Shown here: positions 1-53,159 of the stretch, piece by piece
Position numbering within the stretch: the first letter of the stretch is position 1
Layout: every line of letters begins with the position of its first letter
Origin: Phoronis australis
Taxonomy: Eukaryota; Animalia; Phoronida
NCBI GenBank assembly: GCA_002633005.1
Contig: NMRA01000223.1
Span: 163,710-216,868, forward strand
Direction of reading: 5' to 3'
Length of the DNA: 53,159 nt
The notes under the pieces: model-generated
Databases searched by the model: none
The model's input: the letters and a program-made list of their open reading frames with translations, nothing else
What the model was told of the DNA's origin: nothing
Translations under genes and position numbers: made by a program

Positions 1-518
1 TATTATGCAAACAAGCTGTATTTTACACCATTAGTCAATGTTTTAGTCATTGAGGCACAAATTTTGCCCAGTCTCCAGTGTTTTGTGTTATTTTTGTTGC
101 CTGACAATGCCAGAATAACTTCCTAGTAACATTCAGACTTAGTTTGCATTTTTGCCACTGGGTGTCTCTTTACGTTTTTTAAATTTCACTGTTTACAATT
201 AATTTACAATAGTAAAACGTGTAATGTGAGTGTAATATTGTTCAATACAATGGCACTGATGGGACCATATTACTTGTTTTACAAAAAAGTCACCAAAACT
301 GTTGTTTTTACAAATATAAGTTTACTAAGCTCTTTGTTGATTATTATGTAGCTTCAAACTCAAATTTCTCAAATATGTGCAACTTTATATGTGGGAACTT
401 TTTAGATTTTGAAAACACTCTAATAAATGAATTAAAAAACACCAAAATAAAATTGCCCCCCTAAAGTACTCACAAAAAACATTTTCTAGAGGCCCTACAA
501 AATCTGGCCCACCGACTA
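1..518. mobile_element. Possible right end of an Academ-like DNA transposon/MITE
   Basis: Non-coding stretch ending in GGCCCACCGACTA (506-518). Academ termini are TAG...CTA. The partner TIR would lie outside the window. Confidence 0.3.
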
Positions 519-539
519 ATAGACCTTACATAAACACAA

Positions 540-3260
540 ATATCATTTCCATGCGTAAAGGAAATTCAATCACGAAATTTGGGGTCATTAGGTGCATCTG
601 TGGGTTCATTTATTGTAGTTTCCTGTTGATATACTTTTAACTGTTCACTCTCGCTCTTTGATAATTACCAGGGACATCTATCTCTTTCACACAAAGCATG
701 CAACTTCTTTGCAGTGTAATTCGCCTTTACTTCACTCTGCAGGTATATACACCACGCATAGAGTTTAACGTGCGCATGCGCAATTGCATTCTACCTTTTT
801 TATTATTCCTAGTCTTGTTATTCATCCTTCCTATTCAGGTTGTCATTAATGTTACATCGATTCACTTACAACAATCACATTCACTGTGGTTGATACGATA
901 ATCAAGGGATTTCTATTTATGATATAGTTTTGACCCAAAATACACCGGAATGATCCGAAATGGGTCAATGAGTGCATAACACCAAATTGCTACTCCTTCT
1001 AAAGGTTTTTAGATAGAATTCTTGATTTTTTAGCAAGTAGAAACTAGAGATCTGCATCCGAAATTTACTTTGAATTCCAATCGGATAAAGGGAACCGAGT
1101 TTCGGGTAAAAGGTCATTAAGTGCAAAAGTGATTTTTGAGATAGACCCTTCATAATCATGCATATGATAAATATTTATAAAGGAAGTTCAGTCACAAATT
1201 CAGTGTTTTTTTCTCTAAAATTTAAGACTTTTTCAATCAGCTCGTACCTGTATGTTTTATCACTGAGTGCGTTTAAGTTCATCGTGGTTCAACCAAAGAC
1301 CAAAAATTTACTACAGGATCCCAAAATGGGTCAACCAGTATATTTCTATGAAGTGCTTTTCCCTTTGTGCTTTTTAGATTGCTTCATCAAATTTCGTGAA
1401 CAGCTTGGTGCCATATGAGAGCACCTGCAACTTAAATGGAATTTCGATCTTATCAACTGAACCAAATTTCTAGGTGAAAAGTCAGTAAGAGCAAACGTGA
1501 TTATTAAACTAGACCTTCCATAATCACGTATATCATCATAAATTGTAAAGGAACTTCTCTCACAAGTTTTGGGGTTAATAGGTTCAAGGGTGGCGTCATT
1601 AAGTGCTGTTTTCTGTTGATACACTTACTATTCACTTTTGCTATTCACAGTCATCTCTCTCTTTCACACAAAGGATGCAATTTCTATGTAATGTAACAAG
1701 CCTATACTTTACTTTGCACCTTCGTACACGCGCAGAGTTGTAAGCGCGCATACGCAATTGCATTCTAGTTCTTGTTGTTACTGTTCATATTATCATTTTT
1801 GCTTTCATTTTCGGGTTGTTATTACTCTTACATGTATATAACAGTGTGGTTGATACGAAAATCAATGACTTTGTATTGAATATATACATAAAACTTGTTG
1901 TATCTATACCATTAACTTCGACTTTTTCAGTTTTTCAAATTTTCGTCAGATTTTTGAAATAACAATCAGACTGGCACGTTGCTGGTCATATCTGCTATGC
2001 ACATGTACAAGCATTCATTTGCGCGTTAGGTTACTAGTTTTTTCTAGTAAAAGAATCAGTTTTTAATGTAACGATTTATTACTTGAAAAGAGATAACAAA
2101 AATGAAAACAATGGTAACTGTCCAATGGGGTCGTAACATCTCCTGGAAATAGTTAATTAACAATATTTGCTATTGTTGTTAGCGATGAATCGGAACCTGG
2201 GTTGCACAGGATATAATATTTAACAATTGAAAACTGAGACAGATGTGTCATGTAATTGACAGTACTGTTCCAGATGTTACGGTTGGGACATGATTGCACG
2301 TTGAATGTTAATTATATTGGTGTAATGTTATTACTTTAATCTATTTTCCTGAAGTCTTATGATCGAGCGTTTTGAAGTTCCCATGCCAGACGTTACTGTT
2401 GAAGTAGTGCGGGAGGTGAATACGCAAAACGTTTTAACATGGCTGTATTGTACTCGACTAGTCGAACGCATGTGAGATAAAGTCACCTGAAATGGGTCAA
2501 TGAGCGTATTCAATGAAAATGCTTTTCCGTGTTGTTGTTAGATAGTTTCTTCGAAGTTGATTAACACGTACGCACCAGGAAAATATATTTGGAACTCCAG
2601 TCGGATCAAGGACACCCAGTTAAAGTTACTTAAGTACATAAGAAAATATTGAACTAGACATTTCACAATCATTGATATTGCACTGCAAGACTATCAGAGG
2701 GGTGAACGAGCATAATTTCATTGAGATACCTTACACCATGCAAGTTTTGAGATAGACTCTTCGCTTTGTGTAAAGAGGTAGATTTTTCATAGTTGCAATA
2801 TGAGAATACGGCCTTTCGACAAACTCAATTGTACCGATTTAAAGGTGAAAGGCTAGTGAGTGCAAAACTGATTTTCGAGCCAGAATTTTCCAATTTGCAC
2901 ATAAGGTTGATGTACTAATGGATTTCTTCTTACTTAATGTTACACAGGAGGTAGCTAGTCCCCGACCGCTCCCGGCGAATAACACAGCCGTCTTGCAAAT
3001 GTTATAATATTAACTTCAACAACAGCTGTAATTCTGGAATGATAGCCTTCCCATACAGCTTATACCCGAATTGACTCAAAGACGGCGTTGACAGATACCC
3101 ACGCGCGTTGCACAGCCTTCAGGGTCAATAAAGGCAAATTTGGATTCTTTAAGTGCAAATTTGTGTTGACATTCTAACTTCACTCACTTGTTCTTTCCTA
3201 GTATACTAGGAACAACTCCCGCTTTCACACAAACGACGAAACTTTTATACTGTATAATAA
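540..3260 (-). pseudogene. Decayed tandemly duplicated coding-like repeats, with a possible Ig-like fragment
   Basis: Diverged copies: ~570-900 matches ~1550-1870 (TCTTTCACACAAAG, GCGCAT[G/A]CGCAATTGCATTCTA, TGTGGTTGATACGA) and ~955-1700 matches ~2485-3250. Minus-strand peptides recur (DYEGSISKITFALND, DYGRSSLIITFALTD, ENSGSKISFALTS; also SMRGVYTCRVK) with many stops. Confidence 0.35.
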
Positions 3261-3269
3261 ATACATCAT

Positions 3270-4302
3270 TAAGAACGCGACTTTAGTATTTGTTAGCAAG
3301 GCTAATACTGGTACGTTCGTAATACCGAAAGACGAAGTAGAAACGCTGCACTATTCAATTGAAAAGGACCATGAACAAAATAAAACCTTAGTTAAAGGCA
3401 GTGGCGTTGCTATTGAAAATCCAAGCGCTTTGACCCAGTGGATAATGCTTGTGCCCGAGTTAAGCAGGTTGCTGACTGAGTTTGAATGTCAGAACGGTTT
3501 TGAGGAGACAAGCCACCACGAAGACATTCCATACTTCCAGAACATGATCAAGAACAATGCAACTAGTTTGTATTGCGAAATATCAGTCAAGAAGAAACCA
3601 TTTCGTTAGCCAAGGTGATGCACTTATGATGAAAGATTCTGACAGGTGTAGCCATGCCATCGAACTGAGTTAAGAACAAAAATATGACAACTAAAAGCAA
3701 CGCCCTATTTGAAAAATCGCTACAAGAGCTGACTCTTTTCAATAAAAAATTGTCGAGTCTGCTGTTTTCAAAGCAGCTATCGGAGTCGAGAAGCCTAAAA
3801 CAGTGACTAAACAACGCATAGATGGCCACAGCTTATTTCATGAAATGTATTTTGTCTCGACAAGTTCTAGAAGCTAGCCTGGGTGACTGTTTATGTACTA
3901 TAATCATCCTTGACCACATTGGAAGTCTGCGATTACCTTCACAGTACCTTAAACAGACATTCCTGTATCTGTCGAAGCCAAAGTCTCTAATGGACCAGCT
4001 AATGCCCATAGCTTTTCTCGAAACGCAACTACGGCAATCAGTCAGTTCAATTAAAAGTTTGGCCTAGTGGGGACATTCTAACCTTCACACCTGCAAGGAA
4101 GTTCATATTGCAGTTGATACTTACACTGAAGCAGTTTCAAGGTCACCACAAAAGCTTCTAGAGATTAAGGTGATCGTACCAAAGATTTTCTCCAAACGCA
4201 AATGTCTCTAATCTTGAAGAATTCCTTGTGGAACTCGAAGAATAAAGAGGAATCGTTAGCACTAGATATCTCAGCATTCCCCTGTCCTTTAAAACACACA
4301 CA

Positions 4303-4345
<43 letters not shown>

Positions 4346-6437
4346 ACACACACACATACATATAAATATATATGGGTATTTTGGTAGCAGACCTTCTTTT
4401 GTTTTCGTGATGCCACTTACACTCGGCGATCTACTATGTCAACTTTCATCTGAAGAAAGACATTTATGTAGACACAACGAAAGTTTGTTGGACAAACTTT
4501 ATAAGGCCAAGAACAGCTTATTTTTCAAGGAAACACAAACACACACACGCATACACATATATAATATAACCCACTGTCAGTCTATTCTTTCTGCTTGTCC
4601 TGGCATGCCATAGGCAAATACCCATATGGGATTGCACACTGCATACGCTTTGATCAAGGGTAAGCAAAGATTGCTGGCTATTATAGTGGGTGCTGATGTT
4701 GTGGCCGGCGAAAGAAGCTTCAAGACTAGTGTAGTGAGACTTTAGGGACTGATAATAATCCCCAACCTTCTAAAAAGAGCCGCAAAACTTTCACTTTACG
4801 TGGTCAAGCAGCTTTCTCGAATTTTGAGAAAAACGGTGTTGCGTTATATGGGCTTCCTTGTGCTCAAGAAGTGTTAACTTGATAAACTTCTAAAAACCAC
4901 TGCAGAAAACAATTAATACACATTTTCCATCAGGACACGTGTTCTTTGCAATCATCGTCAAAATGTGAAAGTAGCTTTGATTCCAGCTTTTACACATTTA
5001 CCGATATAGGAAGACCAACAACAGCAAGGCCATAATCATACAAGTTATGCAGTTCAGATACGTGTAGCTTATGGAAGCAAATTTCATCGTCAACTTTCTT
5101 TTCACTCTCTTTCGGCAAGGCACGGGTTTGGCAAGTTTGCAATGGCTTCAGTTTTCAAATGAAGCCACTTTCGTCATTTTCACCGAGTTACCTTATGTGT
5201 AGATGAGTTAAGCATTTGTTGAGATAGCAAACTTTTATGGACATAGCATTGCGAGCAAGAAGTCATCATTCTTCTACTGCCATCTTTCGTTGACTGGAGT
5301 CTAACTTCAAGGTTGACCAGTTGTACAGTTCACCGTTTGGTCCATTTCAAGTAATGCATGCATTTGACTTTTCGTCTAGGGACTGGTGTTTCGATTTTCT
5401 GAATTTCACCTTGCAGCGTGTGCGCCTTGTAACCCTTTCCCATGTTCTTCCCATTCTTATTGAGCAAACTTAACGTGACACTGCGGAAGCCGTTGTGTTT
5501 TGTGTTGTAGCATATTTTGCACGTTACATCGTCAGAAGGAAAGCACTGGACTTGAAAGAACACCACTTACATTAACTAGTGCACAATGTGAAGAAATTTT
5601 GCAAACATCTCCCATCCGTTGATTGAGCAGGGCGTCTAAGAGGGGTGCTGTCATCATGACCATAGGTTCAACATTTCTTCTAATCAATAACTGACTCGTT
5701 ATTTTTTTACCATTGCAGAAATGAAACCAAAAATACATGTAGCCATTTTATATTATAAAAAGTGGCTTTTTCAAAAACACATGCGAAATAAATATTTTCC
5801 ATAGTTCATGCGAAACAATAAAAATATATTGTTCCAACGCTGCATCGTTCCTACAGACTGCAGTTCTGATATTTTGGAATAAGCAACATGCACTACGGAC
5901 TTAAAGGTACCTTTTGTAGGTAATAATTATCGGAGTAAAGGGCTGACATAAACTTGAAACTTAGGTCTTAATAAACAACTTGCACTATGTGAATGGCTAC
6001 TTTACACGTAATTATTTAAACAGGAAATCCACCCTCCTGTTTTCAGATGTGCCTAATTCCACTAAATGTCTTCAATCCAACCAATTAAATCAATTTACGA
6101 TATTTTTAATCGACTTAGTTCATCAGTTGAGTAAATTACCTTAATTAGTAAATCCCGTACAAAAAATACCACTAGAACAATGAACAGTAGGTCAATAAGC
6201 TTTCTCAGAGCTGATGTCATCTGCTTAAATATTGCTGTCTGGATGAACATGGGTCAGCTTCAATTGTTAGACAATATATCAATGAACACATACAATTAAG
6301 AAATAGACATTTGTTGAAAAAAAGTGTTCTTCGAGGCAATTAATTACGTTTGGGCCTGTTTTAAAGTTTAGTGCAGCAAGAGCCTTGAACTATTGTGAAC
6401 AAATAAACCCTGGTTTTTAGTGTTTTTCGTCCTACTA
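3270..6437 (+). mobile_element. Decayed AcademX-like DNA transposon (transposase plus XPG-like and Cys-rich ORF remnants)
   Basis: ~3358-3600 translates as IEKDHEQNKTLVKGSGVAIENPSALTQWIMLVPELSRLLTEFE...HHED...KKPF, matching the DQAHEQNN..VKGSGGAVGLTENP.A..RW...PE..RL..EFE block I associate with Academ transposases. Weaker downstream remnants; candidate terminus ...TTCGTCCTACTA at 6437. Confidence 0.65.
4294..4360. repeat. (CA)n microsatellite
   Basis: Directly visible. Confidence 0.95.
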
Positions 6438-6959
6438 GAAGTTTTAAACTACCTCAATTATTTTAGTTGGTTAAACTTATGTCAAAACCAATTTCAAACT
6501 AAAGTATAGAAACACATTTCTTACAAAAAATACAATAACATTGAAGATGTTGATTGTAATGTACTATTTTTGCATTAAGCTTTAGGTCCACCGGTGCAAT
6601 TTTGGGGTCATTAAATGATAATTCTTTTTCCACGCTATGCATTTGCGCAGTGGGATGAGTTTCTTTGTTGACTGATTGCCAGGTCGGAATACAGCAGTGT
6701 CACTACGAGTTTGGTAGTTTATATAATTTCATATAAATTGGTATGGTCATCGTTACAAGGCACAGTTTTAGGGATTTGTTTATTTCAATATCAAATGACG
6801 ATTACCAGATTTTTCTGTGTCACTTGTGGCGTTTTCATTAAATTATGATTGACAATGAGCACACAGTCTCCAGGAAGCCACAAAGTGGCGCTTGATTATT
6901 TACGGTTTTAATAAGACATGGCATGCTTAAGTTGCAGTTCCAGCACTTTTAAGGGATTA

Positions 6960-7828
6960 AATGTCCAAAAACCACAGGTCAGGTAGAGAAAAATAATACA
7001 TATCCATGTCATCATGCACACAGTGTGTACAGAAATAACCTGAAAAAGAGGTGGATATTTGAAACGTACTCTGTGGATTGTTGCCTGACCTTAGCTATAA
7101 CCACCATCAAGCAACAATGGGAATATTCAGCATTGATTGAGTCCACTGTCACTAATTAACATGTTAGAAAAGAACCCGAACATTACAAATATCATTTTGA
7201 TGTACTATAAGAACACGGAACCTAAGTCAAATATGATCTCAACTATGACATCAAACATTAACTCGACTGCTGGGACGCCTACATCGGCCATCGTCCCCGT
7301 TAACATTCATCTTCGTATTGCACCGTTTTCATGCAATTTCAGTTTCAGTTGGCAGTGCAACTTACATGTACCGGCCCTAAGCCATTTCACCATGACTTTA
7401 AGTGCTCGCAAAATCGTCTCAGAAAAGATCAACCACCACTGAGTAATAAGCGTCACTTCCGTCGTGATAGATGCTTTCTACATTTCCGAAACCTTTGTGA
7501 AGCCTAGCGTCACATGCTGTTTGTGTTTTCCTTGCAGAGAAAAAACCCGGGTGCAAAGTTGACGTGAAAGGAATTAAGTACTATGGTGAAGTTGACCACG
7601 CAAAGACGGGACAACGGTGCAGAGTATGGGATTCACTGGAAGTTCAGAAACACATGTCCAAAAGGAAACGTTTAATTAGATCATTCAAGGGATGGTCCAG
7701 AAAAGTGCAACTTTCAAATTATTGTCGAAATCCGGACTACTCGGAGGTTGGTCCTTGGTGTTATATAGAAGATGAGAATGTACCTTCGTGGCGTGTTTGT
7801 GACATCGAAATGTGTGACGGTAAGTACT
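6960..7828 (+). repeat. Duplicated intron+kringle exon unit, copy 1 (paralogous to ~13765-14581)
   Basis: Shared intronic blocks CACAGGTCA, ATCCATGTCA, AAGAGGTGGATA..TGAAACGTACTCT, AAGATCAACCACCACT, GATGCTTTCTA..CCGAAACCT, then the exon. Confidence 0.85.
7538..7819 (+). CDS. Kringle-domain exon 1 (internal, phase 1-1) of a kringle-containing extracellular protein
   Basis: Acceptor TTTTCCTTGCAG ends at 7537; donor GTAAGT starts at 7820. 282 bp open: KKPGCKVDVKGIKYYG...TGQRCRVW...NYCRNPD...GPWCY...WRVCDIEMCD, with six kringle cysteines. Confidence 0.93.
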
Positions 7829-9074
7829 GTTCAGCGACTGGATTACTAGACCTCGTCCGATGTGCCTCACGGTTAACACAGCAGCAGCCCCAGAAACTGC
7901 ATCTGTTAACAAACAGAATGCGTAGAACGGGACTATGGTGGAACACCACACAACTACAGGTGGTTACATTTGCCACTGACTTCACCTGTCTTTAAATCCA
8001 ATCAGTACTGATTAAGTCAGGATGTTGATGGTTCTGCATGTAAACGGAGATCTGAAGTGTCTGCACACAGTTATACTGGAAACTTGATCGAGGTGGTTGG
8101 AATCTTAAATCTAACAAAATCGTCTATGTCATTTTTTGAAAATTCCAAAATACGTACTTAAAGTTTACATTATTCTATTCTGTACACAAATAATTGCTTG
8201 TATATGTAAATCCCGGAGGTGAATTGCAGTTGGTAAACATTCGAGTTGAAAAACTGATCGAAAGAAAGTTTGCACACTATCTACACCTTGGTTTCTCCAC
8301 GACAAAACAACTTAGGACTGCTATAAATATCAAGATTCAAGAGTAATTTCCCTATAATACTTCCACAATTCAACTAACTATAAAAAGCGAATATCAGTTA
8401 TCACATTAATCATAATGAAATGAGACCTGAAAACGTATTTCTCGACCCAAAATTTCGTCTTAGTTGTATCTTCGCGATGTAAAATTAATGAGGACTTGAC
8501 TATTTTTTTATTTATTGCGATATTTGAAATGAGAGTGGCCTCTTCAGTGATACCATTGCTTTTCAAGATGGCCCTCAAGAACAAACATAAAACAGTAATA
8601 TAATACAATGAGGTAATGAAACAACAATTAAATATACGAAACAAAAATACAATTAAAACAAGTTGAGAATTAGGACAAGAAATAAATGAAGGAAAATGGT
8701 GAAAATTTAACTAACATAGAGGAAATAGATAAAGAGAAGACTCTAAATAGTAAATACGTAACCCCACGGCTAGCTGTGCCTGCGGCATTACGTGGTGTAA
8801 TTGCCTACACAAGAAAACATAAGTGAACGTTTTAACTATTAAAGTTGACATATATTTCTCGCAGTTCATGTTTTTTCATTCAAATTTAATGGGATCATTT
8901 TTTATACAAAAAAGACACGTGGTTATCAAGTCAGTGAGAGCGGGAAATTTGGAATTCGATTTTGAAAGCCTCGGCCCTGCCATATACAAGGGGACAGATA
9001 TCAATTGCTCGAGTACACATTGTATGCTGCAGAGGTTATATAAACATAAGTCTCAAGGCACTAGAGAGTAAATG

Positions 9075-9203
9075 TAGATAGATACATGTAGTAAGATTGA
9101 TAGATAGATAGATAAATGGATAGATACATAAATAGATAGATACTTATATAGATAGATGGATAGATTGGTACTAATATAGTTACATAGATAGATAGTTAGA
9201 TAG
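9075..9203. repeat. Degenerate (GATA)n microsatellite
   Basis: Directly visible. Confidence 0.9.
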
Positions 9204-10020
9204 CTTATTTAGCAATTCAAGTGTTATGACAGGCAGTAGAGAAGAGAGCCAGGTCCCAATTGCAATCAGAAACCTGCAGTAAAGTATATCTGCGTAGAAT
9301 AGTTCGGCACACTACCTCGCGGGTGCAGAGGTCGATACGACATTGATCTACTGGTATAAAAATAAATGAGAGATAATACACAGTGTACGGCCTATATATG
9401 ATATAACAAGAATGAATGTATGTCCATTTGGTGCATCCACGTACGTTTTGATGAACTAGACGTACGTGTATATAGTGAACTACATTGCGTAATTTTCATA
9501 TAGAATTCATGTGGTTGCCCTGAGAAGGCTGACCAGTAAACGAAGTACAGAAATTCTTAATGGCGTTGTCAGGGGTGAGAAATGTCGCATTAGATACCAT
9601 AGGTTACTTTTTTCTAATCACGCTAAAAGTGAGGATAGCAATGACGATTTCCCCGAAGCGAAGGTAGGCAAACTCACGTCTGGCTCGCGCCTAGCTCACG
9701 GTAATTTCCTGGCACACTCAAGCTTACGTTCGCGCCAGATGTCATGGTTGATTTATGCCTCACCCTCAGGGTGTCTCTGAAAACGATCACGCCTTTCCAT
9801 AGCGCACGCACCCCGCACGAAATGTAATAATTCATTGGCTGTAGCTTACTAGCACGCCACGCATGCCGATTTTGAAGCTGAGTGGCTGTGTAGTCTGACT
9901 GCATCTACATCAAAAACTGCATTTGGTATTATAGATTAAATCATTTTTTTGGCAACAGTAGGATTAAAAACCGGAAAATCGCCGCACAAATAAAAAAATT
10001 CATGACACTTCCTTTCAAAA

Positions 10021-10680
10021 ATGAATGAGGCAGACAAGGGAGATGTTATCGGACCCGAGAAAAGGAAAGTTTTCTTTTCTCTTGGTTGCGGCGGGCCCAG
10101 TGGTATAAAATTGAAACATCAATTACATGTATCTCGCGTTGTTCATTGCATAGACCCAGCCGTTGAACTGGGAATTGTTTTCAAACGTCTTCGAAAACTT
10201 TAAAATATGCTGTATAAACTGAAGTTACCCATCCCTTTACTGAAGAAGAGCAATGTTGCGTATCGGGTTGAAAGTGACAACTGTAAGGAATTCCATATTG
10301 TACTCAAGCAGACACGGCTCTCTGACAGGTTGAAAGAACATCACACCTCAGAGAAACGTAACATATATAGGCACTGTGTTAGCAACAATCACCAAGCTAG
10401 TTCAGTTAGTATTACATGTATCTTCTGAGAACCTAATATGGAGCTACTGTACATTAAAGAGTCATTGGCCATTCAAAACCAACTCTGGTGATGACCAGCT
10501 ACTGACTACATTCCCTGTAAAATCTCACTTCACTTTATTGATGTTACCTGAGCTGTATGTTGACACTTGTTGTCCTTAATTGTTGTAAATATGATCCTCA
10601 AGATGTCTAGTGGAAAGACGAAACGTTGAATTGAACATGAACTTTGGTGTGGCGATCGTCCGGTTTTTAATTTCTGCTGA
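10021..10680 (+). mobile_element. 3' fragment of a Penelope-like retroelement (GIY-YIG region and tail)
   Basis: KLKLPIPLLKKSNVAYRVESDNCKEFHI...RLSDRLKEH...IYRHC...H, then LYIKESLAI: a typical Penelope/Poseidon C-terminus. A hammerhead-like motif follows. Confidence 0.8.
10594..10630 (+). ncRNA. Minimal type I hammerhead-like motif in Penelope tail (variant core CUCAAGA)
   Basis: TC-CTCAAGA-T-GTCT agtggaa AGAC-GAAACGT-T-GA: stem II GTCT/AGAC and palindromic ACGT stem III. Confidence 0.55.
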
Positions 10681-13350
10681 CGTGGATTCCCACGCATATT
10701 TTACTTTTACCCACTACTGAAAGATACATGTACATATAAGGGAAGTTACTCATCAAAAGTACACAGCCCGCGTCTGTAGTAAACTCATCACGAACGCATC
10801 GCTCAGCCACGGAAAGCGGTTGTCCGATACCGTGGTTAGCCAGGTGACCAGTAGCATAACCGGTGAAGAAATACTCGACCAGTCTGCATTTTTAAATCAT
10901 TCTTGGAAATTCTATGTTTTACTTTTGAAAACTTTCTTTACTTGACTGCCAACATCTTGGAATGACATTCCCCCTCTGAACTTTTCTCCGTATGTTCTTA
11001 CACTTTACTGTATGGGACTACATTACTTTCAGCTTTGGCTCACTATTTCTAAGTCCTAGACAGTTTCTTACTACCTTGCCTGCAAAGTATAGCAACTGGA
11101 TTACTAGACTTCGTGGGGGCTGCCTCCGGTCTGGCAACGAGTGACCGTAATCGGACACAGACCGGAGAGTGAGGCGTTTATCGGACGTGGCAAGTGGCGT
11201 GAGCGTAAGCGTGACCTTACAGTGCTCGGTAGGCGTGAACAAAGCGCAAACACCCCGTGAGCCCGGCCTGAGTTTCCCTACCTTCGTTACAACATTAATT
11301 GCTATCCTCAATGATTTAGTGCGACTAGAACAATGTACAGGGTGCTGTCAAATTATCAATAACTGGCATTAAGTCAGTGACTCTATATTTACTGCTAACG
11401 AAACAACATATTTAGCAAAAATATGTCCAGAATAATTGATTGGTTGAATGAAATACTTTACATTAATGGGTTTTATTATTTTACATTTTTTTGTTATATT
11501 TGATGAAAAGTTTACACGTGCATTGTTTCTAATTCACTTTCATCGAAGTAGATCAATGTATTATCCTTTTTAACGAGAAGCTCTACTACCCAAGTAACCC
11601 GTACGTAGGTTTATTTTAGTGAACTAAATAACTATTTTACTCTCTGGTGCCTGCCTTAAAACTCGGGGATAAATTAAACCTCGTCAGGATACAATTTTTA
11701 CACCTGCAATTGATACCTGACACTTGGTATACATGTACATGTACAGTGTGTAACAGACTTATGCCTTCAAAGTAAAAAATCAAATTTGCCAATTTCACCG
11801 ATATTGTAACCGCGTGTTTGCATCCGTATAAAAATTATCCCAAAACGTTGACTGAAAAACACACCGACTGCGAGAAACGTATGACAAACTTCAACAGTGA
11901 AAATAAAAAACACGTCTTACCTACAAACAAACTTTTTCTGTGTAGGCCATTACATCCGCTTGTATTGCCGAGCCGTTAGGTGTTGCCTAAATTTTGTATT
12001 CTAGTCCACATGATTCGGTCATCTATAAAATAAACCAAGGCGAGGTTCTCGGGATAGAAACACGTTATTTGGTTCCATTTCATTTAAATTGATGTGATCA
12101 CTGATGCTTATTTATTTTAGTGGTAGGTGAATAATTCACTAAAGCTACTCCATCATAAGACAATTTAAAAGATTTTAATTTTTAACAAATTGCACATTCC
12201 GTTCCACTCATAATTCCAAATCAAATCTGTGTTAGGGAGTGCATCCGGGGTTTCAAAGGTATCAAATCTTTGAACAGTGTATACTCGGTCATTTTGCCCA
12301 CATCCAGCGTGTCAATTTATTGTGTGAAGCTTGTAATCTAGTTGGAGCTTTGTAGCCAATCCTTCAGAAGTTACTTAACATCATTAGTTTTCTCTATAAG
12401 TCATCTTGAACCTCAAGTATTTCTATTTTTATGATTGTTTTGCACTCTTACTGCATGCAGAATGAACCACAATTATTATATATTTCGTGACAAGACTAAA
12501 TTATCACAACTATTAACGTTCCGCGTAATGTACAGATACTGAATTTCAGCTGCAATTACTTTTGCGTCTGGCTTTATCTTTATCGCATGCCCAACATGCC
12601 TGGATAAATCATGGTATAAAGTGTATGCAGGCTTTTCTCTCAACGGATTGTTCCAAAACCCTCTGAACTCCACACACAATCGACCCACAACCCCCAACCC
12701 AAGACCTGTGGCAATAGATGTTATTTGCGCTTTTTACACATTTCAAAATCATAATGCCTCGCCGAATGACTTTGCCCTAATACTTATCTAACGCAAATCT
12801 GCTCTGGCTCAACTCTCTTGGTTAAAAACAGAAAGTGGTGTAAGGGCATGCCCTGAATCTCCTATATCGAATTGTGAGCGTCCTATCTGGAACAGTTTCA
12901 CTAGCTGCTACCAATGGCCCTGTTCTACTAAACTTAGGGAGAGGGAGCACATTACCGTGAACAAACATATATTCACATGTTTATTATTTCATTTGGTGTT
13001 GTACACTTGTTTACAACATGCTCCATGTTTTCACTTTCCAATTAGGTAACTTGCAGTAAAATAACGTTTAACATAAGTTAACTATTTAACATGCGATTGG
13101 CCAGCTTGACCAATTATCAACAAAACTGTGTACATTCACTTCTCTCGTTGCAGGCATCAACGTCAACGTCTTGAAGTAATGAACTCTCAATGTATCCAAA
13201 GTCAGGGGAATTCATTGACGTGTAACCAGCTGTGTGTCATTACTCCATACTCCTTTTCCACAAAGTCTTTGTGTTGACATATGCAATTTCAGGGTCCGTT
13301 TCGTAAAAGTGATAAGAAACAGAGAAACGTTATTACTCCCCCATTTCAGA

Positions 13351-13806
13351 ATTGCTATGGACAAAACGATTACTACTGTTCTGCCGAAAGTAAAAAGAAT
13401 GCGCGTGAGGCAAATTTAATTATTTGCATCTGTAAGTTGCGGTTCCGGCCCTTAACCCCCAAAAGCACAGGTCAAGTGAAGAAACATGGTATACATNCCA
13501 CCAGAAACAATGCCCTAACAAATCAGCAGTTACCAATGGTCTATCGGTGACACATCCAGACAACCAAGCCAGAGCACCATGGTTCAAATCCTGATAACAG
13601 TAACTTTTTTTAGCAACATTAATAATTTCTAAAATATATAAAATACACTACTATCACAATTGCTGTGGACAAAACGATTACTACTGTTCTGCCGAAAGTA
13701 AAAAGAATGCGCGTGAGGCAAATTTAATTATTTGCATCTGTAAGTTGCGGTTCCGGCCCTTAACCCCCAAAAGCACAGGTCAAGTGAAGAAACATGGTAT
13801 ACATCC
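13351..13806 (+). repeat. ~147-bp near-identical direct repeat (13351-13496 and ~13659-13806) on either side of an N
   Basis: ATTGCT[A/G]TGGACAAAACG...GGTATACAT occurs twice with one visible mismatch; single N at 13497. Confidence 0.9.
13525..13615 (+). mobile_element. tRNA-derived SINE-like head
   Basis: A-box-like TGGTCTATCGG and B-box GGTTCAAATCC, followed by a T-run. Confidence 0.4.
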
Positions 13807-14290
13807 ATGTCACCGTGTAATAGATTACCTGGCAACAAAGGATTTACAGAAATAGCTTAAACAAGAGGTGGATAGCTGAAACGTACTCTTTGGATATTAA
13901 CCTGACCTCACTAATAACCACCCCAAACATTCAGCATTGTTTTATTGCACTCTCACTGATTAACATGTTATTAAAAATTTCGAACATTAATAACATTGTT
14001 TTCACGTACATGCAAGAAAAGATCCCGATACATTCGTCAAATATTATCACAAATATGACACGCCAGCATTCCAGTTATCATGCGTATTAGTATTGCGCCA
14101 TTTTCCCGCAATCTCACTTTCAGCTGACAGTGTAAGTCACCGGCCGTAGGCCATTTAACTATGTCTTAAAATGCTTTCATAATCGAGGCTGCAAGATCAA
14201 CCACCACTAGTAAGCGCGCCTTAACTGATAGTCGATGCTTTCTAGATTACCGAAACCTCTGTCAAATACTAAAGCTTGTTTGGTTTGCAG

Positions 14291-14572
14291 AAACTATCCT
14301 CGGGTGCAAAAATGATGTTAAAGGACTTGACTATAACGGAAAGGGTAACTACGCCAACACGGGGCAAAGCTGCAGGATATGGGACACTGATGACGTTGTG
14401 AACTACATGATAAAAAAAAGACGTCTTTTTGCGTCATATATGAATTGGCCAAGAAACGTGCAACGTTCGAACTTTTGTAGAAATCCGGACCATTGGGAAG
14501 GTGGTCCTTGGTGTTTCATAGAAGATGAACCTGTACCTTCGTGGCGTGCTTGTGACATCAAACTGTGTAATG
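14291..14572 (+). CDS. Kringle-domain exon 2 (internal, phase 1-1)
   Basis: Acceptor TTTGCAG ends at 14290; donor GTAAGT starts at 14573. 282 bp open: TILGCKNDVKGLDYNG...TGQSCRIW...NFCRNPD...GPWCF...WRACDIKLCN; about 52/93 aa identical to exon 1 by manual count. Confidence 0.93.
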
Positions 14573-14740
14573 GTAAGTACTAGCACGCTACAAAAGCAGA
14601 TTTTAAAGCTGAGTAGCTGTGCAGTCTGATTGCATGTACATCAAAAACTTCATTTGGTATTTTTCTGCTGAGGGAGATTCCTATACATATCCGACTTAAA
14701 CATACTATTGAATGATACGTGAAGATACACTGTAGTGCAC

Positions 14741-15205
14741 TTATTGGGGACAAATAAAACAAAAAGAATAATAAATATTTTAAGTTGTGTTGGCAATTTC
14801 AGGGTCACAGCTCTACAAATAAATACTTCACAGACGGAACCAGATGGTTTCCTTAATTACAAGAGATAACACACACATTCCCGATACCCAAAGTGTAATT
14901 GAGTATCGGATACTAAGTGGCACAGGTTAGCATAGTACCAGATGGGTACACAATACCAAATGGGTATTGGCCGATTGCCTACCAACTGGGTCGAGCAAAG
15001 CGGCAAATTCAATAACAAGTACCAAGTGGGTACAAACTGCCAAATGGGCAAATATCATATAAAGTACCAAGTGGGTACACCAAACAGCCAACTGGGTTAT
15101 AACAACCTGCAAAGCAGGTTCCGGACAAGCTGAGTGAGCAGACCAACCGGAGTGATAAAAAGAGATATTGTAAGGAACGTGGTGTTGTGGCTCAGTATGT
15201 GCCCA
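14741..15205. repeat. Repeat A copy 1 (~460 bp), with internal TACCAANTGGGTA motifs
   Basis: Highly similar to 15660-16137. Confidence 0.92.
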
Positions 15206-15452
15206 GGGCTGTGACCGGGGTGGAGAGAAGGAAGCTGCAGTAATGGATGCTCAAGTACATGTCTGGTCGCTAGCCAATGACGTCGGTTCTTCCCTGACGG
15301 TAACACGCTCCGGGCTTGAAGAAGGTGCCAGCAGCGGCTGTAAAAAAACAATAACCAACAGCAGATTTTATTCGGCAAAAGGGATGGAGCGTGGGAAAGG
15401 TAGAAAACGTTGACATAAATTTTTGTGGTACCCCGGGTAGGGAGGGCAGGAG

Positions 15453-15663
15453 AGGTATAAACTTATCTAAATAGGAAAACTTACGAGTGAATGTACTGTT
15501 GCTTGAGGCTGGGCCAACAGGAAGCTGGAGAGAAAGAACAAACAGCGCAACCATCGGACTTGGTAGGAACTAACCACGGGTTGGATATGAAGCATGAAGG
15601 GTTGTATAACGGTATATGGCCAAATAATAGGATTTATGTCAGAGAGCCATCAATCTCATTATT
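15453..15663. repeat. Repeat C copy 1 (~210 bp)
   Basis: Highly similar to 22591-22806 (AGGAAAACTTACGAGTGAATGTACTG...ATCTCATTAT). Confidence 0.92.
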
Positions 15664-16137
15664 CGGGACAACTAAAACAACAAGAATAACATATATTTTA
15701 AGTTGTGTTGGCAATTTCAGGGTCACAGCTCTACAAATAAATGTTTCACAGAAGGAACAAGATGTGTTCCTTAATTACAAGAGATAACACACACATTTCC
15801 GATACCCAAAGTGTAATTGAGTATCAGATACTGAGTGAGTGGCACAGGTTAGCTTAGTACCAAATGGGAACATAATACCAAATGGGTATTGGCCGATTGC
15901 CTACCAACTGGGTCGAGCAAAGCGGCAAATTCAATAACAAGTACCAACTAGGTACAAACTGCCAAATGGGCAAATATCATATAAAGTACCAAGTGGGTAC
16001 ACCAAACAGCCAACTGGGCTATAACAACCTGCAAAGCAGGGCAAAGCAGGTTCCGGACAACCGGAGTGAGCAAACCAGCCGGAGTGATAAAAAGAGACAT
16101 TGTAAGGAACGTGGTGTTGTGGCTCAGTATATGCCAC
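15660..16137. repeat. Repeat A copy 2
   Basis: Matches 14741-15205 and abuts repeat C at a shared TTAT. Confidence 0.92.
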
Positions 16138-16974
16138 ATGGGTAGGGTTGTTCATGGATGAACAATCCTGTCCACCGCCACAACTCACGTGGGGGCCGTG
16201 ACCCTGGTAGAGGAGTGACAGGAGATGGGAGAAAAATGTAGTCACAAGCAATGAGAAAAGGACTGATACCAGTCCCGGATTGGCCTCCATATTCAGTGAA
16301 GCTCGCACCCCCCGCCCTCTTGGGTTCAGGCACGATGTTAGACTTGGGGCACGGCACACGAGGACAGATTGGATACCTCACGGCGAGCAGTCCCGCTCCC
16401 GCCAAGTTCGAAGCCCAGCCACACCCTGGTCGCCGAGAGAGCCAGAGTTGTGGCTGCTATACATTACAGGCACCTCTACTGACCCCATACCACACTCACC
16501 TAGCAGACACTGCTATGCCTTAACTACAAGGGAAATTGCACCACATAACGGTGCAAGCACAAACCTACATGGAGGACCTGCGGTGGTTCCCACCCGAGCA
16601 TCGCATGGCACAGGACCACCCTACGCTCCCGGCCGGGCTTTCCCCGGTTCCAAGCCGCCCCCAAAGTCCAACTAACCCTCACTCATATCGCGGCAAATAC
16701 TGGCGAAATTCAGCCGGTTTAGGGCACACTTTAGTACCTCAAGTTCAGTGCCCCCCAATTATTACGAATCTAATGCATCATGTACATGTTTGAGCTAGGG
16801 TAGGGCAGCCGAAGAGAACTGGCGTTTAGGTTCCTATGTGCCAAGGTGTTCGTATTGCTGTGGAACAATTAACTTGCGTACCAGAAGAAGTAAGCCTTGG
16901 GACAATGGAGTGGGAGTAAACTCACACGGAAGCGTGTGCTGTTAGGGAAACTCGCTGAGAACAGAAAGATTGTA

Positions 16975-17135
16975 TAAATTATTTTGATTTAATTTTTTAA
17001 CATTTTAATTTATTCATTTTTATTTATTTTTAAATATCATTTATTTACTTTTTAAATACATTTTTATTTAGTTTTTATATTTGTTATTTACTTTTTTTAA
17101 ATAGTTTTATTTGCTTTTATTTTTTTATTTTTTAC
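16975..17135. repeat. T/A-rich low-complexity tract
   Basis: Directly visible. Confidence 0.85.
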
Positions 17136-18779
17136 ATAAGATAGGAAAGATGTAATGGTGGAGGGAAGGTAAATGACCATCAGCATGGGAGAGGTCATTT
17201 CATATAAAGATTATGAACAGATCTAAAATCATTATTTAAAACAGTCCTATTTATTTTCTGATACTTTTAAGATGAAAACCGACAGCTTGATAAAAATCAT
17301 TAATTAAAACCATGTATGAAGCTATCTGCCACAGACAGACCTTCATACGGAAACTTGCATGTCTACTATATGTCTAAGAAAAATAAAACATCTATAAAAA
17401 TCCTACAGAACACAACTATACGAGAGAGCAGAGCAGCAACAGGCTCTCAGGAATAATGATACCCCAAGTCGCATAAAATACACAACGCCAAGTGCACAAA
17501 TCAGGAAGCAACTCGGTCTACAAAATATGATTGGCAGTAAAGACCTAGGACCCTATCATTGTGTTCAACGAATATCCTAGAGCTAAGCAAAAGGACAAAT
17601 AACATTTGTGCTGTCGATGTCAGGAAAGGATGGGCACAACTAATCAGTAAATGCAATTAAGCCTAGGGTTCTGGTATCATGGAAGTTTAGTCTAGAAAGT
17701 TCCATTGCTGGGTAATTATATGAAAGTGAATCAACAGGCTGGCACATTACCATGCAATCTGGGTCAATGTAATATAGGTCAACAAAATGAAAGGTTACAA
17801 CATTTTGAAATCGTAAAATAAAAATCTTGTGTTAAAATAAGTCAGACATTACTGGTAATCTGATATGATTTATACGCCTAAACGGGCGGATGTAAACCAT
17901 TAATGTGACAGTGACGCGTTTTCAAACACTTGGCGCAGTGACATGGATACTGTTTAGGCCTACTAATAGCCCGGGTGTAGTGGATCCTGGGTTGCAAATG
18001 AAAACGACCCTAATTCAGCGGGTAAGGACAACTTTTAGAGTGACTGGCTTAGACCTAATACACCGAAATGAACTAGTATCTACGAAAATCGTAAAATTAA
18101 AGGAAACAGCTTAAGCCGGTCTTGCCCTCGCTCTGGAGGCACTCGAGCGCAGATTTCGTACGACTAAGCTTTACGCGCCTGTGGCAGTGGACAACTTAGC
18201 AGGCATGTGAGACGTGATCTCATCGATCATAACGTCCGCCTATCTAGCACTACAGTAGCCGACTATTCGAAAATCGTCCTGATGGGAAATACCCGACCAC
18301 GATGGTAGACGAAAACAAAAGTTGACGCATTAACGGTAAGCGCGGTTGGAATAGGTTAAAATTATGCCGAGAGAACGAAATGTGAAGTATTATGTGATAC
18401 CAATTTACACGAGTGTTTTAAAATGTTTAACACGTTTTGTTGTTATTATTATTTTTATTTTATTAGTTTATTTTTCAATTATTATTTATTTAATTTGTAG
18501 CAATATTTTAGTGTACGTTTTAGTTTGTTTATTAGTTGTATTATATGTTGTTTTTTTAATTTTTTATTGATTTTTTTCGTGCGGTGGTAAAGTATAAATA
18601 TGTTTTAAGTGTTCGTTCCGAAGGCAGTATGCCGGTCAAAAGGGCGGATAAACATGGTAGGGTTAGGGCCGGTGACGAAGTACTTAAAAAGGCCTAACAA
18701 ACAACATATCCAAGGGTGATTACAGTATTTCGTATCTTTCATGGAAATTCGAATAAAATGTCAACAGAGATTCAAAGTT

Positions 18780-18970
18780 TTTTTTATTTATTATTATTAT
18801 TATTATTTTGTTATTATTATTATTATTAGTATTTTTATTATTATTACTATTATTTATCATTATTATTATTATTATTCATTATGATTGTTTTGTTGTTTTT
18901 TTGTTTTTTATTATTTATTTTTATTATTTTTTTATTATTATCAGTTTTTTTGATTATTATTGTTTTGTTT
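18780..18970. repeat. Degenerate (TAT)n microsatellite
   Basis: Directly visible. Confidence 0.9.
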
Positions 18971-19456
18971 TACTTAGTTCCTAAATTTTATTACTATAAT
19001 TTTACCCACCAAAGTGGTTGCGCGCTATATGAGGACACTTCCATGTTAGACGCGGCACTTTCGAGCTTTACCGCACCAGGCTTCACGGCGATATGGGATA
19101 GATTCCCACCTAGGTCTAAACCCATTGTAAATCGCATCTGTTTACATCAATAATACCTCCAGTCCTGTTGGAACAGTACGAAGTCTAGTGTTATGTACAT
19201 GCAAATCCAGTATCCGCCATGTACCCAAACCACAAGTACGTCTGGAGCCGAGGTCACACACTTGTCAAACCGCTGGCATTCAAGCTCATTCTACATGGGT
19301 ACCCAGACCCCAACTGTGCTTCACTCCTTGTTCAAGGCTTAAATAGCCAAGGAGTGTAGTAGTATAGGAGAGTTCACTTGCGAGTTCGCTGTTACCTCTA
19401 CTACTATCGCCGCCAAGTGGTGAACAAGCAACTGTCAACCAGGAAGCGCCAAAACA

Positions 19457-20270
19457 ATGGGGGACGCATTTTGCAGTGCGATAAATTGCACTAATTCATC
19501 CACGACAATCCCAGGCGTGTCATTTTTTAGGTTTCCTAAGGATTCGGAAAGGTATTATATGTTATTCAATAATGTGATACATTGTCTTTCATTTTGTGTG
19601 TTCTGTTCACGGTTGTTAGACAAGTCGATCGCACGTCCCGGTGCCACTGTCTGTTGTCTGCAGTGTAGGCTAGGCCTATGGGCAGCCGGCGGAAGGACTA
19701 CTGATTAACGTACGATGTGATCGTCAGCTTTTTGGATACTTGCAGTCCATGTATTCCAAATCAAAATGTCACTCTAACGATCGCTGGGATAATTTTAGGA
19801 AAACGTACCCATGGCCATGGGTGAATGTGAATCATCGTGGTGACACGGCCATGGCACAATCACAGCCACAGTGACTCAAGTTTTCATTAGTCAAGTTAGA
19901 GAATCTGTGGGTCTCGGTGAAAAGTTGTGTAGCCCTTAAAATATCCGTGGATCGACATTTGAGTCCTGGTTTTTTAGTTGACACCAAGATGCTTTTGTCT
20001 CTATCACAATCACAGTGCGACAGGACTTCTGTAGTGTAGTGTAGTGTAGTTTAGTGTAGACTACCAGTCTTCTGTGAACCTGGTGAGTATGAGGTTTGTT
20101 CGAGTCTCTCATTGATTTCTGTTCAGGTGCAAGCACTGGGAGCCGACTTTATGAATAGAGTGCATCATACTCGTCCAAGAACTGCAACGTATGCTCTCAT
20201 GATCACTTCGAGGAGTACATGTTGATGAATGAAGAACAAGCTGGTATTGAATGCAGTTCTCCGGATTTTA
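19457..20270 (+). pseudogene. Spliced THAP zinc-finger remnant (exon 19457-19551, exon from 20127)
   Basis: MGDAFCSAINCTNS...SFFRFPKDSE-AG|gt...ag|G-CKHW, then frameshifted NCNVCSHDHFEE and NKLVLNAVLRIL, fitting the THAP C2CH and AVP signature. Confidence 0.8.
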
Positions 20271-20914
20271 TGTTACAGCCGTGGAATAGGCTTTTCAGTT
20301 TCTGATTATCGTCTCACAAAGCAAGTACTGGAACATCACGTGTAGAAAGGACAATTAGTCAAAATCTGGTTTTCGTATTTTACTAAGGTTGATCAGATTG
20401 AACCATTTTATGAATGGTTAGCCTGAAACTGATGGGTCTTTGAGAGTCTGAATGGTGGGCTGACATTTTGTTAAACCCAAGCTATCCGTATCATTTTGCT
20501 TCTCAATGACAAACACCTCTGTGAGTAAATTAGTTATCAGCTTCAACACATTTCATTGGCAAAAAGAGCTGTTGTTTACTAGTGAATAGAGAGTGAAAAG
20601 GTTGGTTAGATTTTTTTGTTGTATTGGTGTATGTGTTGCCTATTTTGTACGTTTTTGGAGATTGTGATTAATTTAAGCCCCAGTTGTGGCTAAGTAACAA
20701 ATATGACCTTGTGGTCTAGCTTTAGCTTACCTGAAATATTTACTGTTATTGATAATATGAACAGTGGGTATAGAAAATAAAAAAATTAGTTTTATCATCC
20801 AAGTCTTTTTAATTCAGGTTTGTATGAAGTTGTGTGGCTAGTGATTATTTTGATTGCTGTTCAGCACCTCTTAACTTTTTTGTCATGCCATTTTGAGCTT
20901 GGACTGGTTATGGT

Positions 20915-21115
20915 GGTGCTATACTCAATGTGGGGGGGGGGCTTGAAGTCCCGACGATGTAGACCTTTTGCTAACAAATGAGTGGGCGGAATAAAAAAAA
21001 AAAACGTGGACCACCACTGTGAATTGCGCGTTTCCGTTTCTTTAGTCGACTGTTGTCCCATTTTCTCGGACTTTTTGTCTCGTTCGAGCCCCCGAGCCCC
21101 CTGGGTGCGCGCGTG
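20915..21115. mobile_element. Small MITE nested in the P-like element
   Basis: G-run near start; ends CGAGCCCCCTGGGTGCGCGCGTG, which is complementary to the start of the element at 24268 (CATGCGCGCACCCA). Confidence 0.45.
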
Positions 21116-22590
21116 GGAGAGTGCAATCGAGTTTACCCTATGCTGGAATGTCTAAGAAATAATGGGATGTTCTAAAATTATATTACAGTTTTGTGGTAGT
21201 GATCAATTGCTTTCTTCTTCTTACATGTGTAACACCCACTACACCAAACAATTGTTCGCATTGCTAGTATCCTGGTGCATTGAATAGGGAACACATGCGA
21301 AATTGTTTGGTGGAGGTGAAACCAGCATTGAGCTGGGAGACATGTTTGTCAATGGTCAGGGGAGCAACCAAAATTTATGACGATGGGAAGGGCTCAACAC
21401 CCATGTGGCATACCCCATTGTTTTTTACCTGTTTAGCACTCCTCCTATTTAACCCCCCTGGGAGATGGTCAACACCCATTTGGCGCCCACATAGTTTTTG
21501 CCTTGTACCCCCTTAGCTGTCACCTGGGGGGAATCACCCTCTGAACCCCCAGGGGCAATCATTCAATTTTCATTGTCCGTGGAGGTATGAACTGTTATAA
21601 GGAAAGATAATTTGCCTTGTTAAGAACTCAAACATGCAACAAAACCGTGATAGATTTTGAAAGGAGCACTTTAATATTGATTAAAATACACATTTTCATT
21701 CTCATTCGATTATACATGTAAGTGGATGTTAGTTTACGTATTCTAACCATTTTCAATCACACAGTAATTTTCTTGCACGTTGAACGTCATTAAATTATGG
21801 TTTCATCAGTGTTTACATTGTTCGGACTGCGCTCATAAGTAATTATTGATTATTCACCGCTTGGAGCGCTAGTGTTTCGACCGGTAACCATTGCGGCGAA
21901 TGGTAAAATGGCGGAGTGAGCCCTCCTATACTCGTACACTCCTTGGTGTCACCCACTATCGTCACACGCTTCGCTCTGTCTCGCGCTAGCCTTTGCCTAA
22001 CGCCCGTGATTCAGTGGACATACTTTGTGTTATGGCGCGCGCGGTGAAAAAGTCAACGGGAACCAAAAAGTGCAGTTGAAATTCTTCGGCAAAATCACCC
22101 CAATCTCATAACTAAGCTCCGTCGATGATATGTATAGAAGTAAAATAAATGGATCCATGAAGAAAGGAAGCGCTTTTTTAAGTGATAGCGTTAAGTGTGG
22201 AATGTATTTTTTGACGAGGTGAAACTCAAAATCAGTGGCCGGATATGGCCAGGCGAAATGGTACAGGACGCAATGGGAACTTATTATAGCCCCTAACCGG
22301 CCAACCGAGGGGCTACGTGTTGACTAGCCCCTGTCCTACCAGCCCCGTTGATAACCTTTGTACCTCGAAGACGGGTCTCATCCCCAATGCAGACGGCGAT
22401 TGTCACAAGATATCCCACTTACATGTATACCCAGGGAAGTGGAGAAATGGCGAGGGATTGGTTTGGGTTTGAGGGATCATTAGAATCGAAAGAAATCGGC
22501 CGTTAGAAAAGCCATCTGTGGCTACAAATAATAGATAAAGGAAGTATTGTTTGTGCAGGACAATTCACGACGAACGGGAAGGAGTCTACT

Positions 22591-22806
22591 AGGTATAAGC
22601 CTGTCTAATTAGGAAAACTTACGAGTGAATGTACTGTTTCTTGAGGCTGGGCCAACAGGAAGCTGGAGAGAAAGAACAAACAGCGCAACCATCGGACTTG
22701 GTAGGAACTAACCACGGGTTGGGTATGAAGCATGAAGGGCTTTACTTGTATAACGGTATTTGCCCAAATAATAAGATTTATGTCAGAGTGCCATGGATCT
22801 CATTAT
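22591..22806. repeat. Repeat C copy 2
   Basis: Matches 15453-15663 and ends in CTCATTAT. Confidence 0.92.
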
Positions 22807-22954
22807 CAACTTGATGTCTAATGTGAGAACATGTGACTCCGTCACGAAACAAGAATCGTCCGTGTGACCTTATCGTGTACATTGAGTAATATAATGATAT
22901 GCAACAAATTTGTTGGAAAATTTGTGTTTGAAAACAAATATTTAGGCTATAACT

Positions 22955-23548
22955 CTGATGGGCCGTTGGGGGGAAAGTGCTGCCGGAAAAATACGAGCGC
23001 AATTGTGTACATTACGCCGTTATTTACGCCGTTAAGTACGCCGTAAAATAACGAGCGTAATTTAATTTTTACGGCGTCAAATTACGCTCGTAATTTAGTT
23101 TAAACTATGACGTTGGGTTTTACAATCCAAGATCGCGCGCGCTCATGGAAATACTTATTTATTGGCAGGTTTCATGTCTATGATACGAGCACTGAATCAT
23201 GGCGGATCAAATCGCTGCTGCCATGTCAGCGATTGTGCAAGAACGAGCTGCCCAGCAACAGTCGCGTAAGTTAGGTCATCACTGATTGGTTTAAATTTGG
23301 AACGTGCTTAGGCTATTTTACGAGCGTAATTTACAGTGACATTTACCCCATTAAATTTACGGGCGTAATTTTACCGCAACACTTTTGCAGTTTAACTTAC
23401 GCTAGTAATTACGAGCGTAATTTTGCGACGAAACGTTTCACCATTTAATTTACGAGCGTAATTGTACGGCGACACTCCTGCAATTTAATTTACGCTCGTA
23501 ATTACGAGCGTAATTTTACGGCGACACTTTCCCCTCAACGGCCCACCG
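22955..23548. mobile_element. Foldback-type MITE with ~40-bp TIRs and repeated TTACGAGCGTAAT motifs
   Basis: Left TGGGCCGTTGGGGGGAAAGTGCTGCCGGAAAA versus right reverse complement TGGGCCGTTGAGGGGAAAGTGTCGCCGTAAAA; many subterminal TTACG(AG/CT)CGTAA units; TA on the right flank. Confidence 0.85.
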
Positions 23549-24267
23549 TATATAACGTCAGATTCCGTGGGTGCATTGTATTCAAAACGCGTATTAAACT
23601 GTTCAAGTTTCACCCTTGCAACTAGGAATTACAGTACCACCCTTATGTATTCGCTCATTTTTTAAACAACTGCCAGTTGTTAGATGGCACTGGTTTTAGT
23701 TTTATGTTTCGTAGTGCTTAATTGTAGATATAATTTAATTGGAATAATTCAAAATGAAGGGCCACTGAACTGGTGATGTTTTTTTTTGCGATGATGCATT
23801 TTATTTAAAATGGAAACATTGGTTGTTTAGATATATCCGGAGTGTGTGACATGCTAGGACCTATTGCATGTTTGTGGAGTGATTTGGAAAACTCTAGAGT
23901 GTGTTTCAGTAGATTAAATGTTTAAATAAATTGTGAGTGTCCATAATTTCCCAGGCACTGGTTAGTTGCCCTTACAGAATCAACAGTTACAATGTTAATC
24001 ACGAGAGCCAGCTACAGAGACAGTAGGATATTGAATAAAAAATTATTTCATTTGCTGGAAGTGTTCCGCCACACAGGGTTTTGGGAAACTCACTGGGGTA
24101 ATGAACGTTTTATTTGAGTTGACATCTGAACATACGTTAGTGATCAATGGAAGTAGTTGGCTCTCACCAGTATTCAATCCATCGTCGCTCTGAAAAGCGT
24201 GATCGCAGGTCAGTGACACCCTGTGTCCACTCATTCTAGGAATGACATGTGACAATGGGCGAGCACC

Positions 24268-24520
24268 CATGCGCGCACCCACTCTCAAAGTGGGGGGGGG
24301 TCGAATTTTGGAGAATGGGGACGTATTATTCAGATTCAAGGTATACATTCAGAGCTATAAATTGTGCATTCGTCTAATTGTGGTACTCCCCACTTTTCAT
24401 TGGATTTTTGTTTCGTTTTCTATTCTTTCGGAGAATTTTGTATCTCTGAGGCTGTCGTTTTTGCCCATTTCGCCAAATGGGTTATCGTTCGAGCCCTTTG
24501 AACCCACCTTGGAGGTAGGT
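24268..24520. mobile_element. Small MITE of the same family as 20915-21115
   Basis: Starts CATGCGCGCACCCAC...GGGGGGGGTCGAA; TTCGAGCCC near the end. Confidence 0.45.
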
Positions 24521-25559
24521 CTACGGCAGTTAGAAGAAGCCCGTCACTGAAAACTCGTAAGATCAAGCCAAAGTCAATGTCGAACGACATAGCACCGGCT
24601 ACGAGATTTACATGACGTAAGTTCAGTGAAGAATATAGTGTCGGTGGCTCAAGAATAAAGGTGGTGATGAAGTAAGACATGCTGTGGGACCGAGCTTTAT
24701 GCGCATGTCCATGATAATACTCACCGACTAGGCTGTACTTAGTGAAAACCTCAATGTTGGGTTGCAACTGACTAGATCACCAGCAACGTATGTTTGCAAG
24801 AAGGGTGATGACGGGTTCAGATCTTACAAGGCATTAGGTCAGCGATCTGATAGATGTTGTCTGTAATGTCACCTGGGAGAGATATTTCTTTGCAGTTAGG
24901 TGTAAAGAATGGATAATTCTGAACATAATCTATTACGTCGCCGGCATCAGTGTTCAGCAATTGTTGCTGGGACATTTACAGACTGTTTATGCAAATGAAC
25001 TGCTGTGTTGGCCGGGCCCTTTCAAATGCTCGACCTCTGTGCGGCAGTCGAGAACCAGCCCTGACAGTGTACACGTGTTAGAAACTATTCACAGCAAGTG
25101 GAACGTTTTTGTCAACAAATGACTTGGGAAATTCAGCGGACAGAGATGATGGGGTCGGAGGCTGACCACAAAAGACAGCGCACGGACTGCGTAAAATATG
25201 ATGGGTTCTTGACTCAGTAATATTAGTTTGGGGTGCCACGCGAAGAGTGGTCTACCCAGTGACGGAACTTATCAATTGTATGTAAATGTTCGTTTACTGA
25301 ATGATTGAAGCTTCATTAAATATTATTTCTTTAACAGTTAATGTTTCTATTTAATTGTCTCATTAAAGTCACGTCGTGACAATAGGGACATACAGTATTT
25401 CACCGAGTGAAGAAGACATGTTTGAGAATACCACCGTCAAACTGAAGCATTGATTATCAAATCAGGCTCTCAGGACATAGGGATGTAATGAATTTGGTAG
25501 ATATGAACGACCAAAAGTTAACTTGCATCCAGGAGGCAACAACGCAATCTCATGCCATT

Positions 25560-25725
25560 GAACTGCGCTCGGTACTGGGACTCTTGAGACACTACATGTG
25601 AAGTTTGTGCCTAAATACACAGCCACAACATTGACACGTATAGAAGGACAGACAGTCGATAGAATCCTAGAGCCCGACATCCATTTCCACGCATTGCGTA
25701 TGCCAATGCAAGCGTTTGGGGGTGG
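25560..25725 (-). pseudogene. PHD-finger-like remnant, possibly LINE ORF1
   Basis: Minus frame PKRLHWHTQCVEMDVGL*DSIDCLSFYTCQCCG resembles the W.H..C..M...C..CG half of CR1/L2 ORF1 PHD fingers. Confidence 0.3.
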
Positions 25726-28700
25726 TATGATCATATGAGTGCCAGACTAAACGCAGAAATACACTTAGGACAGAGGCAGCAGGGTTATAGCTTAGATGGT
25801 TACAGCATAAATTTGGCGATGCAACATTGCCTATTGCCTGTGACGCTGAAAGCTCAAAGAAATGAGTGGTATTACTCCACAGACGGAAATGAATTTTTAT
25901 CAGTAATGTTTACCGTTAAATGCGTCAAGTTTCATGTCTACATGGCGAAGTTCGTACATCGTGCAAACTCACGGAAAGTGGTTTTTAGAAAATTGGCCGT
26001 CAAAAACATCATTCAAGGTGATACAAGCTCACGGGATGTGTATGTAATGTTATCCAAAATTGTTAATGCCATCTCAATTGCAAGTAAAAACCGCCGAGTC
26101 ATCTCTGTATATTCTTTAACAGATACTGACCAAACTGCAGCCTTTGGAGGAGTTTCTCACGGAGATCATCTTTGGCCCAGCACACTGCCTGTCTACATCC
26201 TTGCAGGCATTGTAATGTATGGGAAGCTGTCGTATGAGTAAGTTAATTTCCATCTTGGCATGTGAATTCTGGGTTCACCAATATCGAATTCTATTCTAAG
26301 ACGGGGCTCTTTTATCCCGAGTCTACACCCAGACAAATCTTGCTAAGAATTGGGTTAGCGTTATTGATTGTGTTGCAAAAACCATTCTGTGGGAAGAAGC
26401 ACTTGTGTCACGTGGAGACAGTGCTGTTTGCAATGCATCTGGTTGACGTTTCTATATTAAAACACTCCCTTGAGAATAGTGGAGCTAAGCAATGACCGAC
26501 TGTCAACCGACAGTTTAAAGTACAACTGTGGCATGCTAATTGACAATTTTGCTTGAGAAATCATGCCCATGGTGGCATGGAAATGGAATATCATTTTCTT
26601 GAGTACTCATTTGCCTCTCAATTTCTATTTAAATAATGCATAGTGGATTTCGTATGTACTCCTTGTGCAATTCGGACAGATAGGATCATCTGTGTTAACT
26701 GATGGTTATTATAGACGCCTGAAACTCCATGTATGGACTAAATTGTAAATTTGAAAGAAAAAGGTTCTCTGATACTGAAACAGAAGTCAGTCTGCGATTT
26801 GTTCGTAAGGATCTTAAATTTCTGTTGATATCAAATCATTCTTGTTTACTTTTTCGAATTTCAGTCAGTGATATGCTCCCCACTTTGTTGATTATCTCTC
26901 GCAAGGTTAATCACGTGTCCTTATTTGATATGGCAATACATGGACGTAAGGTACTTCAGTCATATATGTATGGACAGTGTGAGCTTCAAGCTCAGGCAAT
27001 TTCAAGCACCTGAGAGCTTGGGCGTGTTTATCATACGTGGGATTAAGGGATTGGAAACTCTGTAGTAACCTCATAGTTTTTACTTCGCGCATATCTCAAA
27101 AATAATGAATGAGCTATTTTTTATGTATATTTCATCGCAGATGAAAGTGAATTGCTCTGTACTACGTGTAGACAATGTGTGCTTTCGTCAAGAATTGTAT
27201 AAAGTAGCTTTCGCGTTACATGCCTCTTTAAAACGCATTGCTTGGAATAAGTTGCTCATAATGCACACATGCAAGAATGGAGACAACGCCTATATCACTC
27301 ATGATCCATTGAGTTTTCACACATTAAAATGGTCAGTTCCTCGACAAGACTGATGGCTGTTTCATTCAGGTTCATTTCATAATACTGCGATCAAATGGAA
27401 ATCGCTTGTTATTTGACATTCTCTAAACGTGTTTTTGTTCCGCCTAGTTAAGCAGACTACCGACATCAGTGCTTTGACTTAGAGTTGTTGAGAGATTTTT
27501 AAATTTCTCACAAGCTCCAAGTCAAGAGTATTTAAAATTCTCTCATCCGTAGTCTATGTTGCCGAAGCAGGCTATGTCAATCGAGCCAAAATTTACTCAA
27601 GCCAGATTAATCTGAAGTTTGGGCGATTGCAGCTCTGCTAACTTGTGATTTAAGATTAATACCGAATCGGTAACCATGTTCTTATATGTTATGTGTTTCA
27701 GGTGAAATGTGGAACTGGATCACGCACGAAAAAACGATTAACGGAATGAAGTGGACTTTTCTTATCAACCATAGCCAAATAAAGTCAATGACATGCATTT
27801 CGATAGAGACTTGTTGTTTGGATCAGAACTTACCTGGTTGCATCTTGGTGCAAAACCCTAAAATAGAATTTTTAGTCTTCATAAAATTGTCCTTTTGAGA
27901 GACCTTAAGGTAGGTCTAATAGGATTCGACTTCCGCAACCATCCATTTAGCAACTACTAGACACCTTTTCTTGAGTCGTTGATGGCTTCTGTTATTTTGT
28001 TGTTTCCGGTGGGGAATGTTTTACGTTGATTTCATGATATTGAATTACCTAATGCAATTTTATTAATTCAACTAAGCAAAGTAAGAATGCATCTTAATCG
28101 ACAAGCAGTCTTCTTAAAGTACCTGCCTCTTTAGGTTTCATGTTTTTGATGACCCAATACATCAAGGTTATCTCTAACAATGGGCATGATAAACACGCTA
28201 ATACTTTTACAAAGGTCCACTATTTTTCAAAATCTATTATGAACTAATCATGTACGGGAGTTGATGATGTTTCACCGACATTTGGTGGATTTATTCGAAA
28301 AACGTCTATCCATCAGACTCCAAAGAGCGCAAAGTATTTTCTTTTTTCACCAATCCACAAAGGGTACAGAAATACACTTCGGGTGAAATTGACGTGGGAT
28401 GGATGAACAAGGTACATGTAAATTTAAGGCCATTTCCTTGCACACAGGGTAACATATTTAAGCATAGGTTACCAATTTTCAACCACGGATTGTAAAGGCG
28501 ACCCTAAACGTACACAAAATTCCTGAACATGTTCCTTCAAAAAGTCAGTAGCAGTATTACCTTGAGAAGTACACCCGTAACTGCATCTTTTAAAAGTGTA
28601 CATGCACACTTCAGCGCATAGACCTAACAAGCCTGATTTCGCCAAAGTTGACCCCAAGCAAGTGAAAATCGTGCTTTTGCCTCATTTACGTGTTCGGAAA

Positions 28701-29479
28701 AGAATGGGAATATAACCGAAATTCCCGAGACGATAGATTTTGTCTGACACCAAACGATGATTGGAGATGCCACTTATGCATAAAGCATCTGTTGCAATTG
28801 TTCTTACATTGTAGGTTGGGCCCTCTGGAGCCCTAGTACGACTACACTACCTTTCCGACCTGATTGCATGTAAAGCGTAATTTACTGGGCTGCACCTGTA
28901 TTTGGTTAGAACTATTTTCGGAAAGTTTGATGATCGAACTGACAGACGACGTATAGTCGAATCTGGCCTACCTTTTGACCTTTCTGTGTTACGGGGCCCT
29001 CTTGAAGTAGTACGATAGCAGAATGCGGTAAACAACATCACATGGTTTTTTTGAGTTAAGTATATTATTTACGTTTAGTTTCTTTAAAAAAACTTCGTAA
29101 AACGGATCTTTACGCAAGCACATTTATTGGATACCGAAGCCCAAATAATACTCTTTAGACATAACACGGGGGTGAGTTTTCAGATGCAATCTCAAGACAC
29201 GCTAATGGCGGCTCAAAGACGACACGTTAGCGGTTAGGCAAAGACCCACTCTCGGTGGTCGGCTGGAATGCGCAAGGTCTTGCTATAAAAATCGTAAAGA
29301 AGACGTTCAAGCATTTCTATGTGAACACGATATTATACGTGTTTCCAAAGCGTTGGCAAAAACAACGTCACAGTTCAGTTTGTTTGGTTGCGCGTCGTTT
29401 AATGTTTGTAATAAGAGAGCCAACAGATATTGCAGGTACTCTGATGGAGTCAGTGTCTGTATAAAGCACTCAATGTCAG

Positions 29480-32110
29480 TTTAATTCAAGCGTATGGATA
29501 TTCAGTTCTTCATTTGGTATTGTCTTTGAATGCAACACAGTTTAGTAAATGTCGAGAAAGTCATGATAATGTGCTTTGTCTATTTACCCCCCGAGGGAAC
29601 TGTCTCTTGTCAAAATACGTCAGAAAGAAACGGTGTTGTGAATGATGAACTATCGAAATTTGCTATCAAGATTGCTATCCACTGATCATGGCTGACCTAA
29701 ACGCCCGCTCCGGTTCTCTTGGTGACATTACATTGGACGACAGTTCAAAATATTTACCCGTTCACGACTGGTAAAAGTCAGATGCAATTTCTCTTGCAAG
29801 GAACTCCGAAGATGACACAGTAAATAACTTTGGTATCGCCTCCATTGACATGTGTTGAGAACTTAATGTACACATGTCGGTTTCCAGATGATGCGTGTGG
29901 TAATTTTACATGTTTTGCTTCAAGATTTTGTAGTTTAGTTGGATAATTATTTATATTTACTGATTCGTTCGAAATTGATAACGGTTTTAAACTAGCGGCC
30001 TGGGACGAGTCAGATCACTTGCCTATCATATGTAGCTTTAAGTGTGAAGAACCAATGATTACGTCATGTGATGAGACACATGTATTACGCCCGCATAATA
30101 GTATTAAGTGGGATAGTGCCAAAACAGTCGAGAATTGGCAGACGTTTTCAGTCGAATTCAAAGACTGCGCAATGGCAATAGAAGAGTATTTAACACAAAA
30201 TGACGTAGACAAGGCCGTTCAGTGTATCTCAGATCTATATTTTCTTTCAGACCATATTGACATTTTCAAAGCCATAGAACGAGTCTTTCGCTGCAAAAAA
30301 GTAAATGCAAGAAAGCACGATAACCAATGTGGTGGGATAGATAATTATACTGCTAAACGTGTTCTTTAAGTCGATTCCGGTGTTACATACCCCATTCAAA
30401 CATGGATAATTATAAATTAAAAAGAAAACAATTCCGTGAATTATATAGGCAAAAAGAGAAAAATTACGAACCTCAGTTTCTGGAAAGTATTTCCTAGAAT
30501 ATTAACATTCTAAAAGAGTTTTGGAAATGATCAAATTTAGTACGCAAACTCCAACGTGTGCAGCCACGTCTCTTACCCCACAAAATAGCATGATTATTTT
30601 AAGAGTCTGTTAAACAAAGAAGTGCCTTTAAGCGATTCATTCATGAATACTGTCGTTGATAGGCTGACTAGTCATGATAACTGCTGTGAAAAGTATACCC
30701 ACGACATACAACATGATTTAACTGCAGACATTTCGTGTCATGAATTTATCCAGAACATTGATCAGCTCCCATATGGCATGACCGCTGGTATTGATGGAGT
30801 TTCTTGTGAAATGTTAAGGTGAACCAAAACATTAATTTCGGCGATTCTGCATAAGTTGTCCAATTGAATTTTCTAGTCGGGTTCTTTCCCGAGGCTTGGT
30901 ATAATACGATGTTAATTCCGTTTTTAAACAAGGTAACGTGGACGATGAGAGTTATTACAGAGGTATTTCGTTTCTGTGGACTATTGGGAAGCTCTTTACC
31001 AGAATATTGAATAACCGATTGTATAACTGGGCCGAAAGTAATGGCCAAACTGTTCAAGATTAAGCAAGGGTTACGCGACTGTGGATCATAAAGTTTTTTC
31101 GTATGCGACATGTCAGAAACACATAAGAGAAAAGGGTGGCAGCTTCTATTGTGCATTTATTGATGTTCAAAAGATTTTGATCGAGTACTTACATATTTTA
31201 CTGTTTCATAGACTTATGCAAATTCGTGTTCATTGTATTATGTCATCAATTCTGCGATCAATGTATTGCCAGGTAAGATCATGTGTTAAAACAGACTTGT
31301 TTAACTGCACTATTGATACTCGTCAAGGCTGTATGATAAGCCCTCTGCTATTTGTTTTGTATCTCGCGATATTCCCCCATCACTTGCCTTTCAGTTATTC
31401 GATGAACTGGTGTATCCAACATTGTGTTATTGTGCCAAGATTTGGGGTTTAAAGAACACGAGTGTTTAGAAAAAAAAATCATTTGAAATTTAGTAAAGGG
31501 ACCCTGGGACTAGACAGTTTTATATAACGCTGCAGTATTGGTTGAATGTGGCAGATACCCTATGTTTACGGCATACATGTACTTTGTTAGCTGTATTAAA
31601 TACAGGTTTTATTTTTTTGAATATGCCTCAGGAACGTCATACAAGGGCCGCTTACAACATGTGTTACAGACCACATGTAGATGAAAATGGTAGATAAATC
31701 AATAATTCGGCAAGCTCTGTCCACAATTTATTTTCAATGTTTGGTTTCTAATACATGTATGTTTGAGTAAACCAATGAGTGACATGTCAAGAGTCGTTTG
31801 TAAATACTTTACCACAATGTGTTAAGACTGTTCTTTGCAAAGGTGACAGCCCGGTGTTAATTCCAATTCTGAGTTAAACTATTACAAAAAAATGAGCATG
31901 AAAACTATTTAGAAATTGATAATCTTCCTAGAGTGTTCCTGTAAAGTTTTACACGTTTTCGATGCGAAAAACCACTGACTGGCAGTAGAAACTGGTCGTC
32001 ACGTAAATGTGATATATCAAGACAGAGTGTGTACATTATGCTCGAGGAATTGTGTCGAGGATGAATATTACTTTTTGTTAGTTTGCGACGCTTTTTCCGA
32101 GCTGTCTGTC
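29480..32110 (+). mobile_element. Decayed APE-type LINE ORF2 (RTE-X-like)
   Basis: Motifs in order across frameshifts: ADLNARSG (APE), AGIDGVS.EML, YRGIS, FYCAFID, RQGCMISPLLF.LY, LAVETGRH...RVCTLC...VEDEYYFLLVC. Confidence 0.85.
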
Positions 32111-33739
32111 TGGTTTTGGTTTCGTACTTCGTTAAGGCGTCTTAAAGATATGACATATGCGAGCAAAATATTCATATCCCCAGTAACAAAAAATCATACT
32201 CGAATGATGTATCGGGAGGTACAAATCAAAGCATCACGCAATTCAATAATGTTTACACAACTGCAAAAGTATCATTACTAACTGTACAGGCGAATCACAC
32301 ATTGTGATTAGATTTTATAATACACGGTCAGATGCTTGACGTTCATGGTAACTCCTTGATATGGCGGCTTATTTCAGTTCAGTGACTGGTATCAGCAGTA
32401 GAAAACTGTGAGCGTGTGATAACATCTAGCTTCTTTGTTAACTGCCAATGGCAGTTTTTTGTCTAGAATGTCAACAGGCAGGCCAATTATCTAACAGGCC
32501 ACGTGTGAATACATGCACATGTACAGTCGAACCCAGAGCGAATTGGTACATTCGGAAAGAATATATTGTCGTAACTACAGTTGTTATTGGGTGATTTTGG
32601 CAATTCAAAAACAAAACATGATCACCATTTCGCGATGATTGCAGAAATGCTATTGGTTTATGTTTAAACATGGTGTAAATTAACTTTTAGTTTGAGCATC
32701 ACAGTCCAGTCAGGCTAGATAGGATATTACCGGAGAAATTATCGAACAAAATAGAGAGCTGGCCCTCAAACCTTTCGTACCAGAATGGAGCTAATCAGTC
32801 GTGTAAGATATTGGCTACATGTGTGTTCTTCCCAACTTGTTTTTTAATGTTTATCACGAAATCTTCAGAATACAATGAATATACATAACCCAGAAAGCGC
32901 CAAGAGGCAATAGATCTGGGTAAAAAATACAAAGAGGTCTATACACAATGATTATAAACGAATTTATAAATAAAAAAACTGATGTTAAGAATACAATGAT
33001 ATATGAAAACGAATGAAAATAATTCATTTTCATACAGATGTATAAAATTTTATCCACTTCACACAAAGAGATTTAATGTTATAAAGAAATTCTGATACTA
33101 TTTCAAATAAAACCTTATTTTCGTTTGAGTTAAGTTCTTGACATCCATATGAAAGAAATTAATTTTGTTGAACAATTGCGGAATTTCAGAATATTTTTTA
33201 TAAACATTGGGGTATTGTTCGAGTACCTGGAAGAGCTGTACCCTCTCCTCCTTGCATACCTCACAAGCAAAGAAAACATGAGGATATGTCTGGGTATCTC
33301 CACAGGAACACAGAGGCGAAATATTTTTAAAATTATGTCTAAATTTCTCGTTCCTTAGGAATAGACCACATCTTGATCTGTGTTGATCTGGGTTATTTCA
33401 TGGTTGCGGGGAAGTTGGAATGATGTCAACTTGTTGTTGGGCTATAGAATTGAACAAGTTGGGAGCAACGGGAATACGCCGTTATGATCACATGCGCGGG
33501 GATACGGTGGTGCTAAATTACTTATTATCGCACTCAACCATCAACAAAAAATAACACGTAAAATAAAACAAATCGTCTCCTTGCTGAATAATCTCGTAAA
33601 ATGTGCTTACGTTTTCAGAAACAATGTTCTCCATTGAATAACGGTCAAAACTGGTTCTGAAATGTAGGCAGGTTCTAAGGGAATACATATGCATGTGCCT
33701 CTTTGATCGAAGATTACCAGCTACAAGTTTCAGCCCATA

Positions 33740-33850
33740 TCTTCGAAGACCTACTACTCGGAAAAAAAAACACTTCTCCGAAACCAGACTCCGAAAAAGT
33801 ACTTCTCCGTAAAAACTACACTTCTCCGAAGAAACAACATTTCTCCTAAT
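33740..33850. repeat. Cluster of ACTTCTCCG(A/T)A-like motifs, probably a MITE subterminal array
   Basis: About six related ...CTCCGAA units in ~110 bp. Confidence 0.5.
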
Positions 33851-36800
33851 GTGAACGCATTCATTTGTTTCATTAAAAAACACTAATGGCATACATTATA
33901 TTTAGGTCAACCACATTTTAGGACCTTCATTGTAAAAAAGTTATTTTTTGCGTGGGCATTTTTATTCTAAGTAACAGAATAAGTTAACTGTTCGTGAAAG
34001 AGGGAAAAAGCCCTAAAGGTCTACCCGAGTAAATAATAATGTGTTTTTCGGGGTAGGGATTTGTTACCCTTCTCACGATCGGATGACCGTTCAGTGAAGT
34101 GTCTGTGTATACCGAATTTCATATAGATGAACACATTCAGGGTGAATAGAAGCAGTTGCCTATACTTAGGCCTATATGTAATTACAACTATCTCTTGGTC
34201 GATGATTTCAGACTCAAGCGTTTTTTTCTACTGCAGAATCCAGGCTATTGCAATTGCGTACCATCATAGACTATAGTACATGGACCGCCAACTCCGTATA
34301 CTTTCAAGGACGAAATCTGCGAGCTTACGCACAAGCCCTTACGTCATTATTAACTGGCGACACCTGGCTATATTTTCTGGTGCAATTTCCGGCAAGTACG
34401 TCGTCTGCTATTAATCCTGTCTTCACAAATCCATTTTTGTTTTCCCTGTATTGATGAAAACTATCTGGTAAACTTTTTGACGAAAATTATCAGCCAAATT
34501 TCTTCCAATGGTAGTGACTCGTAAACTCTTGTCCTTACGAGGAATTTCAGCCATACCCTAGTGAGTGAATTAACCAAATTACTCTTCGCTCTTCGTTGGT
34601 GTCAGCAGAATGCGCACATTTGGCCAGGATTTGGATCAGCGATTTCAACAAATTCACATTCGTGTACAAATAAATAGGACGCCTTTAACACCAATAAATA
34701 TTACATTAATACTTCATAAATAACCACCCGGACCAGTCAAAATCTATCTCGCAATTCAACAGCAGGCTACACACTCATTTCATCTCGAATATACATGTAT
34801 GCCGCACAAAATCTCTCGACTGCAGTCTATGAAAATGCAATCAACTTCTGTGAAAATATGGAACAGGAACACCAGAGGTTTGTTAAAGTTTTTTTATTCT
34901 TCAATCGAAAATTGTTGTGTTTACATCACAGCTTCAAAAGACTTTGTCGGATTTTAATGCAAGCTAATGACATTATACGCAGGTTCAAAGACTTTTAATC
35001 TGTCCAAAATTGTTGCCGCTCGCAATCTCAAACTTAAACAAAGTGTGCTTCCCAGGAACTGAAACTTCTAAGCGATGATTTAAAATTGGAAAATTGCGGT
35101 AGTCAAAATTAAGTTTTAACAGAATTGGACATACGTCAAAATACTGATGCAATTTGAGATCCTGGCTTTAGTTTCATGTCGTGAACACATCCACTAAAAC
35201 AAGAAACTGTAGGAACACCGCATTTATCCACCTTCACTCTTATCAGGCTTCTATTGTGAGTCAGCATGCGTGAATAATTGGCTGATAAGCCACCTCTGGA
35301 ACTACTTTTGGCTGAATGGATGACCAGGCCATAAAATGATAATATTAGCCAAGACCAGTTACTAATGCAACAAAGAATAGTGTCGTAGTATCATCTAGCC
35401 TTGGTGGAAAGCTGTATACTGTATTGGCTCTAATAAACGCTTAGAAAAAATCATTTCACGGGGAGGGGATTCTTATTGTAGCCTACGGCAGTTGAAAGCC
35501 GGTTTCCCAAACGGGTAAAATCGGAAGCTAGGATTCATAAAATTTACGCTTTGTGACGAATTTTAGCATATGACAGTCTTTCTACAAAATTGTGGTGCAT
35601 TGCTATGAACTTCCGTTGTTAAATTACGATAATCTTTCAAAAAATTGTGCTCATCACAGGGCGAAAACTTGCCGACTGATGCGTCGCCGCTGAATCGCCA
35701 TCGTCAATAGGAAAACTTGTACTCTTGAATAAAAATATAGTTTCGACTCAACAAATTACCTGAAATCTTCCTGATGTTTTACAATTTTTAAAGTTCATGT
35801 GGAGTCCAGATTAATTGCGATTAAGTCCAAATGTGCGCTACATCGTACTCCACAACAAGAGAAAAATCTCTGGATGAACACACATGTTGTTGTCACGTGA
35901 CGTTTGTTTTGAAGGTCGTCTGTGTATGAGAGTGAGTGAGCGTGCGTGTGCGGGTCATCGACGATAGACTTTTTTGTTACAAAAGGCGGAGGATTATGCA
36001 AGAAAATGGCGTTTACTAGATTGTTTTTCACTTAAACGGCTGTAACGTGCAAGGTGAGTGCTGGTTAACTCACAGATTTTGTGTGCACAGGCCGACTGTC
36101 GTTAGCTCTGCCGTGGAGTATTAATAGTCCAAGGCTCGATCTACATGTTGGGGACGAAATGAACTACCCGGGCTGTGTGAAATTTCTGGGTCTAACGGAG
36201 ACACTGACGCAGTGGTCAGTCAGATCGCTGTATCAAGACTATAGTCAAAATCCAAATTCGTTTTATCGTGTCCCTGTCAATAATAACGGCATGTTAAAGC
36301 CTTCTTAATTTTCGTACTTCAGGAACATAACAATCACGTGTTTTGTACACATACGCGCACGCCGCAGATCACATCTCGGAAATTGCCGATTTGACGGATG
36401 ACAATGAATGAACACAATGAAATTAACAACGTCGTTTTACAGCTTGTAAGATTCATAATAAAAGTATTTTGAATATTGCAATGCATGTGTTCCAAAATCT
36501 AAATAACTTGGGTCCTATATTTTTGTATTAGTGCGCGCCGAATGAAAGTAATCGTGAGTGTTGCTGTGTTGCAAAATCTCTTATCCTGGGCCGATTTGAA
36601 AAATTCAAAGTTGTACTCATATTTGTTTTCGCTCCTCTTTTCAAATATTACAGTAAAAACTACGTAAAACTCTCTCCATAAAAAGTACAGTCTGCTAGCT
36701 AGATTGTAATCAGCTGATCATATCCGCATGAGCGAAGCCAATTATCCTCGCTCGTGACTCGATGACTAGAGCAGCCTGGCGGCATCCCTTTGATCGTGAG

Positions 36801-37170
36801 CCGAGTGCGACTCAGCCAAGGTGGATAAATACGGTCTAGTTCAATTTTCCATACCCCGCCGTGTACCTTAAACACCGGGGTTAGAACCAATTTTATTTAG
36901 TGGGAATGTTCATAGCATGTTGAAAGTAGTCCCCTGCTTGGAACAATGGTCATCAGTATCTATGCATTGCAGGCGTCACTGGCTGAAGCACCGTGGAGTT
37001 TCAATTATATTGACTCAGTTGATACGTACTTAATGAGCCCCTATAAGACTTCTCAGACCAGGCCCGAAATGCGGTGGTATTTTCAAGTTTTTATTTTTTG
37101 TTGTCATCTAATAATGTATCAATAAATGAAGAACTCATTCCTATACATGTACATATAAAATGTTAAATGA

Positions 37171-38230
37171 CCCCAGTCAACATTACAGTACTAGACCAGT
37201 ACTGCCCCCTTACCGTCCACGATACTGTCCCAGTACCGCAGGCCAGTACTGGCGCAATAACGCCACGCAAACTGGCAAACGTACTGACCCTGTACCGTAA
37301 GCACTACCGGCGCAGTACCGGGCCAAAACCGGGGTTGTAAGGGGCTGTAACAACTTTGTGCGGTATTGGCCATTAATAAGCCATTACCATGTATAGAACC
37401 AGGCCGGCATTGGCCGTGTACTGGGCTGGCTTACTCCCAATAGTGGCCCAGTACATTATTAATGATGGCTTTGTACCACGCGTAGTCATGGGTCAGTACT
37501 AGGCCAATACTACAGCGGTAACGGGCCGGCTTTAACAGCTTTATACAATACTGGGCCATTAATAAGCCAATCTCGCATGCAATGCTAAGCCACCATTTGT
37601 CTAATAGTGGGTCAGCTTACTCCAAGTAGTGGCCAAATAAATGTCACGGAATGGTTCTATACGTGCAGTGTGGGCCAGTACTGGCATAGCAGTGCTGATC
37701 AGCCAGTGCTATTCTGCCAAACAGTTCTGTAGCAAATGCTGGTTCTTAGTCATAATCTATTTGCAGTATTTACATGTAAAATTGTGCTGTTACATCATAT
37801 AGTGTGTTATAGTCTCCTTCATGTTGCTATTCGGTTTTAAAATCTCTTTCCTTTTTGCACAATGTTTGGAGTGGGTAATGAAAACGTTCGGGCAATGAAC
37901 AATGAAAAATGTCTTGATTGCATATTTTTATTGCCATATCAACAACAATATATCTGCTATGGTTCTTAATGCCATTAATACTAATCTAAATCTGCTGGCA
38001 CTTCAACCAGCTCTTCCCTTGGTTGTTGTTGCCCTCCTCGCTGTTGCTGCTCTAATCTGTCAGTCAGCTTTCTCCGCCTTCTGCCACCTTTACGGTCAGG
38101 GGCACTCCGTAGCCAAGCTCCCAGACGTGTTTCTGCCTCTACGTTATTTCCGCCTTGGAGATTGAAAATGGTTCCTGAAATAAATGCAGAATCAATAAAA
38201 TTTGCAATAACATCAATCAACACAATTTAA
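37171..38230 (-). mobile_element. Terminal fragment of an EnSpm/CACTA-like DNA transposon
   Basis: CCCAGTCAACA terminus-like start; ~500 bp of CCAGTACTGG-type subterminal motifs with a ~185-bp duplicated unit (GGCCATTAATAAGCCA at ~37369 and ~37554); adjacent DUF4806-like last exon. Confidence 0.55.
37981..38174 (-). CDS. Terminal exon of a DUF4806/BEN-like transposon accessory protein (probably orphaned)
   Basis: Acceptor TTTATTTCAG on minus; TIFNLQGGNNVEAETRLGAWLRSAPDRKGGRRRR...DLD*. The E.E...WL..APDR.GGR..R ending is typical of this family. Confidence 0.6.
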
Positions 38231-39249
38231 ATTGTAATCATAATGAAGATGAGAGCCAATGATTGTAAAAAGCTAATTTGAGTTATCGAACAGCCAAAAA
38301 CATCGCATCAGTGTAGGAGCCAGTTATAATGTACTTTGTCGACTTATTTATGATCTATGGTCGAGTGAATGCTATATCGGATATTGTATTTGATTTCACA
38401 CCAACAGAGGTATGGGCCATCTTATTCGAAACTTTAAGATTGTGATAACTGATGTCTATGTTGTACTTCAGGGTCAATAAAAAATCTAAACCATGGCTCT
38501 GTTTATTGCCAGTAAAAAAAACACCCTTCAAACACAGTCGATCACATTTCAGGGTTTATTTTAGTAAAACAAGCTTAACAACTTTACGACTTATTTTTAA
38601 AAAATAGGTCGTGCATGCAAAGTCGACACAATTCAACTTTTCACGTGGTTCAATTGGAGCACCCCAGCTCACAAAGATAATTTTTACGCGTCAATGATGT
38701 TTGTGCAGCGCTAAAACTACCCTTGCATTTAAAGGAAAACTCCAGGATTTCAGATGTTGGGAATTTAATATGATCTAAACTGACTTGTTAAAAAACTGGA
38801 ATAAATGAATATTTTCCAAATTCTGTCTTTCCTCGAAGAAACCAGATATTATATTACGTGAGGTCACTGCCGTTTTCCACTATTCAAGTCAATGTGTAAT
38901 CCTGTTTCCTACTTAACCATTCACTTAGATCATTTCGTGTTTGAAATTATGCTGAACATTTCCTGAAACGACGTCCCGGCAGCTCCTTATGTTTTTGTCA
39001 CGATTGTTCTCTTTCGAAGAATCTAGAGCCACATGGCAAAAACCAAATTGAAGATAACAAAACAAGCCACAGATTCGTTTGGCATATTATTTGAAAACCT
39101 AAGTGGAATGATTAATGATTGAATTATATGAAAAACTGACAGCTCGTTTAAATTTAAACTCTTGCATTAGGGGGATAAAATTTGATTACGAAAACTTCAG
39201 AAATCTTCCGCAAATCAGCAATGTTTCTAACGTGAATCTTTCTAACCTG

Positions 39250-41378
39250 CATTAGTTGAAACACCCAATAACATTAAACCGAATGCCATATTGCAAGTCT
39301 CCCGTTTCAACCTGCTTTTAACGTGGCTCTCTGGTGTCACTGCGCTGAGAATATAGAGTATATTCAAGACAAGGCAAAATTTTATATGTGAATAAGAGTT
39401 CCATGGCGGTAATAATTGACTTGCCGTAATCCACGCACTCTGTGGCCAATCTCTTAGCATATCCATTGCCACCAAGGGCCCGCTGGACGGAACAAAATTC
39501 GATAATAATAAGTTTTGTAGTGAACACAATCAATTTACTTTAAAATGTGTACGACGAATTTGTGTCTAGTGGGATGCATTGTTCGACGCTAATAAAAAAC
39601 ACAACCGTTGAAGGATTTTTTTTTCTGAAAGATTGAGAATCTTCATATGATGAAGATCGAAAGGCATCTGTTCTTCCTTTTGTCATTGTGGGTCTCGTGG
39701 AAAACAGCGTCAAATGCTTTCACAAAAAATGGAATGCGGAATAAAAAAACTCTTACAGGTATCTTGTGTCCAACAAAAGTGGAATAAAAAGTGACTAACG
39801 CAATTTCGAGTTTCGAATTCAAGTATATTATTAGATCTCTCGGCTTGGTAGCTCATTGAGGATACGGAAAGCGTTTTATTTGCTTCATTTAAAAGTTGGT
39901 AAGTGTGCCGGTAGTGTGAAATACACGTACGTAATTCTGGTCTCTCAGCCTGAGTCTGCTCAGGAAAAGTAATGTTGAGGGTAGTTCCGCACTCATTTGT
40001 GATGAATCAAACTGCAGCAAACCTGGCAAGCGTCGCACTTATTCCATAAAAAGCTGTAGGTAAAGGGAAACACAAGCGTTAACAAACAGGCAACAACAGT
40101 TAGATAATTTTACAGAGCGGACACTGTGGGTTTTTGCCAGACGGTAACAGAGATCGCTGGATTCCAGTAGTCGCCATCCTGTCAAAAATCAAATTTATTA
40201 TCACTGCAGCTGCATTTCTACCCTGACAATCCTTAACACGAGCCAAATCAAGATGCTGAATGCAAATTACTATGCATTTCGTATAGTCTACATGTATCTC
40301 TGTTTCATTGCTATTTTGTCTGACTTTCCATTTTGTTATCGTTATGTCTTTGCACTTTTCAATGAAGTGAGCACGTAGCACGGTATTTGTTGCGCGAAAA
40401 TGAATCCAGCTTCTTATTTTTATATTATAATCTTTGTACTTTTAAGTGAAGTGATCACGTGGTAAAGTCTTGCCTACGCGACAATGATTCGTGTCACAAG
40501 AGACGCCAATAACTTTCACACACTGGTGAAAACGACTTTCCATTAATCCTGTAAGTATCTTGAACATTGTAATTGAGGATTTTTAAACCTACTTAGCGGA
40601 TATGCGATCGTTTCCTTGCAAACATACGTATACATACAGTAGATGGTAAAACAAGCCAATGTTCGAAGTCCGTACATTGAAAGCCCATAGTCCATTAGCC
40701 TATACTCAGCTCTTAAAAAAGCTGAAGGGCCACAGGAACGTGTTTACCGATTTGTAAATTTGACATCATTGAATTAATAGGTGGAAAATTTGCTGAGCGT
40801 GTCAGTACTAACCAATTTCATTCGGATCCCACACTTTGGTCGGCAACTTTATTGTGTTTTGACCAAATGCCAAATCGACGTTGCGATGAAGAAGCCTCTG
40901 TCTTCGAAGCGTATTTGAAAATTTTATAAACGAACAAACGGCATCCATTCAGGGGCAAGTGATTGCAGGCACTAAACGCCTGCTCATATTGATTGCTACG
41001 ACACGCGTTGCGTTTAAACCGTGCTCATTCCTTCATGGTATTAGCCGATACGAGTGACCCAAGTTTACTGTATCCCTTTCCATTTATTATGAAGTGTCTA
41101 TTTTGTAAAAAAATGAACATCTCTTGGCTCAGTTGGTTATGGCTCACATATGTCTGTCTCATTTCTCGTGCAAGTGGTTCGGGTTCATTCAGACTCAAAG
41201 CCGAATGTTCGCTAGTTTGGAAATCGAATTCACTGTAGGAATTTTCAAGTACTTGAGTGTTGTGCACGTATTCATCCTTCTCTCTGTCTGCATAATAATG
41301 TTCCACTTCTCGTTCAAAATCATCATCGTCTTCTGATCTACTCTGTTCTGCTATTGTAATAGATCCCCAATTTACCAT
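39250..41378 (-). pseudogene. Decayed intronless multidomain ORF with a GNAT-like fragment
   Basis: Acidic N-terminal ORF 41378-41025; CNH.PLNG.R segment; QCPLCK; IIIEFCSVQRALGGNGYAKRLATECVDYGK resembles GNAT motif A. Confidence 0.35.
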
Positions 41379-41540
41379 TTGGCGTAAAACTTGAAAACTT
41401 GGAAATGCCTGCTTTTCTTCAAATTAAAAAATCGTGACTATTTGCCACAAAATATGCTTAATTCATGAGCGGATTTAGAAATACAAATTAGTCTACTTTT
41501 CGACATAATTCAAACGAATCATACTGCTGTTTTTGAAAAA

Positions 41541-43363
41541 TTGTTTGATGAATTTTCTGAAGAACTACGCCGTCTGTGTGAAGACATCATGAGAGGAGCT
41601 ATGATAAGAACAAGAGCGCGCTGGATTGAGCATGGGGAAAAGCCGTCAAAATATTTTTCTAATCTTGAAAAGAGAAACTATATTAATAAAAGTATTACCA
41701 AATTAATTATGCCCAATGGGGAAACGGTTACAGACCAATCCCAGTTACTCTTGGAGGCATCAACTTTCTATAAAATGTTGTACCAAAATAGAGACGATGT
41801 CACTGAGAATGTCAACTTGGATGTTCTAATTGATGATAATGTTAAAAAGTTAAGTGATATAGAGAGCTCTTTGCTCGATGGACCAATTTCTACAACTGAA
41901 GCCTTTTCGGTAGTTAAGTTCATGAAAAACAATAAATCGCCAGGCCCGGACGGCTTCTCAGCTGAATTTTACAAATGTTTATGGACTGGTCTTTCAGTAT
42001 TTTAGTTCGTTCGTTTAATGATAGTTTTCCTAAAGGTAGATTTCCTGTAAGTCAAAATCAAGGGGTGATTTCTCTTCTGCCTAAGGGTAAAAAACCGAGA
42101 GAGTACCTGACAAACTGGCGTCCTATCTCATTACTCCATACCAGTTATAAGATTTTGTCAGGTTGTCTCGCGCAAAGATTGAAACTGATAATTAGTTCAT
42201 TAGTTCATGAAAATCAGAGGGGTTTTATCAAGGGTAGACATATAGGGGAAAACACTAGGAATATTTATGATTTGATCCATTATACAGAAGAAATTAACAT
42301 TCCAGGCCTTTTAGTACTTGTTGACTTTAAGAAGGCCTTTGATTCTACTTCGTGGAATTTCATTTATAAAGTTCTCAAATTCTTTAATGGTAGTGAAAAT
42401 TTTATTGATTGGATTCATCTTCTAAATGAGGGTTCACGTCTTTCCGTTATACAACATAATTTCACGTCAGAATATTTTGCGATTGGGCGCGGGTGTCGAC
42501 AGGGGGATCCGATTTCTCCATATCTTTCCATACTGTGCGCAGAGATCATGGCAATTATGGTCCGTCAGAATTCGAAAATTAATTCATTTGTATTGGGAGC
42601 AGATCTCATAAAATAATGCAGTATGCCCATGATAGAGTCTTAACTCTTAATGGGTCCAGCCACTCTCTGAATGAAACCCTGAATCTTTTAGACCAATTTT
42701 TCAAGTGTTCTGGAAAAAACTAATTTAGAAAAAACAGAATGTGTATGCACAGGGTCTATGAAATACAGTGACATAAGGTTATGCCCTGAGAGAGAGTTAC
42801 TTTGGAGAAAAAAATATTTCACCACACTTGGTATTAAATTTAGTCTTGAGCTGCCTGAAATAACCACATTAAATTATGAAGAAAAGATCAGTGAAATTGA
42901 AGGTTGTCTCAGGAAGTGGGCCAAAAGAATTTTGACTCCCCTGGGAAAAATAACGGTAATTAAATCATTTACGATTTCCAAGCTAACTCATTTGTTTATT
43001 ACATTAAAGAATTTTTCAGTAAATTTCCTATAAAAAGAGAAAATATTATATATGAACCTTTGTGGTACAACTCTAATATTTTGGCAGGTAAAAGACATTT
43101 ATACTATAGCAGGTGGTATGAGAAAAATATTTTATTTATTTATGACTTTTTAGACTCTAATGGGACGTTTATGAATTATGAAACTTTCTGTAACGTACAT
43201 GATTTGTCTCCACCCTTCACTCAATACCTTGGTCTTAGGAGTATATTACCATCATATCTAAAAGATAGTAAAGGTCACGTCTTTCAAGTTACTTTACCTA
43301 ATTTTCCACAGGTATTCTCTAACTCCCTATTTTGTCAAAAAACAAATAAATTTATCTGTGATA
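41541..43363 (+). mobile_element. Tx1/L1-clade LINE ORF2 remnant (reverse transcriptase)
   Basis: GAMIRTRARWIEHGEKPSKYFSNLEKR, KSPGPDGFSAEFYK, NWRPISLL, DFKKAFDS, GCRQGDPISPYL, degenerate QYAHD, LTPLGKITVIKS; frameshifted. Confidence 0.93.
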
Positions 43364-43502
43364 CATGGGTGGCGCAACATAGGGGTGGGGGCTATAACCC
43401 CCAATTTTTCAGTGATACCCCGCACGTGGTCTTTAGGCGGTGTACCACAGTGAGGCTGAGGGGGCTTTATCCCCCACTTTCTTCAGTGCTGCGCTGCCCG
43501 TG
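43364..43502. mobile_element. ~140-bp MITE interrupting the Tx1 remnant
   Basis: Imperfect TIRs CATGGGTGGCGCAACA versus reverse complement CACGGGCAGCGCAGCA. Confidence 0.65.
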
Positions 43503-44599
43503 GTCAAGTTTCCCGCTGCGACCATTTTTGTAGTTGATGCAGGCAGTAGTGAGGTACTTCGTTTTTCTCATTTACCACAATGCCTTACACTAGTGAAGAA
43601 CGTTTTACGGTAACTGTGAGACACATTTGTAATTAAGTTAAGATGACTTCGAGATAGCCAGCTCACGTGTAGTGCTTATACCCGAAACCGAATTTAATTT
43701 TCTTTCCTTTTAATAGTTTTAGATCAAGTCAGGATTCGCTGTCAAGTTATTCAATAGGGAACAACACACGCAAAGTGCAGTGGAAAAATGAACTCTGAGT
43801 TCGTGCCCACGGTACCGCAGACTTTGGTGTGTAGCGTTAAGCTTTATCTACAAATAACGCTGTTCCTAATGGTGGGAGAACGTGAGTATGCGATTACAGT
43901 GACGTGAAGTTTCGCAGAAAGTTATGAGTTATTGACTTTCTACATTCTTCGGCTTTGTTTCGTGATTTCGTTCTCGTTCCCTCCTGGCCGTTATATCCAC
44001 CATAGTTTCCTTGTCACCCACTGCTGTAGTACACATCTCCTCCTACACCCTCCTCTAACATATCCTGTGTCTTAACATCACAGTCAGCCAACAGTCGGAG
44101 TAGTGCTATGGGGTTTGCTTCAAACCAAAACAGAATAAAATTTGATGACGCCTCGGTCTTTGATCATAAATCATTAGGGCCGGAATGACAACTTCCAAGT
44201 TCAGATGCTGAAAGAGCCCTGCAATCGGTTGCTCCAGTATTGCCTCTAAGTACGGAATACAGGAATTAGTTCGCTTAGTTAAAAAGACTAAATTTCATAT
44301 AGAGCTGCTATCGCCGAAATTGTCATCCTAACTAGTTTCCATGTTTGATGCAGCATAGAGAAAAATCCCGAAAAGGGCTATTTCGAGAGGGAAATTACAA
44401 TGCCGCAATTAGTACTACAGGGTAAATTTTACCGAAGGGTGGGATATTTTGATGGTGATGCTGTATCGCGCGGACAACCCACAAAACCTGGAGCACCAGT
44501 CAAGAGCGGGGCAATTGGAAGATAAGCTGTCGCAACATAACGTATTGGGTAGGGTTATCTTACAGGGTAAACTGATTCCGCTCACCTACATTCTTTTAA

Positions 44600-44800
44600 A
44601 TTTCTGCAAGCCTAGATTTGTTATTGTTAGACCAGGGAGCGGGTTCAGTAAAACCAAAATTGAAGAAGTATCCGAGTCATCTGTGTGTGCTGAGCTGGTT
44701 TAACCGTTTAAAGAAACTATAGAAGTGCTTCAATGGACATGCGATCATGTGGGCATCAACAGCACCACACAATTGGAGATAGAATCGGTGCAGACGTACA
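44600..44800 (+). pseudogene. Possible SGNH-esterase remnant of a LINE ORF1
   Basis: VIVRPGSG...HVGINS resembles the PGA...HVGTN blocks; weak. Confidence 0.25.
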
Positions 44801-46343
44801 TTTCCTGGTAGCTCTGTCCTCAATCAATTGAGTGTAAAAAGCTTCCCAGAGAACAGATTACAGACAAAGTCGATGTCATGGAGAAAAAGTGACATCAAAA
44901 TAAGTCAACGTAAGCAGCAAACTTGGAGAGACATTGAGCGCAGGCTGGCTGCACAGTTCCGGCAATCAGAAAGACGAAACAATGAACTGCTAAAGGAAAG
45001 CCAAACACTAAGAAGTCTGCAAAGAAAACCGGTGGGGGAACAAAGGAGATGGAACTGAAGTCTCCAAAATCAGGCGGTTCTTGACTTGATCGGAGATGAT
45101 GGCACCAACAGTCCCGCACGACAATGACGCCCTGCTTGTTCTGTCATATTCTTTTGTGTCCAAAGGACTGCCTGCAACTGATGAGTGTCGGGTTTTGAAC
45201 GTGCAGCAATCTGGTCAGCCTCATACGACGAAGTCTACAAAAATCCAGGTGCTAGACGGAAAGCAAATTCCAATGCACCCAAAGGGCCCTTTACCAGGGA
45301 CAAGCCGCGAAAAGAATAGACTGCAGGCCCTGTCTCCACCTTTGAGTCCCGCGTGTGCTTTCACTACACCGATTACACGGCGGGCAACAATAAAAAATCC
45401 CCTCTATATCCCCTACCCAGATAAACTTGGTCCGCCACGAAGCGAACGAGCCCTATAATTGCGCTTGACAATTCATTTCGGTGCTCGGGAAATAATCCCG
45501 ACAGAGATGCAAATTTCCGAGGTAGGCAATATTTTTCTGATATGAACCTATGTCCCATTCATGCCAGGTGCTTTTGAAGAATCACTTGCCGGAATACGTT
45601 AAGGAATACGGAAATTTATTGCATGAAAATAAAATTTTCGGATCCGCTCAGACGCGTAAATATTTTACGCAGTTTTCCTGGACAAATCCGCTTTATCTGG
45701 ACATGTATGATCCGAACGTCATTAAATAAACGATTAGAAACGACTTTTTTAATTAAATAACGTTTTGTACGGCGTGTTTTTTGCAAGTCGACGGATTAAT
45801 GTATTTAATAAATGGTACTCAATTGGTCCTTTATTTGTAAAAAATATGGAATTAAATTGATTAATTATAAACTAATCATAGAATGAAATTAACCATGAAG
45901 GTGTTTAGGTTTCGGTTGTTGCAGCCAATAATTCATGATTAAATCTATTATTTTTGTGACCTGAACATCGAAAATTGACGTAATGTGTCATTTTTCCTGG
46001 ATTCGTGAAACATTTACAACCGAGCAGACCACTTCAACACTCTTTGGCTTTCAATCAAATTGATATATATCTTCTATATTGTTTGTGTTTCATGACGTGC
46101 TAATTATAGCTACGTTGTACCTAAAGAAATCCTGACAATGACGCAAAGAACACCGCAGGAGGATCGAAATTTGTGACCCCCAGAGAAAGGGGTTTTCTTT
46201 TGAAGGAAAACAAACTACAAAGAGAAATGAGTAAATTAACTTAACACTGGTTTTACCGTTTTACCACGATTTTTTAAATTTGACGAAGGCATCATACATA
46301 TATCGGTGCTTATAAATATAAAAATAATTATATATATATATAA

Positions 46344-46519
46344 AACTTACTTTAAACACTTGATGGAACTGCGCCCAACCGTCATCTTCAGTTGGTCTCC
46401 TACTGTCCTTAATGGTTTCGTCCCTAAACCAAGACCATCTCTAGTAGGCGGGACAGCAGAGTTGACCAGGCTCTGCCTGACGGTTGTTGATGGTATTGCT
46501 GTTAGTGCTTCATCCATAT
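46344..46519 (-). repeat. 3' terminal direct repeat of the Hero element
   Basis: Colinear with 50026-50201 (offset 3682), with about ten substitutions. Confidence 0.97.
46376..46486 (-). ncRNA. Candidate permuted/pseudoknotted hammerhead ribozyme (3' copy)
   Basis: Minus strand: CAACCGTCA-GGCAGAG..CTCTGCT-GTCCC-g-CCTACT-agag-ATGGT-C-TTGGT-tta-GGGAC-GAA-ACCAT-taaggac-AGTAGG-ag-ACCAA-CTGAAGA-TGACGGTTG; six complementary helices around an intact core. Confidence 0.7.
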
Positions 46520-49500
46520 CCAACATGATGCCTGTTCAGCTTCGGTGGCCACATCGCGTAGAAGAACCTTGTTTCCTGTCGCAGAGACGCCCAGAGACCT
46601 TGCCATAGCAGTAACCGAGCTGGCCGGAAAACCATGGCAACCAACCTCCACAGAAAAACTCCAACACCTCTAGCCGTTAACGTGGCAGTCACTCCTCAGA
46701 TCAGTATATTTCAGGTTCTTCCGCTCATGAGCCTCTTCTACCATACTCTCCCACGCAATGGTGAGCTCGATCAGGATGATCTGGTGGGAACTGTCCGAAT
46801 AAAGAATAAAGTCAGGGCGCTGGGTAGTCTGGACAATGTGCTGTGGGAAGGATGACTGGTGACCTGCAAGATCAACCCACAATTTCCAGTCGTTTGCTGT
46901 GTGAAGGATGCCTTTTTGCGCTGGTGTCTTCTTCTTACTTGCCTCATCGCCACTTCTTCTGAAACTGATAAATTCGATCCGGTGGCTTCTTGACTTTGGT
47001 TTACTCTTGACTTCGTCAACCAACACCCTTGCGAAAACTTTCAGTACCTGTTTGTGTCGGTAGGTGTACTTTCCTGATGCCAAAGACGCGCTGCAAGATG
47101 ACAGAATGTGTTCTAAAGAACATCTGCGTACACACTGAATACAGCTCGGGTTGTCAGTGAACCTCAAATAGCAAGGTTGCTGGGAGTAGGCAGTACGTCA
47201 TAAACAGATCTGATGAGAAACTTTGCTTTCAAAGGCGACATCTTCCACAAGTCCGCCCACTTTATTTCCCTTTGCAAGACTTTGTCCCACTTCGTCCACG
47301 CCCCCTGCTGACCCATCTGAACTGCTCGGGCATACCTTCCTTCGTTCTCTGACAATCTAACTTCTCTGATTATTCTGTCTCTGTCTGGTTTTTAAGTCTC
47401 TCCCTTGCTGGATTCCCGGTCTTGTATCCCAGTCCTTGCCTACCTTGGCAAGCACTTCATATTAGTTGCTTGTGCCTCAGCCGGCTTTCTGCTTCGCTGA
47501 TTGCCGACGTGGTGGACCACTTACTGCCGGTACGTGACTGGGTGATGCAACCACTGATAGCCTGGTCAGATGTATGCCGCAGAGTGATACTGGCTCGCAC
47601 TTTGGTAACTTTATATTCCTCCACCACAGATGAGACCGGTAGAACGAGTTTCGATGACTTGCTGAATGATGCAGGTAGACCAAGCCACCTTCGAATGAAC
47701 CGGCTCGCTGTTCTTTCCATTTCCTCAGCTGAAGACGATGTGACGTCGTAGATTAACAGTGGTCACATAAGCTTCGGGAGCAAGATGAACTGGTAGCACC
47801 AAAGCTTGAATCTTCCGGGTATGCCGTCTTTGTCGATCTTCTCAAGCCAAGCCTTGAGCTGGGCTTTCACATCCTTGACACGGGATGTGTCTCGTAGGCT
47901 GCTATCATAGTACTTGCCAAGGCACTTGACTGGTTGTTCACTTATTGTTGGAATTCTGCAACCTGCTATCGAAAACGTCTGTCTCTTGAGCAACACGCCT
48001 CTGTTGATAATTAGTGATCTGGACTTCTCTGCCTTGAATGACAAACAGGCCCATTTAGTGAGCTCTTCTAGGCAACGGAGAATTGTTCTGGCTCCCACTG
48101 GTGACACTGTCACAATTGTAATGTCGTCAACAAAAGCTCTACATGACGGCTGTCTGACTTCATCTAGCTTGGGACCTCTTCGTTCGGAGTGGGCTGTCTT
48201 CAGCTGGACATTCATTGCCATGATAAACAGGATGACTGAAATGGTACAGCCCGTCATAACTCCTTTTTCAAGGTGTTGCCACTTCGTAGTGAAGTTGCCG
48301 ACCGTGAAACTCATCAAACAGGAGCTATAGTATGACTTCACTATACTCTAGACTTTCTCAGGAATGTGGTAGATGTCCATGGGACGATAAACTGATACAT
48401 GTGGTACCGAGCCGTACGCATTTGCCATGTCGAGCCACACCATAGACAGATTCTTCTTGCCCTTCTTCGCTCGGTGTATGAGTTCACTTATGATAGAATT
48501 ATGTTCCAGGCATCCAGAAAAGACTGGTACCCCGCCTTTCTGTGAAGATGTGTCAATATACTTGTTCTTGATCATGAAGTCTGTCATTCTGCCGGATAGG
48601 ATTGCTAAGTAGATCTTTCCTTCCACGCTAAGCAGTGAAATTGGTCGAAACTTGCTAATCTGCTTCGAGCCTTCTTCTTTCGGAACATAAACCCCTTCAG
48701 CTCGCCCGCACTGGGCTGGAACTACGCCCTTCCTCCAGAGGATCTTAAACAGCTTCCAGAGCCTTTTCTCAACTTGGGACACATCTTATAGACCATGTAG
48801 GAAATTCTACTTGGACCAGGGGCTGACCCCGATCGGGCTTTCTTCACAGTGCTATCCACTTCTGACTTTTTAATGTCCCCCAGATCAAAACCTTCGTCTG
48901 GTAGATCTTCAGCCTCTTGACCCGGAAAGTCGCCAAGGGGAGTATCTTTCAACTCATCGCTGTGAATTTTGGCAAGGTGCTTCTCCAACACTGCCCGGGT
49001 GCACGTAAGTGTTCCGCTTTTGCTCTTGCCTAAAGCCCTGAAGCATACTGATAGGGGTTCTTAATGAATTTCTCTCTCTGCCTTGACCGCTTCTTCCTAT
49101 TTTGTGCACCTCGTTAAGCTTTGCGGAGGGACAATAGTCGCTTGCGGGCCTCAGATGTCAGGTGAGTTATTCCTGCTTTTTCGTGCTCAGCTGCACTCTT
49201 CCACAGGCGACGGAGTTCTCTAAGCTCTCTGCGGATAGTTGCTATTTCCCGTTGTCGTCTGTTTGGTCCTCGTGGGTTTGATGTTTCCTTTCTTTTCTCT
49301 ACTGTTCCAAAGCGGTCCACACTGACTTGGTAAACAATCCTAGTCATAGCCTCAATCTTTGTCTCAGCTGGACCTCGAAGAGTGACACGTAAGATGCTAT
49401 CCAGATCATCGTCTAAGGCTGACCACGCCTTCTTATCAGCTGCTGGTGGCCACTTGATTCGATCCTTCTTTGCAGTATCTGGTGGGCCTGCTGAACTGGC

Positions 49501-49812
49501 TGGAACTGGATTCTGAAATACTTCAGCTTCTACTACTAATGCTTCCATCCGATGCGTAGCTGGGAGGTCTTCTGCACTGTGGTTTGAGACCTGGCTCAAT
49601 CCCTCGCCCGTCTCACTCGACGTGGCGCCCAAGCGTTGCCTTGCGACCTGACGTAAGCACTTAATCTTTCCTTGGTGGATCTTCAACCCTCTTAAATTCT
49701 TTAGAATCTTTCCACACACACAGGTTCTTGATGCTAAATCGGTGTTCGTAATCGTAGTCCTATTCGGTCCGGTCGTTGCCGTTGGAGGTCTGTCGTTGGA
49801 CTCTTCTTGCAT
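46502..49812 (-). pseudogene. Hero ORF (ZnF-RT-CCHC-RLE), disrupted by frameshifts and stops
   Basis: Consecutive minus ORF fragments 49114-49812, 48722-48991, 48348-48782, 47763-48341, 47457-47720, 47164-47355, 46670-47167; ends ...EAEQASCWIWMKH* at 46502. Confidence 0.9.
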
Positions 49813-49868
49813 CCTCCCTCTCTGAGAGTCCTGAGGTTGTCTTTCTGGTAATTTGGATGTAGCAATAT

Positions 49869-49991
49869 GGATGGGTGTGTCCTCGCGAACACTTCAAACT
49901 GACAGCTAATCCGAGCTGAACCCGATGCTGTCTTTCCACGCTGTCATCAGTCTCTCCCGATGTCCCTTGTCTTTCCAAGTGTCACCCATCC
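49869..49991 (-). ncRNA. Structured 5' UTR element of Hero with twin UGGAAAGACA motifs
   Basis: Nested complements GGATGGGTG/CACCCATCC, ACACTT/AAGTGT and TGACAGC/GCTGTCA; TGGAAAGACA twice on minus. Confidence 0.5.
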
Positions 49992-50025
49992 TATTCATGG
50001 AAGTCACGGCTTTGCCGATAACAAG

Positions 50026-50197
50026 AACTTACTTTAAACACTTGACGGAACTGTGCTCAACCGTCATCTTCAGTTGGTCTCCTACTGTCCTTAATGGTTT
50101 CGTCCCTAAACCAAGACCATCTCTAGTAGGCGGGACAACAGAGTTGATCAGGCTCTGCCTGAGAGTTGTTGATGGTATTGCTGTTGGTGCTTCATCC

Positions 50198-50201
<4 letters not shown>
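50026..50201 (-). repeat. 5' terminal direct repeat of the Hero element
   Basis: Copy of 46344-46519, including the last codons of the ORF. Confidence 0.97.
50058..50168 (-). ncRNA. Candidate permuted/pseudoknotted hammerhead ribozyme (5' copy)
   Basis: Core and inner helices identical to the 3' copy; two mismatches in the outer 9-bp helix. Confidence 0.65.
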
Positions 50202-50228
<27 letters not shown>

Positions 50229-50243
50229 CGTGTGTGTGTGTGT

Positions 50244-50280
<37 letters not shown>

Positions 50281-50283
50281 TGT
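50198..50283. repeat. Compound (TA)n(TG)n microsatellite
   Basis: Directly visible. Confidence 0.95.
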
Positions 50284-52420
50284 AAATTACCACATTAAGC
50301 CAAAATTCAATTGTTATAGAAAGAAAGTAGAACTGGAACATGTGCATAACGACATTGTAAAGTTGGAAGAGGATGGATTTTTTTCAAACAAATCCTGACA
50401 TCCGTGCCCAGCTAAGAGCGGAAGGCACTAAGTGTCGTAGTAATGATTGTCAACGCACTCTACCACGTCGTCTTACTGATGCTTCCAAACCTTTGAAAAA
50501 GAACAAAATATTGTAATTCGTCAAGCTGATACATGTGAGTTTAATCAATATGTAATTCTGGAGAGCAGTGATTATTTTGACAATTTTACCCAGTTAACAA
50601 GCGTTACCAGTAAGTTTGAGTCTGTTAGTGTAACGACCATACTTGATTTAAAAAGGGATCTCAACTGCCATAACAAGACGGTGAATAGAGAAGCCAGTGA
50701 GAAGATCTTTAATGAGATCGATGGTGATTTCTGTGAAGGATATTTTTATTGCAACCCTAATACGCCTAAATTTAATAATTCAATGAGACTTGTCATCTTT
50801 CAAGTATTAACACCTACATATTAAGTGTATAAAGTTATTGATCAGATTATAAAGCCGTTTATTCACAGTCAGTATAGTATCAAGTCACGTGATGATTTCC
50901 TTGATATTTTGCGTACAAGTGTACCTATTACTGGCTGCCAACCAATGTCACTGGATGCAGAGTCGTTATTCACCAATGTCCCAGTACCTGAAACCATAGA
51001 TATCATTATTTACAATGTCTATAATTATCAAAATTTGAAACCTCCCGAAATTCCTAAGGACATACTTAAAGAAATGCTATTAACTTATACTACGAAGGTG
51101 CTGTTTCGACATGTAAATGGTAAACTATTTTGCAGAAAGATGGTGTTACTATGGGTTCCCCACTAGGCCAAAGGTCACTGAATTTTATATGTCAGAAGTT
51201 GAAAAACGAGTTAAAACTAACAATGACCACATTCTTACATGTATGTATGTTCGATATGTTGATGATATTTTTGTCTATAGTAATTTTGATGAAATGGTAA
51301 TCGTTTAAGACTGTGCTTGAGGAACATTCAGTATTGAAATATCTGTGAATGATAATATACCTTTTCAAGATATACTGATATGTACTGTAACTCAGACACA
51401 AGATTCGTCACATCAGTTTATCACAAGCCTACTGACAAAGGTATTTTTCTCCATGTTGATAGTGAGAGTCCTGAGCGTTATAAGATAGCTGTTTTAGTCA
51501 ATCTCTTAAAGAGAGATCTCACTAATTTGTTAGACTGAAACCTGTTCATTAGTGAAGTCTAACATGTAAAACAACTTCTAATAAATAATGGTGACACAAA
51601 TTAATTTGTGGATAAGCATATTAACCAGTTTATCTCAAAAAATGAACAACATTATCATGTACAATCATTTACTGGTAATGTTAACAAACTGTTCTACAAA
51701 AACTGTGTGTCCAGAAGTTATGTACAAGATAAACAAGTCCTAAAGAACATAATCTATAATAATGTAAGAGTTGTTAGTCCTAATGACAAACTAGATGTAA
51801 TTATTTATTACAAGAATATGAAGACCTCTAATTTAGTGATGAGAAACAATATTAGTCTTGAGAAGGTCCGCAGTGTTGCTGGATGTAATGTTGTTCATGA
51901 GTTTACTTGTCCCTTGTTGGAATGTTTTTAGTCCTCATCAGAAACAAAATTACATTGGGCACACAGTTTGTTCCTTGTCACGACGACTGTCAATGCATAT
52001 ATAAAACCGTTTCATAAAAGACCATTTCAATACGTTCATGGTTCCAAGATAACTCGTCAGCAGATTGCCGTCAGTGCAGTCATTAGATACATTAAAAATG
52101 ATGTACACAGGTTACGAATATTAGAGTCGCATCCAATAATGTTTGAAAAGTCCAGTTTAAATGAGCAGCTACATGTAGCTGGAACTCGAAGGAGTCTATC
52201 GATATTTAGGTAGATTATGATGCACAGCAACGTATGTATAATTATGTTTTTATCGTCATAGTTGCGCATGCTAACTACACGTGTTATAACGAACTTCTGA
52301 TGTGCGTTTCACTGTGAACTAGTTATTTAAATACTAGCCTCAAGATGAGATATGTGTCTCGAAATATCGCTTTTTAAATTATGTTACCAAATGATGTCGT
52401 TTGGATTCTTATTCTTCTGT
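50284..52420 (+). mobile_element. Penelope-like retroelement (RT + GIY-YIG), decayed
   Basis: VIRQAD, SLDAESLFTNVPVPETI, DGVTMGSPLGP, YVRYVDDIF, HKPTD.G, LINNG, NVVHEFTCP..C...YIG, LRILES.....SLNEQ; hammerhead-like motif in the tail. Confidence 0.92.
52336..52371 (+). ncRNA. Minimal type I hammerhead-like motif in Penelope tail (variant core CUCAAGA)
   Basis: AGC-CTCAAGA-T-GAGAT atgt GTCTC-GAAATAT-C-GCT: stems I and II plus palindromic ATAT stem III. Confidence 0.65.
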
Positions 52421-52548
52421 TGTGATATTTAGACGAGATCTCTATTTAGATAGTTCAAAAGAACTGAAATTAAACTAGTAAAAACAGATCAAAGTCGTGT
52501 CTTCAATGAAATATGTATACGAGAAAGATCACTGCCAAATAATAGTGA

Positions 52549-52553
52549 TATAT

Positions 52554-52600
<47 letters not shown>

Positions 52601-52607
52601 ACATGTA

Positions 52608-52639
<32 letters not shown>

Positions 52640-52668
52640 TGTTAGGTGTATATGCAGCATTTCTATAA

Positions 52669-52705
<37 letters not shown>
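52549..52705. repeat. (TA)n, (TG)n and (CA)n microsatellite cluster
   Basis: Directly visible. Confidence 0.95.
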
Positions 52706-52706
<1 letters not shown>

Positions 52707-53159
52707 GAACATCAAAATTAACGTTTATATGAACAGTTCCTGCATCTCTAACTTAAAAAAACTTCCTTGAGTCGGTTTTGAATGAGTAAAAGTCTTGAAA
52801 ATTTGTCCTGCTATGTGAAATTCTGATCCAATTTTTGAAGTAAGTGTCTTCATAATATTGGAAAAAGTTCACTCTCGCTCTACACGCCTTTCAGCTACAC
52901 CGTTGAACACATACATATTGCGCGATTCTCGAGTCACACATCCGGAACACTGTTAACCCAAGTTCACTGTGATATATATTTATTGAAGGATACCCAGAAC
53001 ATACAAAGAAATAATAACAAACCCAGAAACCGCGAAGCATTATATCTGGGTTGTAAACAATTCATAAATGAAACTTATATACATAGAGGTATACACAATT
53101 AAGTAGTATCTAAAATAAGTATTCCAATACTTAGACATGCTATTACAGATATATAAAAA

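Follow-up and report, generated by a model that had tools for sequence, protein, structure and literature searches.

The 53,159-nt stretch of Phoronis australis DNA analysed here (the window) carries on its minus strand a decayed retrotransposon whose two ends repeat one another, and both repeat copies include the motifs of a hammerhead ribozyme in an unusual order. The locus raises the question of whether these motifs belong to a ribozyme and, if so, what a ribozyme at both ends would contribute to the replication of such an element. The element and its parts are as follows.

46344..50201, minus strand: remains of a Hero-like RLE non-LTR retrotransposon with one ORF, 3858 nt, flanked by (TA)n tracts
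46344..46519, minus strand: terminal direct repeat, 3' copy, 176 nt, comprising the ORF end and 3' UTR
50026..50201, minus strand: terminal direct repeat, 5' copy, starting ~86 nt upstream of the predicted cut
47766..48782, minus strand: reverse transcriptase domain, split into two segments free of stops, with Pfam RVT_1 matches at E 2.7e-09 and 2.1e-07
46673..47197, minus strand: translation with a CCHC knuckle and the first part of a restriction-like endonuclease domain (RPD...IELT); homologues at 42-58%

The element has the composition of an RLE non-LTR retrotransposon, namely a single ORF (interrupted here by stops and frameshifts) with a reverse transcriptase, a CCHC knuckle, and a PD..D/E endonuclease. 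Its protein homologues occur in fish, lancelet, and molluscs, and the label Hero-like comes from a sequence-only reading of this DNA and from this host range, no labelled HERO protein being among the homologues listed. Both ends adjoin (TA)n, and the 5' repeat copy starts at an ATAT common to the repeat and its (TA)n flank. The repeat copies are 95% identical and lie 3682 nt apart, with none of their 8 internal substitutions falling in the hammerhead core, stems I-III, or the pseudoknot that joins stems I and II. Further repeats of 93-300 nt, dispersed or in tandem, are found elsewhere in the window (13346-13804, 14741-16135, 15453-15662 / 22591-22806, 7524-7823 / 14277-14576, and 23343-23528) and are probably unrelated mobile elements. 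A separate signal was observed at 48494-49021, where reads from two RNA runs, X5 and X6, reach a depth of 200-250 in a single orientation and loose ends occur at 48510 and 49003; this is a fragment of the element family inside a well-expressed host transcript.

The sequence-only reading had placed hammerhead motifs and a set of accompanying helices on the minus strand of 46486-46376, and all of them were located there.

46376..46486, minus strand: 3' copy of the predicted SGC-type hammerhead with split core, in which every pair and the core are intact; 99 bits under a covariance model for which it was itself a training sequence
50058..50168, minus strand: predicted hammerhead, 5' copy, P0 with one mismatch and one wobble, predicted cut 50115/50114
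46486-46478 / 46384-46376, minus strand: P0, the closing helix, 9 bp, its 3' strand directly after A9; 9/9 pairs with double-sided change
46477-46471 / 46461-46455 (whole 46455..46477), minus strand: inserted hairpin, 7 bp
46454-46450 / 46424-46420, minus strand: stem II (GUCCC/GGGAC), G10.1 at 46454, with covariation; a rival partner fails
46448-46443 / 46404-46399, minus strand: pseudoknot, the joining helix, which connects stems I and II at their distal ends as in type-SGC
46439-46434 / 46416-46411, minus strand: stem III, with covariation
46432-46428 / 46396-46392, minus strand: stem I, with covariation
46428..46439, minus strand: site block of stem III 5' strand, C17 (46433), and stem I 5' strand, predicted cut 46433/46432
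46411..46424, minus strand: stem II 3' strand, G12-A13-A14 (GAA, 46419-46417), and stem III 3' strand, with core conservation
46385..46396, minus strand: stem I 3' strand and CUGAAGA (C3-A9, 46391-46385), with core conservation

The core positions C3-A9 (CUGAnGA), G12-A14, and A15.1-U16.1 are intact in both window copies. As claimed, the strand order lies outside hammerhead types I-III, which are circular permutations of a nested three-way junction, since here the stems cross, and standard models miss the fold: Rfam yielded no match to a hammerhead up to E=10. Single-strand folding of 46376-46486, a procedure for which knots are out of reach, gave a z of -3.6 and a different fold. We also observed that the hairpin pair 46476 / 46456 is G-C in the 3' copy and G-U in most family contigs, with a partner change towards A-U in a subset of them.

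We next turned to relatives of the element, using 87 loci chosen by C-terminal protein similarity alone, of which 79 came from metagenome contigs (among the best 80 of 427 confirmed matches) and 8 from genome contigs. A descriptor consisting of the core, stems I, II, and III, the joining helix, and P0 (five helices, with the inserted hairpin excluded) matched both window copies and 40/85 loci; L084 and L091, which have no usable downstream DNA, stand outside this count. Its controls yielded 0/870 shuffles, 0/87 reverse complements, and 1/390 upstream windows, and that single match is a true second copy in L019. A covariance model trained on 29 sequences yielded 63 matches, all on the coding strand, with 2 in the window and 61 in 57/87 loci, 27 of those 57 being training loci. 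L061 and L062 passed the descriptor and failed the covariance model. On a quick tree, 55/62 main-clade rows have a model match vs 0/12 in the most distant clade, and 4 of the 7 main-clade misses are on contigs that end within 140 nt of the ORF match. The related retrotransposon ORFs of L084-L091 were found on short contigs of prokaryote genome bins and are probably eukaryotic contamination. Viral contigs were also considered as carriers; their 4 pattern matches were read as chance coding sequence, and they had 0 matches to a second pattern and no protein relatives.

In a sequence-only MAFFT alignment of 29 sequences, 89.4% of 1084 cells were paired and 34/38 pairs exhibited double-sided change, while controls slid along the same alignment paired in 38-45% of cells. 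Since 28 of the 29 rows had been picked by a descriptor needing five of six helices, two cleaner tests carry more weight. The inserted hairpin, which is outside the descriptor, covaries at 7/7 pairs. Stems I and II, when absent from the covariance model, were examined in 20 held-out sequences of <80% identity to the training set, where stem I paired in 95/99 cells and stem II in 81/98, vs 29-59 when slid. The sequence-only reading had called for core and helix conservation among relatives, and indeed each proposed helix covaries across divergent elements (43 non-redundant motifs share on average 47% pairwise identity) and the core is conserved. Among 58 full-length matches, U16.1, A13, A14, A15.1, U4, G5, and A9 are invariant, G12 and A6 are each retained in 57, G8 in 56, C3 in 55, and G10.1 and C11.1 in 53 each, while N7 varies. 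The known rule for hammerheads is cleavage after C, U, or A at position 17 and not after G. The same 58 matches have C in 23, U in 18, A in 16, and G in 1 at this position, and we take the overall pattern of conservation to be that of hammerheads. The repeat holds a real, conserved RNA structure, and judging from its sequence features we consider it very probable that the ribozyme of this family cleaves RNA.

What kind of hammerhead this would be is best seen by comparison with type-SGC (HRIMA-1 and the SGC variant; Eckert et al. 2023, PMC10085705), whose RNAs cleave in vitro and whose knotted order was reported from environmental RNA. Type-SGC and the present fold have in common the order of site, GAAA, and CUGAnGA, the crossing of stems I-III, an identical core, a short linker from stem I to stem II (typically 3 nt, often UUA), and a helix that connects stems I and II distally. 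The strand order, for which the sequence-only reading knew of no description, is that of the published type-SGC. The two differ in the placement of stem II. In type-SGC, its 5' strand comes right after CUGAnGA or is separated from it by a single U, whereas here the 5' strand of stem II and a strand of the joining helix lie upstream, with P0 and the inserted hairpin in between, and no stem II strand occurs within 1-2 nt after CUGAnGA. The published analysis assumed that the CUGAnGA block (block C) is uninterruptible by more than 1-2 nt, and a one-base insert at the A9/G10.1 step was tolerated in the published SGC variant (PMC10085705). A direct SGC stem II after CUGAnGA was considered for our sequences and rejected: with one bulged base, 50% of cells were paired vs 46.5% in shuffled sequences, with none the value was 44%, and the runs were just 0-2 bp in 36/42 descriptor matches.

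The multi-helix junction that had been proposed is present, but it does not replace stem II as was supposed, because stem II is present as GUCCC/GGGAC and has the G10.1-C11.1 pair conserved. The joins from A9 to P0, from P0 to the hairpin, and from the hairpin to G10.1 are all immediate, with covarying pairs at each (columns 23-133, 24-52, and 53-95). Therefore, the fold appears as an SGC circle that has been opened at A9/G10.1 and closed by a four-way junction without spacer bases. If P0 were stacked on the hairpin, A9 would be placed beside G10.1. We did not find this putative split-core knotted hammerhead described, nor any hammerhead in HERO or split at A9/G10.1, in a literature search that left most subscription papers and Repbase Reports outside its scope.

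The loop of the inserted hairpin has a feature of its own. Its hexamer is UGAUCA in the 5' copy (50150-50145) and in nearly all family contigs compared, while the 3' copy has the wobble form UGGUCA (46468-46463). Watson-Crick palindromic hexamers occupy this loop in 22/43 non-redundant motifs, vs a mean of 4.9 and a maximum of 12 for shuffled loops, and 22 of 33 aligned hexamers are palindromes (UGAUCA 13, UGGCCA 7, UGUACA 1, UCAUGA 1) vs 9.8 with halves shuffled; both kinds of shuffle ignore the relatedness of the elements. UGGCCA occurs on at least 2 separate branches of the quick tree. The stop codon was rejected as a source of the loop UGA, the first in-frame stop being inside the loop in just 5/55. 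The self-complementary hexamer with its compensatory changes could possibly be a kissing-loop dimer site, and because about half of the motifs, whole lineages among them, have no palindromic loop, this hypothesis applies to one large subgroup. In L016 and L024, the inserted hairpin has a longer insert, of ~32 nt, with a different palindrome (GGAUCC).

Where the motif lies relative to the ORF and the element ends bears upon its possible function. The predicted cut is downstream of the first in-frame stop in 53/55 cases, by 34-601 nt, so cleavage would keep the ORF whole. The element 3' end lies 89 nt past the predicted cut in the window and at a similar position in L005. Five contigs (L005, L010, L018, L032, and L043) start with the hammerhead motif, and in eight of the 49 loci with at least 500 nt downstream (L007, L008, L014, L017, L021, L022, L023, and L037) the ORF end, the motif, and the next ORF start are found within 470 nt. 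With the exception of L019, the head-to-tail contigs may result from assembly loops. In L019:1-5743, two elements are joined head to tail, and the ribozyme of each is intact and differently paired. The two are just 80% identical, with compensatory P0 changes, and an assembler would not be expected to collapse them; their junction suggests either template switching between families or insertion at the end of another element. A short array follows the 5' repeat.

49926..49989, minus strand: three TGAC-N3-7-GGAAAGAC-like units of ~20 nt each, immediately past the 5' repeat

Arrays of 2-6 such units are present in the window, L007, L017, L022, L023, and others. We counted 51 units in 16 of 17 regions (the regions having been picked by eye), directly past the 3'-end site, and across all loci the pattern occurs 166 times on coding strands vs 45 times on opposite strands. 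The flanks of the units exhibit no reliable pairing (24-30/51 per position). The array may serve for binding of the RT or another protein, or as a promoter.

The observations made directly, namely the fold, its covariation, the conserved core, the position past the stop codon, and the presence at both ends, are the basis for the reading that we prefer, to which we assign a probability of roughly 0.55: the hammerhead would cut the element's RNA after GUC in each repeat, and the RNA of unit length would serve, joined or circular, as the template for copying. A 3682-nt RNA containing the whole ORF would be released by Mg2+-dependent cleavage at 46433/46432 and 50115/50114. Four helices (P0, stem II, the joining helix, and stem III) would hold the two ends of this RNA together, so that they could be re-ligated or crossed by a template jump. 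Target-primed reverse transcription would then begin inside this RNA, at a point 89 nt beyond the cut that lies immediately before the TGAC..GGAAAGAC array. Copying once round plus a little, with a stop at microhomology, would produce terminal repeats whose length varies, or else copies arranged head to tail. For the repeat in the window, such over-copying would end at the ATAT microhomology. A fuller version is more tentative and, in our estimate, rather doubtful as a whole. In this version, Hero-type LINEs would employ a circular or end-joined RNA made via a hammerhead split at A9/G10.1, with its ends clamped by the four-way junction and with the palindromic loop dimerising two RNAs or two repeats, like a retroviral kissing loop, so as to allow template exchange.

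The RNA and contig data bear upon several readings at once. In the X5 and X6 runs (same species label; 18-19% of each run, depth ~25-50, diverged copies), no pile-up of read ends was seen at the predicted cut, which reads cross in both orientations, and no circle junction was seen. Contig depth, which is not copy number, declines inwards from the 3' end with no step at the cut. Loose ends of DNA contigs are scattered, with none at the cut among the rows listed (15 of 56), which fits a joined and an uncut template alike. An active ribozyme could indeed coexist with insertion from uncut multimeric or read-through RNA by internal priming, in which case the role of cutting would be in the release or translation of mRNA, with the repeats arising from partial tandem copies. 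A Penelope element with internal initiation is reported to use mainly uncut RNA as its insertion substrate and to have no cut-site read ends (PMC11167929), much as the present reads have none, and it is for this reason that we give the uncut template a substantial but minority share of the probability. The hetero-tandem in L019 and a report of ribozyme-linked translation (PMC13725137) point the same way. However, repeats formed in this manner would shrink every generation unless tandems were rebuilt, and four helices clamping the cut ends would suit joining.

The absence of read ends at the predicted cut would also be expected of a non-catalytic RNA structure, such as one to which the RT protein binds, with a mere resemblance to a hammerhead. 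Structures in the R2 3' UTR bind protein (PMC12222951), and we found no experimentally supported precedent for a break at A9/G10.1. Yet the invariant positions are precisely those of the hammerhead core, and position 17 is C, U, or A with G avoided in 57/58, leaving this explanation very improbable. R2 also furnishes a precedent for a ribozyme that trims just the 5' end of the transcript, as its HDV-type ribozyme does (PMC3774820), and here the motif is found immediately before the 5' UTR in full-length contigs; a 3' copy would then seldom cut. We regard this as improbable, because the 5' copy in the window starts 86 nt before the cut, and a linear template trimmed at its 5' end could not provide this sequence, no cluster of 5' ends occurs at the cut among the rows listed, and the motif is retained at the 3' end.

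The joined or circular template that we favor has partial parallels in several known systems. Penelope-like elements are similarly partial-tandem with a hammerhead in the repeated end (pseudo-LTRs; PMC11167929, PMC4209133), and the element end is inside the template unit (PMC11167929), but they belong to another RT lineage with a GIY-YIG nuclease and have type I, often minimal, hammerheads (bioRxiv 10.64898/2026.07.22.740005). In retrozymes, two ribozyme copies release a circularising unit RNA, as proposed here, although these are small and non-autonomous with type I or III hammerheads (bioRxiv 10.64898/2026.07.22.740005; PMC4918200). R2 and other LINEs with HDV-like ribozymes share the RLE-type protein and a self-cleavage tied to element ends, whereas the ribozyme is of a different class, is described there at the 5' end only, and comes with no terminal repeat (PMC3774820). 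Members of the HERO clade likewise have a single ORF with RT and RLE, and some families target microsatellites (PMC4640811); the difference is that no ribozyme report was found for HERO in the literature searched.

If the predicted fold is active, the published assumption of an uninterruptible CUGAnGA would be broken, and the split form would constitute a further natural hammerhead architecture, one that is missed by current models. The knotted SGC order is now placed in a widespread clade of animal retrotransposons. If the replication route is true as well, an R2-related LINE would have a joined or circular RNA route like that of Penelope elements or retrozymes, which would explain both the terminal repeats and the tandems, and the fold would bear upon the engineering of RLE elements for gene insertion.

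Follow-up and report, generated by a model that had tools for sequence, protein, structure and literature searches.

A non-LTR retrotransposon of Phoronis australis preceded by its own 3' end and a candidate hammerhead-like fold in both repeats

Structure of the element

How does a non-LTR retrotransposon come to be preceded by a copy of its own 3' end? The question is raised by a decayed element, apparently of the HERO type, on the minus strand (46344..50201) of a 53,159-nucleotide stretch of Phoronis australis DNA (contig NMRA01000223.1), hereafter the window. A 3682-nt unit is preceded by a 176-nt copy of its 3' end. The first-pass annotation described 176-bp direct repeats, 3682 bp apart, as the bounds of the element, and this is borne out: the repeats (46344-46519 and 50026-50201) are identical at 168 of 176 positions without gaps (blastn E 2e-77), and are the sole other match to the element in a blastn search of the window.

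The upstream (5') repeat, 50026..50201, consists of the final ORF codons, the fold described below and the 3' tail. At 50025..50026 it is fused head to tail to the unique 5' UTR, with neither spacer nor poly(A), as had been claimed, and this junction is common to relatives. The 3' repeat (46344..46519) is the true 3' end of the element, as the 3' ends of other copies map there within ±2 nt. The unique 5' region (49894..50025) contains recurring GTGAC..GGA(A/G)AGAC motifs kept across relatives; all these features are on the minus strand. The flanks, unstranded, are (TA)n(CA)n microsatellite on the 5' side (50202..50284) and (TA)n on the 3' side (46328..46343), and a target-site duplication is not resolvable between them. 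Since the first four letters of the 5' repeat, ATAT, are also compatible with a (TA)n flank, the repeat length is 172-176 bp.

The eight differences between the repeats are private changes, about three in one copy and about five in the other. The upstream repeat was said to begin with the last codons of the ORF. The codons IWMKH are indeed there, but the TAA following them (46504-46502) is private to this copy: another letter stands at 46504 in all DNA contig depth and in nearly all RNA reads. In the upstream copy the frame continues for 12 codons past IWMKH to a TGA at 50150-50148, inside a hairpin loop, and the ORF of the relative P0001 ends at the same hairpin-loop TGA.

Classification

The single ORF (46472..50001, minus strand) is interrupted by several in-frame stops and, compared with P0001, four frame changes. 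Motifs read from its translation suggest an N-terminal CCHC finger, a reverse transcriptase (RT), a second CCHC and a PD-(D/E)xK-type endonuclease; the order of RT, then CCHC and restriction-like endonuclease (RLE), is seen in the RVT_1 matches and the CxxC..HILSSC and RPD..IELT..K motifs. The best PDB matches are R2 proteins (R2Tg and R2Bm structures, E 1e-46). The RT and RLE pieces are 46-47% identical to the Tetraodon polyprotein AAN12398.1/Q7T1J8 and the RT BAC82599.1, which we take to be the Zebulon and HEROTn elements. By pairwise identity to these two Tetraodon proteins the element is placed in the HERO type of the R2-group RLE elements, and it resembles the HERO clade in RT/RLE identity, in the single RLE-bearing ORF and in lacking a fixed target. 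We know of no strict target sequence for that clade; here the insertion targets vary, the 3' flanks of 14 contigs agreeing at only about 50% of positions, and this copy lies in (TA)n.

Other assignments were rejected. The ORF pieces and full-length relatives have no GIY-YIG Pfam match, as a Penelope-like element would; the region 44000-53159 has no rRNA or HDV-like Rfam match at E<=1, which would point to the R2 clade; and an LTR retrotransposon does not fit repeat ends other than TG/CA, a 5' length varying among relatives and no integrase family match.

Terminal redundancy in itself was overstated as a novelty, since a publication of 2003 already concerns a Tetraodon non-LTR element of tandem structure. 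Bouneau et al. (2003) reportedly described the tandem structure of this Tetraodon element as a 'partial tandem array', and it is likely a relative of the element considered here.

The junction and the 5' overshoot in other copies

Copies were gathered from Logan contigs and raw reads. The same spacer-free junction of 3' end and 5' UTR is found in 17 of 20 related loci, a count that does not include the window's own row or three duplicates, nor L064, whose match falls within the ORF; many of the relatives are assembler-collapsed contigs, which establish the junction and not the genomic layout. The distance from the predicted cut (see below) to the UTR motif is 99-134 nt in 12 of 12 measured loci. 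The annotation had proposed to ask whether related loci share this junction and had named variable junctions containing microsatellite as the contrary outcome. That outcome is not seen in the loci examined, most of which share the junction, with 5' overshoot of variable length, and the redundancy is element-derived and family-wide.

These data bear on the possibility of two independent insertions, a short 5'-truncated copy having landed, by self-targeting or chance, precisely where a full copy begins at its 5' side. In favour of it, P. australis has a great many short 3' fragments, the repeats differ at eight sites, and one relative (L004) unites two subfamilies at the usual junction. Yet the identity of the junction across loci and the narrow cut-to-motif distance argue against this, the 3' flanks of other copies are unrelated to the 5' UTR, and the approximately 3/5 split of private changes fits ageing after a single event; we regard independent insertions as very improbable.

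Copies in this organism share a fixed 3' terminus 89 nt beyond the predicted cut, with 3' ends at 50024-27 in 14 contigs with unlike flanks in X2 and in 14 in X4, from the same sample. Every mapped 3' end is downstream of the cut; hence the sequence where copying begins would be missing from a linear RNA that had been cut twice.

The 5' overshoot among relatives ranges from none to about 1.1 kb. Within one family (94-97% identical) the 5' boundary takes three positions: in L015 it is 1 nt inside the cut, in L038 324 nt upstream and in L035 about 1160 nt upstream. Two loci (L005, L051) begin at the junction. L015 is the one 5' end at the cut among about six flanked 5' ends; contig starts near the cut (L006, L007, L020, L025) were excluded as 5' ends. 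In the window the insert reaches 87 nt upstream (C17 counted) and 89 nt downstream of the predicted cut, in agreement with the 85-90 nt given earlier. The redundancy is thus centred on the ribozyme site, as first described, in this copy but not in the family, where the upstream arm varies among relatives and the downstream arm alone is fixed.

In one contig of the organism two ends are joined exactly at the cut (50114>46451), with 18 nt lost upstream and two extra letters. This join is a single contig spotted post hoc, expected by chance at about 2% on a rough count with 11 joints.

A hammerhead-like fold in both repeats

Both repeats contain a hammerhead-like fold on the minus strand, at 50058..50168 in the 5' copy and at 46376..46486 in the 3' copy. 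In the latter all six helices are intact, with 38 of 38 pairs and C17 at 46433; in the former, helix e has a mismatch and a wobble, both peculiar to this copy. A complete hammerhead-like fold is present at both ends, in keeping with the first-pass annotation. In the 5' copy (all positions on the minus strand) helix e / e' is formed by 50168-60 and 50066-58, and hairpin f by 50159-37. Stem II pairs 50136-32 (5' strand) with 50106-02 (3' strand), helix b / b' 50130-25 with 50086-81, stem III 50121-16 with 50098-93, and stem I 50114-10 with 50078-74. The GA of the candidate k-turn is at 50123-22, C17 at 50115, GAA(A) at 50101-50098 and CUGAAGA at 50073-67. The tip of hairpin f is the palindromic hexamer TGATCA (50145..50150, minus strand), a predicted kissing or dimer signal, whose TGA is likely the stop codon of the family.

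The core is in SGC-like order, except that a four-way junction stands between CUGAnGA and stem II: the stem II strand is found on the upstream side of the cut, with helix e and hairpin f bridging the gap. Analogy with the hammerhead core predicts cleavage after GUC, at 50114..50115 in the 5' copy, the position of the exact join in one DNA contig, and at 46432..46433 in the 3' copy (both minus strand); double cutting would release the 3682-nt unit. The cut sites proposed initially, 50115 and 46433, coincide exactly with C17 of the fold.

An Rfam search gave no ribozyme match at the repeats at E<=1, and plain MFE folding misses the pseudoknots of the fold. HDV-like, twister, pistol and type I, II and III hammerhead readings do not fit, as judged by eye against their consensus. 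Canonical SGC pairing fails as well, the first pair forming in 0 of 21 sequences and the full helix in 46.7%, which is the chance level (1 of 30 in a second count).

Conservation of the fold

A descriptor requiring CUGAnGA, GAA and NUH, leaving the identity of G10.1-C11.1 free and including the first four pairs of stems I, II and III, matches at 32 of 47 ORF ends having sufficient downstream DNA. The 15 misses comprise 11 with a motif damaged by eye, one cut off and three (L039, L075, L078) without the motif. There are 37 matches in total, all of them in the orientation of the element, while the opposite strand gives none in 312 kb.

In 21 of the 37 matches, aligned by structure-blind MAFFT, the six helices covary: 95.8% of cells are paired, a percentage reached by 0 of 500 shuffles (34-46% in slid controls), and both-side changes occur in 29 of 38 pairs. 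For stems I, II and III the paired share is 95%, 99% and 100%, with two-sided changes in 5, 3 and 3 pairs. Helix b, lying outside the descriptor, is 93.5% paired, with a mean length of 6.3 against 4.3 in shuffled sequences.

The core letters CUGAnGA, GAAA and NUH are invariant, CUGAnGA, GAA and NUH being set by the descriptor. After removal of seven matches that were truncated or more than 90% similar, G10.1-C11.1 is kept in all 30 sequences (28 GC and 2 GU) though the G10.1 strand sits upstream of the cut; U16.1-A15.1 is present in 30 of 30, and position 17 is never G, by the descriptor. The f loop is palindromic in 22 of these 30, with six different hexamers, where 4.3 are expected and control windows give 4/30 and 2/30; L046, L050 and L057, anchored wrongly by the script, count as misses. 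For 18 of 27 loci, the stop codon falls within helix e or hairpin f. The kink-turn consensus is a 3-nt bulge followed by tandem G.A and A.G pairs, between two helices, and its sequence pattern is found, as a raw count, in 23 of 31 de-duplicated matches, the window included (6 of 37 dropped).

Comparison with described hammerheads

The 2023 permutation scheme has six possible hammerhead permutations and takes block C as unbreakable (PMC10085705, as far as the available part of the paper goes). There, type-SGC hammerheads (HRIMA-1 and variants; Eckert et al. 2023) are said to have been found in the genomes of no known organisms, and none of the hammerheads covered has CUGAnGA parted from stem II (PMC10085705). 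The present fold shares with type SGC, as outlined in that part, the order of cut site, GAAA and CUGAnGA, that is, of blocks S, G and C, a short (about 3-nt) joint of stems I and II, a full core and an extra interaction helix, b, linking the other sides of these stems. It differs in that there CUGAnGA leads into the stem II strand, whereas here the four-way junction intervenes and block C is interrupted, the letters after CUGAnGA not pairing with the strand before GAAA; further, stem III and helix b are here joined by a k-turn pattern, in animal retrotransposon DNA (PMC10085705, same part). This core order was not encountered in the literature searched, and the ribozyme topology is the more novel part of the locus, which the annotation understated.

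As no described hammerhead splits CUGAnGA from stem II, the fold could be catalytically dead, a hammerhead-derived structure for protein binding or packaging. This would suit the interrupted block C and the RNA without ends at the cut, hammerhead activity being here a prediction. Against it, the catalytic-core letters and the NUH triplet are all kept, U16.1-A15.1 included, as the helices turn over freely, and we consider a non-catalytic role most improbable. If the fold cleaves, it is outside the six permutations thought possible, because it interrupts the block that the 2023 scheme took as unbreakable, and it would be a non-circularly permuted hammerhead in animal genomes.

Origin of the partial tandem

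Plain linear copying can only shrink the overshoot, yet it persists among relatives whose proteins are about 45-65% identical, which suggests that it is rebuilt in some way. Ribozyme cleavage followed by ring closure and more-than-unit copying explains the partial tandem with, in our judgement, a slightly better than even chance. The fold would cleave after GUC at both repeats of a read-through transcript, yielding the 3682-nt unit. The upstream half of the 3' copy would then pair with the downstream half of the 5' copy, perhaps aided by a kissing contact between the palindromic f loops, and either the ribozyme or a host ligase would join the ends. The element protein would start target-primed reverse transcription internally, at the junction 89 nt beyond the ligated cut; copying would run through the cut, then the ORF, then the junction, and stop anywhere from the junction (unit length) to more than 1 kb beyond it (partial tandem). 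An overshoot of at least 54 nt past the cut would restore the whole 5' ribozyme; here it is 87 nt. RLE proteins are not known to prime internally on a ring.

Alternatively, uncut read-through RNA could come from tandem master arrays, the 3' ribozyme being kept inactive and the 5' one cutting sometimes, with partial tandems as ordinary 5'-truncated copies of a longer-than-unit linear transcript. The ORF runs at its end into the e strand and hairpin f, where ribosomes or the protein could block the 3' ribozyme, the stop codons in e or f are consistent with this, and the overshoot lengths resemble ordinary 5' truncation. The RNA reads also agree: in three libraries of unspecified selection (18-19% of each sampled), dominated by reads from other, decayed copies, coverage shows no dip across the cut, no pile-up of ends and no joint. 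Depth in these data is 0-1.3 at the junction and 5' UTR against 10-25 in the repeat, and the sampled raw reads contain no junction RNA and give no support for cleavage, ligation, circle or concatemer. However, uncut RNA leaves unexplained the renewal of tandem masters in every lineage and the conservation of a cut-competent core where cutting would strip the priming end; we consider it unlikely.

A linear cut monomer with template jumping is likewise unlikely. Here copying would start 89 nt from the 5' end, run off at the cut and jump to the 3' end of an RNA, either the same molecule or a different one, as in retroviral strong-stop transfer, a second jump giving the overshoot. R2 RT is known to jump end to end with added letters, a precedent with which the exact join at the cut, with its two extra letters and small loss, agrees, as do the L015 5' end and the joined subfamilies of L004. 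Yet a jump at the cut would be needed per insertion, and the cut-spanning letters are intact in both window copies and in 35 other matches, no indel at the cut reaching a 15% share.

L004 is a head-to-tail join, at the usual junction, of two copies from different subfamilies, merely 71% identical; such a hetero-tandem is not accounted for by a ring of one molecule.

A broader reading of the ring model is possible, a little short of an even chance: an autonomous protein-coding RLE clade, widespread in fish and marine invertebrates, would replicate via a 3.7-kb circular RNA, using an undescribed hammerhead (core split at A9/G10.1, four-way junction, k-turn bend), palindromic kissing loops that pair both copies for strand swap and ligation, and priming inside the ring. 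The ring model offers a candidate cause for the unexplained tandem structure of the clade; our literature searches found no ribozyme or circular intermediate for the HERO clade. If it is true, an R2-group protein priming inside circular RNA would be relevant to RNA-templated gene insertion tools.

Comparison with other elements

R2 retrotransposons likewise have an RLE, target-primed copying and a self-cleaving ribozyme in the RNA (putative here). They differ in a 5' HDV-like ribozyme and the 28S rDNA target, whereas in the present element the targets vary and the hammerhead-like fold sits where the ORF ends, upstream of the priming end.

For Penelope-like elements, a circle and more-than-unit copying were proposed (Cervera and de la Pena 2014, PMC4209133, in the part available). 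The accessible text describes hammerhead-bearing direct repeats (pseudo-LTRs) flanking one ORF, as here, and palindromic loops tied to dimer formation, comparable to the f loop; those elements differ in the GIY-YIG endonuclease and telomerase-like RT, and their hammerheads are type I or minimal, unlike the knotted four-way form (PMC4209133). The present element would be a second, independent case, after the Penelope-like ones, of a non-LTR element arriving at LTR-like redundancy. In retrozymes, going by the available parts of the sources, tandem hammerheads free a circularising unit, as modelled here, but retrozymes are small and non-coding, whereas the 3.7-kb unit encodes its own RT and endonuclease (PMC4918200, PMC7229834).

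Additional observations

No match to the element was found among viral contigs. DNA depth has no step at the cut, as common cut-to-end fragments would give, and declines gradually; a peak at 50038-64 probably reflects contigs overlapping at branch points. Three joints 'going back' 3683/3664 were not counted as tandem junctions; two of them are 3' ends spanning both repeats, because their short side ends at 50025.

Structure and affinities of the element

As the first-pass annotation had claimed, the element at 46344..50201 (minus strand) is bounded by direct repeats of 176 bp, spaced by 3682 bp. These repeats, 46344-46519 and 50026-50201, align without gaps and are identical at 168 of 176 positions. 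Its reading of the upstream repeat as a head-to-tail copy of the 3' end is borne out as well, since this copy abuts the 5' UTR at 50026/50025 (the junction) with zero letters between. Between the repeats lies one decayed minus-strand ORF comprising an N-terminal CCHC finger, a reverse transcriptase (RT) matching Pfam RVT_1, a second CCHC and a restriction-like endonuclease motif; coverage against the closest relative protein, P0001, is split over five frame segments. Comparison with the organism's sequence data demonstrates that the TAA behind IWMKH is private to the 3' copy in the window, and the upstream copy stays open to the TGA at 50150-48, in agreement with the end of P0001. Both outer flanks are (TA)n, which makes any target duplication unreadable and leaves the repeat's first four letters ambiguous.

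The 5' UTR starts with three to five repeats of the motif GTGAC..GGA(A/G)AGAC (49935-50010, minus strand), also found in the spacers of the related metagenomic loci L001-L061 and kept in all 12 aligned spacers; a promoter, a translation signal and a protein-binding signal are candidate roles. In many relatives the element is closed by a small terminal hairpin and then 8-15 nt (GCAGT...ACTGTAT; 50026-50060, minus strand, in the window, and the tails of L001, L018, L024 and L042), which may mark the priming site.

The search with the RT piece yielded 427 long relatives; of the 120 listed, many belong to fish, bivalves and lancelets, with identities of 46-66%. Tetraodon contributes AAN12398.1 and BAC82599.1, which share a cluster and are probably the elements Zebulon and HEROTn. 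The best solved-structure matches of the protein are R2 proteins. A 2003 paper reportedly describes a non-LTR element of Tetraodon 'with tandem structure', and thus the terminal redundancy itself is probably already known for this clade.

The junction and the 5' ends in related loci

A profile built from 30 relatives retrieved 78 loci on metagenome contigs. In 11 of 78, the ORF end, a spacer of 420-570 nt and the ORF start follow head to tail; several junction-bearing contigs are collapsed repeats, being evidence for the junction and not for the genomic layout. The conserved UTR motif was found in 20 loci, and in 17 of them the ribozyme blocks GAAA and CUGAnGA are situated directly upstream, so that copies are indeed joined at the same point, as had been proposed for checking. 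In L005 and L051, also among the 20, the element begins at the junction with host flank beyond, and the contig of L047 begins too near the UTR motif, yet keeps 37 nt of its own tail. With this join shared across loci, independent adjacent insertions are a very improbable origin of the repeats.

In the organism's DNA (one sample, best-supported rows), the repeat passes into unrelated flanks at 50024-50027 in at least 14 contigs of each of two assembled sets, X2 and X4. The 5'-UTR depth holds at 527 up to 50019, compared to 40-60 in the single-copy flank, these being summed contig depths and no copy numbers; none of the loose ends listed leaves the 5' UTR near 50019.

The 5' ends differ even within one family of 94-97% identical copies with true flanks: relative to the predicted cleavage site (the cut), the end lies 1 nt inside in L015, 324 nt upstream in L038 and about 1160 nt upstream in L035. 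Thus, by the locus survey and the contig exits at 50024-50027, the element has a fixed 3' end, 89 nt beyond the cut, and a junction common to the family, and its 5' overshoot varies. The claimed centring of the repeat on the cut (50115/50114 and 46433/46432) holds for the window copy only, not for the family at large.

L051 carries back-to-back copies in opposite orientation, 1-2940 (minus) and 4006-7299 (plus), about 1 kb apart.

The hammerhead-like fold

In the spacer alignment CGAAAC and CUGAnGA are invariant, their order being reversed. Along the strand the fold reads e, hairpin f, II(5'), b, III(5'), NUH, I(5'), a short linker, II(3'), GAAA, III(3'), b', I(3'), CUGAnGA, e'. A descriptor of this fold has 37 matches in 312 kb scanned, all on the element strand and zero on the opposite one, and covers 32 of the 47 ORF ends with enough DNA. 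The ORF ends of three distant relatives (L039, L075, L078; best identity 39-44%) are followed by no recognisable fold, hence the ribozyme may be restricted to a part of the clade.

Covariation was assessed in a structure-blind MAFFT alignment of 21 of the 37 matches. Of 787 cells, 95.8% are paired, both sides change in 29 of 38 pairs, double-change cells number 228 versus 66 in shuffles, and pairing drops to 34-46% in slid controls. Stems I-III are partly selected by the descriptor; helix b is not (93.5% paired), and neither helix e (94.6%, double changes in 9 of 9 pairs) nor hairpin f (93.9%) is required for a match. The first stem II pair is G-C in 28 and G-U in 2 of 30 cases, corresponding to the conserved 10.1-11.1 pair, with its G supplied from upstream of the cut; stem II pairing of the letters after CUGAnGA gives the first pair in 0 of 21 aligned sequences. 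Since no unpaired letters separate e, f and stem II, these helices would form, together with the core sheared pairs, a perfect four-way junction. The conserved fold is very probably real, and the predicted ribozyme is likely to cleave.

In 23 of 31 cases (a count made with no chance control), stem III is connected to b through the k-turn pattern, consisting of a 3-nt bulge and tandem GA/GA, which would allow b to bend back alongside the stem II/III stack. Hairpin f carries a palindromic hexamer at its tip at 22 of 30 loci, versus 4.3 expected, control windows giving 4/30 and 2/30. These palindromes are six different sequences (TGATCA 12, TGGCCA 6, four more once each); the outer pair could be explained as a stem extension, the inner four letters not. 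When the window's 5' hairpin is co-folded, the dimer is preferred by 10.6 kcal/mol, and 1.3% of loop shuffles reach this value. At 18 of 27 loci the stop codon is located within e or f, and hence ribosomes would enter the copy at the 3' end but would not reach that at the 5' end.

The type SGC hammerhead was described and validated by Eckert et al. 2023 (PMC10085705). It has the same block order and I/II helix as the element fold, but their scheme assumes CUGAnGA to be inseparable from its stem II strand, and here the two are apart. Apart from one GCS candidate, the genomes of known organisms yielded them no RNA of this kind. Our literature search, mostly of papers outside subscription, found none linking a hammerhead to this clade.

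A proposed circular template and its alternatives

As the cut lies 89 nt upstream of the common insertion start, a linear RNA would lose its priming end. After two cuts the unit would start with the 89-nt piece, and ring closure would place this piece just before the junction, where priming followed by copying round the ring could begin. This would yield the fixed 3' end and exact letters across the cut; copies of unit length (L005, L051) would arise as well, and so would overshoots of whatever length (the window copy, L038, L035); the end of L015 would come from an RNA cut with the ring still unclosed. Ring copying would renew the 5' ribozyme, while plain linear copying can only erode it. We infer every step from cleavage onward; the same path was proposed by Cervera and de la Pena for Penelope-like elements (PMC4209133). 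One contig of the organism, noticed post hoc, is joined precisely at the cut, where 18 nt are missing and 2 letters have been inserted, a hint of RNA ends at the cut in vivo.

In the raw RNA libraries X5-X7, of which less than a fifth of every run was covered, reads span the cut with no dip in coverage and no piled-up ends or joints there. The libraries contain little full-length element RNA, the junction and the 5' UTR being nearly uncovered, and with 151-nt reads a ligated ring is indistinguishable from uncut RNA. DNA depth in the organism's contigs has no step at the cut. Such coverage would suit uncut read-through RNA from tandem masters, which we consider unlikely, and a non-catalytic fold, the least credible reading of all. 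Template jumping, also unlikely and slightly less favoured, bears on L004 (3423-3917), where two copies of just 71% identity meet head to tail at the usual junction and each keeps a self-consistent ribozyme fold of its own: this joint needs a jump between molecules, insertion at a 5' start, or a chimeric assembly. The suggested circular or concatemeric intermediate is supported in part, by the common junction, the fixed 3' end and the conserved fold, and left without a sign at the cut in RNA reads and DNA depth; a circular template explains the data better than any other single reading, and is somewhat probable.

Other features of the window

At 48412-49039, X5 and X6 show an RNA depth of 180-260 on a single strand, and the loose ends at 48626/48629 and 49003 are fixed; this is probably a host transcript carrying a piece of another element copy. 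Broken RT-like fragments with the MSLDAESLFTNVP motif, presumably Penelope-type, adjoin the element at 50480-52213 (plus strand); a Pfam scan of four pieces of them gave 0 matches. A second decayed non-LTR element with an RVT_1 match, which we take from its motifs to be L1/Tx1-like, is situated at 41469-43530 (plus strand). Kringle-domain segments at 6965-7992 and 13766-14581 (plus strand) form a local duplication with 67% identity, and further local direct repeats of 150-480 bp with 91-99% identity occur at 14741-16135, 15453-15662/22591-22806 and 13346-13804.
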